Positions 1 to 64,000 of a stretch of 64,000 nt of DNA are shown piece by piece. A program made the position numbers and the translations under genes. The first letter of the stretch is position 1. The number at the start of each line of letters is the position of its first letter. Under the pieces are notes generated by a model. It searched no databases, had not been told where the DNA came from, and saw only the letters and a program-made list of their open reading frames with translations. Source of the stretch: Opitutales bacterium (GTDB lineage Bacteria > Verrucomicrobiota > Verrucomicrobiia > Opitutales > JABSRG01); the NCBI GenBank assembly GCA_051117635.1, contig JBNPEH010000029.1, forward strand, positions 53,861 to 117,860. The letters are read 5' to 3'.

Positions 1-52
1 GCCGGGGCGGAAGCCGCTGGCGAGGATCCTGAATAGGCCCCAGGTTCGTTTC

Positions 53-1132
53 ATGGTCTACTTCTGGTTGCTCATTGGGCTAATCCTGCTGGTCCTCGGC
101 GCGGAGGTGCTGATCCGCGGGGCGAGTCGCCTGGCCGCGGGCCTCGGGCTCCCACCCCTGGTGATCGGTCTGACGGTCGTGGCCTACGGAACAAGCGCCC
201 CCGAACTCGCGGTAAGCATCAAGGCCGGGCTGACGGGGGAAGGCGCGGTGGCCGTCGGCAACGTCATCGGCAGCAACATTTTCAACGTGCTGTTTATCCT
301 GGGCCTGTGTGCGCTGGTCGCGCCGCTGACCGTCGCTTCCAAACTGATTCGACTGGATGTGCCGATCATGATCCTGGCCTCGTTCGTGATCCTGTTCCTC
401 GGGTTCGATGGGGTATTCGCCCGCCGGGAAGGGCTCCTCCTCGTCGTCGGCCTGGTCGCTTACACTGTTTTTCTGGTTGTGGCGGGGAGGAAAGAACAAC
501 CGGCCGTCGACCTGAAGGACACGGTCGAGCCCGAACCGGGCAATCCCTGGCTACAGGCGCTCATCGCTCTGGTCGGTCTGGGCATCCTGGTGGCCGGGTC
601 ACGCCTGTTTGTCGGCGGGGCCATCGCCCTCGCCCGGGTCATCGGCCTGAGCGAGTCGGTAATCGGCCTGACCATCGTGGCGGCCGGCACGTCGCTTCCG
701 GAGGTCGTGACTTCGGTGGTGGCCACTATCCGGGGCAAGCGGGAAATCGCGGTCGGCAACGTCATCGGGAGCAATACCTTCAATATCCTGGGGGTCCTGG
801 GCCTCTCCTCCCTGTTCGGGGCGGGAGGCTTTCTGGCCTTCCCGGCGGCCATGCTCCACTTCGACTTGCCGGTCATGATCATCGTGGCGCTGGCCTGCCT
901 GCCGGTCTTTTTAACCGGCGGCCGGATCAGCCGGAGCGAGGGGGCCGTCCTGTTCGGCTACTACCTCCTCTACACCCTGTATTTGATTCTGGCGTCCAGC
1001 CAGCACGACGCCCTGCCCGCCTACAGCAAGGCCCTTTTCTGGTTCATCATCCCGCTCAACCTGGCCACCTGGGTGTTTGTTGCGCTGGTCCTGAAACCAG
1101 AGAACCGGCCTGAGGACCCCCATCCTTCCTAG
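53..1132 (+). CDS. Ca2+/Na+ (cation:cation) antiporter, YrbG family
   Basis: Two alpha-repeats (GTSAPE..GNVIGSN and GTSLPE..GNVIGSN); about 10 hydrophobic segments. Confidence 0.92.
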   Translation: MVYFWLLIGLILLVLGAEVLIRGASRLAAGLGLPPLVIGLTVVAYGTSAPELAVSIKAGLTGEGAVAVGNVIGSNIFNVLFILGLCALVAPLTVASKLIRLDVPIMILASFVILFLGFDGVFARREGLLLVVGLVAYTVFLVVAGRKEQPAVDLKDTVEPEPGNPWLQALIALVGLGILVAGSRLFVGGAIALARVIGLSESVIGLTIVAAGTSLPEVVTSVVATIRGKREIAVGNVIGSNTFNILGVLGLSSLFGAGGFLAFPAAMLHFDLPVMIIVALACLPVFLTGGRISRSEGAVLFGYYLLYTLYLILASSQHDALPAYSKALFWFIIPLNLATWVFVALVLKPENRPEDPHPS

Positions 1133-1410
1133 CTGTCCGGCTCGACGATCTGGTCGGAATCGGCATCCGGGTCCGTGTAGGAACCCGTGTACGGTTCGCC
1201 GGTACTGACGGGCCCGGGACCGAACGGCGTGTCGACCACCACGTAGCCTTCTTCCTCAACCAGCCCCCGGCCAAATTTCTCGGGAGCGCCGAATGAAGTG
1301 CCGCCGACCACCGCGATGAAGATATCCTCCTCCGGTTCGACCTGGGCGAAGAGGGGCCCGGCCGGCGGCAGGATCAGGAGGCAGACAATCAGGCTTTTGA
1401 AAAAACGTAT
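1129..1410 (-). pseudogene. Probable remnant of an exported MTAP/PNP-like nucleoside phosphorylase (N-terminus only)
   Basis: Open frame from ATA at 1410: signal-peptide-like IRFFKSLIVCLLILPPAGPLFA, then IAVVGGTS...VVVDTPFG resembling the MTAP N-terminus; stop after 93 codons. Confidence 0.4.
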
Positions 1411-1449
1411 AGTGAACGGAAGCAGTGCTTGTGCCAGCGGGTCAGCGGT

Positions 1450-2901
1450 CTATCCGATGGCCAGCGCCCAGTCCGAAACATGGGGGGCTTGCCACGAATC
1501 CCCGTTCAGCGTGACCGGCAGCTCTTTGTAGGGCTGACAGGTATCCACGGCGACCGCCGGGCCTTCCGGCACGCCGGACAGCTCGATTTCTCCCGCGTCC
1601 TCCGCATACAGCAACCAATACCGACCATCCGTGGAGCGGAGGGCCGCTCCTGCCGGACGATCGGGATCCGGCTCCAAATCAATCGTGAAGCGGTCTTCAA
1701 AGAAGCGGCGGCAGGTCAGCAGCACCCCGGCATCGGGATACGGCAAACTCATCCCCCGCGCCTCGCTGTGGCCGACGAAACAGCCCCAGATATTGCCCAT
1801 ACCACCGACCATCCAGCTGTGCCAGAGCCCGCGGCGTGTCATCGTCTGGTCGTAATCCTTGGCTGCATGCGTCTCGCTGTCGCGGATGCGAAACCGGTCC
1901 TCGCTGAGGACCGGGCGCTGCGGATTGGCCTCCATCAGCGCGCGGTAATCCCCGGGCGTCGGTCGGAATTGGGTGTATCCAGCATAGTCCAGGCCGTCGC
2001 AGATCTGGGCGATGCGGCCATCCCGGCCGGGAGAGCCGGCCCGGGCGCCCAGGAGATGCGGCCAGCCAAGGAGACCGCTCAGGTGTCGGTGCCAGGCCGC
2101 CAACTCCTCTTCAGAGACCCAGTGCTCGAGGTCGTAGCCGTAACCGAGGGTCCAGCCCGGCAGGGGCCCGAGCCGCGCGGCCAGATAGCGTTGCAGTCGA
2201 CGATCCACCCGGCCGTTGATGCCACCCCAGTCATCACGCATCGGTGTCTGCCGGTGATTGGCGTCGTTGTCTCCCCACATCCAGAAGTGGACCATGCCAC
2301 CCGCCTGATGAACCTGCCGGATCAGGGTTTCCAGGACAGCGAAGGTACGCGGGTCGGGATTGGGGTCGGGATCTTCGAATTCGGTATGCGCCTGTTTGTC
2401 GATGTCGAGCCAGCGACAGAAGACAGGTACATGGAAACCGTGAAAACCGTGCCGGGTGAGAAACGTTTCGATGTCATCGGGAATCGCGTCGATATGGGCG
2501 GCCAGGTCGTCGGGCTGGCGGTACATGACCCACTGGGGAGCCAGGACCTGCCCCGTGGCCTGCCAGGCCCAACGGTTGCCGCGTGCGGTAACGAAGGCGT
2601 TGCCGCTGATCGTATCCGGCGGACCGACGGTCACCCGTCCCTCGAAAGCCGGCAGGCCCGCGGGCAGGTCCCGACCCGCAAACGTCCACCGACCCTCCCG
2701 GGTGGGAGCAAAGCGAAAAGCCCAGGCGCCGGCGCCGTCCCAGTACAGGCCGGTGGTCCGGACTTCGCCGGTGGCTTCGTCGGTAAAGACGACTGTGGCG
2801 GCACAATCGTAGGGATTTCCTTCGGGCTCGGTTTCCGGCTCCAGGTGCCAGTCCACGGTAGGCCCGAAGCGGGCAACGGCTCGTTCGAGGTCTGTTGTCA
2901 T
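1450..2901 (-). CDS. DUF5060/DUF4038-like putative glycoside hydrolase-fold protein
   Basis: N-terminal GNPYD...WAFRFAPTREGRWT Ig-like motif followed by a TIM-barrel-like region (RYLAARLG, RPVLSED). Confidence 0.6.
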   Translation of the reverse strand: MTTDLERAVARFGPTVDWHLEPETEPEGNPYDCAATVVFTDEATGEVRTTGLYWDGAGAWAFRFAPTREGRWTFAGRDLPAGLPAFEGRVTVGPPDTISGNAFVTARGNRWAWQATGQVLAPQWVMYRQPDDLAAHIDAIPDDIETFLTRHGFHGFHVPVFCRWLDIDKQAHTEFEDPDPNPDPRTFAVLETLIRQVHQAGGMVHFWMWGDNDANHRQTPMRDDWGGINGRVDRRLQRYLAARLGPLPGWTLGYGYDLEHWVSEEELAAWHRHLSGLLGWPHLLGARAGSPGRDGRIAQICDGLDYAGYTQFRPTPGDYRALMEANPQRPVLSEDRFRIRDSETHAAKDYDQTMTRRGLWHSWMVGGMGNIWGCFVGHSEARGMSLPYPDAGVLLTCRRFFEDRFTIDLEPDPDRPAGAALRSTDGRYWLLYAEDAGEIELSGVPEGPAVAVDTCQPYKELPVTLNGDSWQAPHVSDWALAIG

Positions 2902-2908
2902 CAGGGAA

Positions 2909-5900
2909 TCAGGGTTTGCCCCAGCCACCCCCACCGGGTGTTCTCAGGATCAATTGGTCGTCCACGTCCAGGCGCAGGGTGATGCCCCCGGGCAGGGCTT
3001 CCCGGGATCCGTCGGAACGGATACGTTCCTGTTCTCCTGGTGCACCCGGCAGGCCGCCTTTCAGGCCATAAGGACCCTCTTTGCGGTGCTGGCACAACAA
3101 AGAAAGTGTTTGTGCCTTCAGGAAACGGTAATGCCGGACGAGGCCATCCCCGCCGGGGTGCTTCCCTGCCCCACCCGATTCCCGCCGCAGGCTGAACCGC
3201 TCGATGCGCACCGGGAATCGTCGTTCGAGGATCTCGGGGTCGGTAATGGCGGTGTTGGTCATGTGACTGTGTATGCCCGAGGCGCCGGGACCGTCCTCCG
3301 TCGCGCCGCAGCCACCCCCAATGGTTTCGTACATCCCGCCCGCATCGTCACCGAATACCGTGTTGTTCATCGTGCCCTGGCTGCAGGCCATTTCACCGAA
3401 GGCCAGCAGCAGCGTGTCAACGACGCGCTGCGACACCTCCACGTTGCCGCCGACCACCGCCGGGGCCTGCCCGGGATCTCCGGAAAAATCAGGATTCAGG
3501 AAGCTGTTTTCCGGGAGCGTGAGGGTGACGGGGTCCATCAACCCCTCGTTGAGCAGCAGGTCGCCGCCGATCAGGACGCGCAGCACGTAGATGACGGCAC
3601 TCCGGATGACGGCGGGGGTGGCGTTCAGGTTGCCGGGGTGAACCGGGTCTGTACCGGAAAAATCGATACAGACTTGATTGGCGTCTACCGCCACCGAGAG
3701 GCGAATGGTCGAGCCGTCGTCCAGGCGCTGTTCCGCCCTTGCCTGAAAGCCCGGGCGTGTCTCCAGCCAGGCGGCCAGCCGGTCCCGGGCGGCCTTGCGC
3801 AGGAAGGTCATGTGATCGGTCAACTCATCGGCCCCGTACCGGTCGGCCAGGTCCCGGAGGGACCGGGTGCCCAGCCGCAGGGCCGCGACCTGAGCCTGCA
3901 GATCGGCGATGTTCTCCGAGACGCGACGGCTGGGCCAGGGGCCGGAGCTAAGTCGACCAGCCATAGCTTCCCAGTCCGCCTTTCCGCCGTCGAACAGTTT
4001 GAAGGGCGAAAGCACCACCCCTTCCTCGGCCAGACAGGCGGCATCGGCGGGCATGGAACCGGGTGCCTTGCCCCCGAGTTCGGCATGATGCGCGCGGGTG
4101 GCCAGGTAACCCAGGAGCGAGCCATCATCACCGGGGCCGAAGACCGGCGCAAATACGGTGATGTCCGGCAGGTGGCTACCCCCGAACCCGGGATGGTTGA
4201 CCACCACCACGTCGCCGGACGCGACTGTTTCCGTCTCCAGAACCCGCCGCAAACAGGCGCCAAGCGCCCCCAGGTGCACGGGAATGTGCGGGGCATTGAG
4301 CACAAGCCGGGCGTCGGGATCCAGCAGCGCACAGGAGAAATCGAGCCGCTCCCGGATGTTGGTCGACAAGGCCGTACGTTGCAACTGGAGGCCCATTTCC
4401 TCCACCAGGACACGGAAGCGCTGGGTCAGCATTTCACGCCGGATCAACGCCGATCCGGATGCGTGTCCGGAGCGTTTGGTCCGCTTCAGCAGCAGGGATC
4501 CCCGGTCGCCCCCGGAGCGGCTCCACCCGGCATCGATGACCACCGTGCCGAAGGCACTGGCTTCGACCTGAGGCTGTTCAAAGGTTCGTGCTTCGCCGAA
4601 TGCTTCTTTTTCCGGCTCGCCGAGGCGGGTCCCGACTTCCACCCGGAGCGCCACCACTTCCACGGAGTGATCGCCCGGCGGATGGTAACCGAAAACCTGC
4701 TCAAAGCGGTCGCGAAATCCCTTCGCCAGGTCCGTCTCCGGCTGGTCCACGTCGATCCGCAAGGTCACTTCCTGCCCGGAAAGGCGACACTCCGCCGAGG
4801 CAGCGAGGCGGTGCAGCTCCTGATTTGGCCCCAGACTGCCGACCAGACGATCACGCCCCTGTTGCTCGAGGGTCGCGAGCCGGGCGGACAGTTCGCCCTG
4901 AACGGTATCAGCCCCTTGCAGGACCTGACCGTCTTCCACCGTTTTCAACACGGCATGGTTCAGGCCAACCGCACTGAGGATCCCCGCGTCTCCGGGAATG
5001 AGGATGCGTTCCATGCCCAGCTCGGCCCCGATCGCGCAGGCGTGTTGTCCGCCGGCGCCGCCGAAGGCGACCAGCGTGTAATCCTTGGGGTCAAACCCCT
5101 CCCGGACCGAGATCTTTCGGATGGCGTCAGCCATTCGGGCGTTCGCAACGTCGAGAAAACCGCGCAACACCGCTTCCTGCTCCGCCTCTCCCTCCCGGTC
5201 GGCCCGGAAGGCTTCCAGGACGGGTTCGAGGGCGGCCTTGGCGGCCTCCGGGTAAACGGGCACATTGAAGGTCTCGGGATCCGTCCTGCCGAGCAGCAGG
5301 TTGACGTCCGTCAGCGTCAGCGGTCCACCCGCCCCGTAGCAGGCCGGGCCTGGGTCCGCACCGGCACTGTCAGGCCCCACTTCCAGAAAACCCTTGCGGT
5401 AACGACAGATGCTGCCGCCCCCCGCGGCCACGGTCTCGATCCGCAGCGCCGGCGCCTGCAAGCGAGCCCGACCGACCCGGTGGCTGCTCAGCAGGTCCAG
5501 CCGACCGTCGTAACGCGAAACATCGGTGCTGGTGCCGCCCATGTCGAAGGCGATCAGGCATTCCAGCCCCAGGCGGGCCCCGGCCGCAGCGACCCCCACC
5601 ACCCCGCCGGCCGGCCCGGACAGGAGGCTGTCCTTGGGCCGGTACAAGTCCCGGGGCACCAGGCCGCCCGCACTGGTCATCACCCGGATGCCACTCCCTT
5701 CAGCCAGGGCTTCGGAAACCCGGTGCAGGTACCCGGTCAGGATGGGCGCCAGGTAGGCGTCGACGAGGGCTGTTTCCGCCCGGCGGGCGATGCGGGTAAA
5801 GGCGCTGACGTCGGAGGAAAGCACAACCGTGGAAAACCCCGCCTGGTGCAGCCGTTCCCCAACCTGCCGTTCATGGTCCGGATTCTGATCACTGTGCATC

Positions 5901-6613
5901 AGGGCAACCGCCGCCACGGTGAAACCATCGTCGACCAGACTCTGGAGGGCCGTATCCAGTTTCCGGATATCCAGAGAGCGAATCTCCCGGCCGGATGCAT
6001 CGAGCCGGCCGGTGACTTCCAACACCCGGTCATGGAGCGGCCGGGGCCGGGCCGGATTGCGGGCGAAAAGATCGGGACGCGTCTGATCGCCGATGCGCAG
6101 CAGGTCCCCGAAGCCGGCCGTCACCAGAAACAGGACTCGGGCGCCGGTTTCCTCCAGCAGGGCATTGGTCCCGCGGGTGGTGGCCAGGCGCAGTTCCATT
6201 CGCGGCAAGGGCTCTCCTGCCGGCACGCCGGTGGCCAGGTGGGCGGCCAGGACGGGCGCTTCCAGACCACTCGCCAGCGACAGCAGGGCCCCCGGCCCGG
6301 GCCGGTCCGCGAGGTTCCGGTCGAGCGACAGACGCCCGCTTTCCACCGAAAATCCCCGGACACGCGCTCTGGAATCATCATCGGAAGATGCATGCAGGTT
6401 GAATCCCCGGGCAAAATCGTCCGGCCCCGACCAGCCGGGATCGATAACCAGGGTCCGCGCGTCGAGGACCGACCGGACACGCGCCCTCAGGTGTCCCGAG
6501 GACAGGACCTTTTTGCGGACTTCGCGACCGTCCGGAGCGATGGCCAGGCAGTCGGTAAACGTGCCGCCCGTATCGACAAACAGGCGCCAGGGCTGCTCAG
6601 GTTCGACCGTCAT
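2909..6613 (-). CDS. Fused hydantoinase A/B, 5-oxoprolinase-like (ATP-dependent)
   Basis: [55 protein letters not shown] motifs. Confidence 0.93.
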
Positions 6614-6813
6614 CACGGGGCGTAAGCGTGCGGAAACATCGGCCCATGGCAACCGCCACCATGGGTGTCGGGGCTTGGGCGCGTTTGGACAGTATGGCTG
6701 GAGTGGTGAACAGAGGGTTGCTCGAATTCCCTGAATCGGCCAGGCCTGGCGGCGCGGCTACGTTTTATACCAACCATTCAGCCTGGATCTGCCGTCACCA
6801 CCAACCAGCAACC

Positions 6814-6853
6814 CCTCCACTCCTCCACTACTCCACTCCTCCACTCCTCCACT
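6814..6853. repeat. Octamer tandem repeat, (C/A)CTCCACT x5
   Basis: Seen directly; overlaps the cysN stop codon. Confidence 0.9.
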
Positions 6854-8135
6854 AAATAATCATCCCGGCGGCGACGGTTTGGTTGGTGAAGGGATCGATG
6901 AGGACGAAGGAACCGGTTTGCCGGTTTCTCTTGTAGCTGTCGTGGGCAAGCGGAGCGGCCGTACGGATCCGGACGCGGCCGATATCGTTAAGACCGAAGG
7001 ACAGGTCGTCCTCGATCTTGTGCAGGGTGTTGATGTTGACCTTGTAGAGGACTTCCTGAACCACCGCTTTCGTTTCCCTGGTCGTCTGGCGCAGGACGTA
7101 TTTGCCGCGGCCCTGCAGTTTCCTGGAATCCGAAAACCAGCAGATCATGGCCTCGATATCCTGGCCCATGCGGGGAGGATTATTCGGTTTCACGATCATG
7201 TCCCCCCGCCCGATGTCGATCTCGTCCTCCAGGGTGATGGCGACCGACATGGGAGTGAAGGCCTCCGCCACGTCGCCGTCCATCGTATGGATGCCTTTGA
7301 TCTTCGAAGAAAAGCCGCTCGGCAGCACCTTGATCTCGTCCCCCGGCTTAAACACCCCCCCGGCGACACGACCGGCGTAACCGCGGAAGTCATGCCACTC
7401 CTGCGAATGCGGGCGGATCACCCACTGGACGGGAAAGCGGGCGTCCACGTGGTTGGCGTCCGCGCCGACGTATACCGTCTCCAGATGATAAAGCAGGCTC
7501 GGCCCCTGGTACCAGGGGGTCTTGCCCGAACGCTCGACCACGTTGTCGCCCACCAGCGCGCTGATGGGAATGAATTCCACGTCCACGATGCTTTCCAGGC
7601 GCGAAGCGAAGCTCTTGAAGTCGGCGACGATCCGGCTGTAGACGGCCTCCGCGTAGTCCACCAGATCCATCTTGTTGATGCAGACCACCACGTGTTGGAT
7701 CCGCAGCAGGTTGGCGATGAAGGCGTGGCGGCAGGTCTGCTCGATCACACCCTTCCGGGCATCGACCAGAATAACAGCCAGATTGGCGGTCGACGCGCCC
7801 GTCACCATGTTGCGGGTGTACTGAATATGCCCCGGCGTGTCGGCGATGATGAATTTGCGGCGCGGGGTGGCGAAATACCGATAGGCCACGTCGATGGTGA
7901 TGCCCTGCTCGCGTTCGGAGCGCAGACCGTCGGTCAGCAGGGCCAGGTTCACATTCTCGTCGCCGCGGCGCTTGCTGGTCAGCTCGATTGCCTCGAGCTG
8001 GTCTTCGAAAATGGCCTTGGAGTCGTAAAGGAGCCGGCCGATGAAAGTGCTCTTGCCGTCGTCGACACTGCCGGCCGTGGTGAACCGCAGCAGGTCCATG
8101 TCGGGATATCCGGAATCAAGGGAGGAGGGATTCAT
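6852..8135 (-). CDS. cysN: Sulfate adenylyltransferase subunit 1 (GTPase)
   Basis: GSVDDGKST, EREQGITIDVAYRYF, DTPGH, NKMD; adjacent to cysD. Confidence 0.97.
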   Translation of the reverse strand: MNPSSLDSGYPDMDLLRFTTAGSVDDGKSTFIGRLLYDSKAIFEDQLEAIELTSKRRGDENVNLALLTDGLRSEREQGITIDVAYRYFATPRRKFIIADTPGHIQYTRNMVTGASTANLAVILVDARKGVIEQTCRHAFIANLLRIQHVVVCINKMDLVDYAEAVYSRIVADFKSFASRLESIVDVEFIPISALVGDNVVERSGKTPWYQGPSLLYHLETVYVGADANHVDARFPVQWVIRPHSQEWHDFRGYAGRVAGGVFKPGDEIKVLPSGFSSKIKGIHTMDGDVAEAFTPMSVAITLEDEIDIGRGDMIVKPNNPPRMGQDIEAMICWFSDSRKLQGRGKYVLRQTTRETKAVVQEVLYKVNINTLHKIEDDLSFGLNDIGRVRIRTAAPLAHDSYKRNRQTGSFVLIDPFTNQTVAAGMII

Positions 8136-8183
8136 GGGAAAGTCGGAGTTTGCGTAAGGAATGATGGAATACGGCTTGCCGGA

Positions 8184-9092
8184 TCAGAAGTAGCCCTGGC
8201 GCTTGCGATCCTCCATTGAGCTCTCGCTGCGCTTGTCGTCGGCCCGGTTGCCGCGCTCGGTCACCCGCGCGGCGGCCACTTCGGCGATGATCTTCTCGAG
8301 GTCGTCAGCAGCGGATTCGACCGCCCCGGTGATGGTGGCGTCGCCCATGGTCCGGAAGCGTATCATCTTCCTGAGGACTTCCTCGCCGTCCTCCGGCACG
8401 ACGAATTCGGACACGGCCAGAATCGTCCTGTTGCGGATGACGCACTCCCGCTCCTGCGCGAAGTAAAGCGACGGCAGCGGGATGTTCTCGTGCTTGATGT
8501 ATTGCCAGACATCCATCTCGGTCCAGTTGGAGAGCGGGAAGATCCGGAAATGCTCGCCCGGCTGCATGCGCCCGTTGAACAGATTCCAGAGTTCGGGCCG
8601 CTGGTTCTTGGGGTCCCACTGGCCGAAGTCGTCCCGGTGGGAGAAGAAACGCTCCTTTGCCCGTGCCTTTTCCTCGTCGCGCCGGCCGCCGCCCAGTGCG
8701 GCATCGAATTGATGCTCTTCAATAGCATCCAGCAGCGTCTGGATCTGCAGCATGTTCCGGCTGGCGTTCGGTCCCTTTTCCTCGGCCACCCGGCCGTCCT
8801 TGATAGCCTGCTCCACCGAGGCCACCACCAGTTGGGCGCCGACGCGTTCAACCAGCTCATCGCGGAAGGCGATGGTCTCCCGGAAATTGTGGCCGGTATC
8901 GACGTGAACCAGCGGAAAGGGAATCTTGCCGGGCCAGAACGCCTTCCGGGCCAGGTGCGTCATCACGATCGAATCCTTGCCGCCGGAGAACAACAGGGCG
9001 GGCCGCTCAAACTGGGCGGCGGTCTCCCGCATGATGAAGATCGCCTCACTTTCGAGCTGTTTCAGGTGACTGAGGGTGTAGTCTTTGTGCAT
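8184..9092 (-). CDS. cysD: Sulfate adenylyltransferase subunit 2
   Basis: SGGKDS PP-loop, GGRRDEEKARAKER, SMEDRKRQGYF terminus. Confidence 0.97.
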   Translation of the reverse strand: MHKDYTLSHLKQLESEAIFIMRETAAQFERPALLFSGGKDSIVMTHLARKAFWPGKIPFPLVHVDTGHNFRETIAFRDELVERVGAQLVVASVEQAIKDGRVAEEKGPNASRNMLQIQTLLDAIEEHQFDAALGGGRRDEEKARAKERFFSHRDDFGQWDPKNQRPELWNLFNGRMQPGEHFRIFPLSNWTEMDVWQYIKHENIPLPSLYFAQERECVIRNRTILAVSEFVVPEDGEEVLRKMIRFRTMGDATITGAVESAADDLEKIIAEVAAARVTERGNRADDKRSESSMEDRKRQGYF

Positions 9093-9103
9093 GAGAAAAA
9101 AGG

Positions 9104-9706
9104 TCAGCCAAATCGCTTCCGTATGGCGGTTTCGAGTTGGGCCAGGCTGTCCTCCAGCGCCACGCCGTCGGTCTCGATCACCAGATCGGCACGGTCCGGT
9201 TCATCGAAGCCGGAATCCTTGCCGGTGAACTGTTTCACGCCGCCGGCGTTGGCCTTGGCATACAGGCCTTTCACGTCGCGCGCGGCGCAAGTCTCGAAGG
9301 AGGCTTTGACATACACCTCCAGCAGGTCGTCATCCCCGATGATTTCGCGAACCAGCGAGCGCAGCGCATTCGTGGGGGTGATGAAGGAACAGAAGGTGAT
9401 CACCCCGGCGTCGCGGAACAGCTTCGCCACCTCCGCGATCCGGCGAATGTTTTCCCGGCGTTCCTCATCCGAAAAGCCCAAATCCGCATTGAGGCCGCTC
9501 CGGATGTTGTCCCCGTCCAGAATCTGTGTAAACCAGCCCGCCGCATGCAGGTTGCGCTCCATCGCATTGACCAGCGTGCTCTTGCCCGAGCCCGACAGAC
9601 CATAGAGCCAGATGACGGCCCCGCGCTGCCCCAGCAGACGCTCCTTGTCCGCACGCTTCAGCATGCGGTCGAATTCCGGGTGAATATTGTCGGGCGAGGC
9701 AGCCAT
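9104..9706 (-). CDS. cysC: Adenylyl-sulfate (APS) kinase
   Basis: GLSGSGKST, LDGDNIR, ARDVKGLY. Confidence 0.96.
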   Translation of the reverse strand: MAASPDNIHPEFDRMLKRADKERLLGQRGAVIWLYGLSGSGKSTLVNAMERNLHAAGWFTQILDGDNIRSGLNADLGFSDEERRENIRRIAEVAKLFRDAGVITFCSFITPTNALRSLVREIIGDDDLLEVYVKASFETCAARDVKGLYAKANAGGVKQFTGKDSGFDEPDRADLVIETDGVALEDSLAQLETAIRKRFG

Positions 9707-9832
9707 CAGGATCAGTCAGCGGCGGCTTTCCGGTGCCGCAAAGGCGTCAGGTAAGCCAGACCCGGGCCGGCGAGTCCATCCCGAAAACCAAAATTCAGGG
9801 TTTTTTAGGTGAAAAACCTTTGATTCGACGGG

Positions 9833-10279
9833 TCAGCGCGTCCGCGCCTGATGGAGGGCGCGGGCGAGGCCGTCGGGATCGTCGGTTCCGAGTTCGAGGA
9901 AAGACTGGTCGGTAAAGGTGATGCGCAGGCCGGCGCGCCCGCCGATCCCGACCAGGCGGCTCCTATCGCCGAGGCGGCGGATGCCCCAGCCGGTTGGCGA
10001 TTGGAGGCTGACCGGGGCGACATCCTGAATCGCGTCGAGGGAGACGCTCTGGCGGATGAGCCCGAGCAGGCCGAAGCTCCAGGCGAGGCGCCCGCGGGCG
10101 ACGGTAACGGTCAGCGAGCCGAAGTTGACGGCCATAAACAGATCGAGGAGCAGCACACCGAGGGCGAGGGGCCAGAGGCTTGGGCGAAGCGAAACCAGGA
10201 CCGCAGCGGCGGCCAGCCCGCTCCCGAGGATCAGGCCGAGCATGGCGGTGCCCCATTGCGTGCATTGGTAATGAACCAT
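9833..10279 (-). CDS. Hypothetical membrane protein (two TM helices plus small soluble domain)
   Basis: Hydrophobic N-half; GWGIR and LGTDDPDGL motifs. Confidence 0.7.
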   Translation of the reverse strand: MVHYQCTQWGTAMLGLILGSGLAAAAVLVSLRPSLWPLALGVLLLDLFMAVNFGSLTVTVARGRLAWSFGLLGLIRQSVSLDAIQDVAPVSLQSPTGWGIRRLGDRSRLVGIGGRAGLRITFTDQSFLELGTDDPDGLARALHQARTR

Positions 10280-10326
10280 GGCGGACAGATTCGGGAGATG
10301 GGGGGATCGCCGCAATGCGCGACCGG

Positions 10327-10545
10327 CGGGTTAGGGCGTGTTTGAAAACCCCTGCCGGGAGTCGCGAACGCCGGCCTCCACCTTCGTCCAAGGACTTCGG
10401 CGGACAGGAAAGAGCCGGCGTCTCCATGGAGTGGCGGGCTCTTCCGCCGTCGCCTAAAAGGCTATGGCGGACAGGTCGGCCCGCCATACGCGTAAAAGCC
10501 GTCCGTTTCCGGCTTATCTCGACTTTCCAAACACGCCCTAACCCG
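10327..10545. mobile_element. MITE family B (about 210 bp; TIR GGGCGTGTTTG flanked by TA) with internal REP-like hairpins
   Basis: CGGGTTAGGGCGTGTTTG at 10327 and CAAACACGCCCTAACCCG ending at 10545; partial inverted copy at 54805-54910. Confidence 0.75.
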
Positions 10546-11035
10546 AACTTCCAGGTTCAAGGACCTGAAAGGTGTAGCGCCAGTCCCCGTCGGCGCTGGT
10601 CCGTTTCTCGATGACGCGGGTGAACCGGTGGGTCCAGTCGGGAAAGCGGGCATCGCCTGCGACCTCGGCGTGGACACGGGTCAGGTACAGGCGCTCGGCA
10701 CGGTCCATGGCCTCGGCGTAGACGGCCTCGCCGCCACAGATCCAGATCGGGGCAGCGTCCCCCTGTTCGGCCAGGGCCAGGGCCGCATCGAGATCGCGCG
10801 CCACCTCGGCACCGGGAAAGGTTTTTCCGGTCTGGCGGGTCAGGACGATGGTGCGGCAGTCGGGTCGGGCCACCCCGGTTTCGTCGAAGGAGCTGCGGCC
10901 CATGATGCAGACCCCGCCGCGTGTGTGGTCATGATACCAGCGCGTGTCCTCGGGGATGGACCAGGGCAGCTGGCCTTCCCGGCCGATCACGCGGTTTTCC
11001 GAGCAGGCGACCATAAGGTAAACGGGCTTGGCCAT
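10538..11035 (-). CDS. folA: Dihydrofolate reductase
   Basis: VIG..GQLPWSIPED, IMGR, ICGG..VY, LYLTRV, GDARFP. Confidence 0.93.
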   Translation of the reverse strand: MAKPVYLMVACSENRVIGREGQLPWSIPEDTRWYHDHTRGGVCIMGRSSFDETGVARPDCRTIVLTRQTGKTFPGAEVARDLDAALALAEQGDAAPIWICGGEAVYAEAMDRAERLYLTRVHAEVAGDARFPDWTHRFTRVIEKRTSADGDWRYTFQVLEPGSSG

Positions 11036-11073
11036 GGCCCCAGGATCCCCCGCTGAGGGGTCCCGCTCAACCC

Positions 11074-11676
11074 TCATTGTCCCTTTCGGGATCGCCGCAC
11101 CACCAGGCCGAGGGCAATCAAACCAAACACGGCCGCGAAGTATCGGGGCTCGGGGATGGGCGAGGCCGAATAACGGGCCAATTCGTTTAAGCTTAGGTCG
11201 GCGAGAAATACGTCTCCGGAAAAAGTGATCCCGTCCAGGGCGGAATTGAAGTCTGCAGAGCTGTTTGTGGTCGTCAGCGTTTGAGGCACAATTTCAATAA
11301 CATCCCCCGCTGTTACAGAAAGCAGCGTATTAAATCCTAAAAGTCCGTCGTCCGGACTCACATCGCCATTACTGTTCGTAAAGTTGTCAGAAATATTCTG
11401 AAGGGGAACAGACATCTGGGCTCCCCCGTTGACCCGATAAGCAAGGCTGGCAGGATTGATAGTGAGAGTCTCAGAACTCGCATCGGAGGACACCCAATCG
11501 TCGAAAACCAGAAAGAACCCATTGGAGGAAGTCGTGGTTACCGTGAGCGGAATGGCAGTCGAAAATTCTATCGTTGCGCCCGGACTGGTAAACGGGCCCG
11601 TCACGACAATGGCAGCGTGACCGGGCAGGTAGTTCAGGAAAGCCAGAACACCCAGAATAATGAATTTTCTGATCAT
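11074..11676 (-). CDS. PEP-CTERM exosortase-target surface protein
   Basis: Signal peptide ending PGHA; C-terminal IPEP, TM helix, RRSRK; visibly lower GC than neighbours. Confidence 0.88.
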   Translation of the reverse strand: MIRKFIILGVLAFLNYLPGHAAIVVTGPFTSPGATIEFSTAIPLTVTTTSSNGFFLVFDDWVSSDASSETLTINPASLAYRVNGGAQMSVPLQNISDNFTNSNGDVSPDDGLLGFNTLLSVTAGDVIEIVPQTLTTTNSSADFNSALDGITFSGDVFLADLSLNELARYSASPIPEPRYFAAVFGLIALGLVVRRSRKGQ

Positions 11677-11780
11677 AAGGACAGGTCGGAGGCGGGAATG
11701 AAACGGCGGCATATTGCTTACGGAGGCTGGAGTAGTTATGGACCGGGAACAATCAGATCAACCCAATTTAGCGAAAAACC

Positions 11781-12335
11781 TTAACGTTTACCCGCCGGCA
11801 GCTCCACACCGACGACCGGCCAGCGCCAGCCCTGGCGTTCGAGCTGAAGCACAACGCCGTTGCGGAAGCGTGCCTCGAAGGTGGTCGGTCCGGTAAAAAA
11901 GGCCCAGGCCAGCGACAGGCCGTTTTCGTCTTCGGTGTCTCCGCCTGTCTCCGAGCCGGGCGAAGGCCCCGGGTCGGGGTCATCCTGTCCGAAGCCGGCC
12001 TGTTTCACCAGCCCTGCGAGTTTGTCGGGGGTGACCCACTCGGCGAGCAACCGGTCGATAACCACCGGGCCGAACAGGTCCGCCAGTCCCCGGGTGACCG
12101 TGCCGCCGGCTTCACCGTCCGCCGTCGTGCGCTCCACTTCGGCCGACAGCCGGGTCTGGAGGTCGTTCTTCAAGTGCTCCCGGACGCGCGGAAAGGCGAC
12201 CGCCTGTTCCAGTTTGGCCTCGTCCCCGGTCCGGAGCGCCGACCGCAACTCATACAGACTCCAATACGGCAACAGGCCGTAGCCGACCGGGATCGCGACC
12301 AGCACCGTGAAGAGGAGGCGTTGCAGACGTTTCAT
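11781..12335 (-). CDS. DUF2939-like protein
   Basis: N-terminal TM helix followed by PYWSLYELRSALRTGD..L...V.FPRVREHLK. Confidence 0.75.
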   Translation of the reverse strand: MKRLQRLLFTVLVAIPVGYGLLPYWSLYELRSALRTGDEAKLEQAVAFPRVREHLKNDLQTRLSAEVERTTADGEAGGTVTRGLADLFGPVVIDRLLAEWVTPDKLAGLVKQAGFGQDDPDPGPSPGSETGGDTEDENGLSLAWAFFTGPTTFEARFRNGVVLQLERQGWRWPVVGVELPAGKR

Positions 12336-12551
12336 GGCGGGTCCGGAGAGAACAGACCATTGAAGGTTGCCCGGATTGCCGGGGAAGGAAAACGCAAAAT
12401 GGCCCAACCGGCGCCGGATTGCGGGACAACCGCCACAGGGGGCGATTCGCCGCTCGCCGGGCCGGCCCGTTCCCGTCACCCAACCTTAACCCGGCCCGCC
12501 CCCTTTTTCCTTGTGGAACGGGAGGAGCCGCTGTTGGGTCTAGGTCCGGGC

Positions 12552-15056
12552 ATGGGTTCCTTAACTGACCTCGAAGCGGGCCTCGAAACGGGGCTCCTGC
12601 TTCCCGACCTGTGGCAGCAACAGGCCATCCGCCATCTCCAGGCCGGCCGCGATGTCGTGGTCGACGCACCCACCGGTTCGGGCAAAACCTACGTTTTCGA
12701 GCAGTTTTTCACCCAGAGCTTCCGCGGACAGGCCGTGTTCACGGTGCCCACCCGCGCCCTGGCCAACGACAAGCTCTACGAGTGGCGGGACCGCGGCTGG
12801 AACACCGGCATTCAGACCGGCGATGTGGCCGTCAATCTCGGGGCGCCGCTGATCGTGGCCACGCTCGAAACCCAGCGCGGGGCTTTTCTGCGCGGGGCCG
12901 GCCCCAATCTGCTGGTCATCGACGAATATCAGATGCTGGCCGATGACAAGCGCGGGGTTAACTACGAGCTGGCCCTCGCCATGGCCCCGCCGCACACCCA
13001 GCTGCTCCTGCTCTCCGGCAGTGTGGCCAACCCCGAAAAGGTGGTCAGCTGGTTGCGCCGGATCGGCCGGGAAGCTGTCCTGACCAGCCACAAGCAGCGC
13101 CCCGTACCGCAGGAGGAGGTCTTTTTCGAGGCATTGCGTCAGCGCATACCCAAGCGCATCCGGGGCTACTGGCCGCGCCGGATCGCCCGGGCCCTGGCCG
13201 CCGACCTCGGCCCCATCCTCATGTTTGCCCCCCGTCGCCATGCCGCCGAATCGCTGGCCCGCCAGATCGCGGGCGCCCTGCCCTGCGAGGAACCGCTGCT
13301 GTTGTCGCCCGAGCAAAAAACGCTCGCCGGCGAGGAACTGACCCGGCTGCTCCGCAACCGAATCGCCTTCCATCACAGCGGCCTGACCTACCAGCAGCGA
13401 GCCGGGCTGATCGAGCCCCTGGCCAAGGCCGGGCAGTTGCGCGTGGTGGTCGCCACCACCGGCCTGTCTGCCGGCATCAACTTTTCCATGCGGTCCGTCG
13501 TGGTGACCGACCGGGAGTACCGCACGGCTGAAAAAAGCCACCAGGTGCGCCCCGACGAACTGCTGCAGATGTTCGGTCGGGCCGGACGCCGCGGGCTGGA
13601 CGATCGCGGCTATATCCTGGTAACCGAGGGCAAGCCCCGTCTGGCAGAGGCCGCCCCGCTCAAATTGCGGCGCACCAACCAGGTCGACTGGCCGACCTTC
13701 GTCTCGATCATGGCCAATGCGAAGGACCGGGGCACCGGCCCGCTGCAGGCCACGCAGGCCCTGTCCAACCGCCTCTTCAGTGATCAGCGGGTGCCGCTTG
13801 GCCTGCGCGATTTTCTCTGCAAGTACAAGCGGCAGCCGGCCACCGTGGCGGTACCCCAGCCCGGGCCCGACGCCGGCAAGCGCAAGGCGATCGTCGAAAT
13901 GCAGAATTCCGGCGGGGGCTGGGAACGTCGCAAGGGTCCGCGCAAATGCCGCCTCGGCGACAGCTGGTTCTGGGACAGGAACGCGGAACAATGGATTCCC
14001 GCGCTTGCCTCACCCGTCACGCTCGCGGGCATCGAGGTGGGCTCGCTCTGCAAGCTGCCCGACGGGCCGGGCCGGGTCTACGGACGCGAAGTACCGCTGG
14101 CGCGCTTTCCGGAGGAGTCGGGCAGCGGCCAGGTTGTCCTGGTAAAATGGATACGCCAGGCCCTCCGCAGCTGGTTCCGTGAACGCGATCCGAAGAGCCA
14201 CCAGGCGGGTGTGCCCCGCCGCTGGGATCTGGTCGCCTTTGAACAGGAGATCCTGCCGCTGCTGCCCAAGCTCACCCAGGGCGGGCGGCTGGTCGATCTG
14301 GTCGAGCGCAAGGGCATGATTCACGCCCGGCTCAGTTACCGGGACGCCTCCATCTTCGCCTGGTTCGACGGACACGGAAAAGCCCTGCTCAACCCCCCGC
14401 TGCGGAAGGTGGAGCACGCCAGCCTGGCCGAATTGCGAGGTACGCTGGCCGAGGAGACGGCCGATCAGCGGGCGCTGACACCGGCCGAGATCTGGTTTGA
14501 ACTGGGGCTCATTACCCACCGGGGCGAACCCACCCGGCGCGGCATGATTTTTTCGTTTTTCAATCATGGCGAGGGGCTGGCGGTGGCGGTGGCGCTGGAA
14601 GATCCCGCCTACGCCACCGAGGACCTGCTCTACGATCTGGCCAACCTGCGGGCCGGGCACCGCTTCGACCGCCAGGGCGAAGGCTCGGGACGTCTGCGCG
14701 CCGTCTGCCGGCAGGCCTACCGGAACCGGACGTACCCGGGCTACCTGCGCAAAGGTGTTCCCAGCGAATACGGGGAAGGCGCCGCCGAAGTCGTCCGTCA
14801 GCTGGAAACCGATCCCCAGGCGCGGTATCGGCTCGCCCACGACGACCTGCGGGTCGGCGACATCGAGCGCGCCAGCCTCGAATTTCGCAGCCTCCTCCAG
14901 CACGTCGCCAAGGCGCCCGAATACCCCTGGGACCGCTGGATGGCCCTCAAGACCGCCGCCATCGACTACCTGAAGGGGCGACTCGCGCGCCCCACCCTCC
15001 CCGCTCTCCCGCGCCTCACCGCCGAACAGCGCGCCCGCTATCAGGAACCCGTCTGA
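12552..15056 (+). CDS. Ski2-like SF2 helicase with long C-terminal extension
   Basis: APTGSGKT, PTRALAND, DEYQ, LSGS, FHHSGL, QMFGRAGRRG. Confidence 0.88.
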   Translation: MGSLTDLEAGLETGLLLPDLWQQQAIRHLQAGRDVVVDAPTGSGKTYVFEQFFTQSFRGQAVFTVPTRALANDKLYEWRDRGWNTGIQTGDVAVNLGAPLIVATLETQRGAFLRGAGPNLLVIDEYQMLADDKRGVNYELALAMAPPHTQLLLLSGSVANPEKVVSWLRRIGREAVLTSHKQRPVPQEEVFFEALRQRIPKRIRGYWPRRIARALAADLGPILMFAPRRHAAESLARQIAGALPCEEPLLLSPEQKTLAGEELTRLLRNRIAFHHSGLTYQQRAGLIEPLAKAGQLRVVVATTGLSAGINFSMRSVVVTDREYRTAEKSHQVRPDELLQMFGRAGRRGLDDRGYILVTEGKPRLAEAAPLKLRRTNQVDWPTFVSIMANAKDRGTGPLQATQALSNRLFSDQRVPLGLRDFLCKYKRQPATVAVPQPGPDAGKRKAIVEMQNSGGGWERRKGPRKCRLGDSWFWDRNAEQWIPALASPVTLAGIEVGSLCKLPDGPGRVYGREVPLARFPEESGSGQVVLVKWIRQALRSWFRERDPKSHQAGVPRRWDLVAFEQEILPLLPKLTQGGRLVDLVERKGMIHARLSYRDASIFAWFDGHGKALLNPPLRKVEHASLAELRGTLAEETADQRALTPAEIWFELGLITHRGEPTRRGMIFSFFNHGEGLAVAVALEDPAYATEDLLYDLANLRAGHRFDRQGEGSGRLRAVCRQAYRNRTYPGYLRKGVPSEYGEGAAEVVRQLETDPQARYRLAHDDLRVGDIERASLEFRSLLQHVAKAPEYPWDRWMALKTAAIDYLKGRLARPTLPALPRLTAEQRARYQEPV

Positions 15057-15204
15057 GGGCATTTAAAGGTCAACGCCCATTGTCGTCGCTGAAAAGCATC
15101 ACCCGAAGCCCCAAAGGCCCCAGGGGCATACGTCCCGTGGATGATTGTGCGGCAGAGTCGACCGCCGGGCACCCGTTGGGGCATCCGGTTGCCGTGACGT
15201 AACG

Positions 15205-15274
15205 CTCCGCTTCGCTTCGTCGATAGCGATCCCGATAGCGATCCCGATCAAAACGCTGTTAAGTTAGTGACATT
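15205..15274 (+). repeat. REP-like repeat family C (CTCCGCTTCGCTTCGTC-GATAGCGATCCC x2-...TAAGTTAG)
   Basis: Near-identical to the reverse complement of about 37125-37196. Confidence 0.8.
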
Positions 15275-15307
15275 CCGCCCTGACCCTGACCAGCAAATTG
15301 GCTCGTT

Positions 15308-15323
15308 TGGTGAGAAGTTCGGG
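15308..15323 (+). mobile_element. Isolated right end of MITE family A
   Basis: TGGTGAGAAGTTCGGG followed by TTAA; identical to the end of the 43938-44290 copy. Confidence 0.6.
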
Positions 15324-15443
15324 TTAAGGCGCTCTGTTGAATTCGAGACCGGACCTCCCTTGGCGATCGCTGACCTGGGCCTTACAGACCGCGTTCATCC
15401 CGCTCGCTGAAGCAGCGCGATCCGGTCAGCGCCTTCGGCAATC

Positions 15444-15512
15444 TGCTTACTGCCCCGCTGCCCGCTGCCTTCTGCCTTCTGCTCTCTGCGCCCTGCCCTC
15501 TGCTACCTGCCC
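15444..15512. repeat. Degenerate heptamer tandem repeat (TGCNNNC) x about 9
   Basis: Seen directly; overlaps the stop codon of the amidase-like gene. Confidence 0.8.
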
Positions 15513-16759
15513 AGGGCCGTCTGCAAACCGGCAATGACCGCGTCAGCGTACTCGTCAATGAGATTGGGCCGCGGCTTGCCACGAAACGGCTTCAGGCCTT
15601 CATAGCGCCCGGCCTGGATGTGGGCGTAATCGGGCACGCTGTTCATAATATAGGGCTCGAGGAAGACGACCGGGGCGTCGTAGAGCCGGTTGGCCATCAG
15701 GTTGCGGCTCCACAGGTAGGGGTTGTCCGGATACGGTTGCAGGGCGTTGCCGCCGCCGTAGGTGTAGGGAGGCAAATCCGTCGCTTCGGCAAGGGATCGG
15801 CTGAGCGCCTCCCCCAGCACCAACTCGTCCGCCCACCAACCGGCCAGCAGCCGCTTCACCAGATCGAAGCGCTGGTCCTCCAGCGCGAGTTCGCCGGGCA
15901 GGTAGGCGCCGTTTACCAGCACGTGCAGGTTCGTGTCCGGGACCAGGGTCGGCTGCTCGGGATCGGGCCAACCGGCCGCGTTCAGGTGCAGGCACAGCAC
16001 CAGGTCCGGCTGCAGTGTGGTATTCACTGTCTCGGCACGCGCGCGGATTTCCGCCACCCGGTAAAAGACGAGATCCCGATAGGTCCTCAAGAGCCCGGGG
16101 AAGGCCGGGGCTTCCTCCGTGAGATCCGGCTTGCGTCTTTTCAGGAGCATTCGAGCCGGCTCCTCCAGGTCGGGATCCTCAGGCCGGAGATCGGTGACTG
16201 GCTGACTGTCGGCCCGGACCAGGGACACGCGGGTGCCGAGCGGTTCCAGCCGGTCGCGTATGGTTTCGGCCACCGCCAGCACCAGATCCCCCTCCACCAC
16301 CCAGGCATCGCTCTCCCGGATCCGGAACCGCCGGTGTTCGATGTCCGCCCAGTCCCCGCCGATGTGCCCGGGATCGATGGCGAGGTGCAGATCTTCGAGG
16401 CCCCGACCGCCGAGAAGACCGGTTTCGCCCAGACGGTCGGTCACCCGGTCGCGCAGGGTCCGGTCCGGCTTCCCGCCGGCTCCGGAAAACCGGAGGATGT
16501 ACGGGGTCTCGATCCGGTCGGTCAGGATGATCGCGCGCCGGTCGTCCCAGGTAATCCAGGGCGCGGGGTCCCCGGAGACGAAAAGCGCATGGATCAGGCT
16601 GCCGAAGGTGTCGGCGCTGATCCTTTCCTGAAAGGGGTCCAGCGTGGACCAGTCGGGCAAGTCCGCGAACAGGCTCGTCTCCGGCTCGTGACCTGTCGAT
16701 GGCGTGAGGGTCAGGCAAAAGCTCAGCAGGAGGACCGACAAGGGGCGCGGCGCAGACAT
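15503..16759 (-). CDS. Exported N-acetylmuramoyl-L-alanine amidase-like protein (Amidase_3 fold)
   Basis: Signal peptide; IDPGHIGG, EGDL, LCLHLNA, VFLEP motifs. Confidence 0.75.
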   Translation of the reverse strand: MSAPRPLSVLLLSFCLTLTPSTGHEPETSLFADLPDWSTLDPFQERISADTFGSLIHALFVSGDPAPWITWDDRRAIILTDRIETPYILRFSGAGGKPDRTLRDRVTDRLGETGLLGGRGLEDLHLAIDPGHIGGDWADIEHRRFRIRESDAWVVEGDLVLAVAETIRDRLEPLGTRVSLVRADSQPVTDLRPEDPDLEEPARMLLKRRKPDLTEEAPAFPGLLRTYRDLVFYRVAEIRARAETVNTTLQPDLVLCLHLNAAGWPDPEQPTLVPDTNLHVLVNGAYLPGELALEDQRFDLVKRLLAGWWADELVLGEALSRSLAEATDLPPYTYGGGNALQPYPDNPYLWSRNLMANRLYDAPVVFLEPYIMNSVPDYAHIQAGRYEGLKPFRGKPRPNLIDEYADAVIAGLQTALGR

Positions 16760-16937
16760 GATGAAACCTGATAAAGCAAAAGCACGCGACCCTGGCGAGG
16801 GAAACGAAAGTCCTTGCAAGCGCGGTGCGCCCACTGAACGGCCCAAGAGCCGAGGACTCCATCGAGTGGCCGGCTCCTGGGCCCCGCCACACGCTGCAGG
16901 GTCCCGGCGGCGCGGGCACCCCTGCCGAGGTTGTGCC

Positions 16938-17870
16938 TCAGCAGATGACGCCCCTGGCCACATGCGGGCCGTGGCCCGGCGGTCGCTCGCCCGGAGCCGG
17001 TCGCACCCAGCGCGGATCGACGGCTTCCGTGGCGAGCTGATAGCGCGAGTCGGTCGACAGCCGGACCCGGTCCTCGCTCGTGTTGTCGAGCGAAGCATGG
17101 ATCAGATACATGGGGAAAATCAGGATATCGCCCATCCGGAACTCGGTCGTCAGCCAGCGCCCGCCCAGGCTTTGCCGCAGACGGACCGGGTTGTCCGTCA
17201 GGTGACCGGCATGGGCACGCTCGGAACGGTCGATCTCCGCTTCGGGCCGGTTCGCACAGAAGCTGTCGAAATCGCCCTTCAGGTAGCCGGCGATCCGGTT
17301 GCGCTTCCGGTGCGAGTCTTCCAGGACCATGAGACCGCCCTGCTCGTAGTCGATGTCGCCCAGCGGGGTCCAACAGGTGAACAGGTGGTGCGTGCCCCGG
17401 CCCATGAAGACGAGGTCGCAATGCGGCGGCGTGCCGTTGCCGGGCGGCGTCGTCCGGAGCCAGGTGTAGTCGAAGTGCATGGCCGGCCCGCCCAACAGGG
17501 CGTCCATCAGCGCCATCATCGCCGGACCGTAGATCACGTTTTCCACCGCCGGCTCCTCGTAGGCGTATTCCAGCAGGCCGGCCGGCTTTTCCGCGTCGGG
17601 CAGCAGGCGCCCGGCTTCGAGCGGGCCGTCCGGGTCCACCCAGTCCGCGTCCGCCAGCTTCTGCAGGATTGAACGGCGGGCTGCCACGACACGGTCCCGG
17701 TCATGAAACCCGCGGATCAGCAGATAGCCGGTCTCGGCCAGTTGCTCCCGAAGCGCTTCGGGATCGCCCAGGAGGTGGGTCGCCTCCTCCATTGCGCCAA
17801 GCGCATCGGGGGAGGCATCGAGGGGCCGTCCGCCACTGGACAGCTCGATAGAAGGGGGTGAGAAAGCCAT
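16938..17870 (-). CDS. Phytanoyl-CoA dioxygenase (PhyH) family Fe/2OG dioxygenase
   Basis: HCD (HxD), WTPLGD, GGL, GDILIF...IHAS, RLS.D.RYQ. Confidence 0.88.
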   Translation of the reverse strand: MAFSPPSIELSSGGRPLDASPDALGAMEEATHLLGDPEALREQLAETGYLLIRGFHDRDRVVAARRSILQKLADADWVDPDGPLEAGRLLPDAEKPAGLLEYAYEEPAVENVIYGPAMMALMDALLGGPAMHFDYTWLRTTPPGNGTPPHCDLVFMGRGTHHLFTCWTPLGDIDYEQGGLMVLEDSHRKRNRIAGYLKGDFDSFCANRPEAEIDRSERAHAGHLTDNPVRLRQSLGGRWLTTEFRMGDILIFPMYLIHASLDNTSEDRVRLSTDSRYQLATEAVDPRWVRPAPGERPPGHGPHVARGVIC

Positions 17871-17936
17871 GGGCTGGAACATACAGGATCGGGTCTTGCA
17901 TTAGGAATGACCGGACTGGCAAGTTGTTTGTGTTTT

Positions 17937-18797
17937 ATGGTATCAAAGCTGAAGTCACCTCCGCGGGCCTTCGTCGTCCGGTTTCCACATCGATCGCCTC
18001 TGGGAAGGATCACCGCAGGGGGGGAACACCAAACCCGAGGGGAGGCCACCCGGACTGGTTTGCGTATTCTGGGGGAATGCGCCCTGGTTGTTTCGGTGGC
18101 GGGCAGCTGCCGGTTTCTCGATGCCGACGGCTCGCAGACAAATTTCCCGCCCGGCACCGCGCGCATCCTGCTGCCGGAAATCGGCCATGCCTACGGCCCC
18201 CCGCCCGGCCGATGCTGGCACCAATGGTGGCTGACCTTCGACGGTCCGGTCTTTCGCCTCTGGCGCGACCTGGGGCTGTTGGCAGCGCTCCGCAACGGAT
18301 GCGCCCTGCACCAACCCGCCGAGGCCTATGCCACCTTCCGTGAAATCCTGGCTGCGGCCGAACGGCCCGAATCGACCCTGACGGCAGTGACCCGGCTGCA
18401 GACTCTGCTTGCCGCCTGGATACCCGCCTCCCCGGGCCCCGCGCCGGCTGGAACCGGGGAAATGCGCGCCTGGCTCCACCTGGCACGGGAGGCGCTTGCG
18501 GCGGTCGGCCCCGACGAATCACCGCTCCCCGCCGTCGCCCGGTCAACCGGCCTGGGCTATGAAAGCTTCCGGAAGCGCTTCCGGGCAGTGACGGGCGAAA
18601 CCCCCGGCAAGTTCCGCGAACGAAAACGGCTCGAGCAGGCCTGCCAGCTTCTGCTCAACACGCGGCATCCCCAGAAAGAGGTGGCGCACCGGATCGGCTA
18701 CAGCGACCCCTACCACTTTTCCCGGCGCTTCAAAAAACTGACCGGGCGCACGCCGGGTGCTTTTCGCCGGAATCCGTCCCACCTGAGAACGGCGTAG
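17937..18797 (+). CDS. AraC-family transcriptional regulator
   Basis: C-terminal double HTH (GYSDPYHFSRRFKKLTGRTP); divergent from the PhyH gene. Confidence 0.9.
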   Translation: MVSKLKSPPRAFVVRFPHRSPLGRITAGGEHQTRGEATRTGLRILGECALVVSVAGSCRFLDADGSQTNFPPGTARILLPEIGHAYGPPPGRCWHQWWLTFDGPVFRLWRDLGLLAALRNGCALHQPAEAYATFREILAAAERPESTLTAVTRLQTLLAAWIPASPGPAPAGTGEMRAWLHLAREALAAVGPDESPLPAVARSTGLGYESFRKRFRAVTGETPGKFRERKRLEQACQLLLNTRHPQKEVAHRIGYSDPYHFSRRFKKLTGRTPGAFRRNPSHLRTA

Positions 18798-18821
18798 GGC
18801 AAACATTCAGCCCGAACTTAG

Positions 18822-19171
18822 CCCGGACTTCTCATGAAGCCCAGGTGGGATGAGCTGCACCTGTCCGCCGTAGCCTTGGCGACGGCGGAAGGCGGCGTGT
18901 CCGCCATAACCCGCAGGGTGACGGCGGGAGGGCGAAACCGGCTGGGCGCGCACTGTGGTGCGTAACCAGGCGGTTTCCAGCCCGACTACCGAGCCCGCAG
19001 GGCGACACCTCAACGAGCGCAGCGAGAATAACACGCCGCAGATCGCGCATGTGGGCGAAAAGAATCGGGAAAATGGGCTTCATCACGAACGTGAATTTAA
19101 AAGAAATGCTTCAAGCCCCTTGGCCAGAATCACTTACCGCACATTTTCCCGATTCTGGTGAGAAGTCCGGG
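18822..19171 (+). mobile_element. MITE family A, full copy 1 (350 bp)
   Basis: Perfect 13-bp TIR CCCGGACTTCTCA/TGAGAAGTCCGGG; flanks TTAG/TCAG; extra TCAG-CCCGAACTT end fragment at 18807-18819. Confidence 0.88.
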
Positions 19172-19714
19172 TCAGGGCTCCAACACAAACCGCCAGGGCT
19201 TGTCGCGCCAGACAGGCGGGGCGTAATCGATCCCGACCCGGGGCGTGGCGGACCGGAGCCGACTTGGAACTGCCCGCTGCCGCGTCTGTTCGATCCAGAG
19301 GCCACAGGCGGGGCCGGCGAATTGTTTATTCAGCGAGCCGTCGATCTGCAGGCCCCGGGTGAGGCGTCCCGGGCCCCTCCAGGAGCCGGCTCCGCGGATC
19401 AGGACCGCCGAGGGATGCCCGGGCGGTCCGGTTACGATATTCAGCAGCCAGTGAACGCCGTAGCAGAGATAGACATACCAGGCGCCCGGGGGCCCGAACA
19501 TCACGCGGTTGCGCGGCGTTTCGCCGAAGCGGGCATGGCAGGCCGCGTCCGCCACCCCGTCGTAGGCCTCCACTTCGTGAATCCGGGCCCGGATTACCGT
19601 GCCGTCCGGGAGGCAACGGCAAAGGGGCTGCCCCAGGAGACGCGGGGCCACCACGGGGGAGGGACGAGCCAGGTAGGCGGCCGACAGCACCGCCGGTTCA
19701 GAACCGCTTGTCAT
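19172..19714 (-). CDS. mpg: DNA-3-methyladenine glycosylase (MPG/AAG family)
   Basis: EVEAY, ACHA, YVYLCYGVH.LLNIV, AVLIR, GPGRLT, PRVGI, PWRF. Confidence 0.92.
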   Translation of the reverse strand: MTSGSEPAVLSAAYLARPSPVVAPRLLGQPLCRCLPDGTVIRARIHEVEAYDGVADAACHARFGETPRNRVMFGPPGAWYVYLCYGVHWLLNIVTGPPGHPSAVLIRGAGSWRGPGRLTRGLQIDGSLNKQFAGPACGLWIEQTRQRAVPSRLRSATPRVGIDYAPPVWRDKPWRFVLEP

Positions 19715-20153
19715 GGGTGTCGATGATCCCGGTGACCGGGCCGTCGTTGTGTGCCTCGATCTGCATGTCGGCTCCGAAGCGACCCCAGGCAAGGGGACGC
19801 CCCAGCTCGGCCTCCAGTAACCGCCCGGTCCGTTCATACAGGGGCACGGCCCGGTCGGGCCCGGCGGACCGATTGAAGGACGGACGGGTCCCCTTCCGCA
19901 GGTTGCCATACAACGTGAATTGGCTGATCAGCAAAATCTCGCCGTCGATATCGCGGACGGACCGGTTCATCTGGCCCGCCGCGTCGGGAAAGATGCGCAC
20001 CTGCACCAGCTTGCCGGCCAGCCAGGACGCTTCCGCCTCCGTATCCTCCCGATGAATACCGAGGAATACCAGCAGGCCCGGGCCGATCTCACCCGTCACC
20101 GCTCCGTCGACCCGGCAGGCGGCCCGTTTCACCCGTTGGTAGACAACACGCAT
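19698..20153 (-). CDS. dtd: D-aminoacyl-tRNA deacylase
   Basis: MRVVYQRV, SQFTL, GRFGADM, NDGPVT (true start inside the longer ORF). Confidence 0.95.
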   Translation of the reverse strand: MRVVYQRVKRAACRVDGAVTGEIGPGLLVFLGIHREDTEAEASWLAGKLVQVRIFPDAAGQMNRSVRDIDGEILLISQFTLYGNLRKGTRPSFNRSAGPDRAVPLYERTGRLLEAELGRPLAWGRFGADMQIEAHNDGPVTGIIDTHDKRF

Positions 20154-21031
20154 CAGGGCGTGAGCAAGGCAAGCGCCAGGGCCACGGTCAACAGGCAGGC
20201 ACCGGCCAGCCGCAGAATCAGGATATGCCGGGGTGCGCTGGCTTCGCGGTTTTGCAGCCAGGCCCCCAACAGCACCACCAGGACCAGACTCCAGATGCCC
20301 CGCGAGCTGTAGAGCACATTGGCACGTGTCGCTTCGCCGAAGACCGCCATGGCGGTGCCGAGCAACAGGGCCTGGCCGGCCATGACGCCCGCACCCCCCA
20401 GCAGCCAGGGCCAGCCGGCGGCCTCGATCGCGCGCAGCGGTTCCCGGAATAAGGGAATGAGCCCGAAAGACAGCAGACCGACGGCACCGAAGAGCAGGCC
20501 CAGGAAGGCAAAGGGGCTGAAGGTGGCACCCCAGGCGCCCACCATGCTGTCCGTTGCCCCAAAGGTAACGGAGGCGATCAGGGCCAGGGCGACCGCCGGG
20601 GCCGTACCCTTGTTCGAGCGGATATCGCCACAGCTGAGGAGAAAGATGGCGATCATGGCGAGGACGACCGCCAGCCACAGCGAGGGATCGGGCATGACCC
20701 GGAAAAACAGCGCCGACCCCAGGCCGACGAAGAGTGGCTTTGTCCCCATGATCGGGGTGACCACCGAGGTGTCCCCCGCCCGTATCGCCAGAAAGGTGAA
20801 AATCTGACCGCCCATGAAACCCAGCGCCGCCAACAGCGGTTGCCAGGCCTGCGCCCAGGGAATATCCCGTGCCGCAAACAGGAGCAGGCAGCACCCGATC
20901 AGGCCCTTGGCCAGGTTGGCGACGAAGAGCGACCGGACTGTGCCGACCCCGTGGGCCATGGCGCGTTTCACCAACATCACACTGAAGGCGTAGCCGACAG
21001 CGGCGATTAGAGGGAGGAGGGTCGACCACAT
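20153..21031 (-). CDS. DMT/EamA-family transporter
   Basis: About 10 TM segments in two EamA-like halves. Confidence 0.8.
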   Translation of the reverse strand: MWSTLLPLIAAVGYAFSVMLVKRAMAHGVGTVRSLFVANLAKGLIGCCLLLFAARDIPWAQAWQPLLAALGFMGGQIFTFLAIRAGDTSVVTPIMGTKPLFVGLGSALFFRVMPDPSLWLAVVLAMIAIFLLSCGDIRSNKGTAPAVALALIASVTFGATDSMVGAWGATFSPFAFLGLLFGAVGLLSFGLIPLFREPLRAIEAAGWPWLLGGAGVMAGQALLLGTAMAVFGEATRANVLYSSRGIWSLVLVVLLGAWLQNREASAPRHILILRLAGACLLTVALALALLTP

Positions 21032-21045
21032 GGGATTCCTTCGTG

Positions 21046-22317
21046 TTACAGACGGCCCTCCCCGCTGAGTCGGGCCAGGACGGCTTCACCCGCGCGCCGC
21101 CCCGAGGCCAGGGCCCCGTTTAACGAGCCCGATTCCCGGTAGTCCCCACACACATACAGGCCCTCTTCCGTTACGACGGGCAGCTCACCCGGCACGAGGT
21201 GCCCCGGTTCCTGCACCGGCAGGGCTTCCGGCACGGAACAGGTGGCCAGGTGCCGCCAACCGCTGACTGGATCATGCCCAAACCAGCGGGTCAGTTGGTC
21301 GCGGACAGCACGCAGCCCGGCGGGCGAATCGAGCGTCCCGGCGTGCCTTATCACCGACACCGCAATCAGCGACCGATGATCCGGGCTGTAGCCGGGTTGC
21401 ACATCCGTCAGCACGGCCAGGGTATTGACCGGCCCCGCCCCTTCCCCGTTCAGGACAAGCACCGGCTCATCGAGGGGCGACCGTTCGGCGGCAAAGTAGA
21501 CCACTGCCGTGCCGCGCATGGGTGGCTCCGTTAGCCCGCGAAGCCGGGCCGCCGAGCGCGGATCGACCGCCAGGACGACGGCGGATCCGGACAGTTCCCG
21601 GCCATCGGCCAGGACAATGCCGTCGGGACGAACCCGGACGACCGGTCGATGAAGGTGAATGCGATCCGGATCCAGCCGCCCGGCGAGTTGATCGGACAGC
21701 GAACCGATGCCTTCGGCCGGGAGCGTCGCCTCCCCCTGGCTGAACATCCGGAAAACGAAACACATCATCCGGGCCGAGGTGGCGAGTTCGGGATCGAGAA
21801 AAATCCCGCCAAAGAACGGACGGAAAAATCGCTCGATCATCGTTTCCGAAAAGCCACGGGCGCGCAATTCCCCGAGGGCGGACCGATCGGCTCCACGCCA
21901 GGGTGTATCCGCCGTACCACGACACACGCCATGACGGAAAAGGCCGATCCGCATTTTGTCGGCAAGCGTGCCGACGTCGGCCCGGAGGGTCGCCCCAAGG
22001 TTATTCGGATCGCGCCAGGGGTCGGAAACCCGATGGAAGCGACCGCCGGCCCGGACACGGGCCCCGGGAAGAAAGCCGCCCAGTCGCAGTGCCCCGTAAT
22101 CGAAAAGCGGGCGGGCCTCCGGGTAGGCGGTCAGAAACACCTGGAAGCCACGGTCGAGCAAAAAGCCGTCGGCCTGGCGGTCGGTCCGGACGCGCCCGCC
22201 CCACCCGTCCGAGGCTTCAAACAGCCGATAGCGCGCCCCTGCCGCTTCCAACAGGGCGGCACAGCGCAGGCCGGCCAGTCCCCCGCCGACGATGAGGATC
22301 TCATCTGGTTCACCCAT
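21046..22317 (-). CDS. FAD-dependent oxidoreductase (amine oxidase family)
   Basis: GGGLAG, GGRVRT, DRGFQVF, CGDY...S.NGAL.SG. Confidence 0.88.
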   Translation of the reverse strand: MGEPDEILIVGGGLAGLRCAALLEAAGARYRLFEASDGWGGRVRTDRQADGFLLDRGFQVFLTAYPEARPLFDYGALRLGGFLPGARVRAGGRFHRVSDPWRDPNNLGATLRADVGTLADKMRIGLFRHGVCRGTADTPWRGADRSALGELRARGFSETMIERFFRPFFGGIFLDPELATSARMMCFVFRMFSQGEATLPAEGIGSLSDQLAGRLDPDRIHLHRPVVRVRPDGIVLADGRELSGSAVVLAVDPRSAARLRGLTEPPMRGTAVVYFAAERSPLDEPVLVLNGEGAGPVNTLAVLTDVQPGYSPDHRSLIAVSVIRHAGTLDSPAGLRAVRDQLTRWFGHDPVSGWRHLATCSVPEALPVQEPGHLVPGELPVVTEEGLYVCGDYRESGSLNGALASGRRAGEAVLARLSGEGRL

Positions 22318-22332
22318 GGCGGGTCGCTCCGA

Positions 22333-23313
22333 TCAAAAGAACTCGATCAGGTGGCCGGCGGCTTCGAGCCCGGAGACGGCGGCGGTTTCGAGCCGGGGCC
22401 CGCCGAAGCCGTCACCCGCCAGCATCAGGTTATGCCGCCGACTGAACATAAAAGGAGCCTCGATGGGTGTGATGGGCGTCGTGAAGCCCCAACGGTGACA
22501 CTGCGTTTCGGTTGCCTTTGCCTTCAGGTAGGGTTCCGCGGCCTTGAGCATCGGGGGAATCCGTTCCTCGTCCGGGCTGTCCCAGTGCTTGTCGCCGAAA
22601 GCATAGGAACTGTGGATGGTGACGGCCGGTTGCTTCGGGGAAATGCCCTTCATCTGATTGTCCGCGATCCAGGTGATGACGGGATCATCATGAACTTTTT
22701 TGCCGCCGTGATAGGGCAGGCCGCTGGGACCATCCAACAGCGCCAGCACCGAAAGCGAACGCTGGTACCGAATCTCGGAAAGAATGGTTCGTTTGCTGTC
22801 AGTCAGTTCGATGTTGCTGCCGTCGATCAGTTCGAGCGCCTGCGGGACCGGGGCGGTAATGAGCAGAAAGGGAGCGTCGAAGGTGGATCCGTTGCCGCAG
22901 GTTACCTGCCACTGGCCGTTCTCAAAATGAATCTCCCGCACCTTGTGCTGCTTGTGGACCTCAAGCCCCTCCGCCAGGTGCTTGGCGATGGTGGTCATGC
23001 CATTCGTGCCGATGTAACGTGGATGCCCCACTTCGCTGCTCTCCTCCGGAAACCGGGTAAACCACTCTTTCACGATCCCGCTGTTCTCCCAGGCCTCGAC
23101 CCAGCCGGAGAAGATGTTGTTGCGCACCGTGAAATACTGGGCGCCGTGATCGATGACCGCGTCACCAACCCGCCGGGTGGCCATGCGACCGCCCACGCCG
23201 CGGCCTTTTTCCAGGACCACGGGATGGATGCCATGCTTTTTGAGGACGGTCGCGGCCAGCAGACCGGAAATACCGGCCCCGATGACAATGCAGGAGGTTT
23301 CGGAAGGAGCCAT
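22333..23313 (-). CDS. Renalase-like NAD(P)/FAD-dependent oxidoreductase
   Basis: GAGISG, EKGRGVGGRMATRR, DHGAQYFT, HRW, AGD. Confidence 0.88.
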   Translation of the reverse strand: MAPSETSCIVIGAGISGLLAATVLKKHGIHPVVLEKGRGVGGRMATRRVGDAVIDHGAQYFTVRNNIFSGWVEAWENSGIVKEWFTRFPEESSEVGHPRYIGTNGMTTIAKHLAEGLEVHKQHKVREIHFENGQWQVTCGNGSTFDAPFLLITAPVPQALELIDGSNIELTDSKRTILSEIRYQRSLSVLALLDGPSGLPYHGGKKVHDDPVITWIADNQMKGISPKQPAVTIHSSYAFGDKHWDSPDEERIPPMLKAAEPYLKAKATETQCHRWGFTTPITPIEAPFMFSRRHNLMLAGDGFGGPRLETAAVSGLEAAGHLIEFF

Positions 23314-23343
23314 GAAAATCAGGGGTATTCAGGTAATGGATAC

Positions 23344-24708
23344 CTAAGCGTCCGGAGCAGCGCGACCGAGCAAATGCGCCAATGCGGGCTTTAGCGAACC
23401 GTAGGTAAAGCCATACCCGGATTCCAGCAACTTTTTCGGCCGTACCGGCAGGTCGGCCAGCAGGGTCTCTTCCGCCATTTGCCCCAGAACCAGACGCAAG
23501 CCAATGGCCGGCACGGGCAGGATCGCGGGGCGATGAAGCACCCGGCCCAGTTGCCGGGCAAACTCGCGCTGGGGCGGCGATTCCGGCGCCACCGCATTGA
23601 CCGGCCCCTCCAGCTCGCGGTGAAACAGGATATGTTGCACCGCGGCGACCAGGTCATCGATCGCGATCCAGGCGAAGCGTTGTTTTCCGTCGCCCAGAGG
23701 CCCTCCCAGCCCGGCCTGGAAGGCAGGCAACATCAGGTTGAGCGCCCCGCCCGCAGCCGAAAGCACCACACCCGTCCGCAGAAACACCGTGCGTATGCCG
23801 GCCTGGCGGGCCGGGTCCGCCGCCCCCTCCCAGTCCGCGCAGACATCGGCCAGGAAACCCTCCCCGCGCGAGGCCGATTCATCCACCGGTTCTTTCAACC
23901 GGTGGCCATAGGCATTGGCCCCGGAAGCACAGATGAAAACCTGATCCTTACGGCCGACATCGGCCAGCGTCCGGGCGAGCAGGGCCGTGGTCGTGACCCG
24001 GCTGTCGCGAATAGCCTTGCGCTTGGCCCGGGTCCAACGGCCCAGGAGGTTTTCCCCCGCGAGGTGAAGGACGACGTCAGCCCGGGCAATCAGAGCGACG
24101 GGTACTCGACCGCGCTCGGGATCCCATTGCACCCGGTCGGGGCCGTCCCGGCGGGAAAGCCAGACCACCTGATGACCCTGAGCGCGCAGGAAGGCGGTGA
24201 GGTGCCGGCCAACGAGCCCGCTACCCCCACTGATGACGATTTCCTTGCGGGGCTCGGCCCTGAAGGCCTGCCACTGGACAAGATCCTGCCGGGTGGTTGC
24301 CTGCCGGTACCGGAACAGACGCTCCAGCTTTCCGCGCAGGATCCGGTCACCGAATCGTCCGAGTGGGCCTTCCACCTCAAGCCGATCCTGCAGGATACTC
24401 GTGCCGGGATCGGTGCCGGGTAGAAAACGGTGCTCATGGCGCCAGTGTCTGAACGGCCCCTGAATCTGCTCGTCCACGAAGCGGCTTCCAGGCTCGCAGA
24501 CCGTATGTTCAAACCGCATGCGGGGACGGATCGGGCCGATGCCCGCCCGAACGATGGCACGTGCCCCCACTTCCAGGCCCTCGGGGGGCTCGATGACCGT
24601 GACCGGATCCCACGGTGGGTTCAGCCGGTAAAAGGCGCCGGGACGGCTATGCCATTGATAGGCTTCCTGAGCAAGGACCGGCAGGGGGGTGCTGCGGACA
24701 AATTCCAT
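23344..24708 (-). CDS. SRPBCC domain fused to TIGR01777-type NAD-dependent epimerase
   Basis: WHSRPGAF.RL.PPW and GPF..W.H.H.F, then SGGSGLVG, HLAGE, WE, LRTGVVL. Confidence 0.88.
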   Translation of the reverse strand: MEFVRSTPLPVLAQEAYQWHSRPGAFYRLNPPWDPVTVIEPPEGLEVGARAIVRAGIGPIRPRMRFEHTVCEPGSRFVDEQIQGPFRHWRHEHRFLPGTDPGTSILQDRLEVEGPLGRFGDRILRGKLERLFRYRQATTRQDLVQWQAFRAEPRKEIVISGGSGLVGRHLTAFLRAQGHQVVWLSRRDGPDRVQWDPERGRVPVALIARADVVLHLAGENLLGRWTRAKRKAIRDSRVTTTALLARTLADVGRKDQVFICASGANAYGHRLKEPVDESASRGEGFLADVCADWEGAADPARQAGIRTVFLRTGVVLSAAGGALNLMLPAFQAGLGGPLGDGKQRFAWIAIDDLVAAVQHILFHRELEGPVNAVAPESPPQREFARQLGRVLHRPAILPVPAIGLRLVLGQMAEETLLADLPVRPKKLLESGYGFTYGSLKPALAHLLGRAAPDA

Positions 24709-24714
24709 CAGATC

Positions 24715-26295
24715 TCAGGACGGGCAAAGGGTTTGTGCGGCCGGGTCCTTTCGAATCGCGCGGGCGCGGCTCCGGATCGCCTGTTTCTCATCCTGATCCA
24801 GGCGGTTGATATTCCGGACTTGAAGGCTCATGCGGTGATTGTCGCGCAACCGATCCTCGTGACGCAACAGGAAGTCCCAGTAGAGTGTTGTGAAGGGGCA
24901 GGCTTGCTCACCGGTACGCCTGGCCGGATTGAATCGGCACTCGGAGCAGTAGTTACTCATGCGCTGGATATATTTACCCGTCGCGATGTAAGGTTTCGAC
25001 GCCATCAGGCCGCCGTCACCGTACTGGGACATCCCGAGGGTGTTGGGGAGCGTCACCCATTCGACCGCGTCTACGTAGACTGCCAAATACCAGCCCTCCA
25101 TTTCCTGCGGGGACACCCCCAGCATCAGGCCGTACAGGCCGGTGACCATCAGACGCTGGATGTGATGGGCGTAGGCATGCTCGAGGGTCTGCCCGATGCA
25201 TTCGCGCAGGCAGACCATTGGCGTATCGCCGGTCCAGTAAAAGTCAGGCAGGGTCTCATCGGCATCGAGACCATTACGTTTGAGGTATTCCGGCATGAAG
25301 CGCCAGTAGATGCCCCGGACGTATTCCCGCCAGCCGAGAATCTGCCGGATGAATCCCTCAACGGCGGCCAGCGGGGCGTCCCCTTGTTGCCACGCCTTCT
25401 CCGCAGCGCCAATGACGTCCCGGGGATCGAGCAGTTTCAGGTTCAGCGAGGAAGCGATGAGCGAATGATAGAGGAAGGGCTGCCCGGTCCACATCGCGTC
25501 CTGGTACTGGCCGAAGGTCGGCAACCGGTCACGGATGAATGCCTTCAGGGCCTGCTGGGCCTGCCCGGGTGTCACGGGCCAGCGAAAGGATTCCAGGCTC
25601 CCCGGGTGATCGCCGAAGTGGCGTTCGACATCCGTCAGGACGGCCCGGGTTACGGCGTCCGGTTTGAAAAAAGGTGGATCCGGCAGATCACCCGGGCCCT
25701 TATTTCCGAAGCTGTCGCGATTCGCCTTGTCGTAGTTCCAGTTTCCGCCGGTCGGCTGGAGCCTGTCCTTGTCGTCTTTTTCCATGAGGACGCCATGCGC
25801 TTTGCGCATCTCGCGGTAGAAAAATTCCATCCGCAGCGACTTGCGGCCCTCGACGTGGCTGTCGAAAGCCTCGGGCGAGCAGAAGAAGTGCCTGTCTTCC
25901 CGGATTTCCAACGGGATATCGGCCTGGCCGCAGACCGTTTCCAGGCCCTTTCGGATGCGGTACTCACCCGGCAGCGTCGCGATCACTCGCTCAACCAGTC
26001 CCTTCTCAAAGAAGGCCAGCAGCTGAGCCGACAGCTTCCCGGTGTTTTCGCCATCGCCGATGGTCGTGTACCACACCCTGATGCCATCCGCTTCCAGATC
26101 GTTCCGGAAGTGGCGCATGGCACTGAAAAACAGGGCAATGCGTTGCTTGTGCGACCAGGCGTAGTTCGCCTCGGCCGCAACCTCCGCCAGCCAGACCGCG
26201 TCCCGGTCGGGGTCGAACCCGTCGAAGGCCGAAGCGTCACGGTTCAACTGGTCGCCAAAGACGACGATCAGGTTTCGAATGGTTTTCCGGGCCAT
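24715..26295 (-). CDS. FeS-BCP cryptochrome/(6-4) photolyase (PhrB-like)
   Basis: GDQL, HKQRI, GGNWNYD, HHIQRLMV, Cys ligands MVC...YC..C...ACPF. Confidence 0.92.
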   Translation of the reverse strand: MARKTIRNLIVVFGDQLNRDASAFDGFDPDRDAVWLAEVAAEANYAWSHKQRIALFFSAMRHFRNDLEADGIRVWYTTIGDGENTGKLSAQLLAFFEKGLVERVIATLPGEYRIRKGLETVCGQADIPLEIREDRHFFCSPEAFDSHVEGRKSLRMEFFYREMRKAHGVLMEKDDKDRLQPTGGNWNYDKANRDSFGNKGPGDLPDPPFFKPDAVTRAVLTDVERHFGDHPGSLESFRWPVTPGQAQQALKAFIRDRLPTFGQYQDAMWTGQPFLYHSLIASSLNLKLLDPRDVIGAAEKAWQQGDAPLAAVEGFIRQILGWREYVRGIYWRFMPEYLKRNGLDADETLPDFYWTGDTPMVCLRECIGQTLEHAYAHHIQRLMVTGLYGLMLGVSPQEMEGWYLAVYVDAVEWVTLPNTLGMSQYGDGGLMASKPYIATGKYIQRMSNYCSECRFNPARRTGEQACPFTTLYWDFLLRHEDRLRDNHRMSLQVRNINRLDQDEKQAIRSRARAIRKDPAAQTLCPS

Positions 26296-26299
26296 GGCG

Positions 26300-27733
26300 T
26301 CAGGCTTTCATTTTTTCGAGTGCCGCCAGCGCCCGTTCACGCCCGGCCCTGTGCTCGATGATGGGCTCCGGATAGGTATCCCCCAGCTGGATACCCGCCT
26401 CTTCCAGAACATGGCCGGGCGTCTCCCAGGGCTGATGGATGTGAGGAGGGGCCAGCCTGGCCAACTCCGGGACCCACCGCTTGATGTAGGCCCCCTCGGG
26501 ATCGAACTTCTCTCCCTGAATGATGGGGTTGAACACCCGGAAATACGGGGCGGCATCCGCACCGCACCCGGCTCCCCATTGCCAGTTCAGGGTGTTGCTG
26601 GCCAGATCGGCGTCGACCAGCGTGTCCCAGAACCAACGCGCACCGTCCTGCCATGGCTGCAGCAGGTGTTTCACGAGCAGCGAGCAGACCACCATGCGCA
26701 CCCGGTTGTGCATCCAACCAATGGCGTACAGTTGGCGCATGCCGGCGTCGACGATGGGATAGCCCGTCCGACCCTGCTGCCAGGCCTCGAGCGCCTTCTT
26801 GTCCGTTTCCCACGGGAAATCGCGGTAGGCCTCGCGCAGCGGATGCTCCGGCGTCTTGGGAAAATGGAACAGGACATGTGCCGCGAACTCGCGCCAGACA
26901 AGTTCCCGGAGGAATGCCTGCGCCCCTTTTTTCGCGCTGTGATCACTCTCCCGGACAGCTTGCCACACCTGGCGGGGACCGATCAGGCCCCAGTGCAGGT
27001 AGGGGGACAGGTGCGAGGTGTCGTCATAGTCCGGACGGTTCCGGTGATCGTCGTAGGCCTGGATGCCGTCTTTGCAATACCGGCGAAGGCGCGTGATCGC
27101 GGCCTGCTCGGAAACGGTCCAGAAAGCCGCCATTTTTTCGTACCAGGGAATCACCGGCATCAGGCCCAGCGCATCCAGCTTTGTCCCATCCGGCCAGCCG
27201 GCCGGATGGGACCAGACGGCGTAAGGGGTCTCGACGGGTTTCGGAACGGAACGCTCCTTCACATTGCGCCAATAGGGCGTGTAGACCTGATAGGGTTTTC
27301 CCTCGTTGGTCGCTACCGTCTGCGGTTCGAAAAGCAAGCTGCTGTTGAAACTCGTTGCTTCGATACCGTCCTCCTTCAGGGCGCGCTTGACCTCGCTGTC
27401 ACGGGAAACGGCCGACGGCTCGTATCGACGATTCCAATACACAGCCTCCGCTCCGGCTTTCCGGATCAACAGACGCAGCGCCAGGAGCGCTTCACCCTCG
27501 GCCAGAACCAGGCGGGACCCGCGGCCCCTCAGGTCATCGTCGAGGCTTTGCAGCGCCTGATGCAGCCACCAGCGCGCCGCCCCACCCGGCACCCAGCCAC
27601 CTTCCTCATCGGGAGACCAGATGTAAACCGGGATGACCGGACGGCCCGAGTCGATTGCTGCGGCCAGGGCCTGGTTGTCCTGCAGACGCAGGTCCTGACG
27701 GAACCAGACAAGAACGGGAGCAGTGGCAGGCAT
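26300..27733 (-). CDS. Deoxyribodipyrimidine (CPD) photolyase
   Basis: WFRQDLRLQDN, TSHLSPYL, GRTGYPIVDAGMRQL, WMHNRVRM, PYFRVFNP. Confidence 0.95.
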   Translation of the reverse strand: MPATAPVLVWFRQDLRLQDNQALAAAIDSGRPVIPVYIWSPDEEGGWVPGGAARWWLHQALQSLDDDLRGRGSRLVLAEGEALLALRLLIRKAGAEAVYWNRRYEPSAVSRDSEVKRALKEDGIEATSFNSSLLFEPQTVATNEGKPYQVYTPYWRNVKERSVPKPVETPYAVWSHPAGWPDGTKLDALGLMPVIPWYEKMAAFWTVSEQAAITRLRRYCKDGIQAYDDHRNRPDYDDTSHLSPYLHWGLIGPRQVWQAVRESDHSAKKGAQAFLRELVWREFAAHVLFHFPKTPEHPLREAYRDFPWETDKKALEAWQQGRTGYPIVDAGMRQLYAIGWMHNRVRMVVCSLLVKHLLQPWQDGARWFWDTLVDADLASNTLNWQWGAGCGADAAPYFRVFNPIIQGEKFDPEGAYIKRWVPELARLAPPHIHQPWETPGHVLEEAGIQLGDTYPEPIIEHRAGRERALAALEKMKA

Positions 27734-27840
27734 GGGACACGGTTGTTCCTGAATGCACCGCCCGCAAGGGAGACCCTGCATTTCAAAGTCTTCCGCCGGT
27801 GTCATTGGCACCCGACCCTCTTCGGCGCAGGGATCGCACC

Positions 27841-27876
27841 AAAAAAGACCGCCGGGAGACGGACTCCCGGCGGCTT
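27841..27876 (-). terminator. Intrinsic terminator about 110 bp upstream of the photolyase gene
   Basis: CCGCCGGGAG-loop-CTCCCGGCGG followed by TCTTTTTT on the minus strand. Confidence 0.8.
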
Positions 27877-28000
27877 ACCTGCTACTACTACCTGATTGTG
27901 AACGGTCGGCCTCGCGGCCAACCGGTCCTCGTTTGAGAACAGGGGCTACGATACCGGATTCGGCGGCGGCTGGCTATAGGGCTGAAGCCCCAACTCACCC
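27841..28000 (-). ncRNA. Candidate sRNA or attenuator leader
   Basis: About 160-nt non-coding stretch between two terminators, with several stems and no credible ORF. Confidence 0.35.
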
Positions 28001-28034
28001 GGTTAGGTTACCTATTTTCCGTAAAGGCGTTATG

Positions 28035-28067
28035 AAAGAAGAAGCCCCGCCGGCAAAGCGACGGGGC
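28035..28067 (-). terminator. cysK terminator
   Basis: GCCCCG...CGGGGC stem followed by TTCTTCTTT on the minus strand. Confidence 0.7.
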
Positions 28068-28094
28068 CTGAATGAATCAATCCGGTCAAAGCCT

Positions 28095-29051
28095 TCAGCC
28101 AGCGGTCGCGGCAGCCGCCTCGGTGCGCGCTTTTTCGGCAAGGGGTGTGCTCAGGTAGCGCTCGCCAAAGCTGCAACCGACGGTGACGATCAGCTTGCCC
28201 TTCATTTCGGGGCGCCTGGCGAGTTCCATGGCTGCAAAGACATTGGCACCGGTGGAAATACCGCCCAGAATACCGTCCTTTTCGGCAAGCGCCTGAGCCG
28301 TTTCAAAGGCATCTTCATTGGAAACCTTGATGACGTCGTCGATGATGTCCGTATTGCAGTTCTTCGGGATAAAGCCGGCCCCGATGCCCTGAATCTTGTG
28401 CGGACCGGGCTGCCCGCCCGAGATGACCGGGCTGGCTTCGGGTTCGACCGCCACCGAGTACAGGTCCTTGCGACTTTTGATGACCTCGGAAACGCCGGTG
28501 ATCGTGCCGCCGGTGCCGACTCCCGAGACAAAAGCGTCGATTTTTCCTTCGGTCGCTTCCCAGATTTCTTCGGCTGTCGTCCTGCGGTGCACCTCGGGAT
28601 TAGCCGGGTTTTCAAACTGTTGCGGCATGAAGGCGGCGGCGCCGTGCTCCTCCAGTAGCTCCTGCGCGCGGGCGATGGCGCCGGGCATGCCTTTCGGGCC
28701 GGGCGTCAAAACGATTTCCGCACCCAGCATGCGCAGCAGAACCCGGCGCTCCAGCGACATGGTCTCGGGCATAGTCAGAATACACCGGTAACCCTTGGCC
28801 GCGCAGACGAACGCCAGCGCAATGCCGGTGTTGCCGGAAGTCGGCTCGATCACGACGTAGCCGGGCTTCAGGGAGCCGTCCTTTTCGGCGGCCTCGATCA
28901 TGGACTTGCCGATGCGGTCCTTGACGCTGGCCAGGGGATTGAAGAACTCACCCTTCACGTAAATGTCGGCCTCCAGGCCTTCCGTCAGGTGGTTGATCTT
29001 GATGAGGGGGGTGTTGCCGACGGAGTCGACGATGTTCGGGAATGCTTTCAT
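28095..29051 (-). CDS. cysK: Cysteine synthase A
   Basis: NPLASVKDR (PLP lysine), [29 protein letters not shown]. Confidence 0.96.
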
Positions 29052-29194
29052 GTCAGAACGGGGGTTGTGGGAACAGGAATGTTAGGTTTTTCAGGCGAGT
29101 TACCCGGATTAAGGGCATGGCGCAAGGGGAAAGCCTGAAGAACCCCTGCCGGTATTTCAAAATAAAGGAGCCCCCTTCACCGCATCTGAAAACC

Positions 29195-29222
29195 AAAAAA
29201 CCGCGTCGTGGGGACGCGGTTT
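29195..29222 (-). terminator. infA terminator
   Basis: AAACCGCGTC/GACGCGGTTT stem followed by a T-run on the minus strand. Confidence 0.75.
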
Positions 29223-29248
29223 CCGGAAAATCTTCGGGACAGGAAGGG

Positions 29249-29533
29249 TCAGCGACGCCGCCGCGGGCCATAGCTCCGGATGGGCGCATTGCGCTGCTGC
29301 TGATTGTTCCGCAGACGGTAGACAATCCGACCCTTCTCAAGATCTCGGGGACTCATCTCCATTTTCACGGTATCCCCCGTGGTAATCTTGATGAAGTGCT
29401 TGCGGAGTTTGCCGGAAATGTGGCCGAGGACCACATGGCCGTTGGGAAGTTCGACGCGGAACATGGTGCCGGGGAGTACCGCCACCACCTTGCCTTCGAC
29501 TTCTACATAATCTTCGTTCTGCGTTCGCGCCAT
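29249..29533 (-). CDS. infA: Translation initiation factor IF-1 with basic C-terminal tail
   Basis: [26 protein letters not shown]...I.I..GD.V..E.SP.DL.KGRI.YR. Confidence 0.93.
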
Positions 29534-29654
29534 ACAGGTTCGTTGAGCTGTTTACAAAAGGTTGGGTTTCAGGCATACCCTCACTGAAGTCAAGTAAACT
29601 GCCGAAGGCCCTGCCCGATTCCATTACCCTGTGCCGCTGGCTGTCCTCCTGCCC

Positions 29655-30188
29655 ATGGCTGATTCTCCACCCGCTTGTCCTTTCACCAAGATCTATCCCA
29701 GCGCCCTCGAACGGGATGATACGTATTACATGAAATTGGCCTTCAACCAGGCCATCGACGCCTGGCGGGCCGACGAAGTGCCGATCGGGGCCGTGGTGGA
29801 GTATGGCGGGGAGTTGATTGCCGCCGCTCATAACCAGACCGTCTCAGCCCGGGATCCGACTGCCCACGCCGAAATGCTGGCCCTCACCCAGGCCGCGAAC
29901 CGTCTCGGCGACTGGCGCCTGAACGGAGCGACCTTCTATGTTACCAAGGAGCCCTGCCCGATGTGCAGCGGCGCCATGATCATGGGCCGGGTGGGTCGGG
30001 TCGTCTTTGGGATGCGCGATTCAAAGATGGGCTGTCTGGGCGGTGCGACCGACCTGAACGATCTGGCGGGCAGCAATCATCGGTGCGTGGTGGACGCGGG
30101 CATTCTCGAGGAGGAATGTCGGCAACTGGTGCAGGCTTATTTTCAGATGAAACGGAAAAAGAGCCCTCCTTCGGCGGAGGAGGCCTGA
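29655..30188 (+). CDS. tadA: tRNA adenosine(34) deaminase
   Basis: EVPIGAV, DPTAHAE, WRL, EPCPMC. Confidence 0.9.
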   Translation: MADSPPACPFTKIYPSALERDDTYYMKLAFNQAIDAWRADEVPIGAVVEYGGELIAAAHNQTVSARDPTAHAEMLALTQAANRLGDWRLNGATFYVTKEPCPMCSGAMIMGRVGRVVFGMRDSKMGCLGGATDLNDLAGSNHRCVVDAGILEEECRQLVQAYFQMKRKKSPPSAEEA

Positions 30189-30212
30189 GCGAGTATTAAC
30201 CCGCCCGACGGG

Positions 30213-30241
30213 TTGACCGCATCCGGCATATTATGGATACT
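30213..30241 (+). promoter_or_regulatory. Putative sigma70 promoter of sodA
   Basis: TTGACC-N17-GATACT; a Fur-box-like TGATTATCATTAT overlaps the start codon. Confidence 0.5.
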
Positions 30242-30305
30242 TATGGTCCGCTATCTGCCCGGCTGACCGGGCAAGCACATCAATCATTATCCGCTGATTA
30301 TCATT

Positions 30306-30932
30306 ATGGCCTACTCACTTCCCGAACTCGGATACGCCTATGACGCGCTCGAGCCGCACATCGATGCGCGGACCATGGAGATCCATCACACCAAACACCA
30401 TAACACCTACATCACGAAGGTGAACGCCGCGCTGGAGGGCACCCCGCTCGAAGGCAAGCCGGTCGAAGCCGTGATCGCCGACCTGTCGGCAGTCCCGGAA
30501 GACAAGCGGACCGCGGTACGCAACAATGGTGGTGGCCACGCCAACCACAGCTTTTTCTGGACAATCCTGTCACCGGACGGCGGCGGCGAACCGACCGGCG
30601 CGCTCGGTGAAGCCATCAATGCCACCTTTGGCGGTTTTGATGCCTTCAAGGACGCCTTTGCCACCGCGGGCGCCAATCGTTTCGGTTCCGGCTGGGCCTG
30701 GCTGGTCCTGAAAAAGGACGGCAACCTCGCCGTGACGTCCACCCCGAATCAGGACAGCCCGCTGATGACCGGCGTCGCCGAGGTGGAAGGCACGCCGATT
30801 ATCGGTCTCGATGTCTGGGAACACGCCTACTACCTCAATTACCAGAATCGTCGGCCGGATTACATCGCCGCCTTCTGGAATGTCGTCGACTGGGAAAAGG
30901 CCAACGCGCTCTACACCTCTGCCAAGGCCTGA
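30306..30932 (+). CDS. sodA: Mn/Fe superoxide dismutase (Mn-type signature)
   Basis: [33 protein letters not shown]. Confidence 0.95.
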
Positions 30933-30956
30933 GTCCGCGGTTAACCGCTTTACGCC

Positions 30957-30988
30957 AAACCGCCGACCATCCGGGTCGGCGGTTTTTT
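30957..30988 (+). terminator. sodA terminator
   Basis: AAACCGCCGACC/GGTCGGCGGTTT stem followed by a T-run. Confidence 0.85.
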
Positions 30989-31153
30989 GATGCCCCGCAT
31001 CCCGCAGCCTCAGCGTACCGCACCGCTTCAGCAAGCGGACCAGGGACAAATGGCCGGGCTGAGGCGTGTTAAAAAAGTCGAGATAAGCGGGAAAATGACG
31101 CCTTGTACGCGCCTGGCGGGACTTCCTCCTACGCCAAGGCTACGGCGGACATG

Positions 31154-31203
31154 ATGGCGGACAGGTGCAGCTCATCACATCTGGGCTTCATGAGAAATCC
31201 GGG
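31154..31203 (-). mobile_element. Left-end fragment of MITE family A, preceded by a REP-like hairpin
   Basis: 49/50 nt identical to 34313-34362. Confidence 0.8.
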
Positions 31204-31419
31204 GAGTGCGTACGTCCATCTATGACGTCGACCGGCGGATGCCTGATCATACGTGACCGCGCCTTCAGACGTAGTCAGTATGAGAGGAAAACCAAGGCAA
31301 GGAACCGCGTTTTCAGGGCGGTCGGGCACGACCGCCCTCCCAAGCCAATCCGTCCCCGGGAGGGCCGCTGCGCGCCTCGGCAAAGCATCAGGCGACGCCG
31401 GGTCCCCGGCGGCCTTGCC

Positions 31420-32829
31420 TCAGAACAGGCGGCTCTTCTCAAACCGCCAGACGGCGATGGCCATGATAACCACCGCCATGAAGATCAGCGCCAGTTGGTT
31501 GATCCACAGCTCACCCAGCCCGCGGTTGCCCCAGAGGATGGCCTGAAAGGCGTCGGCGGCGTAATAAACCAGCGTCAGCCGGCTGAAGAACTGGATCGTT
31601 TCGGGCATGAAAAAGACCGGCCACCAGGCGCCGCCGATCGCGCTCATGATCAGGATCAGGAAGGTGGCCAGGCCGTTTGCCTGGCCGGTGGTCCGCGAGA
31701 TCGCGGCGATCAGCATACCGAAGGATGTGGCGGCAACCGCCGCCAACAGCGCAATCCACATCAGGGGCACGAACCGGTCCCAGAGATCGATCCCGAAAAA
31801 GAGCCAGCCGGCAGCGAAATAGACGGCCAGCTGCAGCGTACCCAGCACCAGCCCGAACAGGTATTTGCTCATCAGCAGCTCGGCCCGGGTGGTTGCCCCG
31901 GAAAGCAGGCGCACAAAGAGGCCGGCTTTCTTCTCGTCGAACAACGAAATCGCGCTGCCGGTCAGCGAAAACATCAGGAACATCAGGCCCCAGCCGCCGA
32001 CCGAACGGGTTACCCCGGGGTTCGTTACTTCCGCTCCGATTACCTGCTCGCGGTCGAGTTCAACCAGCCCGCTCAGCTGCTCGCTCAGCGACGGGCCCGC
32101 CGGCCCGGCACCGGACGGGGCTGCCCCGGGCTCCTCACCTGCAGACGGATCGGCTTCGGGGGCAGGCGGCAGAAGCGCATCGGCAAAGGCCCAGTCGGGC
32201 GAAAGGGGGTTGTTTGTCTGCAGGGAGGCGAGGATCTCGGCCTGGTCCACCGGGAAAAACTCGGTCACCACCTCAGCGATACGCTCATTGAAGGCCGCCA
32301 GGTCGTCCGGAGAACTGGTCTCCAGCAGTTCACTGCGAAACCGGCCCAGCAGGATGGGCGGCGCCTGGGTGAAGAGCGTCCGTTGAAGCAGCCCCTCCAC
32401 GATGTTCGTCTCGATCGCATTGCGGGGATTGCTGAGATAGCGAACCCGGAAGGCAAAGGCCTCCAGATCAATACTGTCCGCATGGAAGACCAGGCCGAAG
32501 CGCAGGTTTCCGGCCTCGATCCCCTCCCGCAGGCTGGCCTCGGTAAAGGGCGCCACCGGCTCGTCCTCGCGCGTGACCCCGCGCACCACGCGAAGCCCGT
32601 CGGTGCGATCCAGCGCATCGACGATCCGCCCGATCATGGGGTCGCCACTGCTGTCGGCGATCCCGATAACGGTGCCGCTGGGCCCGTTGCTCGAACTGTT
32701 ACCGAAGATATTGCCGAAGATGTAGATCAGGACCAGCGGCACCAGAAAGGTCAGCGAGACCGCCGGCTTGTCCTTTAAAAAAGCGAGCCAGTCCTTGCGG
32801 AAAAGGGTCCAGATGCGTCGGGGGTGCAT
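31420..32829 (-). CDS. ABC-2 type exporter permease
   Basis: N-terminal TM, large periplasmic loop, EKKAG..RL, GGAWWP. Confidence 0.88.
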   Translation of the reverse strand: MHPRRIWTLFRKDWLAFLKDKPAVSLTFLVPLVLIYIFGNIFGNSSSNGPSGTVIGIADSSGDPMIGRIVDALDRTDGLRVVRGVTREDEPVAPFTEASLREGIEAGNLRFGLVFHADSIDLEAFAFRVRYLSNPRNAIETNIVEGLLQRTLFTQAPPILLGRFRSELLETSSPDDLAAFNERIAEVVTEFFPVDQAEILASLQTNNPLSPDWAFADALLPPAPEADPSAGEEPGAAPSGAGPAGPSLSEQLSGLVELDREQVIGAEVTNPGVTRSVGGWGLMFLMFSLTGSAISLFDEKKAGLFVRLLSGATTRAELLMSKYLFGLVLGTLQLAVYFAAGWLFFGIDLWDRFVPLMWIALLAAVAATSFGMLIAAISRTTGQANGLATFLILIMSAIGGAWWPVFFMPETIQFFSRLTLVYYAADAFQAILWGNRGLGELWINQLALIFMAVVIMAIAVWRFEKSRLF

Positions 32830-32830
32830 G

Positions 32831-33748
32831 TCAGTCGCGGAAGGATCGTCCGGTCAAATGAAGAAAGAGCGCCTCCAGGGTCGGCGTCCGGATGTGTATG
32901 TCCAGGTTCGATACCCCGAGTCCTTCGGTCTCACCAAAGAGACGGGACAGCCGGAAACCGGACCGCGGCCGGAACAGCAGGTCACTCCCGCGGTCGACCC
33001 ATTCGCCTTCCCCGGCCAGCCGGTCCGCGAGGGGCCGGGCCGTGTCGGGTTCGCTGAAAACGATCTCCTCCTCGAAAGGCAGCTGCCGCAGGAGTTCACG
33101 CTGCGTGCCTTCGGCGATGATACGACCCTGGTCCATGATCGCCACGCGGTCGCAAAGCCGGGCCACCTCCTCCATATAGTGCGTCGTGTAGAGAATGGTC
33201 ATGCCGGCCTCGTTGAGCGACGCCAGCAGGTCGAAGATGGCATTCCGGCTCTGCGGGTCCACGCCCACGGTCGGTTCGTCGCACAGCAGGACCCGCGGTT
33301 CATGCAACAGCGCGGCAGCGATGTTCAACCGGCGCTTCATGCCGCCCGAAAAAGTGCTGACCGTCGTCCTTCGACGGTCGATCAGCCCGGTCCGCTCCAG
33401 CAGCAGGTCAATCCGCCGACCAAGCTGTTCGCCGCCAAGGCCGTAGAGCCGTCCGAAAAAACGCAGGTTCTCCTCCGCGGTGAATTCCTCGTAGAGGGCG
33501 ATTGTCTGCGGCACGAAGCCGAGACCCGCCAGCAGATCCCGCCGGTGTGGATCGCAGGGCCGACCGTCGAGCTGGTAGCGCCCCCCGGTGGCGGCGTGAT
33601 AACCCGACAGGATGTGTATCAGCGTGGTTTTACCGGCACCGTTCGGCCCCAGCAGCCCGAAGAAACTGCCGTCGGGAACCTGCAGCGTCACCGCGTCCAA
33701 CGCGGTGAACGTTCCGTAGCGTTTCGTAATGCCTTCAAGCCGGAGCAC
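32831..33748 (-). CDS. ABC exporter ATP-binding protein
   Basis: GPNGAGKT, FSGGMKRR, DEPTVGVDPQSR, TTHYMEE. Confidence 0.93.
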   Translation of the reverse strand: MLRLEGITKRYGTFTALDAVTLQVPDGSFFGLLGPNGAGKTTLIHILSGYHAATGGRYQLDGRPCDPHRRDLLAGLGFVPQTIALYEEFTAEENLRFFGRLYGLGGEQLGRRIDLLLERTGLIDRRRTTVSTFSGGMKRRLNIAAALLHEPRVLLCDEPTVGVDPQSRNAIFDLLASLNEAGMTILYTTHYMEEVARLCDRVAIMDQGRIIAEGTQRELLRQLPFEEEIVFSEPDTARPLADRLAGEGEWVDRGSDLLFRPRSGFRLSRLFGETEGLGVSNLDIHIRTPTLEALFLHLTGRSFRD

Positions 33749-33874
33749 CGCGCCATGTCAACGCAGCCACCCCGCCCTGAAAAGCGGAAAAACCTGACCA
33801 CCGATCAGGCATGACAGGAGGTAGACCGGGAAGCGCCTCGCGCGAAGACCCGAAGGCGCGAAGGTTTGCATCGT

Positions 33875-33983
33875 TGAGTCCGTTGACCATTCGCTTGAAG
33901 AGCGCAGCTTCGTAAACCGACTCAAGCAATCCGGAACCAAGTGCTGAATGACCTTTCACTGCCGCATCCACGATTATCTTTCC
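33875..33983 (-). pseudogene. Internally deleted GxxExxY-family gene remnant
   Basis: GKIIVDAAVKGHSALGSGLLESVYEAAL joined directly to C-terminal-like FKRMVNGL. Confidence 0.7.
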
Positions 33984-34009
33984 TGGTTGCTGGCGCCATC
34001 TCCGCTTGG

Positions 34010-34362
34010 CCCGAACTTCTCACCAGAATGGGGAAACAGGGCGGTAAATAATGCTGAGCGAGGGATTTGCAGCATTTCTTCGAAATGCACGTTCGTGGTG
34101 GGGCCCTGTTTCCCGATTCTTTTCGCCCACATGCGCGATCTGCGGCGTGTTATTCTCGCTGCGCTCGTTGAGGTGTCGCCCTGCGGGCTCGGTAGTCGGG
34201 CTGGAAACCGCCTGGTTACGCACCTGAGTGCACGCCCAGCCGGTTTCGCCCTCCCGCCGTCACCCTTCGGGTTATGGCGGACACGCCGCCTTCCGCCGTC
34301 GCTTTTCGAGCTATGGCGGACAGGTGCAGCTCATCACATCTGGGCTTCATGAGAAGTCCGGG
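34010..34362 (-). mobile_element. MITE family A, full copy 2 (353 bp)
   Basis: TIRs CCCGAACTTCTCA/TGAGAAGTCCGGG; exact 4-bp target duplication TTGG. Confidence 0.9.
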
Positions 34363-34479
34363 TTGGCTCCGTCATTTTCTTCCATCCCCGATTCACTTCG
34401 TTCATTACCCGCTGGCGGCATTTTTGACTTTGGGTCTTCGGGTCTTGAGCGCAGCGGGCGCGAGATTCATTCCTTTTCT

Positions 34480-34538
34480 GGCCAACGTCGAGTGTATGTG
34501 CGGCGCGGAGCGCCGTTACATACCACGCCTGGATGTGG
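34480..34538 (-). other. attC site 5 (R'' mutated AAC to ATC)
   Basis: Minus strand CCACATC-caggc-GTG(G)TATGT...ACATACAC-tcgac-GTTGGCC; extrahelical G. Confidence 0.75.
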
Positions 34539-34539
34539 T

Positions 34540-34800
34540 TTAAACCCCCAGGATCTCGGTGATCTGCACTTCCTTTGAGGCGTGGTCGATCCAGTAGGAG
34601 AACAGGAACTCTTCCAGAAGAAGGTGCTCGATCGGTCGCCCCTTCGCGTCGGTGGTCTGGTAGTCCCCGATCTGCTCGGGCGATGCGCTGATCCGGTCGA
34701 TCAGGTCGACGACCTTTCGTTGTTTCGGTTTTGGGAGGCCGAGCGCGAACGCGACGGCCTCGGCGGACAGGTAACAGCCATAGCCGGGAGCCTCAGCCAT
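34540..34800 (-). CDS. Putative RelE/ParE-fold toxin of unrecognised family (cassette)
   Basis: 86 aa, overlaps the upstream small gene; RelE-like layout ending YWIDHASKEVQITEI. Confidence 0.6.
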   Translation of the reverse strand: MAEAPGYGCYLSAEAVAFALGLPKPKQRKVVDLIDRISASPEQIGDYQTTDAKGRPIEHLLLEEFLFSYWIDHASKEVQITEILGV

Positions 34801-34996
34801 GACCGATCTGGTCCTTGAGCTCGGAGACGGAGGTCCTCTTGCCTGCTTTCATCTCGTCCAGACGACGGGCGGTCTCTTCCTTCCATTCCTTCGATGCCTG
34901 CCCCAAGCGCACAATAAAAGCCGAAACTTCCCGACGCTCAGACTCAGTGAGTTTCGTAAGCTGTTGCTTTAGAGATAGTAATTCAGCCTCACTCAT
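34793..34996 (-). CDS. Putative antitoxin (cassette)
   Basis: 67 aa, helical, L..L...ER.E and R.DEM.AGK..S motifs; 8-nt overlap with the putative toxin. Confidence 0.6.
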   Translation of the reverse strand: MSEAELLSLKQQLTKLTESERREVSAFIVRLGQASKEWKEETARRLDEMKAGKRTSVSELKDQIGHG

Positions 34997-35046
34997 TTGA
35001 AGACTTTGCCCTAACCTCAATCTGGCGTCAAGTTTCCGAATTCTTC

Positions 35047-35136
35047 CCACAACGATGATTGGAGGTGCGATGACAGGCAGCCGGCCTGCTCAGCTGGGCG
35101 GGTGACTGGCAGCGTTACTTCCCGCGCCTGTTTAGG
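35047..35136 (-). other. attC site 4
   Basis: R'' CCTAAAC overlaps the hicB stop codon; R' GTTGTGG; imperfect L boxes. Confidence 0.7.
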
Positions 35137-35344
35137 TACTTACCTCCACGTATACGGTTTCCGAACTGGGCTCCGGGATCAACTCTCCTCCTTCTTTCAT
35201 TCCCTCCAAGTGGAATTCAATCGCTTCTTTGATCAACGCCACGACTGCTTCCCGGCTCTCTCCAGCCGCAACGCAACCCGGCAAATCCGGGACATAGGCA
35301 CCCCAGGACGTCGGTCCGCGCTCAAGGACTACTGTGTATGCCAT
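35132..35344 (-). CDS. hicB: HicB-family antitoxin (cassette)
   Basis: YTVVLE....WGAYVPDLPGCVAAG.S.E.....IKEAIEFHLEG......IPEP. Confidence 0.92.
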   Translation of the reverse strand: MAYTVVLERGPTSWGAYVPDLPGCVAAGESREAVVALIKEAIEFHLEGMKEGGELIPEPSSETVYVEVST

Positions 35345-35528
35345 TTTTCGATTCCGGCTTGTTTCCAGATATTTTTAGGGTTCCGGCAGGGATGTCGACG
35401 CCAGGTTTCCCGGCCACCGTAACCGTCCCAGGCCTCGTGGGATGCTTGTATTGTCGGTGGCTTGCACGCTGACGCACCTGATACCACCCATCCTCCTTTA
35501 AAACAGCCAATACCTCCCTGACTTTCAC
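35322..35528 (-). pseudogene. hicA: HicA-family toxin, frameshifted near the C-terminus
   Basis: GTG start; GW..VRQ..SHRQYKHP.RPG.VTV.G.P..DIP.GTL, and the expected NIWKQAG is in another frame after an A5 run (35372-35376). Confidence 0.8.
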
Positions 35529-35575
35529 CGCTGCTATTCCTTCCCTTATCCTTTCCCTTCCCTTATCCTTTCCCC

Positions 35576-35668
35576 GCATAACGTCACTGATGAGCGGTAA
35601 GCGGCTGGCGCTCCCTGTGCGAACCAGAGGGAGTGACGGACGTGGTTCGCTCCATCGTCTTGTTCTCC
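35576..35668 (-). other. attC site 3
   Basis: GGAGAAC-aagac-GAT(G)GAGCG...CGCTCATC-agtgac-GTTATGC. Confidence 0.85.
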
Positions 35669-35671
35669 ATT

Positions 35672-35964
35672 TTACTTCAAAGCCTCTCGATTTGTCCTGG
35701 GATTCCTGCGCAGATCCAAGATACGAAAAACAAGGGCCTTCCCCTCTATGATTTTGTAAAACACAGCATAAGGGAAATTCTTTACGAGCAGTCGATGAAA
35801 TCCCAAACTTTTCGGTGGATCCCGGCATACAATCGAAGCGATTCGATCCCAGCGAAAACTGAAGCCAGGAAGTAATCCCCCAATCCCGCTTCCTTCTCAT
35901 CATAAAAATCCCTGCCGTTTGCGATGTCCTCGATTCCGGAGGGTAAGATTTCAATCTCGGTCAT
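35672..35964 (-). pseudogene. ParE/RelE-family toxin, frameshifted
   Basis: DFY...EAGLGDYFL...LRLYAGIH; after a 1-nt shift at about 35802 it reads FHRLLVKNFPYAVFY...RILDLRRNP to TAA at 35672. Confidence 0.8.
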
Positions 35965-36175
35965 TGCGATCCAACAACTGCCGCTTTGCTTCCTCCCAGG
36001 GTATCGGCTTCTCTATTCCGGCCTCATATCGTTTCTGGGTCGCTTCCAGTTCCTCCCGGTGCCAATCTGGTGACTCTAATTCATCTTCGTGAGAACGAAT
36101 GTCATCCCAAAGGTCCTCCATGAGCTTAAGTTTTTGATCCAGAGACATATCCTTTATCTGCTCTTTTGTGATCAT
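35951..36175 (-). CDS. Addiction-module antitoxin (TIGR02574-like, cassette)
   Basis: MS..QKL.LME.LWD.I, SPDWH.EEL, PWEEAK. Confidence 0.85.
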   Translation of the reverse strand: MITKEQIKDMSLDQKLKLMEDLWDDIRSHEDELESPDWHREELEATQKRYEAGIEKPIPWEEAKRQLLDRNDRD

Positions 36176-36234
36176 AGGGAGATTTTCGCCCATTGCCCAC
36201 GTATCGGCAAACCCCTTTTCTTTCTTTTTCTTTT

Positions 36235-36301
36235 CGCGAACGATTAAGTGAGCGACGGCATGAGCGGAGCGAATGACGTTCCTCTCCACTGACTGTTCGA
36301 A
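36235..36301 (-). other. attC site 2
   Basis: TTCGAAC-agtca-GT(G)GAG...CTCAC-ttaatc-GTTCGCG, 1 nt after the relE stop codon. Confidence 0.85.
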
Positions 36302-36302
36302 A

Positions 36303-36563
36303 CTACGGTCTATAGATTTCCTTACGATGACCGACACGAAGAACCAGTACGACCAACAGACTATCTCTTATGTCGTAGATTACTCGATACATACCAATTC
36401 TTATTCTATAGGACTCTTCCCCTTTCAACTTTTTGCTACCAAGAGGTCTGGGATCGGACTCAAGAGATTTTATCTTCTCAAGGATTCTTAGTGCGTCATT
36501 CTTTGGAAGCCCCTTGAAATCCATTCTAGCACTTTTGGAGAACTCGACCTTATAGGATGCCAT
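36303..36563 (-). CDS. relE: RelE/StbE-family toxin (cassette, intact)
   Basis: YKVEF...A, L..DPRP.GSKKL.G...YRIRIG.YRVIY.I.D..L.V.V..VGHRKEIY. Confidence 0.92.
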   Translation of the reverse strand: MASYKVEFSKSARMDFKGLPKNDALRILEKIKSLESDPRPLGSKKLKGEESYRIRIGMYRVIYDIRDSLLVVLVLRVGHRKEIYRP

Positions 36564-36771
36564 CAGACTTTAGTTGGGCAACAAATTCTTCATAGCCAAC
36601 CGTGGGTTCAGCCCGTCTTTCTCTTATGTCTTTCATATCCTCTAAATCTTCAAGGAGACTCGCTTTGAGTGCATCATTTACCAATTCGGACATGGATTGG
36701 CGGGTTTCCGCCGCCTTGTACCTTAATGCCTGATGTACAGGTTCTTCCAGATATAGTGTTGCTTTACTCAT
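36550..36771 (-). CDS. CopG/RHH-type antitoxin (cassette)
   Basis: ATLYL...H.ALR.KAAET..S.SELVN.A....L.ED.ED.....ER..EP. Confidence 0.85.
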   Translation of the reverse strand: MSKATLYLEEPVHQALRYKAAETRQSMSELVNDALKASLLEDLEDMKDIRERRAEPTVGYEEFVAQLKSDGIL

Positions 36772-36780
36772 ACATACGGA

Positions 36781-36806
36781 ATGACGCTATGCCGTCATAA
36801 CGTCAA
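36781..36806 (-). promoter_or_regulatory. Cassette-internal promoter/operator of the TA pair
   Basis: -35 TTGACG (36806-36801) followed by the palindrome ATGACG-N6-CGTCAT (36781-36798). Confidence 0.6.
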
Positions 36807-36816
36807 TACTTTTTTC

Positions 36817-36920
36817 TTCGAACGACCGGGAGTTGAGCTGCGAGGCCCCGAGCGACCACGCCTCGAGACAACCACCACCTATCACGAGGGGCCTCGTCTG
36901 CCTCCAACGACATGTTATCC
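36817..36920 (-). other. attC site 1
   Basis: GGATAAC-atgtc-GTT(G)GAG...GAGGCCCC/GGGGCCTC...CTCAAC-..-GTTCGAA. Confidence 0.85.
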
Positions 36921-37022
36921 AGCTCCTCCCCAAGCGCGGGGTTCGGGTCCTTGGCCCCGAGGTCTCCCGCCATCGAATCCAGATGGCTCCGAGGTCATCG
37001 CCACCGTCGAGCGCGACGCACA

Positions 37023-37074
37023 TGGTACGACCCAAGGACATAGGTAACAGTTAACACAAGGACACCGGTAACAC
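37023..37074. mobile_element. Possible IS481-family terminal remnant
   Basis: Two CAAGGACA-NN-GGTAACA motifs 24 bp apart (TGTTACC..TGTCC on the minus strand). Confidence 0.45.
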
Positions 37075-37106
37075 TGACTGGTGGCAGTTATGCCCTGGAC
37101 AGGACA

Positions 37107-37348
37107 GCCAACGGGGTCAAACGTGAATGGTACTAACTTAACAGCGTTTTCATCGGTATCGCTATCGGTATCGCTATCGACGAAGCGAAGCGGAGATGGC
37201 GTAAGCAAATCGATTACGTAAGCCAATGCATATTATTTCCTTATGCATGTTCGATCCCGATTTGCTTACGCCATCTCCGCTTCGCTCCGTCGATTTCGAT
37301 CCCGATTTGGATCAGGACCCTTAAGTTAGCGCCAACGGGGTCAAACGT
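37107..37348. repeat. Composite REP-like cluster: 18-bp direct repeats enclosing inverted family-C repeats
   Basis: GCCAACGGGGTCAAACGT at 37107 and 37331; CGCCATCTCCGCTTCGCTYCGTC inverted at 37179-37201 and direct at 37269-37291. Confidence 0.75.
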
Positions 37349-37563
37349 AGAATATCAACCTTGTCTCAGGTTGCGGCCTATTCCGACGGCGGGGTGTCAA
37401 AGCGCGGCGGTTGGGCAAGCGACCGCTTAGCCGGAAACGCCTCGGTCAACCTGCGACGGCCGTCGCGATCGTTGCGCCGTTGCGTGAACCCGCCCCCACC
37501 CGTCTCGGCCCTGGTGACCGTCCTGGTTCAACCTCCTCTGGGCCTGAACCCAGCGCCCTCCGC

Positions 37564-39057
37564 TCAGCTCTCGACCTGGATGCTGTATTGCTCGATGCGC
37601 TTGCGCAGGGTGGCGCGGGTCATGCCGACGATGCCGGCGGCCCGGGCCTGATTGCCCTCGGTCTCGCGGAGGGCGCGCTCGATCATGGCGGCTTCGAGTG
37701 TCTGGAGCATCTGCTTGTCCTCCTGGTCGCGCAGGTAGCGGAAGACCTGATCCATGAGGGTATCCCAGTCCGGGGCACTGGCGGCGAAAGGAGGAATGGT
37801 ATCCCCGCCGGCCACGGGGGCCTCGGCTGAATCGGGTTCGCTGGTGGGCTCCCCGGCGGCCTCGCCACAGCGACGGATTTCGTCGGGCAGGTCCTTGATG
37901 AGGATGGTCTCGCCCTGGGCTATCACCGCGCTGCGGTAGATGACGTTTTCGAGCTCCCGGACATTTCCGGGCCAGTGATAGGTCTTGAGCAGGTTAAGGG
38001 CGGCCGGCGACAGCGTTTTGACGTGCGTCTTGCGGTCTTTGGCCAGCCGCTGGACCATGAAGTCGACCAGCTCGGGAATGTCCTCCTTCCGCTCACGAAG
38101 CGGGGGCAGGTGCACCCGGACGACATTCAGCCGGTAATAGAGATCCTCCCGGAATTCCTTCTTCTCGACCAGTTCCTCGAGCGGCTTGTTGGTGGCGGCG
38201 ACCAGACGCACGTCGACCTTGATGGTCTCGGAGCCCCCGACGCGCTGGATCTCGCCCTCCTGCAGCGCCCGCAGGATCTTCGTCTGGGTCGACAGCGACA
38301 TGTCCCCGATTTCATCGAGGAAGATGGTACCCTTGTCGCAGAGCTCAAACTTGCCCGCACGCTGGCCGGTCGCCCCGGTGAAGGATCCTTTTTCGTGACC
38401 GAACAACTCGCTCTCGATCAGGTTCTCCGGGATGGCGGCGCAGTTGACCGCGATGAAATTCCCCCGCGTGCGGTGCGAGTGCTGATAGATGCAGCGGGCA
38501 ACCAGCTCCTTGCCGGTGCCGCTTTCGCCGGTGATCATCACGGTGGCGTCACTGGCGGCGACCTGACCGATCAGCTTGAACACCTCACGCATGGCCTCGC
38601 CCGAGCCAACGATGCCTTCCTTGTAGTCCTCCGAATTAAGCAACGGCTGGTAGGCGTTCTCTGCTTTGTCGAGGTCGGCATGGCTGCGAGCGGCGTTTTC
38701 GGTCATGGCCACCAGCTTCTTCACGTCGAAGGGCTTGGACACGTAGTCGAAGGCGCCGAATTTCATCGCCTCGATCACCGTCTGGGTGTTCGAGTACGCC
38801 GTCATCAGGATGATCATGGCGGTGGGCACGGAAGTCCGGAGATGTTGCAGTGTCTCGAGACCGCTCATGCCCTCCATCCGGTTATCCAGCAGGATAACCT
38901 CGGGATTGATCGACTCGGCTACCTCCAACCCCTTTTCCCCGCTCTCGGCCTCGACGACTTCGAAGCCCCGCGAGGAGAGCACCCGCTGCAGGGAGTAGCG
39001 GATCTCGGTGTCATCATCGATGACCAGGACGGTTGCGTTTGCCTTGGATTCAGCCAT
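37564..39057 (-). CDS. Sigma54-dependent NtrC-family response regulator
   Basis: Receiver domain, [37 protein letters not shown], Fis-type HTH. Confidence 0.95.
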
Positions 39058-39125
39058 GGTGCGGACCTCTCGCCCGAACAAAACCCGCTAAGGTTAGCGG
39101 AGTCAAAAAGCGAGTATTACCGCAT

Positions 39126-40277
39126 ATGCGTTCCTGGTCCATCAACCTCTTCCGCATCTTCGGCATCCAAGTCGATCTGCATGCGACCTTCCTGCTCCTG
39201 ATCGGCGCCTTGAGCGGGCTAGCCTTTTACCGGGAGGGCCTGACCAGTGCCATCCAGACCCTGATTGTCCTGACCCTGGTCTTCACCTGCGTGCTGCTCC
39301 ATGAACTCGGGCACTGCCTGACCGCGCGGAAATTCGGCATCCAGGTACCGCGTATCGTCCTGTTGCCGATCGGCGGCATGGCCCAGTTTGAGTCGATACC
39401 CCGCGAGCCCCGCAAGGAGCTGCTCATCACACTGGCCGGCCCCGCTGTCAACTTCGTCATCGCCGGGCTGATTCTGCTGGTCTGGGGCCTGCCGGAGGAC
39501 CCGGCGCTGATTTTCCGTTACCCACAGGCCTTCGGGTTGCCCGCCATCCTGCTGGTGGTCAACCTCGCGATGGGTTTCTTCAACCTGCTTCCGGTTTTTC
39601 CGATGGACGGTGGCCGCATCTTCCGCGCGCTGCTGGCGACCCGTTTCAGTTACCTGCGGTCCACCCAGGCCGCCGTTTACGTCGGGAAGACGCTCGCCCT
39701 GGCCGGCATCTTCCTCGCCCTCTTTCAATACCAGGCCATCCTGCTGGCCTGCCTCTTCGCCTTCATCTATCTGGGCGGCGATATGGAATGGGACATGGTC
39801 CGCCGCACCGAGAAATACCGCGGGTTGTCAGCCGGAGACATTGCCCACGACCGATTCCTGCGGGTTTCCCCGGACATGTCGCTCCGGTCGCTCCTCGACA
39901 GCCATCCGGCCGCCGGCAACGACGCCTGGCTGGTGCAGGATCCCAACAACCGGGCTATCGGCGTGATCGATGCCGAAACGATCCGCAAGGCGGCACGGGA
40001 AGCGGGCCTGCACCACCCGGTCGCCCGCTACATGATTCCGACGAAGGTACTCCTCCAGCAGGATTGGCCCCTGGAGTACTTCGCCGGGCGCCTCGAGCGC
40101 GGTGATCAGCGCCTGTATCCGGTTTATCACCACATGGACCTGGTGGGTGTGATCGACGCCAACCAATTACAGCCCACGCTGGATTGGGCGCACCTGCGGC
40201 GGTCGCCCCGGCCGGCCCGACCACCCCACCCGGCAAAGCCTTCCGCTTCCGCAGGGAAAAAGCCTTCGGGCGGTTGA
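39126..40277 (+). CDS. Site-2 protease (M50) with CBS-like domains
   Basis: HELGH, AGPAVN, NLLP.FPMDGGR. Confidence 0.92.
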   Translation: MRSWSINLFRIFGIQVDLHATFLLLIGALSGLAFYREGLTSAIQTLIVLTLVFTCVLLHELGHCLTARKFGIQVPRIVLLPIGGMAQFESIPREPRKELLITLAGPAVNFVIAGLILLVWGLPEDPALIFRYPQAFGLPAILLVVNLAMGFFNLLPVFPMDGGRIFRALLATRFSYLRSTQAAVYVGKTLALAGIFLALFQYQAILLACLFAFIYLGGDMEWDMVRRTEKYRGLSAGDIAHDRFLRVSPDMSLRSLLDSHPAAGNDAWLVQDPNNRAIGVIDAETIRKAAREAGLHHPVARYMIPTKVLLQQDWPLEYFAGRLERGDQRLYPVYHHMDLVGVIDANQLQPTLDWAHLRRSPRPARPPHPAKPSASAGKKPSGG

Positions 40278-40306
40278 AGCCTCCCGGAGCGGGGCTAGGC
40301 TGCCGC

Positions 40307-41014
40307 ATGCCTGCCGATGCCGACAAACCGCCGTTGCTCGTGGTCGAACGGGTGATGCGCCATTATGGGGAGCAGCCCGTTCTCCGTGGCGTCGATTTCA
40401 CCGTACACAGCGGCGAACGGGTCGCGCTGATGGGCCCCTCCGGCAGCGGCAAGACCACCCTGCTGAATTGCCTGGGTGGGATCGATCGACCCGACAGCGG
40501 ACACATCCGTCTGGAGGGCACCGACCTGGCTGCGCTTGCCCCACCTGATCTGGCCAAAATCCGCCGCACCCGGCTTGGCCAGGTGTTCCAGTTTTTTCAC
40601 CTCCTGCCGACCCTGTCAGCGGCCGAGAACGTCGAACTGCCGCTCCAGCTGAATGGGGTTCCGCCCGACGAACGGGCCGACCGGGTGGCCGAGCTCCTCG
40701 AAGCCTCCGGCATCGCCCAACGGGGTCATGCCCGGCCGGCCGAATTAAGCGGCGGTGAAATGCAGCGCGTGGCCATCGCCCGGGCCCTGGCCGCGCGCCC
40801 GGCACTGATCCTGGCCGACGAACCGACAGGCAATCTGGACAGCAAAACCGGTCAGGTCATCCTCGACCTGCTGGAGCGGCTGTCCGACGAATTCCGGACC
40901 GCGGTCCTGCTGGTGACGCACAGCCGGGCGGCGACCCGCATCTGTGGCCGGACCCTCGCCATGAAAGACGGCACGGTTCAACCCGCCGGGCGGGATGCCG
41001 TCCCCTCGGCCTGA
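40307..41014 (+). CDS. LolD/MacB-like ABC ATP-binding protein
   Basis: [30 protein letters not shown]. Confidence 0.93.
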
Positions 41015-41031
41015 CTGAAAAACCGGCTTCC

Positions 41032-43659
41032 ATGCTTACGGTTCTCCTGCAGCGGTTCACGCTCCGTCATTGGATTCAGGGCTGGAAGGAAACCCTGCTG
41101 CTGTTGCTGATTCTCGCGCTCGGTGTCGGGGTCTTTCTCTCCGTGCGCATGGCCAATCGCGCGGCGGTGGTCAGCTTCCAGGCCTTCACCGAAACCCTGA
41201 CCGGCGAAGGTGACTGGCTGGTGCGGTCCCCCGCGGGGCGACTGACGGAGGCGGACCTTCTCGCCATGCGTGAGGCCCTGGAGCATCGCCCGGTGGTCTT
41301 GCATCCCATTCTGGAGGTGACCGCCACCTGGCCCCGGCAGGCGGACGACCCGCTGGTCGGGCGCAATGTGTTTCAACTGGTGGGAATCGACCTGATCAAT
41401 ATTCAGAACTTGCCCGGGATCCAGCGCCGGCAGAACCGGATCCTGTTTCAGACCGGGGACACTGATCCCGCCTTCGCCGTGCAGGGCGATGTCTTTGAAA
41501 CCCTGGGACGCAAGGACGCGCTCTTCATCACCAGGGCCTTCGCGCAGGCGGCCGGCCTCAAGAGCGGGGACACACTGGACCTGCTCGTCGGAGACCGGAT
41601 TCACACCCTGACGGTATGGGGGGTGCTACCCGATGATCCGGCCTATCCCACGCCACCGGACAACCTCATGGTGATGGACCTGCCCGCGCTCCAACAGCTG
41701 GCGGGGCGCCCACAGGCACTGGACCGCGTCGAGGTGTGGCTCGAACCCGGCGGCGACCTCCGCCAACGACGCGCGGCCGTCCGGGAAACGCTTCTGGCCG
41801 CCGGTAACGGCACCTGGGTGGTGGAAACCCCGGCCACCCGCCGCCAGACCGGCGAGACCATGACCCGGGCCTTCCGGATGAACCTGACCGTGCTGTCGCT
41901 CGTCGCCCTGGTCGTCGGACTGTACCTGATCCTCCAGGCGCTCGAAGCCGCGGTCGTCCGGCGGCGCGAGGAAACCGCTGTCCTGCGGTCGCTCGGCATC
42001 GAACCGGCAACCATCCGCCTCGCCTGGCTGCTGGAATCCGGCCTCCTCGGACTCGTTGGCGGGGGCCTTGGTATCGTGCTCGGCTGGGCCGGCGCACAGG
42101 CCAGCGTCCAGGCCGTCTCGCGAACCGTCAACGCGCTCTACCAGGCCAGTTCAGTGGAAGCTGCACACCTCCGGCCAGGCGATATCCTGACCGGGCTGCT
42201 GCTCGGTACGCTCGCCAGCCTCGCCGCCGGGTGGGTGCCCGCCCGTGAGGCCGCCGCCACCCCCCCCGCACAGATCCTGCGCCGCGGCCACGTCGACGCC
42301 GGGCTGCGGCTGCTTAACCGTCCGGGCGCCGGCCTGCTGCTGATCCTGGCCGGGATCGTTCTCGCCCGGTTGCCTGCCCTGCCGCTCGCCGCCGGCAACC
42401 GTTTTCCGCTGGCCGGCTACCTGGCCGCCCTCGCCTGGATCGTGGGCGGCAGCATGCTGATCCCGGTCCTGATGCCGGTCCTGGCGCGACTGGCCGAGCC
42501 GGTCAGCCGGCGGCTGGTCGAGGCCCGGGTGGCCTTCAGCCGCCTGCGCGACGCCTCGGGCCGCCACAAGCTGGCGGCGGCCGGGCTGTTCATCGCGCTG
42601 GGCATGGCGAGCGGCATGGCGATCCTCATCCAGAGCTTCGAAACCACGATGCAGGCCTGGATCCGGCAGGTGCTGGTGGCCGACATCTACCTGACCAGCG
42701 ATGCCAACCAGAGCGCCAGCGGCACCAGCAAGGTGCGCGGCGAGACCGCCGCCGCCATCAGCACCTTCGACGGCATCGCGGACAGCGAGGCCTACCGCAG
42801 CTTCCGGATCGAGATCGACGGTGTCAGCACCTTCCTCGCCGGGGTGGACTTCGAAAAGGTGCTCAGCTCGGGCCGTCTGGTCTGGGCCGCCCCGCCCGGG
42901 GAACCCGTCCCTGGGCGCGTATCCGGTGAGCCGATACAGGTCCTGGTCTCGGAAAGCTTCACCGCGCGCTTCGATGCCGGGCGCGGCGATGGGCTTTCGT
43001 TGCCCACGCCGCAGGGCCCGGTGACGGCGGAAATTGCGGCCGTTTTCGCCGACTACGGCAACGAGCGGGGATCCGTCCTTGCCCCAGGGGCCTGGGTGGC
43101 CGAACGGTGGGATACCGACGCCGTTTCCAGCCTTGCGCTGACCGTGGCGGACGGGCGCGATCCGGCCCGGGTGGCGGACGCGCTCCGGCAGGCCTACCCC
43201 GGGCTGAGCATCCAGACCAACCGGGCGCTGCGGACGGAGGTCCTGCGCATTTTCCGGCAGACCTTCGCCATCACTTATGCGCTGGAGGCGATCGGCATCG
43301 TGGTGGCCGTGCTCGGGCTGGCGCTGGCGCTGATCAGCCTCATCCTGGAGACGCGAACCGACCTGACGACGCTCCGCAGCCTCGGCATGAACCGCTTCGG
43401 GATCGCACGGGTGCTAGCCTGGGAAGGCACCGGGATCGCGCTTGCCGGGACGATCGGCGGACTGTTGCTCAGCGTCGCGCTGGGCTGGCTCCTTGTCTAC
43501 GTCATCAACAAGCAGGCCTTCGGCTGGACACTGGCCTGGGACATACCGGTCCTCATCCTGGCGTCGATGGCGCTCGTCCTGATCGGCACGGGTGCCCTGG
43601 TCGGACGTATCGTCGGCGGCTGGGCCGGACGCCTGCCCGCCGAGCGCGAGCGGGAGTGA
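41032..43659 (+). CDS. FtsX/MacB-like double-domain ABC permease
   Basis: Two MacB-periplasmic plus FtsX TM repeats; INKQAFGWT motif. Confidence 0.88.
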   Translation: MLTVLLQRFTLRHWIQGWKETLLLLLILALGVGVFLSVRMANRAAVVSFQAFTETLTGEGDWLVRSPAGRLTEADLLAMREALEHRPVVLHPILEVTATWPRQADDPLVGRNVFQLVGIDLINIQNLPGIQRRQNRILFQTGDTDPAFAVQGDVFETLGRKDALFITRAFAQAAGLKSGDTLDLLVGDRIHTLTVWGVLPDDPAYPTPPDNLMVMDLPALQQLAGRPQALDRVEVWLEPGGDLRQRRAAVRETLLAAGNGTWVVETPATRRQTGETMTRAFRMNLTVLSLVALVVGLYLILQALEAAVVRRREETAVLRSLGIEPATIRLAWLLESGLLGLVGGGLGIVLGWAGAQASVQAVSRTVNALYQASSVEAAHLRPGDILTGLLLGTLASLAAGWVPAREAAATPPAQILRRGHVDAGLRLLNRPGAGLLLILAGIVLARLPALPLAAGNRFPLAGYLAALAWIVGGSMLIPVLMPVLARLAEPVSRRLVEARVAFSRLRDASGRHKLAAAGLFIALGMASGMAILIQSFETTMQAWIRQVLVADIYLTSDANQSASGTSKVRGETAAAISTFDGIADSEAYRSFRIEIDGVSTFLAGVDFEKVLSSGRLVWAAPPGEPVPGRVSGEPIQVLVSESFTARFDAGRGDGLSLPTPQGPVTAEIAAVFADYGNERGSVLAPGAWVAERWDTDAVSSLALTVADGRDPARVADALRQAYPGLSIQTNRALRTEVLRIFRQTFAITYALEAIGIVVAVLGLALALISLILETRTDLTTLRSLGMNRFGIARVLAWEGTGIALAGTIGGLLLSVALGWLLVYVINKQAFGWTLAWDIPVLILASMALVLIGTGALVGRIVGGWAGRLPAERERE

Positions 43660-43937
43660 CGGAGGGAGGGTTGAGGTTAACCACTGATGGTAGGAACGGT
43701 GGGGTTAACCACGGATGCACACGGATGGGGCACTGATGGGGGGATCTGATTGAGGAGGTTATGCTCCGACGCGATCAAAGGCCGTCTGCAAAAAACGTGG
43801 CCGCGCCTTCAGGCGTGGTTTGAGGATGTCTGGGGCGCCGCGCCGACGGGCCGAACGCCTTAGAGCTGCCTCGTGGCCGTGAACTTGGCACGAACAGGTT
43901 AATTGATTGCCGCACCATGTCCCCCCGCTACGCCTAA

Positions 43938-44290
43938 ACCGGACTTCTCATGAAGCCCAGATGTGATGAGCTGCCCCTGTCCGCCATAGCTCGAAGAGCG
44001 ACGGCGGAAGGCGGCGTGTCCGCCATAACCCGAAGGGTGACGGCGGGAGGGCGAAACCGGTTGGGCGTGCACTGAGGTGCTCGTCCAAGCGGTTTCCAGC
44101 CCGACTACCGAGCCCGCAGGGCGACACCTCAACGAGCGCAGCGAGAATAACACGCCGCAGATCGCGCATGTGGGCGAAAAGAATCGGAAAAATGGGCACA
44201 ACCATGAACGTGCATTTCGAAGAAATGCTTCAAGCCCTTCGGCCAGAATCCCTTACCGCCCATTTTTCCGATTCTGGTGAGAAGTTCGGG
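43938..44290 (+). mobile_element. MITE family A, full copy 3 (353 bp)
   Basis: TIRs ACCGGACTTCTCA/TGAGAAGTTCGGG; exact target duplication CTAA. Confidence 0.9.
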
Positions 44291-44360
44291 CTAATCCCTT
44301 CCGGGCTTGACCCGGTGGCGCCGCTGATTTGTGTTCCTGCCTTTCCCAGACCCCGCTTTG

Positions 44361-44435
<75 letters not shown>

Positions 44436-44438
44436 TTT

Positions 44439-44482
44439 AAAAAAAAGCCCGTACCGGAAATTCCGTTACGGGCTTTTTTTTT
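44439..44482. terminator. Bidirectional intrinsic terminator
   Basis: A8-GCCCGTA...TACGGGC-T9. Confidence 0.85.
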
Positions 44483-44487
44483 CGGCG

Positions 44488-44775
44488 TCAACCGGCCATA
44501 CCGAGGTCGCGCAGGATAGTGCTGACGCCGTTGACCACGAACTGCACCGCCAGGGTGGCGACCAGGAGGCCGGCCAGCCGCTGGATGATTTTCAGGAGAA
44601 TCGGGCTCACCCACCCGGCGCCCTTGGCGGACAGCGCGAGGATGCCATAGCTGACCCCGCAGACGAGCAGGATGACCGCGTACACGATCGCATTCTGCAC
44701 CCAGTCCGCTGCCTCCCCCTGCAACAGCAGGACGAGACAGGTCACGCCGCAAGCAGGAGGAAACCAAAGCATCAA
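44488..44775 (-). pseudogene. MarC-family membrane protein, C-terminal half only
   Basis: KIIQRLAGLLVATLAVQFVVNGV is the MarC C-terminal signature; only about 95 aa present. Confidence 0.65.
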
Positions 44776-44834
44776 CCCGGCCTGCCTTCAACGGTTTGAC
44801 CTGAACCCCGGTTCCCAGGGCTCTGCCCCTCCCC

Positions 44835-45824
44835 ATGCTGTACCCTTTGCTCATGAAGGTACGGATCGACAACCTGAGGCCGCGGCGTGACACGGAGGGC
44901 CATATCCTCGACGCGCATGGAGGGGCCTTGTTCAACCGGTTCGACGGGGTCTACTACAACTACGGGGTCCGTTACGGGGAAACCGACGGCTATTCCCCGG
45001 CCATCGATTTTGCCTGCTACACCTCCAAGGATCTCCAGACCTGGCGGCACCGGGGCTCGATCTGGGACGGTACTCAGCGGACCGGCATGCACTTCCGCCC
45101 GCATGTCGTCCGGCATCCGGCATCCGGTCGCTTCATCCTCTGGTTTTTGTTCTACGAACGCTTTCAGCGACCGGGACCGGAAAAAACCGGGCCCAATATC
45201 TGTATCAAGGGAACCGCGACCGCCGAGTCGCCGGCCGGCCCGTTCACGCCGCATCAATACGGTGTGCCCCTGTCCTGCGCGTTGTCGGGCGACCATGACC
45301 TGTTTGTGGACGAGGACGGCACCGCCTACCTGGCCCACTCCCACCACGACTTTTCCGGAGAAAAAGGCCGGGCCACCATCCGCGTCGAACGCCTCAATCC
45401 CGATTACCTGTCCTCGTCCGGGGAACACGTGGTACTCGAGTCGGAGGGAATCCCCTGCGAGGCCCCCGCCCTGTTCAAAAGGAACGACACCTATTACTGC
45501 CTCTTTGACCAGTGGACCGACCGGCTCAAGTGGGGCTCCGGTGCCCGCGTCTACACCGCCGCCCACCCGCTCGGTCCCTGGACCTACCGGGGCAACCCGA
45601 ACCGCAACGACCAGGGCGAATTCATTGTCTGGGCGCAGCAGAATACGGTCGCCCGGATCGAAAGCGAAACCGGGCCCGTCTATCTGTGGGCCGGGGACCG
45701 CTGGCGCACCACCGAACACCTCGGCACGGATCTCCAGTACTGGCACCCCCTTTCCTTCAGCGACGACGGCATGATCCAGCCCTTCGCCTTTCAGGACAGC
45801 TGGACCATCGACCTGCCCGTCTAA
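44835..45824 (+). CDS. GH43-like five-bladed beta-propeller glycoside hydrolase (no signal peptide)
   Basis: DAHGG, YTSKDL.TW, RP.V, D..LFVDEDGTAYL, EAPALFKRN..YY, AQQ, GDRW. Confidence 0.85.
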   Translation: MLYPLLMKVRIDNLRPRRDTEGHILDAHGGALFNRFDGVYYNYGVRYGETDGYSPAIDFACYTSKDLQTWRHRGSIWDGTQRTGMHFRPHVVRHPASGRFILWFLFYERFQRPGPEKTGPNICIKGTATAESPAGPFTPHQYGVPLSCALSGDHDLFVDEDGTAYLAHSHHDFSGEKGRATIRVERLNPDYLSSSGEHVVLESEGIPCEAPALFKRNDTYYCLFDQWTDRLKWGSGARVYTAAHPLGPWTYRGNPNRNDQGEFIVWAQQNTVARIESETGPVYLWAGDRWRTTEHLGTDLQYWHPLSFSDDGMIQPFAFQDSWTIDLPV

Positions 45825-45835
45825 CTTGTATCGAA

Positions 45836-47101
45836 ATGGCTGATACCGACGACCGCGTTTTCGCCACCTACCGGCTGGAGTCCCCGGGCGACCCGGAAGC
45901 GGCCGCCACCGCCCTGGCGGGCGAACAGTCCTCCGGCACCTTCGTTCCCGTGCCCGGCGAAACGCCCGCCCTGAAGGCACGCTTTGCCGCCCGCGTCGAG
46001 GCTGTCGAGCCCCTCGATCCCGCCGACCGCCCCAGCCTGCCCGGCGGCGCCGGCACGGAAGGCCCCTGCCACCGGGCGCGCGTCCGGATCTCCTGGCCGG
46101 TTGGCAATTTCCCCGAAGACATCCCCGCGCTGTGGGCCGCCGTCCTCGGCAACCTCTTTGAGATGCGGCAGGTAACCGGGCTGAAACTTGAGGCACTCGA
46201 CCTGCCGGCTTTCCTCACCGACCGCTATCGAGGGCCCCGTTTCGGCGCGAGCGGGACTCGCCACCTCGCCGGCGTCCCGGATAACCGCCCCCTCATCGGA
46301 ACCATCATCAAGCCCAGTGTCGGCCTCACCCCGGAGGCGACGGCCGACCTCGTCCAGACACTGGCCGAGGCCGGTCTCGACTTCGTGAAGGACGACGAGC
46401 TGATGGTTTCCACCGCCAACGCTGCTTTCCGTCAGCGGGTCGAGCACGTTATGGCGGTTGTCAACCGCGAGGCCGACCGGACGGGCAGGCAAATCATGGT
46501 CGCCTTCAACCTCAGCGGAACGCTGGAGGTCATGAAGCGGCGGTATGAGACCATCGTCGAGGCGGGCGGCACCTGTGCGATGCTCAACCTCAACGCCGTC
46601 GGCTGGTCCGGGGTGCACGAGGTCTGCCGCTGGGGTCAACTCGCCGTTCACGGCCACCGCAACGGCTGGGGCATGCTGACACGTCACCCCTGGCTCGGCA
46701 TGGACTTTTCCGCTTACCAGGCCTTCTGGCGGCTGGCCGGAGTCGATCACCTGCATGTCAACGGCCTGGCCAACAAATTCTGGGAACCCGATGCCTCGGT
46801 CGTCCGCTCCATCCGGGCCTGTTCCACGCCCCTCGGCAACCTGGGACCGCTGCTGCCGGTGGTCTCGTCGGGCCAATGGGGCGGCCAGGCCTTCGACACC
46901 TGGCGGCAAACCGGGACCACCGACCTGCTCTACCTGGCCGGTGGCGGCATTCATGCCCATCCGGACGGACCGGGCGCCGGGGTCCAGGCGATCCGGCAGG
47001 CCTGGCAGGCAGCGGTGGACGGCCTCGACCCGAACGCCGCCGCCGACCGGTATCCGGCCTTCAGGCGCTCCAGGGAAACCTTTGGAAACCCGGCCTCATG
47101 A
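45836..47101 (+). CDS. RuBisCO-like protein (form IV), related to 3-oxo-isoapionate-4-phosphate decarboxylase/transcarboxylase
   Basis: GEQSSGTF, GNLF, GTIIKPSVGL, DFVKDDE, HGHRNG, SSGQ, AGGGI. Confidence 0.88.
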   Translation: MADTDDRVFATYRLESPGDPEAAATALAGEQSSGTFVPVPGETPALKARFAARVEAVEPLDPADRPSLPGGAGTEGPCHRARVRISWPVGNFPEDIPALWAAVLGNLFEMRQVTGLKLEALDLPAFLTDRYRGPRFGASGTRHLAGVPDNRPLIGTIIKPSVGLTPEATADLVQTLAEAGLDFVKDDELMVSTANAAFRQRVEHVMAVVNREADRTGRQIMVAFNLSGTLEVMKRRYETIVEAGGTCAMLNLNAVGWSGVHEVCRWGQLAVHGHRNGWGMLTRHPWLGMDFSAYQAFWRLAGVDHLHVNGLANKFWEPDASVVRSIRACSTPLGNLGPLLPVVSSGQWGGQAFDTWRQTGTTDLLYLAGGGIHAHPDGPGAGVQAIRQAWQAAVDGLDPNAAADRYPAFRRSRETFGNPAS

Positions 47102-48495
47102 GTGCGGGATCGTGCCAGATCGCCTTCTATGGCGATGACTTCACGGGCTCCACCGATGCGCTGGAGTGCCTCACCCGCGCCGGCCTTGACCCGATTCTCT
47201 TTCTGGAAGCGCCGACCCCCGAGCGCTGGAAAGCGTTTGCCGGCCGCGATGCCTTCGGGGTGGCGGGCCTCACCCGTTCCCTGCCGCCCGACCCGATGGC
47301 CGGGGAACTGACGCCCGCCTTCGAACGCATCCGGGCAATCGGTCCCCGGCACCTCCACTACAAGGTCTGCTCCACCTTTGATTCCTCGCCTGAAATCGGA
47401 AACATCGCCCGCGCCATCGCGGTCGGCCGGGCGATCTTTGAAAATCCGGTCACCCCGGTCGTGCCGCCGGTCCCGCACCTGGGTCGCTACTGTGCCTTCG
47501 GCAACCTCTTTGCCCGGCAGGCCATCAAAGACCGGGCCGACATTCACCGCCTGGACCGTCATCCCTCGATGCGGGACCACCCCACCACCCCGGCCCATGA
47601 AGCCGACCTCCGGCTTCACCTGGCCGCCCAGGGCACCTTCACCATGGGCCTGTTCGATCTCCTCGATCTGGCCAGACCCGCCGCACATCGGAAGGAACGG
47701 GTGCGGCGCTTCCGCACCGACGGCACCGAGGTGCTTTTTTTCGACGGCCTTTACCCGGAGCACATGCCGCGCATCGGCGAGGCGCTCGACGTCCTGGCCG
47801 AGGACCAGGCGACCCTCTTTTCGGTGGGGTCATCGGGGGTGGATACCGCGCTTGGCGAGCACTGGGCCGCCACGGACCAGGTGATTCCCCGGACCGACTG
47901 GCAACCGCTCAAGCCGGCCGGCACGGTCCTGGTGCTGGCTGGCAGCGTATCGCCGGTCACCGCCCGGCAGATTGAAACCGCGCGGGCAGCCGGGTTCGTG
48001 GACGTGCCCGTGGCGCCGGACGTCCTGGAGGATCCGGACCGGCGGGATGCCCGGATTGCCGAGTCCGCGGACCGGGTCGCCCGGGCCCTCAAGGGCGGCC
48101 GTAGCGTGCTGGTGCACACCTGCGAAGGCCCGAGCGACGAGCGCCTCCAGGCCTGCCGCCGGATCCTGGCCGGACAGGGACTGGACCAGGCGGGAATCCG
48201 GGGCGCGACTGCGACCCGGTTCGGCGAGGTCCTCGGCCGGATCGGTCGGGACGCCCTGGGCACCGCGGACGCCGGTCGCCTCATCGTGGCGGGTGGCGAC
48301 ACATCGAGCCGGGTGGCCCGGCACCTGGGCGTGGAAGCTGTCGAAATGACGACCCCGCTTTATCCCGGTGCTCCCTTGTGCCGCGCTCTGGCCCCCGACT
48401 CACCGGTGGACGGCATGGAACTCAATTTCAAAGGCGGCCAGGTCGGGGATGACCTCTACTTTGCCGCCCTGCTCGCCGGAAAGCGCCCTTCATGA
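47098..48495 (+). CDS. Four-carbon acid-sugar kinase (DUF1537 family)
   Basis: GDDFTGSTD, YKVCSTFDS, GS.S.VT..Q, AGGDTS, KGGQVG. Confidence 0.92.
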   Translation: MSAGSCQIAFYGDDFTGSTDALECLTRAGLDPILFLEAPTPERWKAFAGRDAFGVAGLTRSLPPDPMAGELTPAFERIRAIGPRHLHYKVCSTFDSSPEIGNIARAIAVGRAIFENPVTPVVPPVPHLGRYCAFGNLFARQAIKDRADIHRLDRHPSMRDHPTTPAHEADLRLHLAAQGTFTMGLFDLLDLARPAAHRKERVRRFRTDGTEVLFFDGLYPEHMPRIGEALDVLAEDQATLFSVGSSGVDTALGEHWAATDQVIPRTDWQPLKPAGTVLVLAGSVSPVTARQIETARAAGFVDVPVAPDVLEDPDRRDARIAESADRVARALKGGRSVLVHTCEGPSDERLQACRRILAGQGLDQAGIRGATATRFGEVLGRIGRDALGTADAGRLIVAGGDTSSRVARHLGVEAVEMTTPLYPGAPLCRALAPDSPVDGMELNFKGGQVGDDLYFAALLAGKRPS

Positions 48496-49151
48496 AAACA
48501 CTCGGCCTGCTCCACACCTCCGCGACCCTGGTTCCCGTCTTCAAGGAACTGTGTGCCCGGCACCTCGCCAACCGCGACCTCGCATACTTCAACCTCAGCG
48601 ACGACAGTCTTATCCAGACCGTCATCCGGGACGGCGCCTTGAGCCCGCTGACCCGGCGGCGCGTAGCGGAGCATATCCGCTCGCTCGTCGATGCCGGCGC
48701 CGATGTCGTGCTGGTCACCTGTTCATCCATCGGTCCCGCGGTCGACGAAGCCGCCCCCACGGTCGACATTCCCGTGCTCCGGGTCGACCGGCCCATGGCT
48801 GAGGCGGCCGTCGCCCGCGCCAGCCGGATCGGCGTGCTGGCTACCCTCACCACCACCCTCGCGCCGACGACCGACCTGATCCGGACGGTCGCCGCCGAGT
48901 CCGGCAAGGAGGTCCAGCTGCGGGACGAATGTGTGGCGGGTGCCTTCGATGCCCTGATGGCTGGCAACCCGCAAGAGCACGATGCGCGGGTGTCCGCCGC
49001 CCTCCGCGACCTGGCCCGGCACGTCGATGTCGTGGTGCTGGCCCAGGCCTCCATGGCCCGGGTGGCCGACCAACTGCCGGAGGGGGCGGTGGCGGTACCA
49101 GTATTGTCCAGTCCCGAGCGGGCGGTGCGTCACCTGGCCGAACACGGTTGA
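48492..49151 (+). CDS. Asp/Glu/hydantoin racemase-fold protein with a single catalytic Cys
   Basis: VTCSSIG, RVD.PMA, VLAT..TT, VLAQASMA, PVLSSP. Confidence 0.8.
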   Translation: MKTLGLLHTSATLVPVFKELCARHLANRDLAYFNLSDDSLIQTVIRDGALSPLTRRRVAEHIRSLVDAGADVVLVTCSSIGPAVDEAAPTVDIPVLRVDRPMAEAAVARASRIGVLATLTTTLAPTTDLIRTVAAESGKEVQLRDECVAGAFDALMAGNPQEHDARVSAALRDLARHVDVVVLAQASMARVADQLPEGAVAVPVLSSPERAVRHLAEHG

Positions 49152-49202
49152 GGCAGCCGGGTTATCATTGTCTCCCGGCTCAAAACGGAGAAGCTCGGGC
49201 TC

Positions 49203-50567
49203 ATGTCGGCCCGTCCAGGCATCATCTCCTGCCTGGGGTTCCTGCTCCTCGTTGGTTGCGGGGGTCCGTCGCCATCGAATCACGACGGGCGCACCGTCAT
49301 CCAGTATTGGGAAAAGTGGTCCGGCTTTGAGGCCCAGGCGATGGCCGAGCTGGTGGACCGCTTCAACCGGGAGCAAAACGCCATCCACGTCGAGTTTCTG
49401 TCCGTCAGTCAGATCGACCGGAAGCTCATGCTGGCGACCGCCGGGGGCAACCCGCCCGATGTCTGCGGGATGTGGGCCAACGAACTGCCCGCCCTCGCCG
49501 AGAACGGCGCCCTCACCCCACTCGACGGCCTGATGGCGCAGACCGGTCTCGACCCGGACCGCTACCTCGATGCGGTCCTGCGCAACATGACTTACCGCGG
49601 CCGGACCTGGGGTCTGCCGACCACACCCGCCGCCAGCGCACTGCACATCAACAGCCGGCTGGCCCGCGAGGCCGGCCTCGACCCCGACCACCCCCCGGAA
49701 ACCATCGCCGAACTGGAAGCCTGGAACGAGCGCCTGACCCGCCGCGACGACGATGGCCGCCTGGCGGTGCTCGGGCATATCCCGACCGAGCCGGGCTGGT
49801 GGCGGGACAGCTTCCCGCTGGCCTTCGGTGCCTCCTTCTGGAACCCGGCTGACGGCATGACGCTGCAGACGCCTGCCATGCGGGAGGCCTTCGCCTGGAT
49901 CGCGAGTTACCCGGAGCGCTTCGGGGCGGAGGCGCTGCGCGGCTGGTCGGATCTGGGCGGCCAGTTCGCCTCACCCCAGAATCCCTTTTTCCAGGGCCGG
50001 GTGGCGCTGGTCATGCAAGGGCCCTGGATGCACAATTTTATCGCTAAATTCGCGTCACCGGATTTTGAATACACGGTGGCGCCCTTTCCCGCGGCGGAAG
50101 ACAGCGGCCTCCCCTTCCTGACGCTGGTCGGGCTCGACGTCCTGGTCATTCCGCGCGGGGCGAAACACACGCGGGCCGCCTTTACCTTCATGCGCTGGGT
50201 GAATGAGCAACAGCAACTCGAGGCGCTGAACCGGGCCCACTTCAAGTTCAGCCCGCTCAGGGAAACGTCGGAGGACTATTATCCCGCGCACCCCAATCCG
50301 CACATCGCGCTGTTTGCCGGGCTGGCGGCACACCCCGAGGCACAGGTGGAGGCGCGGTTGCCGTCCTATCGTGCCTTTCGCAACGACATGAATCAGGCGG
50401 TGGACCAGGTCCTGTTCGGCGACATCAGCATCGACGAAGCCCTGGCCATGGTGCAGCGCCGGCAGGCCCGTCGGTTCGACCGCAACCGCGATCGCTGGGA
50501 ACAGGTGGGCCCGACCCGCACCGCCACCTGGGACCGGGTCGAACAGGCGGTATTGAAACAGCCATGA
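49203..50567 (+). CDS. Carbohydrate ABC transporter substrate-binding lipoprotein
   Basis: Lipobox LVGC; GNPPDV, F.QG.VA....GPW. Confidence 0.9.
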   Translation: MSARPGIISCLGFLLLVGCGGPSPSNHDGRTVIQYWEKWSGFEAQAMAELVDRFNREQNAIHVEFLSVSQIDRKLMLATAGGNPPDVCGMWANELPALAENGALTPLDGLMAQTGLDPDRYLDAVLRNMTYRGRTWGLPTTPAASALHINSRLAREAGLDPDHPPETIAELEAWNERLTRRDDDGRLAVLGHIPTEPGWWRDSFPLAFGASFWNPADGMTLQTPAMREAFAWIASYPERFGAEALRGWSDLGGQFASPQNPFFQGRVALVMQGPWMHNFIAKFASPDFEYTVAPFPAAEDSGLPFLTLVGLDVLVIPRGAKHTRAAFTFMRWVNEQQQLEALNRAHFKFSPLRETSEDYYPAHPNPHIALFAGLAAHPEAQVEARLPSYRAFRNDMNQAVDQVLFGDISIDEALAMVQRRQARRFDRNRDRWEQVGPTRTATWDRVEQAVLKQP

Positions 50568-51481
50568 CAGCCGGGGAACGCCAGCGCCTGAAACGCGGGC
50601 TCGCTTTTATCAGCCCCTGGCTGATCGGCTTCCTCGCCTTCAGCCTCTATCCGCTGATCGCGTCGTTTGCGTTTTCGCTGACCGACTACTCGGTGCTGGC
50701 CAAACCCGTCTGGATCGGGGCCGACAACTACAGCCTGATGCTGGAGGACGCCGTCTTCTGGAAGGCGGTCACCAACACGCTCATTTTTGCCGCACTGGCC
50801 ATCCCGATGAGCCTGATCATGGCCTTCCTGCTGGCCCTCCTGCTCAACGCGGGAGTCCCCGGGACCGGCCTGTTCCGTACGCTGTTCTTTCTGCCCTCGC
50901 TGGTGCCGCTGGTCTGCCTGGGCCTGCTCTGGCGCTGGCTCCTCAATGGTCAGGTCGGTCTGGTCAACCAGGGCCTGCAGCCGATCCTCGACGCCGTCAA
51001 CGCCGTGCTGGGTACCGGCCTGCAGGCACCCAACTGGCTGGTGGATCCGGCCTACGCCAAGCTGGGCCTGGTGCTGGCCGGGGTCTGGGGGTGCGGCCAC
51101 GCCATGGTGATTTTCCTGGCCGGGCTGCAGGACGTGCCGCGGCAGCTTTACGAAGCGGCAGACATCGACGGCGCAGGCTTCTGGCGAAAAACCTGGCACA
51201 TCACGCTGCCGATGGTCTCCCCGGTCATCTACTTCAACGGAATCATGGGCCTGATCGGCGCCTTTCAGGTCTTTGCGGTGCCCTTCGTGATGACCGCTGG
51301 CGGGGACGGCCCCGGCCGCAGCCTGCTCTTCCTCGCCACCTACATCTACCAGAACGCGTTTGAGTATTGGAATATGGGATACGCCTGCGCCATGGGGCTT
51401 GTGCTGTTCCTCCTTATCCTGGGCCTGACGCTGCTCGCAACCCGACTCCTTGAAAAGCATGTCCATTACGCCGGCCGCTGA
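50564..51481 (+). CDS. Carbohydrate ABC transporter permease
   Basis: FISPW..GF, G..NY, LYEAADIDGA (EAA motif), MGYACA. Confidence 0.93.
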   Translation: MTAGERQRLKRGLAFISPWLIGFLAFSLYPLIASFAFSLTDYSVLAKPVWIGADNYSLMLEDAVFWKAVTNTLIFAALAIPMSLIMAFLLALLLNAGVPGTGLFRTLFFLPSLVPLVCLGLLWRWLLNGQVGLVNQGLQPILDAVNAVLGTGLQAPNWLVDPAYAKLGLVLAGVWGCGHAMVIFLAGLQDVPRQLYEAADIDGAGFWRKTWHITLPMVSPVIYFNGIMGLIGAFQVFAVPFVMTAGGDGPGRSLLFLATYIYQNAFEYWNMGYACAMGLVLFLLILGLTLLATRLLEKHVHYAGR

Positions 51482-51570
51482 TGCACCTGAGGCACCGCCA
51501 AGCCGCAAAGAACGCCAAGGGTGCCGGGTAGCTGCGACCGAATGCAGACCGATCCCGACTCAGCACGAGC

Positions 51571-51632
51571 AACCGGAACCCCGAACCTAGAACCCAGAAC
51601 CCAGAACCTGTAACCCAAAACCTATAACCTAG
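51571..51632. repeat. Heptamer tandem repeat AACCNNN x9
   Basis: aaccgg aaccccg aacctag aacccag aacccag aacctgt aacccaa aacctat aacctag. Confidence 0.85.
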
Positions 51633-51644
51633 TACTTTCACCCC

Positions 51645-52478
51645 ATGTCCGCCAAACCGCCTCAAACCCTCCTGATTTACGGGCTGCTGGTGCTCGGGGC
51701 AGTGGTGTTTGCGGCACCCTTTTTCTGGATGGTGGTGACATCGCTGAAACCGCTCAGCCAGACGTTGTCGCTGCCGGTCCAGTGGCTGCCGGACGAGCCG
51801 CAGTGGCACAACTATCCGGACGCGCTCGAGGCCATCGGCCCCTTCTGGCGCTACACGGCCAACACGGTTTACCTCTGCCTGCTGACGGTGATCGGCACGG
51901 TCGCGTCCTCTGCCATCGCCGCCTACGGCTTCAGCCGCATCGAGTGGCCCGGACGCGACAAAGTCTTCATCCTGGTCCTGGCCACGATGATGATTCCCTT
52001 CCCGGTCATCATGGTACCGGTCTACACGCTGTTCAAAAGCCTGGGCTGGATCGGCAGTTTCAAACCGCTCTGGGTGCCGAGTTTCTTTGCCGCCGCCTTC
52101 AACGTGTTCCTGCTCCGCCAGTTCTTCCTGACCTTGCCGCGCGAACTGTCCGAGGCCGCCCGCATTGACGGCTGCTCGGAATGGCAGATTTTCTGGCGCG
52201 TCATCCTGCCCCTCGCCAGACCCGCCCTGCTGGTGGTCGCGCTCTTCCAGTTCATGGCGACCTGGAACGACTTCCTCGGGCCGCTCATCTACCTCACCGA
52301 CCAGGATGACTTCACGTTGGCGGTCGGCCTGCAGGCCTTCCAGACCCAGGGCGGCGGCACCGACTGGCATCACCTCATGGCCGCCTCCACCCTCGTTGTT
52401 CTGCCCGTGATCGTCCTGTTTTTCCTGGCCCAAAAAGCCTTCATCCAGGGCATCGCCACCACCGGCGGAAAGGGATAA
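51645..52478 (+). CDS. Carbohydrate ABC transporter permease
   Basis: ELSEAARIDG, WNDFLGPL, QKAFIQG. Confidence 0.93.
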   Translation: MSAKPPQTLLIYGLLVLGAVVFAAPFFWMVVTSLKPLSQTLSLPVQWLPDEPQWHNYPDALEAIGPFWRYTANTVYLCLLTVIGTVASSAIAAYGFSRIEWPGRDKVFILVLATMMIPFPVIMVPVYTLFKSLGWIGSFKPLWVPSFFAAAFNVFLLRQFFLTLPRELSEAARIDGCSEWQIFWRVILPLARPALLVVALFQFMATWNDFLGPLIYLTDQDDFTLAVGLQAFQTQGGGTDWHHLMAASTLVVLPVIVLFFLAQKAFIQGIATTGGKG

Positions 52479-52681
52479 ACCATGCCCTTCTCCCCCAGGC
52501 CCCTGATCCAGTCGGTCGGGAGCCGAGTTGGGCTGCCGGCTACGGTTTTTATTAAAATACTGCAAAGTCCCTGAGTCGCGCTGAGGCCTCACCCCAGGAA
52601 CCGAAGAGCCCAAGCAGACAGGATGGTAAGCGGCCCCCTTCACCGATTGCCAATCGCGGACTCACTGCGGATACTGCCACC

Positions 52682-53464
52682 ATGTCCACCTTCCGCCCCG
52701 GCCTCGTCTCCATCACCTTCAGGAAATTGTCCACCGATGCCATCATTGAGCTCTGTCAGGAAGCCGGGCTCGAGGGCATCGAATGGGGGGGCGATGTCCA
52801 TGTACCGCCCGGCGAAGGCAAAACCGCGTCTGAAGTCGGCAAGGCTACCCGGGACGCGGGCCTGAACGTCGCCGCCTACGGATCCTATTATCGCGCCGGC
52901 CCGGGGCTCCGGGATGAATCGAAGTTCGACGCCGTGCTCGAATCGGCGCGCATGCTGGGCGCCCCCTTGATCCGGGTCTGGGCCGGCCCCAGGCAACCGG
53001 TAGCCGAAGCGACCGAGCAGGACTGGAAGGACGCTTTCGAGGATGCCAAACGCATCGCGGCCCTGGCCGAGCCCTTGGGTATTCAGATCGCCTTCGAATA
53101 CCACGGCGGCACCCTCACCGAATGGCCGGAAACCGCCTCACGGCTCATGAGCGGCTGCGACCACCCGAACATCGATACGCTCTGGCAGCCCATCAACGGC
53201 GCACCCCTCGACACCAATCTCGACGCCCTGCACCGGGTGGGACCACGCATCGCCAACCTGCACGTCTTTCACTGGGGCGACGGCTCTCAGGACCGGTACG
53301 CTTTGGCAGCCGGTGAGGAACGCTGGAAGGCCTACCTCGAAGCGGTTGAACAGTATCCCCGGGACGGTCGCTGGGCCTTGCTCGAATTCGTCAAGGAGGA
53401 TGATCCCCGGCAATGCGTTGAAGACGCGGCCACCCTGCGCAGCTGGCTTGCCGGGCGGGCTTGA
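52682..53464 (+). CDS. Xylose-isomerase-like TIM-barrel sugar isomerase/epimerase
   Basis: IEWGGDVH, YGSYY, IRVWAG, EYHGGT, WQP, HVF, LLEFV. Confidence 0.85.
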   Translation: MSTFRPGLVSITFRKLSTDAIIELCQEAGLEGIEWGGDVHVPPGEGKTASEVGKATRDAGLNVAAYGSYYRAGPGLRDESKFDAVLESARMLGAPLIRVWAGPRQPVAEATEQDWKDAFEDAKRIAALAEPLGIQIAFEYHGGTLTEWPETASRLMSGCDHPNIDTLWQPINGAPLDTNLDALHRVGPRIANLHVFHWGDGSQDRYALAAGEERWKAYLEAVEQYPRDGRWALLEFVKEDDPRQCVEDAATLRSWLAGRA

Positions 53465-53561
53465 TGACCCGGCCATTGCAGATAAACACCCCACCAAAGG
53501 GGTGGGCGGAAAGGCTTGTAATCTGAGCGCGGAAGACCATAACCCTGACGTCGTGCAGATA

Positions 53562-53771
53562 ATGCAACGGTTTCTCCCTACCCTGTCGCAGGTCCGTGAG
53601 GCAGCCGATCAGTTGCCTGACGCCGAAACGTCAAAAACCGATGAGATGACGGTGAAGCTCAACGGCTCGGAGTCGAAGCGGACAATCACCTTTGAACGCG
53701 TGCCCTTCAAAAGCCGCACCCGCGGCCTGATCTTCCGTTGGGTCTACACCGGCAAGGTGATGGTGAAGTGA
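53562..53771 (+). CDS. Small hypothetical protein (69 aa)
   Basis: Coding-like ORF that fills the gap and converges on the deacetylase gene. Confidence 0.55.
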   Translation: MQRFLPTLSQVREAADQLPDAETSKTDEMTVKLNGSESKRTITFERVPFKSRTRGLIFRWVYTGKVMVK

Positions 53772-53775
53772 TACC

Positions 53776-54714
53776 TCAGCCGTTGAGCACCCGCAGGTGC
53801 TCGACGACGGAGGCGGGCATGGCCTCGAGGTGATAGCCGCCTTCGAGGAGCGAAACGATCCGGCCCTGGCAGTGCCTGTCAGCCAGCGCCATCACCCTTT
53901 CGGTCAGGCTACCGAAGTCGGCTTCAGTCAGGTTGACCTGCGCGAGCGGATCATCCCGGTGGGCATCGAATCCGGCTGAAATGAGAATGAGCTCGGGCTG
54001 AATGGATTCAGCGAAAGTAACCAACGATTGCTCGAAGACCCGTTGATAAACCGCTCCGTCCGAACCGGCGGAGACGGGAACATTCAGCGTAAAGCCTTCC
54101 CCGGGTCCGGACCCTGTTTCAGTCGCCGCTCCGGTGCCCGGGTAACAGGGATGCTGGTGAATGCTGAGAAAGCCGACCGAGGGATCGTCGTAAAACATCT
54201 CCTGCGTCCCGTTTCCGTGATGGACGTCCCAGTCGACAATCAGCACGCGTTTCAACTTGTAGTGCTGTTGTGCATACCGGGCGGCGATGGCGATGTTTCC
54301 GTAGAGACAAAAACCCATCGCGGTCATCGGCCGGGCGTGGTGGCCCGGCGGGCGCATGGCGGAAAAGGCGGCCCGTTGTCCGTCAGCCAGCACCGCGTCT
54401 ACCGCGGCCAGCGCGGCACCCGCCGTCACCCTGGCCGCCTCCGCGGATTGTTCGGCGATACGTGTGTCCCCGCCATCCAGGACCCGACGCCCGGCCGCCC
54501 AGGCACCGTCCACGAAATCGAGGTAATCGGGATCATGGACCGTCTCCAGCCAGCGACGGTCCGCGGCCTCAGGCTGTATCCGGAGCAGGTCTCCGGCAAA
54601 GGGTGCGCGCTCAATGGCGGGCATCAGGCGTTCGATGCGGGCCACCTGCTCGGGATGCCCCCCACCCGGTTGGTGCTTCAGGCAGATCGGATCGTGAATC
54701 AAGGCGACGGACAT
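53776..54714 (-). CDS. Histone-deacetylase-family amidohydrolase
   Basis: HPE...R, RPPGHHA, GFC, DWDVHHGNGTQ, SAGFDAH..DPL, LEGGY. Confidence 0.95.
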   Translation of the reverse strand: MSVALIHDPICLKHQPGGGHPEQVARIERLMPAIERAPFAGDLLRIQPEAADRRWLETVHDPDYLDFVDGAWAAGRRVLDGGDTRIAEQSAEAARVTAGAALAAVDAVLADGQRAAFSAMRPPGHHARPMTAMGFCLYGNIAIAARYAQQHYKLKRVLIVDWDVHHGNGTQEMFYDDPSVGFLSIHQHPCYPGTGAATETGSGPGEGFTLNVPVSAGSDGAVYQRVFEQSLVTFAESIQPELILISAGFDAHRDDPLAQVNLTEADFGSLTERVMALADRHCQGRIVSLLEGGYHLEAMPASVVEHLRVLNG

Positions 54715-54804
54715 GATTGCACCGTAGGAGCGCCCTGGAAACCTGTCACGGTTGTAGAAGAGGAGCTGATGCCGTTAAATGCCGGGCTTGGCGTGTCGGC
54801 CTGC

Positions 54805-54910
54805 CCGCCACTCCATGGAGACGCCGGCTCTTCCGCCTTCGCTCTTGAGCTGTGGCGGACAGGCCGGCCGGCGTTCGCGACTCCAGGAAGACTTTACAAA
54901 CACGCCTTAG
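54805..54910. mobile_element. Partial inverted copy of MITE family B
   Basis: CCCGCCACTCCATGGAGACGCCGGCTCTT...GGCCGGCGTTCGCGACTCC...CAAACACGCC matches the reverse complement of about 10335-10438. Confidence 0.75.
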
Positions 54911-55036
54911 CCCGAATTTCTCACCAGAATCGGAAAAATGGGCTACCTCACGAACGTGCATTTCAAAGAAATGCTTCAAGCCCTTCGGCCAGAATCACTT
55001 ACCGCCCATTTTTCCGATTCTGGTGAGAAATTCGGG
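54911..55036 (+). mobile_element. MITE family A, minimal 126-bp copy
   Basis: Perfect 33-bp TIR CCCGAATTTCTCACCAGAATCGGAAAAATGGGC; exact target duplication TTAG. Confidence 0.9.
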
Positions 55037-55459
55037 TTAGACCTCCACCACGAGCCATTCGCCGTCATGACTGACCGGGTACGTCTCTGCCTGCAGTTCC
55101 TCGGTTTCCCCGGCTTCGAGTGGGTCACCGGAGACCACATCGGTGGGATAACAGCGGGTCCGCACACGTCGGGGGTCAAACCAGGACCGACCGGTCTTGA
55201 TGTCGAACTCCCAGCCATGCCACGGACAGCGGATGATTTCTCCCGGCCGACCGAAAATGTAGGCACCCGGACGGTCGGCCTTCACCGCGCCGGTGAGTTT
55301 GCCCGAGCAGAGCGACGCCCCCTGGTGCGGACAGCTGTCTTTCAGGGCATAGAAGACGCCATCGACATTGAAAATACCGATGCGTCGCCCTTCGATTTCG
55401 ACGATCTTGCGTTCACCAGGAGCAATCTCCCCGGGCCGACCGATCACGTGGCGCGCCAT
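55037..55459 (-). CDS. Rieske [2Fe-2S] ferredoxin
   Basis: CPH...CPWH ligand motif. Confidence 0.93.
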   Translation of the reverse strand: MARHVIGRPGEIAPGERKIVEIEGRRIGIFNVDGVFYALKDSCPHQGASLCSGKLTGAVKADRPGAYIFGRPGEIIRCPWHGWEFDIKTGRSWFDPRRVRTRCYPTDVVSGDPLEAGETEELQAETYPVSHDGEWLVVEV

Positions 55460-55461
55460 GG

Positions 55462-56571
55462 TCAGGGTTGTTCCGGCAGCCCATACAACCGGCAGGCGTT
55501 CCGGTAAAAATAGGCGGCCTCCCGCCCGGCGGACAGGCGGACGGGGAAGGCCCGATCCGGTGCGTCGAAATCCCAGTGCGGATAGTCGGTGGCGAAGAGG
55601 ATCCGGTCATCCATGTCGAGGTGGTTCAGCATCTGGTCGAACTGATGCCGGTCGGGCGGTTCCTCCATCGGCTGGGTGGTGATCCAGAGATTGCTTCTGA
55701 CGTAAGAAGAGGGCGCACGCGTCAGCTCCGGCACTTCGGCCCGCATGGTTTTCCACAAGTGATCCATGCGCCAGCAAAGCGACGGCACCCAGGCCATCCC
55801 CCCCTCCATCAGGATCAACTGCAGGTCCGGCAGGCTCTCAAACACACCATTGAGAACGAGGCTGGCGACATGCGCCTGAAAGGCCTGCGCCATACCCCCG
55901 TGGTCCTCGACATAATAGGACGGCATGCCGGCCCCGGTTAGCGGATGAACCGAAGTTCCGCCGAAGTGAACCGCCACCGGGAGACCGTGGGCGGCGGCGG
56001 TTTCCAGGATCGGCCGGTATTTCAACCCGCCCAGCAACTCCTGGGAACGCACCAGCATCAACACCTGGACAAAGGCGGGATCGCCGGCGCGGCGCTCGAT
56101 TTCGGCGACCGCCTCCGCCGGATCCTCCTGATTGAGGGCTATGGAGGCACGCAACCGGGGTTCCGGCTCCAACAGGTGCTCGACCATCCAGCTGTTGGTG
56201 GCCGCCGCCAGGGCGGTACTGAAGCGCGGTTGAACCTGCCCACCGTAGTGGTTGATCGGATTTAAAATCCCCATTCGGATTTCCCACCGGTCGAGCAGTT
56301 GTTCGCGCATCCAGTCCAGGTCCGAGCCGGGCGGTCCTCCGGTCGGTGGCCAGGCGTCCACCCGGCAGGCGGCCGCATTGGCTTTCGGATAGGTGTGGCC
56401 GGTGAAGCGACGTGAGCCGATGGTCTCCAAATGCGTCCGCCAGCGCTCGGCAAGGTAGGGCTTGAGCGCGTCGAGGGACGGCGGAACCGGATGGATGTCG
56501 CAGTCGATCAGGCCGGATCGGGTACCGGTCTTTCGTGCCGAGCCGGGATGCGGGGCGGTGAGGGTCATCAC
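55462..56571 (-). CDS. Amidohydrolase_2-fold protein with intact metal ligands (AibH2-like)
   Basis: IDCDIH, VHFGG, YYVEDH, EGG..W, TTQPMEEP, TDYPHWDFD. Confidence 0.8.
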   Translation of the reverse strand: MMTLTAPHPGSARKTGTRSGLIDCDIHPVPPSLDALKPYLAERWRTHLETIGSRRFTGHTYPKANAAACRVDAWPPTGGPPGSDLDWMREQLLDRWEIRMGILNPINHYGGQVQPRFSTALAAATNSWMVEHLLEPEPRLRASIALNQEDPAEAVAEIERRAGDPAFVQVLMLVRSQELLGGLKYRPILETAAAHGLPVAVHFGGTSVHPLTGAGMPSYYVEDHGGMAQAFQAHVASLVLNGVFESLPDLQLILMEGGMAWVPSLCWRMDHLWKTMRAEVPELTRAPSSYVRSNLWITTQPMEEPPDRHQFDQMLNHLDMDDRILFATDYPHWDFDAPDRAFPVRLSAGREAAYFYRNACRLYGLPEQP

Positions 56572-56601
56572 AGGTCAGCTAAGGGTATCAGGGCCGCGGG
56601 A

Positions 56602-57654
56602 TCAATGATCGGCCGCGGGGGCAAACGCTCCCAGCCGGGGATACCAGGATCGGGCATTGGCGCCCGCGACGGTTTGACGGTCCGTCGGCACCAGACAGGC
56701 CGGCAACCAGCCGGCAGGGCGGGCGTAGTTCCTCGGCAGCGCGGACCCCCACAACAGGTTGTCCGCCTTCGCGGGCAGCTGGTGAATCAGCGACCGAACC
56801 GTTTCCTGATCGTCCGGACCGTCGAACGGGGTCGTAGTCAGGCGGATCCGGTCCCGGACATGCGCGGAGGGCGGATCCTGCACCCAGGGCGTATGCTGGC
56901 GGAGGCCTTTCCATTCCTTGTCGAAGCGCCAGCAGAGTGCCGGGAGCCAGGTCACGCCGGAGCCGGCCAGCACGACCCGCAGGTCCGGAATTTCGGCGAA
57001 GGCCCCTTCAAAGATCAGGCTGACGACCTGGGCCTGAAAGACGGAGGCGAAGTCGGTCACCTCCTCCATGTAGGTGGCCGGCCAGCCGCTGGGCGTCGGG
57101 GGATTGCCCGGGGAACCGCCGGGCGTGAGGCAGATGACCAGGCCCCGTGCCGCCGCGACGCGAAACAACGGCCAGTAGCGACGGTTGCCGTAGGGTTCCC
57201 GCGAACGGACCGGTAACTCGACCTGGACGAACCGCTCGTCGGCAGCCTGCTCTTCGACCAGCGGGGCAGCCATCTCCGGATGCTGGCTGGGCACCACCAG
57301 TGATCCGCGAAACCGGGAATCCATCGACAGCCAGGACTCGGCCAGCCAGGCATTGGCCGCCCGCGCGCTGGCCAGGGCCAGATCCGGCTGATGAATGCTT
57401 TCCGGGCGAAAGCCGGACCGGAGGATGGCGAGATCGGTGACCGTTCCGCTGTTCAGGTGGTCCGCCAACCAGGCCGCATCGAAAGATTTGGGTACATCTT
57501 CCCGCCAGCTGATGGCGGCCGTATCCGGAAAATCATCACAATCGGGACCCTGATAGCCCGATGTGTCGATATAGTCGACGAACGTGGCTGGCAGCCAGGG
57601 CTTGAGGTCGGCGTTGGCCGGCGTCGGGACCTGGATATCCGCGTCGATTCTCAT
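56602..57654 (-). CDS. Amidohydrolase_2-fold paralog with degenerate metal ligands (AibH1-like)
   Basis: IDADIQ (H to Q), TPGG in place of HxGG, WGSALPRN in place of DYPHWD; otherwise colinear with its neighbour. Confidence 0.75.
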   Translation of the reverse strand: MRIDADIQVPTPANADLKPWLPATFVDYIDTSGYQGPDCDDFPDTAAISWREDVPKSFDAAWLADHLNSGTVTDLAILRSGFRPESIHQPDLALASARAANAWLAESWLSMDSRFRGSLVVPSQHPEMAAPLVEEQAADERFVQVELPVRSREPYGNRRYWPLFRVAAARGLVICLTPGGSPGNPPTPSGWPATYMEEVTDFASVFQAQVVSLIFEGAFAEIPDLRVVLAGSGVTWLPALCWRFDKEWKGLRQHTPWVQDPPSAHVRDRIRLTTTPFDGPDDQETVRSLIHQLPAKADNLLWGSALPRNYARPAGWLPACLVPTDRQTVAGANARSWYPRLGAFAPAADH

Positions 57655-58976
57655 GCCTCGGATCCGACCGGTTCGGGCTCGGCGTCCGGGGAACCGTGGC
57701 CGCGGCGGTTGAAGCGCTCGTGGTCGAGCTTCCCTTCGGAGTTGGCGACGATGCAGCTGATCGAGGCGTCACCGGTGATGTTCACGGCCGTCCGGACCAT
57801 ATCGAGGAGGCGGTCCACCCCGAGCACCAGGCCGATCCCTTCGACCGGCAGCCCGACCTGGGTCAACACCATGCTGAGCATGATGAGGCCGACACCGGGG
57901 ACACCGGCCGTGCCGATGGAGGCGAGGGTCGCGGTCAGGATCACCATCAGGTAGTCGGTGATGCCGAGGCCCATGGTGTAGGCCTGGGCGATAAAGACGG
58001 TGGCGACACCCTGCATGATGGCGGTCCCATCCATATTGATCGTCGCGCCCAGGGGCACGGTGAAACTGGCGACCGATTTGTCGACCCCCAGCTCTTCTTC
58101 GCATACCTCCATCGTGACGGGAATGGTCGCGTTGCTGCTGGCGGTGGAAAAGGCGAAAATCTGGGCCTTGCGGATCTTGCCGATGAAACGGGAGGGCCGG
58201 AGACGGCCCAGCCCCTTGAGCAACAGGGGATAGGTCAGGAAGGCGTGCAGGATCAGAACACTCAGGACCAGAAAGAAGTACTTGGCCAGGGGCGCGATGG
58301 CGGAAAACCCCTCCTGCCCGAAGGTCCGCGCGATCAGCGCGAAGACACCGTAGGGCGCCAGCTCGATCAGGATCATCACCAGTTTCATGATGATGGCGTT
58401 AAGATCCCTGAAAATGCCGAGCACCCGCTGACCGGGATCGCCGGACAAGGTCATCGCGATGCCGAAGAGAATGGCGAAGACGATGATCTGAAGCATATTC
58501 CCCTCGGCCATCGCTTCGACCGGGTTGGTCGGAAAGATGTCGACGATCGTTTCGGTCAGGCTCGGGGCTTCCTTCCCCTCGAAGGTGACATCCGTGTCGA
58601 GCTGAAACCCGACACCCGGCTTGACCAGCACCGCCGCCGTCAGCGCCAGCGTGATCGCGACAGCCGTTGTGCCAAGGTACAACAGCAGGGTTTTCCCACC
58701 GACCCGGCCCAGACGGGCGATGTCGTCCAGCGCCGCCGTACCGCAGACCAGGGAGACGAACACCAGCGGCACGACCAGCAGCTTGAGCGCGGCCACGAAG
58801 ATGCGACCGACCACCTCCAAAATGCCGTCGGTCAGCCAGGCTCGGATCCAGCCCTCGTTCCCGATCAGATTGATGGCCACACCGAGGATCGCCCCGAGCG
58901 CCATCGCGATCAGGATGCGGCCGGTCAGGCTCAGCTTTTTCTTTTCAGGAGCCGGAGATGAGGAAGGATCAACCAT
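57651..58976 (-). CDS. Dicarboxylate/amino acid:cation symporter (DAACS)
   Basis: FSTASSNAT, GATINMDGT, GTAGVPG, DRLLDM.RT.VN.TGD. Confidence 0.95.
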   Translation of the reverse strand: MVDPSSSPAPEKKKLSLTGRILIAMALGAILGVAINLIGNEGWIRAWLTDGILEVVGRIFVAALKLLVVPLVFVSLVCGTAALDDIARLGRVGGKTLLLYLGTTAVAITLALTAAVLVKPGVGFQLDTDVTFEGKEAPSLTETIVDIFPTNPVEAMAEGNMLQIIVFAILFGIAMTLSGDPGQRVLGIFRDLNAIIMKLVMILIELAPYGVFALIARTFGQEGFSAIAPLAKYFFLVLSVLILHAFLTYPLLLKGLGRLRPSRFIGKIRKAQIFAFSTASSNATIPVTMEVCEEELGVDKSVASFTVPLGATINMDGTAIMQGVATVFIAQAYTMGLGITDYLMVILTATLASIGTAGVPGVGLIMLSMVLTQVGLPVEGIGLVLGVDRLLDMVRTAVNITGDASISCIVANSEGKLDHERFNRRGHGSPDAEPEPVGSEA

Positions 58977-59153
58977 GGAACCAGAAATTTCAGGTGCTAG
59001 ACGCCCGACCCGAGGCTGTCGAAGTCTAAGTGGTTTTAATGATTATGCCGTGGCTTCTTCGGGTTTGTTGAATCAACTATATTCCCTTTTAGCCCGGGCT
59101 CCCCATTGAAGCTCGTATGGATGAGCCGCCCCCGGATCAGACGGGGAGGCAGC

Positions 59154-59825
59154 CTACCGGTCCGGCACGAGTTGCCTCAAGGCCGGAACCGACAGGGCGG
59201 TCAATCGGTGAACGACCCGTTGCGCTCCCGAATCCGCCAGCTCGACCTCCGTGTTGGTCGTCGCCACGGCGACCACCGCCATGCCGCCCGCCAGCCCGGC
59301 TTCGATCCCGTGCGTGCTGTCCTCCAGAACAATGCAGTGCTCCGGCTTCGCGCCCGCCCGGTCCGCGGCAGTCAGAAATACCTCGGGATCGGGCTTCCCC
59401 CGGGACACGTCGTCCGCGCTCACAATCCCGCAAAAGGCATCCCGCAACCCCAGTACATCCAGAGCGACTTCCACATTGGCGCGCTCGGTGGACGTGGCGA
59501 TGACGGAGGGGACCCCCGCCGCCTGAAGGGCTTTCACAAGATCTGCCGCCCCCGGCAGGGCCCGGGGCTCGAACCCCGGCTCCCGCAGGATCTCGCGATA
59601 GATTGCCTCCTTGCGCCGGCCCAGACGCGCGACCTCCTCCGGATCGGTCGCCCAGGCCAGGATCTCGGGAATAATGACCTCGTTTTTCTTCCCGAAGCCG
59701 CGCTTGAAGTGCCCCTCGGGCAAGGCCTTGTCCAACTCCCGGGCCAGGCGTTCCCAGCTCAGTTCGTGCTGCCGGGAGGAATCGATGACGACCCCGTCCC
59801 AGTCCCAAAGTACGGCCCGATTCAT
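59154..59825 (-). CDS. HAD-superfamily phosphatase (beta-PGM-like)
   Basis: DWDGVVIDS, KPDP.VF, EDS..G. Confidence 0.9.
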   Translation of the reverse strand: MNRAVLWDWDGVVIDSSRQHELSWERLARELDKALPEGHFKRGFGKKNEVIIPEILAWATDPEEVARLGRRKEAIYREILREPGFEPRALPGAADLVKALQAAGVPSVIATSTERANVEVALDVLGLRDAFCGIVSADDVSRGKPDPEVFLTAADRAGAKPEHCIVLEDSTHGIEAGLAGGMAVVAVATTNTEVELADSGAQRVVHRLTALSVPALRQLVPDR

Positions 59826-59961
59826 GAGGCAAGGGGACCTCAGGAACCGGCTTGCAGCAAGCGGAAAGGCAGCGGATCAACGGGGAAAAATGGCATTGCA
59901 TGAGCCAGGGGACTAACCCTTAGTGATGCCCTTTGCTCGGGTCGGCTCGGGCAAGCCTGTC

Positions 59962-61161
59962 ATGATTATCAAACCGAAAGTCCGCGCTTTCATCTGTGTC
60001 ACCGCGCATCCGGAGGGATGCGCCGCCCACGTCCAGCAGCAGATCGATCGGGTTATCAGCCAGCAGCCGTTTGAAGACGGCCCGAAGAAGGTCCTGGTGA
60101 TCGGCGCCTCGACTGGATACGGCCTCGCCTCCCGCATCACGGCGGCGTTCGGCTACGGGGCCGACACCCTGGGCGTTTTCTTCGAGCGGCCCTCCCAAAA
60201 GGGGAAGCCGGCCTCGCCCGGCTGGTACAACACCGTCGCCTTCGAGCAGGCGGCGAAGAAGGAGGACCTGTACGCCGCCAGCATCAACGGCGATGCGTTT
60301 TCCGACGAAATCAAGCAGCAGACCGTCGAGAAAATCAAAGCCGACCTTGGCGAAGTGGATCTGGTCGTCTACTCGCTTGCCTCGCCTCGCCGCACCGATC
60401 CGGAAACCGGCCGAACCCACAAATCCGTCCTCAAGCCCATCGACCAGACCTATCGTCAGAAGAATCTGGATACAGACAGGAAAGAAATCAACGAAGTGAT
60501 GATCGAGCCCGCCACCGACGAGGAAATCGAAGACACGATCAAGGTGATGGGTGGCGAGGACTGGGAGCGCTGGATGAAGGCGTTGAAAGACGGCGGCGTC
60601 CTCGCCAAAGGCGCCAACGCCGTCGCTTACTCCTACATCGGCCCGGAGGTTACCTGGCCGATTTACAAGAACGGCACCATCGGCAAGGCCAAGGAGGATC
60701 TGGAACGGGCCGCGGCCGCCATCGACCGGGACCTGAAGGAGACCGGCGGGTTCGCCGTTGTCTCCGTCAACAAGGCGATCGTCAGCCAGGCCAGTTCGGC
60801 CATCCCCGTGGTCCCGCTCTACATTTCGCTCCTCTTCGACATTATGAAGGCGCGCGGCACGCATGAAGACTGCATCGAGCAGATGTGCCGCCTCTTCAAG
60901 GACCGCCTGTTCGCGGAGGGGCCCCTTGAGGTCGACGAGGGCGGACGGGTACGCGTCGATGACTGGGAAATGGATCCGGATGTTCAGGCGGAGGTCGCCA
61001 ACCGATGGCACCGGGTCTCCAACGACAATCTGGACGAACTCGCCGACTTCGCCGGTTATCAGGAAAACTTCCTCCGGCTCTTCGGCTTCGGCCTGCCGGG
61101 CGTCGACTACGATGCCGACGTCGACCCCGAGAGGGATATCCCTTCCCTGAAAGGGGAGTGA
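59962..61161 (+). CDS. fabV: Enoyl-ACP reductase / trans-2-enoyl-CoA reductase
   Basis: AHPEGC, GASTGYGLASR, YSLASP, KVMGGEDW, Y..GTIGKAK, TQASSAIP-like, FGF. Confidence 0.95.
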   Translation: MIIKPKVRAFICVTAHPEGCAAHVQQQIDRVISQQPFEDGPKKVLVIGASTGYGLASRITAAFGYGADTLGVFFERPSQKGKPASPGWYNTVAFEQAAKKEDLYAASINGDAFSDEIKQQTVEKIKADLGEVDLVVYSLASPRRTDPETGRTHKSVLKPIDQTYRQKNLDTDRKEINEVMIEPATDEEIEDTIKVMGGEDWERWMKALKDGGVLAKGANAVAYSYIGPEVTWPIYKNGTIGKAKEDLERAAAAIDRDLKETGGFAVVSVNKAIVSQASSAIPVVPLYISLLFDIMKARGTHEDCIEQMCRLFKDRLFAEGPLEVDEGGRVRVDDWEMDPDVQAEVANRWHRVSNDNLDELADFAGYQENFLRLFGFGLPGVDYDADVDPERDIPSLKGE

Positions 61162-61300
61162 CGAAGCTTAACCGCCAATCGGCTCTAACTGAATGAAGGG
61201 TCCGGATCGACTGCGGAGGATCATTCAACCATGCTCAATGAGTTAGGGGGTCGGCGTCATCTATGAGCGGCTTCCAACGATTAAATTAACGCCATCCGTC

Positions 61301-63346
61301 CTAAACGGTCTTTTCCAGGTCGCGGCTGCCGCTGAGTTGGATGACAGCCACGTCGCGGGCGTTGAGGTCGAGGCTGCCGCCGACCCGGTCGCCGGAAAGG
61401 AGATTCACCCCCGCCATGCTCTTCAGCTCGATGGTGTGTCGCCGATGCGTGTGATTGAGAAGGAACAGGAACCGGCCGTTTTCGCCGGAGCGCAGGGTCA
61501 CCTCCACCCCATCCGGTACGTCCAGGGGAGGGTGGATGTCCAACCGATCCAGGAGCGTGGCCAGAGCGCCCCGTAAAAAGCGGAAAGCGGGCTGGGTCGC
61601 CAGGTAGTAGGCCCGGCCTTGCCCGAATTCGTTAACGGTCAGGGCGGGACTGCCCGCCATGAGTTCCTCGCTGAAGATGCCGATGGCCCGGGCACCCTCG
61701 AGGTGGACCCGCTCGGCCATGTGGCTGCAGGCCACCTGGCTACCGTCATCGAGTTTCATGCCGATCTGGCGACCGTCCGGCGCGGGATCCCAGGCCTCCA
61801 CCCAGAGCCCGAACAAATCCTGAAGCAGGCCGGGGAACCCACCGAGGTGCAGATGATCATTACGGTCGACGATACCCGTGAACCAGGAAGACACCAGCAC
61901 CCCACCCGCCCTGACCCAGGCCTTCAGCTTGTCCGCCAGCGGTGCATCCATCATGTAGGCCATGGGCGCGATGATCAGTTTGTACCCGGCGAGGTCCTCG
62001 CCCGGAGACACGAAGGCCACGGGGGTATTCGTCTCAAAAAAGGCCTGGTGATAGGTCTTCAGCATGTCGGAATAGACCATCTGGCGGGGTTTGGACGGCG
62101 CTTCCACCCCCCACCAACTCTCCCAGTCCAGCAGAATGGCACACTCCGGCTCGATGAGGCTGCCGACCACCGGTTTCAGCTTCTTCAGCTCCGCGCCCAG
62201 CCCGGTCACCTCCTTCCAGATCCGGGATGGCCGGGGATGGACAGCCGGCACCATCGCGCCGTGAAACTTTTCACCACCGGCTTTCGATTGCCGCCACTGA
62301 AAAAAAAGCACCCCGTCGCCGCCGCGCGCGACTGCCTGCAGGCTCCAGAGCCGCAGGATGCCGGGGCGCTTGAGGTGATTGACCGGGCGCCAGTTCACCT
62401 GGGAGGTGACCTGCTCCATCAGAAAGAACGGACGGTCCTTCTTATAGCTGCGCGTGAGGTCATGCCCGAGGACCCCGGCATTCACGAGGTTGGCCAGAGG
62501 CAACTCCGGATCGGGATCGGGGTAGCTGTCCCAGCTGGCGACGTCGAGGTGCTCGCTCCAGACAAAGCCATTGACCGGTTTGTGCAGACCCATGAAATTG
62601 GTCGTGACCGGTATGTCCGGCGTGGCCGCGCGCAGGATCCCGGCCTCGTTCAGCATCAGCCGCATCAGCGCCTGGTCGTAGAACCGCTTGTAGTCCAGAT
62701 CCTGAGACGGATTGATAAAGGTCGGCGTCTTGCCGGGCGGCTGAATCTGCTCGAAATCCGTGTAGATCTGACTCCAGAAGGTGGTTCCCCAGGCCTCGTT
62801 CAGGGTCTCAATGGTACCGTATTTCTCTCGCAACCAACTGCGGAAGGCGCGGGCGTCCTCCTCGCCGAAAGAGAGGGGAACATGGCAGGCGTACTCATTG
62901 TTGATGTGCCACATCGCCAAGGCAGGATGATCCTTGTAGCGGTTGGCGATTGCCCGGACCAGCGCGGCGGCATGCTCCTGGTAGGCCCGGCTGTTGGCCG
63001 TGTAAGCCTGCCGGGACCCGTGCCGCCAGACCGTGCCGTCCTGATCGACGGGCAGGCTCTCCGGATGTTCCAGCCCCAGCCAGACCGGCGGTGAGGCAGT
63101 GGCAGTGGCCAGATCGGCGAATATTTCATTTTCGGCCAGCAGGTCCATGATCCGGTCCAGCCAGTCGAAGGTGAATTTGCCGGGAGCGGGGTTCAGGCGG
63201 GCCCAGCTGAAGATACCCACGCTGACAAGGTTCACCCCGGCCTCCTTCATCAACTGCACATCCTCCTTCCAGACAGCTTCCGGCCACTGCTCCGGGTTGT
63301 AGTCGGCACCATAAAATATCTCCGGGAGTTTCTGGGAAATCAGCAT
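61301..63346 (-). CDS. Beta-galactosidase, GH42
   Basis: [41 protein letters not shown]. Confidence 0.95.
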
Positions 63347-63489
63347 GGATACAGGCTTCGCCAAGCGCCGGCTTCAGGCCAGCCGAAAAGCCCCCTGCCG
63401 CGCATGGAAACGGTTGGCTTCAGATCCTGCAGGCCGCTTTTCGCCGTTGCGGGAATGCAGCGTGGGGATTACGCAACAGGGTTTCCGTC

Positions 63490-64000
63490 ATGACTGCAGA
63501 ATCCAACCGCCCGCCCGCCACACCCGCCGAGGCTTCGGACGCCAAGCCGAAGCACTTTATCCGCCAGATCATCGAGCAGGATGTTCAGGCGGGCAAGCAT
63601 GGCGGGCAGGTCATCACCCGGTTCCCGCCGGAGCCCAACGGCTACCTGCACATCGGGCACGCGAAGTCGATCTGCCTCAACTTCGGCATGGCGCAGGAAT
63701 TCGGCGGTCGCTGCCACCTGCGGTTCGACGACACCAACCCGACAGCCGAGGAAGTGGAGTATGTCGAATCGATCAAGGCTGACATCCGCTGGCTCGGTTT
63801 CGACTGGGGCGAGCACCTGTATTTTGCCTCCGATTATTTCGACCAGCTGTACGCCTTTGCGGAACAACTGATCGTGGACGGGAAAGCCTACGTGGACGAG
63901 TTGACCAGCGAGGAGATCCGGGCTTCCCGCGGCACGCCGACCGAGCCGGGTGAGCCCAGTCCGCACCGCGACCGAGATCCGGCGGCGAGCCTGGACCTGT
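63490..64000 (+). CDS. glnS: Glutaminyl-tRNA synthetase (runs off the window end)
   Basis: [30 protein letters not shown]; missing from the ORF track because there is no stop in the window. Confidence 0.95.

Follow-up and report, generated by a model that had tools for sequence, protein, structure and literature searches.

Clusters of attC sites without an integron integrase are termed CALINs in the definition of IntegronFinder, and are described with that definition as holding about 5 attC sites on average, with integron remnants elsewhere in the genome as one proposed origin (Cury et al. 2016, PMC4889954). Toxin-antitoxin (TA) cassettes are described in the sedentary chromosomal integron of Vibrio cholerae, where they make up 19 of the 179 cassettes, dispersed through a large array whose integrase works, and where 'cassette loss killing' has been demonstrated (Richard et al. 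2024, PMC13108822). For the integrase-less arrays of halophiles, TA pairs are reported either as cassettes or immediately beyond the final attC site, in association with group II introns and IS elements (Mob DNA 2021, PMC7923331).

The locus at 34480-36920 of the window, that is, of the whole 64,000-nucleotide stretch of DNA that was analysed, is a real CALIN and most likely a relic in erosion. It is very probably a cassette array built by an integron; the whole statement, that an integron-built CALIN has become an eroding relic of TA survivors filtered by addiction, is given a probability of roughly 0.6. The kind of element is known, and the locus adds a tidy new example in which every complete cassette is a TA pair. 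As in the CALINs described by Cury et al. (PMC4889954), several co-oriented attC sites lie within 4 kb, each closing a cassette, with no intI on the 193-kb contig; the array is small, and integron remnants lie elsewhere in the genome. Unlike those clusters, its sites are defined by clade-specific models and its complete cassettes are all TA. With the sedentary integrons (PMC13108822) the locus shares type II TA systems as two-gene cassettes with their own attC and the same explanation of persistence. In contrast to the Vibrio cholerae array, only four cassettes are present, all of them TA, no working integrase was found and two toxins are broken, and the locus looks like an end state rather than a stabilised reservoir. 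The TA-rich CALINs of halophiles (PMC7923331) likewise combine TA pairs with the loss of an integrase, and group II maturase-like and IS3-like ORFs lie near an intI fragment on contig C5 of the present genome, whereas the halophile arrays also hold non-TA cassettes and belong to another lineage with another attC family.

The array lies between ordinary genes of the chromosome, which encode an ABC transporter and an NtrC-type regulator. Two clade-specific covariance models were used to recognise attC sites, in place of the general model of IntegronFinder. Model R1 was trained on 12 attC sites of a related genome (G001) and contains no sequence of the window; model R2 was trained on 31 sites of the own genome, all outside the window. 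R1 was run without filters on both strands of all 64,000 bases and gave 10 matches at E<=10, and R2 gave 37. The minus-strand order runs from a degenerate attC through an RHH+RelE/ParE, an Unstab_antitox+ParE-like, a HicA+HicB and an Unstab_antitox-like+RelE-fold cassette to a non-TA stump:

36817-36920, minus strand: site 1, attC-like, degenerate, proximal; R1 8.4 bits, E 5.5, rank 8 of 10, not significant alone
36550-36771, minus strand: cassette 1 antitoxin, RHH / RelB-like, 73 aa; weak matches only
36303-36563, minus strand: cassette 1 toxin, RelE/ParE family, 86 aa, frame intact; PF05016 E 9.6e-14, positions 1-89 of 89
36235-36301, minus strand: site 2, attC; R'' TTCGAAC, R' GTTCGCG; R1 E 0.043, R2 E 0.0039
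35951-36193, minus strand: cassette 2 antitoxin, Unstab_antitox / 'addiction module component'; PF09720 E 5e-14
35672-35964, minus strand: cassette 2 toxin, ParE-like, frameshifted; frames 35782-35964 and 35672-35806
35576-35668, minus strand: site 3, attC; R'' GGAGAAC, R' GTTATGC; R1 E 0.0067, R2 E 0.002
35322-35528, minus strand: cassette 3 toxin HicA; PF07927 E 2.5e-16, profile positions 2-50 of 58 only
35132-35344, minus strand: cassette 3 antitoxin HicB, 70 aa; PF15919 E 4.7e-13, 67% identity to the HicB of relative G030
35047-35137, minus strand: site 4, atypical attC; R1 E 0.041 with several non-canonical pairs, unlisted by R2
34793-35050, minus strand: cassette 4 antitoxin; weak matches, PF09720 E 9.4e-4 and TIGR02574 E 0.015
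34540-34800, minus strand: cassette 4 toxin, 86 aa, predicted RelE fold; family not represented in Pfam, identified by predicted structure and profile
34480-34538, minus strand: site 5, best-preserved attC; R1 E 1.8e-9, R2 E 3.4e-11
33901-34479, minus strand: fifth cassette stump, GxxExxY type, non-TA; TIGR04256 E 2.7e-4, positions 8-34 of 116 only

Five minus-strand palindromes had been proposed as attC sites in the preliminary description, and the top four R1 matches in the window, all on the minus strand, fall on four of them (sites 5, 3, 4 and 2); the fifth, site 1, is the weak match at 8.4 bits. The ends agree exactly for three of the four, and the other begins 1 nt farther out (35137 rather than 35136). 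R2 ranks sites 5, 3 and 2 first among its 37 matches, from which sites 4 and 1 are absent. The firm bounding sites are therefore three and not five, since site 1 is non-significant in both models and site 4 is significant in R1 only; at least three or four of the palindromes are attC sites. Across 93,760 bases taken from unrelated loci of relatives, no R1 match was better than E 0.2, and 26 of 41 related genomes gave no R1 match at E<=1e-3. The helix on which the models rest is well determined: 95.8% of cells are paired in the R1 training set, with none of 500 shuffles as high and 29-40% for slid partners, and 94.2% in the R2 set, again reached by 0 of 500 shuffles (slid partners 25-40% over both sets), and both-sided, compensatory changes occur at 7/7 L-box pairs of the training sets. 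Sites 5, 3 and 2 fit this helix in both models, site 4 in one, and site 1 significantly in neither.

The GTT triplet is conserved in the R' box of all five sites, and AAC in the R'' box of sites 1, 2 and 3 and, in the register first chosen, of site 4. Site 5 aligns with attC sites of G001 and of the own genome and has the R' box GTTGGCC, with an R'' box (CCACATC) that carries ATC where AAC is expected; the middle A of AAC is missing in 5 of the 31 own-genome sites, and degenerate triplets are thus not confined to site 5. Site 4, with R' GTTGTGG and R'' CCTAAAC or ACCTAAA depending on register, aligns over its full length with a long G001 attC (57 of 99 columns identical, by our own count of the listed invariant columns). 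Read from the sequence, site 3 has the layout 7-5-L''(bulge)...L'-6-7, and site 1 has spacers of 5/8 nt and a bulge displaced by one position. Most of the architecture is that of canonical attC sites as described by Nivina et al. (2016, PMC5027507), with AAC/GTT in R''/R', spacers of ~5-6 nt, an L-box helix in which the AAC arm of the top, or coding, strand bulges at model position 16, an unpaired A (bottom T) at 22-23, where the models leave AA unpaired, and a variable central part in sites of 59-104 nt. The extrahelical base at position 16 is described in the same work as usually G on the recombining (bottom) strand. Here the unpaired L-box G that had been reported is a real bulge, but on the other strand: the G stands on the coding strand in 25/31 own-genome and 8/12 G001 sites, so that the recombining strand carries C. 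The clade may, more tentatively, use a variant attC code with C and not G at bottom-strand position 16.

The junctions between cassettes follow the cassette rule. Each of sites 2-5 overlaps the stop codon that ends the minus-strand ORF before it, or begins 1-3 nt past that codon, as had been observed for the palindromes, and the sites have the 3' position, ORF orientation and R''/R' complementarity of cassette ends. A script returned the same values for the match between R'' and the preceding R' that had been counted before (7/7, 5/7, 4/7 and 6/7); in the first of these the R' of site 1, GTTCGAA, is a perfect complement to the R'' of site 2. When only the four variable R-box positions are considered, adjacent junctions in the window match at 2.75/4 on average (n=4) and non-adjacent ones at 1.00 (n=16), as compared with 3.86 and 1.10 in the C25 array of the same genome and 3.15 and 1.35 in G001.

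All four complete cassettes hold small pairs of adjacent or overlapping genes with a known toxin fold and an antitoxin type, and by family and fold they are type II TA pairs of predicted activity. In cassette 1 the genes overlap by 14 nt; the antitoxin resembles FitA-like RHH (E 0.0018), RHH_1 (E 0.047) and the NCBIfam RelB-like model (E 2.2e-4, below cut-off), and the toxin reaches TIGR02385 RelE_StbE (28.1 bits, cut-off 27.9). The cassette 2 antitoxin exceeds the cut-off of TIGR02574 (34.0 bits, against 31.9) and probably starts at 36193, judging from its 80-aa homologue in G001. Its ParE-like toxin changes frame at a short G run near 35802-35806, where intact homologues of 103 aa and 100 aa from the own genome align with frame -2 over residues 9-58 and with frame -1 over residues 54-99; neither fragment matches Pfam or NCBIfam. 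The 87%-identical copy in G001 has this shift too, together with another. In cassette 3 the C-terminal end of HicA lies in another frame from ~35371-35375, at an A run: one frame matches residues 1-52 of the intact 62-aa HicA from G030 and ends at 'GTLK', and a HicA-like C-terminus is found in the other (ORF 35329-35487). Thus 2/4 toxin genes, the ParE-like one and HicA, are frameshifted in the assembled sequence, both at short homopolymer runs, and those of cassettes 1 and 4 have intact frames.

The pair in cassette 4 was rightly seen as a two-gene module, but the label 'unrecognised' no longer holds, since structure prediction assigns a RelE fold to the toxin and predicts that its partner binds it. 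Pfam gave no match to the toxin or to any of its 66 relatives (0/67). The AF2 model built from these 67 sequences (pLDDT 90.8) has a beta-alpha-alpha-beta4 fold, for which Foldseek returned the RelE chains 1wmi_A (E 3e-5) and 3g5o_B (TM 0.80), and the sequence profile matches 1wmi_A at E 2.9e-4. The antitoxin, which likely starts at an internal Met at 34996 (67 aa), is predicted to wrap the toxin, with a complex score of 0.87 against 0.02 for the best control, at least 96% agreement in contacts between runs, and a partner pLDDT of at least 90. Of the solved complexes, 58 of 80 reach the mark used for the score, as do 2 of 110 mismatched pairs; RelBE-type complexes are already among the solved structures, and the result may therefore reflect likeness to them.

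The array ends in the stump of a fifth, non-TA cassette, and the claim that it consists entirely of TA cassettes is thus true of the complete cassettes only. The stump retains its leader (34365-34479) and ~110 nt from the start of the gene region (33901-34010), has no attC of its own, and is split by a ~355-bp dispersed repeat at 34006-34364 that is matched, in full or in part, at more than 100 places in the genome; the segments 33901-34010 and 34363-34492 are contiguous at C36:35618-35854 and C21:35559-35739. GC content agrees with the description of most of the array as poorer in GC than the host genes, at 0.41-0.55 over ~34800-36900 and 0.62-0.69 in the flanks, with the fourth cassette (34500-34950) host-like at ~0.61. 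The only RNA found in the window by an Rfam search is one tRNA.

No tyrosine recombinase had been noticed in the window, and a whole-genome scan with TIGR02249 likewise gave no match at E<=0.001 on its contig, C35 (193 kb), on which neither an intI gene nor an attI site adjoins the array as in a complete integron. With 3-5 sites inside 2.4 kb, less than 4 kb apart, and no integrase in reach, the arrangement is that of a CALIN. The scan also catches ordinary tyrosine recombinases (matches in 14/14 control genomes), and none of the IntI-like matches in the own genome reaches the family cut-off. The term 'integrase-less' is accurate locally and not genome-wide, as a search of the genome for intI and related attC sites found three IntI-like loci, all broken or partial, and 31 attC sites outside the window. 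One intI on C5 is nearly full length (residues 16-450 of a 483-residue open frame) with its pieces in at least two frames, a second copy on C5 is truncated and contains a TAG, and C3 holds an N-terminal part only. R1 sites follow the broken C5 gene (3 sites) and the C3 fragment (4 sites). Beside the second C5 fragment, a group II maturase-like ORF and an IS3-like ORF were seen by eye.

Among the 41 related genomes compared, six of the same family and all from other genera, an IntI above the TIGR02249 cut-off is present in seven, including three of the six same-family genomes, and a fourth same-family genome has a partial one; none of the 14 control genomes has one at the threshold used (0/14). 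The cassettes that come after a complete IntI in G003 have sites that, by eye, share the layout AAC-AAGTC...TTTAGC-GTT. R1 found none of three long IntI-linked G003 sites read by eye (0/3); what ties the sites to a complete integrase is therefore the by-eye reading together with the common consensus. The comparison with relatives also showed that cassette 2 is shared: window positions 35657-36242 are 87% identical to G001:C22:3814-4399, with unrelated DNA on either side, and the homology starts at the C|GTT of the upstream R' and ends in the next R''. This end lies 12 nt into the cassette's own attC, which simple co-inheritance of a cassette would not predict. Homologues of the cassette 1 RelE in two Verrucomicrobiota loci (L055, L061) are directly followed by an R1 attC match, and in L061 another precedes the pair. 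The CALIN reading is supported by the independent attC models, the attC homology, the cassette rule, the sharing with G001 and the attC sites beside these homologues.

The history proposed for the array begins with an IntI of the lineage which, while active, would have assembled it by site-specific recombination at G|TT. Non-TA cassettes could then be excised or deleted at no cost, whereas loss of a TA cassette would kill or handicap the cell, as in the 'cassette loss killing' of Vibrio; TA cassettes would have remained because their loss was costly and that of others free. The recognisable intI copies of the genome would later have been inactivated, and the relic, presumably immobile at present, would now be eroding, with two toxins frameshifted, two attC sites degenerate and a high-copy repeat in the last cassette. 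The preliminary description had left open whether the locus is the residue of an array or a TA island mobilised in trans, and the residue is favoured by the broken IntI genes, the two frameshifted toxins, the degenerate sites 1 and 4, the ATC of site 5 and the repeat-split distal cassette. The further phrase that only addictive cassettes survived fares less well, as the addictive force of the two frameshifted modules is doubtful. All-TA content in only four cassettes is not strong statistically by itself, and the survivor history is what we infer from the whole.

An array that still works as a mobile unit, its cassettes moved in trans by an intI elsewhere, either unassembled or on an incoming element, or in a minority of the population's genomes, would be a stress or anti-phage TA island. 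The attC architecture is complete in sites 2, 3 and 5, all of which score in both models, the RelE/ParE toxin of cassette 1 and the RelE-fold toxin of cassette 4 have intact frames, and an intact intI may be unassembled, given an assembly of 46 contigs with 97.7% completeness in which several arrays are cut by contig ends; the C5 gene is, moreover, nearly full length, with frameshifts seen in the assembly alone. Such a unit is nevertheless unlikely, given that no IntI-like locus reaches the family cut-off, that site 5 has lost its AAC and sites 1 and 4 their regularity, and that half of the toxins are frameshifted, one of them in the G001 copy as well; a repeat is tolerated within the last cassette, and no result supports an anti-phage activity. 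An origin outside integrons, as an ordinary chromosomal island of TA operons gained piecemeal, with terminators or antitoxin operators that resemble attC, is very improbable. Single-sequence folding of the five sites is indeed unremarkable (z -2.7 to +0.4, with 3 of 10 strand-folds below -2.2), the genome contains 960 instances of a loose AAC...GTT-plus-bulge pattern, no attC family in Rfam matches the sites, and low GC and clustering are common among TA operons. Yet in 64 kb the models trained elsewhere select hardly anything but these sites, which align with attC of cassette arrays, each R'' fits the preceding R' better than non-adjacent ones, the G001 homology begins at R', and a terminator-like scan was negative at all five.

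It is also quite unlikely that a piece of the genome's main integron was moved here by rearrangement between dispersed repeats, with its TA-only content a sampling accident. Repeats do lie on both sides, the ~355-bp copy on one and a palindromic element (37107-37348) on the other, the leader after site 5 recurs behind the final attC in the C25 array, and at the distal end of C25 HicA-containing and VapB+PIN cassettes adjoin, so that a moved end would be rich in TA pairs. The gathering of TA pairs at distal ends is itself left unexplained by such a move, which needs the survivor effect one step earlier, and a search of the own genome with a 7.7-kb array query found repeat matches only, with no second copy of the cassettes and no breakpoint.

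If the eroding-relic reading is correct, the genome may, more tentatively, present a natural series of integron erosion, in which arrays are whittled to TA-only stumps after the death of the integrase and their toxins are then disarmed by frameshifts. Its members may include the present locus with its four cassettes, lone attC-bearing TA cassettes on C8 and C36, and the TA last cassettes of three arrays, and one frameshift may have moved with its cassette between genera. The last cassette is TA or TA-like in 3/3 larger own-genome arrays with an assembled distal end: VapB+PIN on C25, Phd+YoeB on C3, and on C36 an unnamed 83-aa ORF with DUF2283, where Pfam matches the second gene only. Isolated attC sites follow Unstab_antitox+ParE-like pairs on C8 (toxin without a Pfam match) and C36 (toxin match below cut-off), an RHH+PIN pair on C8 and two pairs at the end of C14. 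Were this series real, 'cassette loss killing' would act as a filter on what integrons leave behind, beyond stabilising living arrays, and TA-only CALINs would be its recognisable fossil. The IntI proteins of the clade also seem to carry an N-terminal extension of ~130 residues.

The array at 34480-36920 on the minus strand holds eight short genes arranged as four pairs, overlapping or abutting, which form cassettes 1-4 between five attC-like palindromes (sites 1-5), and the locus is a real CALIN, an attC cluster without intI. GC content is 0.41-0.55 over the array against 0.62-0.69 in the flanking genes, in agreement with the low GC that the preliminary description gave for most of it, and the fourth pair, at about 0.61, is the exception. 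The sites and the features around them are listed here, the two flanking genes having been named by eye from their translations.

36817-36920, minus strand: site 1
36235-36301, minus strand: site 2
35576-35668, minus strand: site 3
35047-35137, minus strand: site 4
34480-34538, minus strand: site 5
31420-33748, minus strand: ABC transporter, flanking gene
37564-39081, minus strand: NtrC-type regulator, flanking gene
34006-34364: dispersed element of ~355 bp, matched in full or in part more than 100 times and on almost every contig
37107-37348: palindromic MITE-like element with identical 18-nt direct repeats at both ends
44361-44432: tRNA gene; at gathering thresholds Rfam gives this single match across the window and nothing like attC

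The attC identity of the palindromes was assessed by comparison with a relative from another genus of the same family (genome G001), in which a DNA search of 41 related genomes found window segment 35657-36242 at 87% identity. The G001 locus is a textbook cassette array: one strand carries at least 14 cassettes, most with a single ORF, an imperfect AAC...GTT palindrome comes after each of them, and a host gene of high GC lies at one end. Twelve short sites from this array align well and show compensatory changes in all seven pairs of the L-box helix; 95.8% of the cells are paired, a value as high as this in none of 500 shuffles, and sliding the partners by 1-3 columns leaves 29-40% paired. A covariance model trained on these 12 sites alone (R1), run filter-free over the whole window, had sites 5, 3, 4 and 2 as its top four matches (E 1.8e-9, 0.0067, 0.041 and 0.043), all on the minus strand, with ends equal to those first described for three of the four and one base longer for site 4 (35137 vs 35136). 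R1 also found 31 sites in loci fetched from the same genome outside the window, and a second model built from these (R2) ranked sites 5, 3 and 2 first in the window (3.4e-11, 0.002 and 0.0039). Of the five attC sites originally proposed, sites 2, 3 and 5 are therefore recovered by both models and site 4 by R1, while site 1 is weak, ranking eighth of ten under R1 with an E value of 5.5; sites 4 and 1 are both absent from the 37 window matches of R2. Individual sites of G001 and of the same genome can be aligned base for base with sites 4 and 5.

Across the whole genome R1 gave at least 27 sites at E<=1 when 150 of 2223 first-look candidates were scored. In unrelated loci of relatives (93,760 bases) its best E value was 0.2, and 26 of the 41 related genomes had no R1 match at E<=1e-3. 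Folding the five sites singly, on either strand, gave z-scores of -2.7 to +0.4 and minimum free energy structures that were often not the attC hairpin, so that single-sequence folding is no useful test here. A hand-made pattern (AAC, spacer, bulged helix, spacer, GTT) matched 960 times genome-wide and was dropped as too loose, and an energy-ranked AAC...GTT scan of the arrays in G001 and a further relative, G003, was noisy in coding regions and supplied coordinates only, intergenic sites being picked by eye. Seven terminator-like matches were found, none on an attC site, and a sigma-70 promoter scan found three against 1.8 +/- 1.5 in shuffles, for which reason no promoter is claimed.

The sites of this clade can be set against attC structure as given by Nivina et al. 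(PMC5027507), where the top-strand AAC arm carries the extrahelical bases, the bottom-strand base at position 16 is usually G, and a further extrahelical base at position 23-24 is a conserved T. By that account the geometry here is canonical, the bulge falling on the coding-strand AAC arm, at model position 16, and AA is near-invariant at positions 22-23 (29 and 30 of 31 sites in the same genome; 12 of 12 in G001). The position-16 base is a top-strand G in 25 of the 31 and 8 of the 12 sites, so the bottom strand carries C where G is usual. The unpaired G noted earlier in the L box is present, and is this top-strand G with C as its bottom-strand counterpart. This is an attC family outside the well-studied Proteobacteria with the first extrahelical base swapped, and it helps tune attC detectors.

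Under the cassette rule, the R'' box (AAC) of a cassette matches the R' box (GTT) of the preceding site. When each R'' was scored by script against the R' of the preceding site, the window values were identical to those read from the sequence beforehand (7/7, 5/7, 4/7 and 6/7).

Mean match between R'' and R' at the four variable positions, for the window, for other contigs of the same genome (C numbers) and for G001
Window: adjacent 2.75; non-adjacent 1.00
C25: adjacent 3.86; non-adjacent 1.10
C36: adjacent 3.00; non-adjacent 1.25
C3: adjacent 3.00; non-adjacent 1.33
C5: adjacent 4.00; non-adjacent 1.75
G001: adjacent 3.15; non-adjacent 1.35 (one row mis-registered)

The copy of cassette 2 in G001 records the ends of a cassette: the alignment begins at C|GTT of the upstream R' and ends, in the downstream site, after R'' and spacer, with unrelated DNA on both sides. 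At the 3' attC the R'' and spacer (12 nt; 35657-35668 vs 3814-3825 of the G001 locus L031) are identical and the remainder is unrelated. It is unexpected for the two copies to differ in the interior of the cassette's own attC, and the mismatch might reflect an exchange at or near the R'' box. The window version of this attC resembles other sites of the same genome. Homologues of the cassette-1 toxin (59-65% identity) in two Verrucomicrobiota records are directly followed by R1 sites (loci L061 and L055), and in L061 another R1 site precedes the pair; over 80 loci, R1 gave 12 matches at E<=1, in eight of the loci.

The gene content of the first three complete cassettes was assigned by profile searches.

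Cassette 1: RHH/RelB-like (weak matches) and RelE/ParE; PF05016 E 9.6e-14, TIGR02385 just above cut-off
Cassette 2: Unstab_antitox and two ORF fragments; PF09720 E 5e-14, TIGR02574 above cut-off, fragments without a match
Cassette 3: HicA and HicB; PF07927 E 2.5e-16, PF15919 E 4.7e-13

The cassette-4 toxin (34540-34800, 86 aa) has 20 near relatives, none with a name or Pfam domain, and a family of 250 representatives at E<=0.001 in a large library; Pfam matched none of 67 members. An AlphaFold2 model from a 67-row alignment (pLDDT 90.8) has a beta-alpha-alpha-beta4 fold, and its best Foldseek matches are RelE toxins (1wmi_A, E 3e-5; 3g5o_B, TM 0.80, rmsd 2.1). The family profile likewise matched PDB sequences of 1wmi_A (E 2.9e-4) and of a chain named Toxin RelE (0.0067). 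An earlier model built on 19 close homologues had a poor pLDDT of 53.9 and was left unused, and the profile of those 19 found nothing among PDB sequences (best E 1.2). Neighbours in the ESM Atlas, probably the toxin's own cluster, are RelE/ParE (score 0.96), which serves as a lead. The candidate antitoxin, encoded upstream, has weak Unstab_antitox matches only. In the complex model it wraps around the toxin and scores 0.87, the best control scoring 0.02; 58 of 80 solved complexes attain that mark, as do 2 of 110 mismatched pairs. Agreement between runs is at least 96% of contacts, and the partner has a pLDDT of at least 90. The high score may partly reflect likeness to RelBE-type complexes, which have already been solved. 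Given a RelE fold and a wrapping partner in pair 4, all four complete cassettes are type II toxin-antitoxin (TA) modules by fold or family, as the preliminary description had held, and the pair that it left unrecognised now has a modelled identity. The toxin represents a small RelE-fold family outside Pfam which, with the C-for-G change at the first extrahelical position, is modestly new. In the relative G004 the antitoxin matches an isolated gene interrupted by an IS-like ORF, and the attC context there is limited to a partial R1 match (E 0.2).

Two of these toxins appear to be disarmed, as judged from the assembly sequence and homologue alignment. Intact ParE-like homologues from the same genome align to cassette 2 in two frames, with the same apparent shift in the G001 copy, and an intact HicA from the relative G030 aligns to the cassette-3 HicA at residues 1-52 only, a HicA-like C-terminus lying in the other frame. 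A HicA in another small array, on contig C14 (L047, G000:C14:79000-82725, at 2377-2623) covers profile positions 1-23 of 58 and has its C-terminal part, by eye, in a second frame; it may be another disarmed toxin. Beyond site 5 lie a GxxExxY-type cassette leader, the ~355-bp element and about 110 nt of the GxxExxY gene, after which homology ends; the TIGR04256 match there (E 2.7e-4) covers positions 8-34 of the 116 in the profile. The two halves are contiguous at empty sites on C36 (35618-35854) and C21 (35559-35739), and the element, of which about 40 copies are near full length at 85-97% identity, is therefore an insertion, here into a cassette leader; the ~5-nt overlap may be a target duplication. 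GxxExxY genes recur as attC-bounded cassettes with a common leader, several of them truncated (C1:22682-23216; C21:71164-71512; the C35:139326 region; the C25 and C36 arrays). The MITE-like element has inverted arms of 49 nt, 92% complementary, and terminal inverted repeats of 14 nt. Relatives and C39 carry partial copies, and next to an attC on C8 there is a similar piece.

The link to integron integrases was followed with TIGR02249, the IntI family profile, which exceeded its curated cut-off in 7 of 41 relatives, including three of six genomes of the same family (a fourth having a partial match), and in none of 14 control genomes at the threshold used. IntI at E<=1e-30 occurs in nine genomes, of which six have R1 matches against 9 of the other 32, kin not being independent. 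In G003 a complete IntI is followed by divergent cassettes whose sites, read by eye (AAC-AAGTC...TTTAGC-GTT), obey the cassette rule. R1 detected none of three long sites beside this gene, so the link to a complete IntI rests on that reading; it also found nothing in a 9-kb IntI locus of the relative G018, and attC sites that are long or more distant escape this model. The 97.7%-complete assembly of the genome under study has no IntI match up to the TIGR02249 cut-off. The preliminary description had proposed looking for intI elsewhere in it, and IntI-like loci do occur on C5 and C3, every one broken or partial. R1 sites follow a broken intI on C5 (three sites), split over at least two frames relative to the G003 IntI, and a fragment on C3 (four sites; residues 28-234 only). 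A second C5 copy, with residues 147-362 only and a TAG, lies directly beside ORFs that by eye are IS3-like and group II maturase-like.

The broken C5 locus (L009, G000:C5:70000-88744, ~11900-18600) is divergent, the broken intI preceding low-GC plus-strand ORFs with the three R1 sites; next come a group II intron maturase-like ORF, an IS3 OrfA-like ORF and the second truncated intI. Open frames of IntI in this clade run to 442-500 aa around a 315-position family match (L023/L029 of G003:C120; G000:C5:80591-81715; C3:9428-9955), and an N-terminal extension of ~130 residues is kept between G003 and the broken copies.

CALINs are common, and their origin, by off-target insertion, integrase loss or rearrangement, is debated. 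The TA cassettes may be mobilised in trans, for which assembly gaps leave room; two R1 arrays, on C25 (eight sites) and C36 (five sites), run off contig ends. Broken integrases, apparently broken toxins, degenerate sites and the repeat insertion point instead to a relic and not a working mobile island, and TA-only content together with the breakage of all integrases points to erosion as the route, with addiction as the filter. The all-TA content of the relic fits both the TA cassettes that resist loss in the account of Richard et al. 2024 (PMC13108822) and the TA-rich CALINs reported from halophiles (PMC7923331). Relatives, all from other genera, retain the NtrC-type gene together with its divergent neighbour (~58-67% protein identity). 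Five longer loci downstream of that gene contain no ABC permease homologue and no homologue of the nine TA proteins, and two of the five have a distant ABC ATPase match (29-33%).

The locus overturns nothing already known and is a clean, well-bounded CALIN, with the same pattern at several other places of the genome. In all three larger arrays with an assembled distal end, a TA or TA-like pair makes up the terminal cassette, next to host DNA.

C25: VapB and PIN, with a HicA-containing pair before it
C36: unnamed 83-aa ORF and DUF2283, with a Pfam match for the second gene only
C3: Phd and YoeB

Recurrence of this TA-only end state within one genome is modestly new, and is not claimed to be unreported. 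Single attC sites follow Unstab_antitox and ParE-like pairs on C8 and C36, whose toxin genes have no Pfam match and a below-cut-off match, respectively, and an RHH and PIN pair on C8; the end of C14 carries an unnamed 81-aa ORF with DUF2283, and HicB with HicA. Other isolated sites lie after GxxExxY genes or beside dispersed repeats, so a TA link does not hold for all stray attC sites. On C8 (L043, G000:C8:113000-117000) a short ORF (1670-1936) that, by eye, seems to resemble the C-terminal part of an IS110-family transposase separates a VapB/PIN-type pair from an attC; some IS110 relatives are known to target attC sites.

Follow-up and report, generated by a model that had tools for sequence, protein, structure and literature searches.

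Amidohydrolase-related dinuclear oxygenases (AROs) are a young family, with a handful of characterised members among about 17,000 predicted ones, and they use Fe2 or Mn/Fe cofactors for C-H hydroxylations that are chemically difficult. The family is defined by two motifs, D-x-H on the first β strand and a C-terminal D-x-P-H-x-[D/E] that follows after about 200 residues or more, both of which are missing in every characterised non-redox member (PMC13154177). The same study provides gamma-position rules for the metal class and for Rieske docking, and gives the usual genomic neighbour as a Rieske ferredoxin, usually without a reductase. The closest described system is the 2-aminoisobutyrate monooxygenase AibH1H2/AibG/AibF of Rhodococcus wratislaviensis, and the role of its AibH1-type helper is still termed elusive in the literature.

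The window analysed here is a 64,000-nt stretch of contig JBNPEH010000029.1 from an Opitutales bacterium, and all coordinates are positions within it. Four linked minus-strand genes occupy 55037-58976, all with intact frames and with the coordinates, overlap and gaps that the preliminary description had given. They are genuine homologous genes rather than chance ORFs, and three of them quite likely encode a three-protein monooxygenase of the AibH1H2/AibG type within the ARO family. The features of the locus are as follows.

59042-59071, minus strand: sigma-70-like promoter match (TCAACA, 18-nt spacer, CATAAT) 5' of the symporter start, a consensus match only
57651-58976, minus strand: DAACS (SDF) cation symporter P0004, 441 aa (PF00375, 430.5 bits)
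56602-57654, minus strand: AibH1-like helper subunit P0003, 350 aa (Amidohydro_2, 72 bits)
55462-56571, minus strand: AibH2-like putative catalytic subunit P0002, 369 aa from GTG (Amidohydro_2, 143.6 bits)
55037-55459, minus strand: small soluble Rieske [2Fe-2S] ferredoxin P0001, AibG-like, 140 aa (PF00355, 58.1 bits)
54908-55039, no strand: dispersed inverted-repeat element with 36-nt arms (97% complementary) and a 60-nt spacer

The symporter gene and P0003 overlap by 4 bp, stop on start, read in the sequence as ATGA at 57651-57654. P0003 and P0002 are 30 bp apart if P0002 begins at GTG and 33 bp apart if it begins at the ATG at 56568, with which the 368-aa database record (P0124) agrees, and 2 bp separate P0002 from the ATG of the Rieske gene. 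P0004 is the apparent opening gene of the transcription unit, and the cassette directly behind it is probably co-transcribed with it. The promoter scan of the region returned 2 sites where 1.2 are expected. The inverted-repeat element overlaps the last three bases of the Rieske gene, its stop codon, and probably marks the 3' end of the operon; many copies, about 74-97% identical, are found on most of the genome's contigs. An HDAC-family gene (53776-54714) was considered as a part of the system and rejected, as it lies 322 bp away with the dispersed repeat in between, and a scan of the flanks of 28 of the 78 related ARO loci, 114 ORFs in all, gave no Hist_deacetyl match. Examined for signs of a foreign origin, the cassette has a GC content of 0.62-0.67 and a GC3 of 0.70-0.80, compared with a genome GC of 0.632 and a GC3 of 0.78-0.87 in neighbouring genes.

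Catalytic subunit and electron supply

P0002 has the TIM-barrel fold of PF04909 (amidohydrolase_2, profile positions 1-289) and among PDB entries it matches AibH2 best (6m1w_B; E 1.2e-86, 294.6 bits). Scores against other solved AROs are 201-250 bits, and PtmU3, which the preliminary description had proposed for comparison, is far below AibH2 at 54.7 bits. In the alignment to AibH2 the ligand columns of P0002 read D25, H27, H202, E256, D329 and H332, with D334 in the second sphere; the AibH2 counterparts, as listed in excerpts of PMC7782822 and PMC10401708, are D25, H27, H211, E265, D337, H340 and D342, so that the six ligands, including those of the second metal, and the second-sphere Asp are all present. 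The D-x-H motif is D25-I26-H27, in columns invariant across 62 homologs, and the C-terminal motif is D329-Y-P-H332-W-D334, while the remaining M1 ligands, a histidine and the bridging glutamate, are H202 and E256. The DxH, His and DYPHWD ligands had been recognised from the start, but the ExH reported with them is a conserved motif, E222-D-H224, that this mapping places outside the six ligands, and the ligand glutamate is E256. By the published sequence rules the site is probably low-potential and Mn-containing (Mn/Fe), a call that rests on two of the three published criteria, a hydrophobic gamma1 (Ile26) and an aromatic gamma4 (Trp333), which form the Mn-dependent L-ARO pattern, the third being a hydrophilic gamma2 at the end of the second β strand. 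The proposed Rieske-docking residue, gamma5, is Phe335. Best PDB matches, ligands and motifs all point to an ARO, and the original reading of an AibH1H2/AibG-type architecture with a probable oxygenase rather than a hydrolase is right, yet it is not new, because the ARO family has already been published (PMC13154177) and is far better known than that reading had assumed.

The gene after the amidohydrolase pair is, as had been described, that of a Rieske ferredoxin, with the cluster motifs C43-P-H45 and C78-P-W-H81 in its translation. P0001 would deliver electrons singly to P0002, whose two-metal site, once reduced, would bind O2 and hydroxylate some small polar metabolite at a C-H bond. P0001 itself would be reduced by an enzyme encoded outside the operon, which indeed contains no reductase and no catabolic gene. 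In the genome PF14759 has 0 matches, PF00175 (NAD_binding_1) only 2, both CysJ-like Flavodoxin_1/FAD_binding_1 diflavin reductases, and PF00111 has 3, all elsewhere; no AibF-type protein is seen among these matches. The genome encodes two further ARO-Rieske pairs, both without a helper, which brings the number of such systems to three.

Of the 78 related ARO loci, 59 have a Rieske homolog; the lack of co-occurrence that had been named at the outset as grounds for refutation is not seen. An AibH1-type paralog is present in 60/78, both genes together in 51/78, and the order helper to catalytic subunit in 54/78. The flank contexts, scanned in 28 of the 78 loci, are heterogeneous, with no common pathway: a PhyH dioxygenase is near the ARO in 9/28, and other neighbours include M20 or M81 peptidases, class-III aminotransferases, PALP enzymes and transporters of the MFS, ABC, SSF and NhaC types. 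The 114 flank ORFs of these 28 loci contain no ferredoxin reductase.

Helper subunit, symporter and competing explanations

The best PDB match of P0003 is AibH1 (6m1w_A; E 1.8e-50, 175.4 bits). As the preliminary description had stated, this second paralog has lost its ligands: the columns read D6, Q8, T177, G231, A305, R308 and Y310, and one of the five ligands of the AibH1 mononuclear site (D24, H26, H201, E255, D328) is kept. Comparable degeneracy occurs in 0/63 helper ORFs of the 78 related loci and in 0/119 nearest homologs, and P0003 clusters alone, nothing among 5.8 billion clusters exceeding 47% identity to it. Its tip length in the tree is 1.34 against a median of 0.18, and its divergence relative to that of its partner is the largest among 55 loci. 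The short N-terminus was considered as a fusion scar and rejected, since in several homologs, too, the first strand is preceded by just 1-3 residues. The frame of 350 codons is unbroken, residues 3-338 align with homologs and the C-terminal helix motif is still present. At the predicted interface P0003 keeps 28/29 family-conserved residues versus 61/83 elsewhere (Fisher p = 0.007). The structure prediction of the P0002-P0003 heterocomplex, proposed at the outset, gave an ipSAE of 0.91 in each of 3 runs against 0.00 for the best of 3 controls, a score that may reflect memory of a structure, because the AibH1H2 complex is already solved. The runs share at least 95% of contacts, the partner pLDDT is 91, and the ipSAE mark that the pair attains is reached by 116/157 solved complexes and 2/215 mismatched pairs. 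P0003 would pair with P0002, probably in an (alpha-beta)2 heterotetramer, and, its structural metal site lost, would act as a metal-free scaffold. As a speculation, contact between side chains, for example those of Arg308 and Asp6, could replace the lost metal.

An ordinary non-redox role for P0002 and P0003, as an Amidohydro_2 decarboxylase, hydratase or lactonase, is extremely improbable. Pfam does assign both to PF04909 and no NCBIfam model names the pair, but P0002 scores at most 43.1 bits against non-redox PF04909 enzymes (LigW, gamma-resorcylate decarboxylase, ACMSD, LigJ) compared with 294.6 to AibH2, and the clustering with decarboxylases or hydratases that would have spoken for this explanation is not seen. 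With all six dinuclear ligands and both motifs that characterised non-redox members lack, P0002 is therefore no decarboxylase or hydratase, and the neighbouring Rieske ferredoxin would be without a role for a hydrolase. A decaying P0003, with P0002 working alone as a homo-oligomer with the Rieske protein in the manner of SfbO, is also unlikely, even though P0003 may be under relaxed constraint or decay, given its long branch and the largest excess divergence. It has lost four of five metal ligands, and helperless AROs exist, SfbO as a crystal tetramer and PtmU3 without a helper (PMC13154177, PMC10401708), as well as the other two AROs of this genome. An excerpt of PMC10401708 moreover describes AibH1 with mutated metal ligands as insoluble, so that a ligand-less helper might be unstable. 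Against decay stand the intact and alignable frame, the retained interface residues and C-terminal helix motif, the difference of the complex model from its controls, and the position of the gene, whose start overlaps the symporter stop with the H2-like gene 30 bp downstream.

The symporter bears on the question of substrate. The preliminary description took the substrate to be whatever the coupled symporter imports, in which case the locus would be a dedicated unit by which an acidic amino acid or a dicarboxylate is taken up and then hydroxylated; this is a doubtful, if serious, prospect. Translational coupling is suggested by the ATGA overlap. The best PDB match of P0004 is 9bgz, 'Aspartate transporter' (E 1.3e-114), and its stretch D392-M-V-R395-T396..N399..D403 resembles that of the 9bgz chain (DMARTTVNVTGD), retaining the Asp/Arg/Thr/Asn/Asp residues. 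This DM(V/A)RT..N..GD stretch presumably corresponds to the part of the substrate site that aspartate transporters conserve. The NCBIfam GltP score of P0004 is 275.3, under the cut-off of 638. AibH1H2 hydroxylates an amino acid and AibT serves as the permease of the aib cluster (excerpt of PMC7782822), and about 40% of AibH2-like genes co-occur with permeases (excerpt of PMC10401708). However, symporter orthologs with 58-71% identity stand in the same FabV-HAD-symporter block in relatives G001 and G004, and in a FabV-symporter block in G019, and none of these three genomes has an ARO match. The genes 3' of the symporter vary among relatives (UvrB, glutamate dehydrogenase and others), no catabolic gene lies downstream here, and a DAACS symporter is found in 0/78 related ARO loci, the 28 scanned having other transporter types. 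The link between symporter and substrate is weak because relatives without an ARO keep the symporter block and no related ARO locus has a DAACS gene. The neighbourhood of P0004 is thus conserved with FabV-HAD and apart from AROs: it is a vertically conserved gene of the lineage, predicted to encode an Asp/Glu-type symporter, and its juxtaposition with an ARO is peculiar to the present genome.

A small, amino-acid-like molecule is the best guess at the substrate. That the symporter delivers an acidic amino acid to serve as this substrate is possible, though not favoured, and to our knowledge no ARO is so far known to hydroxylate an acidic amino acid. The Hibi paper on AibH2 gives a pocket volume without contact residues. 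That P0003 is a functional metal-free AibH1-type scaffold and that the cassette came to lie behind an Asp/Glu symporter because it hydroxylates an acidic amino acid with Mn/Fe is, as a joint proposition, rather improbable. If the scaffold function is true, the 'structural' metal of the helper would be dispensable, and a helper lacking four of five ligands with its interface kept would be a natural test of the helper's need for metal. Otherwise the locus is useful mainly for re-annotation, with "putative dinuclear oxygenase" in place of "amidohydrolase".

Comparison with known systems

The R. wratislaviensis monooxygenase (PDB 6M1W, 8FUL-8FUO) shares with the present cassette the order helper, catalytic subunit and Rieske protein, and both amidohydrolase-fold proteins find their best PDB matches in it. 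The dinuclear ligand set of AibH2, second-sphere Asp included, is identical to that of P0002, and the two proteins are only partly identical in alignment, which means that a shared substrate does not follow. AibH1 holds five site-0 ligands and P0003 only one, and AibH1H2 exists as a solved complex whereas the heterocomplex here is predicted. The aib cluster includes the AibF reductase, the AibT permease and catabolic genes, none of which is found in 44000-64000 of the window, where a DAACS symporter stands upstream instead.

The AROs SfbO, D3EI84, W7L2Y2, B6JH23, PtmU3 and DitZ (PMC10811679, PMC13154177) have the PF04909 fold and both motifs, as P0002 does. A Rieske ferredoxin neighbour and, at gamma1, gamma4 and gamma5, the L-ARO pattern are likewise shared, but PtmU3 and DitZ are of the high-potential diiron class, unlike the class predicted for P0002. 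These characterised proteins function without an AibH1-like helper, unlike the present cassette. P0004 shares the SDF fold, NMDGT, HP1, HP2 and DMxRT..N..GD with GltPh/GltTk-type aspartate transporters (PDB 9bgz, 5dwy, 1xfh); unlike in these, its Asp/Glu specificity is predicted, and the gene of a putative oxygenase helper begins within its stop codon overlap.

Operon organization and the catalytic subunit

The stretch from 55037 to 58976 contains four minus-strand ORFs, all intact, in the following gene order.

Genes of the operon
minus, 441 aa: SDF/DAACS symporter (PF00375, 430.5 bits)
minus, 350 aa: P0003, AibH1-like helper subunit (Amidohydro_2, 72 bits)
minus, 369 aa: P0002, AibH2-like catalytic subunit (Amidohydro_2, 143.6 bits)
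minus, 140 aa: P0001, Rieske protein (Rieske, 58.1 bits)

The symporter stop and the P0003 start share the ATGA at 57651-57654, a 4-bp overlap that argues for probable co-transcription. P0003 and P0002 are 30 bp apart; with ATG 56568 as the P0002 start, which would agree with the 368-aa database record P0124, the distance becomes 33 bp. The P0002 stop and the Rieske ATG are separated by 2 bp. The sequence at 59071-59042, upstream of the symporter, resembles a sigma-70 site, but with two matches in the scanned region against 1.2 expected it is weak promoter evidence. The final three bases of the Rieske gene, its stop codon, are covered by an inverted repeat (54908-55039; 36-nt arms, 97% complementary, spacing 60 nt), many copies of which (roughly 115-135 bp, about 74-97% identity) are dispersed over most contigs of the genome, and which resembles a MITE or REP-type element.

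Comparison of P0002 with all PDB chain sequences placed AibH2 of the 2-aminoisobutyrate monooxygenase AibH1H2 first (6m1w_B, 294.6 bits, E 1.2e-86), followed by the four amidohydrolase-related dinuclear oxygenases (AROs) of Liu et al. 2024 (8sm7, 8sm9, 8sm6, which is SfbO, and 8sm8, with 249.7, 218.3, 218.2 and 201 bits); PtmU3 scored 54.7 bits and decarboxylases at most 43.1. D25, H27, H202, E256, D329 and H332 of P0002 align to the AibH2 ligands D25, H27, H211, E265, D337 and H340, as listed in PMC7782822 and PMC10401708, and D334 aligns to the second-sphere D342. AROs are defined in PMC13154177 by the motifs D-x-H (N-terminal) and D-x-P-H-x-[D/E] (C-terminal), both of which that source reports to be missing in all characterised non-redox PF04909 enzymes; P0002 has D-I-H and D-Y-P-H-W-D. 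Since P0002 carries both motifs together with the AibH2 ligands, neither a clustering with decarboxylases nor a loss of second-metal ligands speaks against the dimetal oxygenase proposed in the preliminary description. Judged on the gamma1 (Ile26) and gamma4 (Trp333) positions, P0002 would fit the Mn-dependent low-potential ARO class described in PMC13154177, and its gamma5 residue, Phe335, fits the Rieske-docking position proposed there.

Related loci, the symporter and electron supply

A scan of genome contigs gave 598 confirmed matches in 78 loci (top match 55% identity), which span Chloroflexota, Poribacteria, Gemmatimonadota, Actinomycetota, Alphaproteobacteria and other groups. A helper-type paralog is present in 60 of these loci, a Rieske gene in 59 and both in 51, some loci being cut by contig ends; the helper is directly upstream of the catalytic gene in 54. 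The flanking genes, scanned in 28 of the 78 loci, are heterogeneous in context, in agreement with Powell et al., who give co-occurrence rates of about 90% for a Rieske gene and about 40% for a permease, with few further neighbours in common. Nine of the 28 (L001, L004, L007, L013, L019, L020, L022, L025 and L028) have a PhyH-family (phytanoyl-CoA dioxygenase-like) gene no more than 3 kb from the AibH1H2-type cassette. Downstream of the Rieske gene by 322 bp is a histone-deacetylase-family gene (53776-54714, minus; PF00850, 321 bits), which does not recur beside the related ARO loci examined.

The preliminary description had the substrate imported by the coupled symporter. The top PDB match of the symporter is 9bgz, 'Aspartate transporter' (E 1.3e-114), with which the stretch D392-M-V-R395-T396..N399..D403 is conserved; by analogy with GltPh, these residues would contact the amino group and distal carboxylate. 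Among 41 genomes (40 relatives and the window's own), 25 have a symporter match, and seven matches in six genomes are at 61-71% identity (G005, G004, G019, G022, G010 and, twice, G001). By tblastn, the order FabV-HAD-symporter is found in G004 and G001 and FabV-symporter in G019, blocks corresponding to 57651-61161 of the window, while the genes downstream of the symporter vary (UvrB, glutamate dehydrogenase, histidine kinase and others). At an E threshold of 1e-20, P0002 has matches in five of the 41 genomes (G000, the window's own, and G002, G023, G030 and G037) and in none of the six with the 61-71% symporter. By the conserved FabV block and the lack of a P0002 match in these symporter-bearing relatives, the symporter is an inherited resident gene, and the oxygenase cassette (P0001 to P0003) sits across a synteny break from it; composition gives the cassette no foreign mark. 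With the symporter resident in relatives that gave no ARO match and a DAACS symporter in none of the 78 related loci, the proposed link between transport and substrate is weak.

Elsewhere in the window, a RuBisCO-like protein, a four-carbon-acid-sugar-kinase-type protein (SBD_N and NBD_C) and an Asp/Glu-racemase-family gene form a row (45512-49151) adjoining a GH43 gene and an ABC sugar transporter, which looks like a sugar-acid catabolic cluster.

No ferredoxin reductase was found among the flanking genes of the 28 scanned loci, and PF14759 (Reductase_C) has no match in the genome, which is 97.7% complete. PF00175 (NAD_binding_1) has only two matches, both CysJ-like diflavin proteins (Flavodoxin_1, FAD_binding_1, NAD_binding_1) on contigs C46 and C8, and the three PF00111 (Fer2) matches are elsewhere. 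The same genome has two more ARO-Rieske pairs, without an AibH1-like helper.

Further ARO-Rieske pairs and a nearby reductase
G000:C46:229006-230549 (L090 7006-8549), minus: ARO-Rieske pair
G000:C46:275682-277388 (L091 5683-7389), plus: ARO-Rieske pair
G000:C46:283502-285676 (L091 13502-15676): CysJ-like diflavin reductase of 724 aa, extended at its N terminus by about 175 residues

Both AROs have D-C-D-I-H and D-F-P-H-[W/F]-D-F, and both pairs are in carbohydrate-type neighbourhoods, one adjoining pectate-lyase-like and P5C-reductase genes and the other near ABC sugar-transporter genes, with a LacI-family gene about 1.8 kb away. The 724-aa reductase, about 6 kb from the pair on L091, the third in this genome, is a candidate electron donor to the Rieske ferredoxins.

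The helper subunit and its metal site

The top PDB match of P0003 is AibH1 (6m1w_A, E 1.8e-50, 175.4 bits), in which, according to PMC7782822, one metal is held by D24, H26, H201, E255 and D328. The AibH1H2 heterodimer contains roughly 3 metals. At these columns P0003 has D6, Q8, T177, G231 and A305, and at the column of AibH1 H331 it has R308. Amidohydrolase ORFs of 300 aa or longer number 153 in the 78 related loci; 89 have the full catalytic pattern, 63 are helper-type and one is other. All 63 helper-type ORFs keep the D, H, E and D, and 18 of them have Q, N, Y or S at the position of the third ligand. The five ligand columns were also scored in the 119 nearest homologs of P0003, drawn from 5.8 billion protein clusters.

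Ligands in the 119 nearest P0003 homologs
All five retained: 83
One missing: 18
Two missing: 9
At least one column gapped: 9
Three or more clearly missing: 0

The extent of the loss in P0003 is exceptional among its homologs. P0003 is a singleton cluster with no more than 47% identity to any other sequence in the 5.8 billion clusters, and its terminal branch measures 1.34 substitutions per site, where the median is 0.18. Its divergence exceeds that expected from its partner's by 6.3 percentage points, the largest deficit among 55 loci. The reading frame is nevertheless intact and aligns to homologs over its full length. Of the columns with a conservation of 90% or more in 61 homologs, P0003 agrees at 28 of the 29 that fall in the predicted interface, against 61 of the 83 others (Fisher p = 0.007), the mismatches outside the interface including four metal-site positions (H8Q, E231G, D305A and H308R).

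Prediction of the P0002-P0003 complex from two alignments gave an ipSAE of 0.91 in all three runs, against 0.00 for the best of three controls, with a contact agreement between runs of at least 95% and a partner pLDDT of 91. Of 157 solved complexes, 116 attain this ipSAE mark, as do 2 of the 215 mismatched pairs. Since the structure of AibH1H2 has been solved, the score may stem from the predictor's memory of it, and the model shows resemblance to the AibH1H2 complex rather than binding of this particular pair.

The ARO family and its Rieske association are published, the family having grown from 555 to 3,307 to about 17,000 sequences (PMC10401708, PMC10811679, PMC13154177). Literature searches on AibH1H2, AibH2 and AROs found no publication on a ligand-less helper, and the main text of PMC13154177, searched by term, does not mention heteromers, paralogs or transporters. 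In PMC10401708 and PMC12141560 the role of the AibH1-type helper is termed elusive, and its metal is termed structural because ligand mutants were insoluble.
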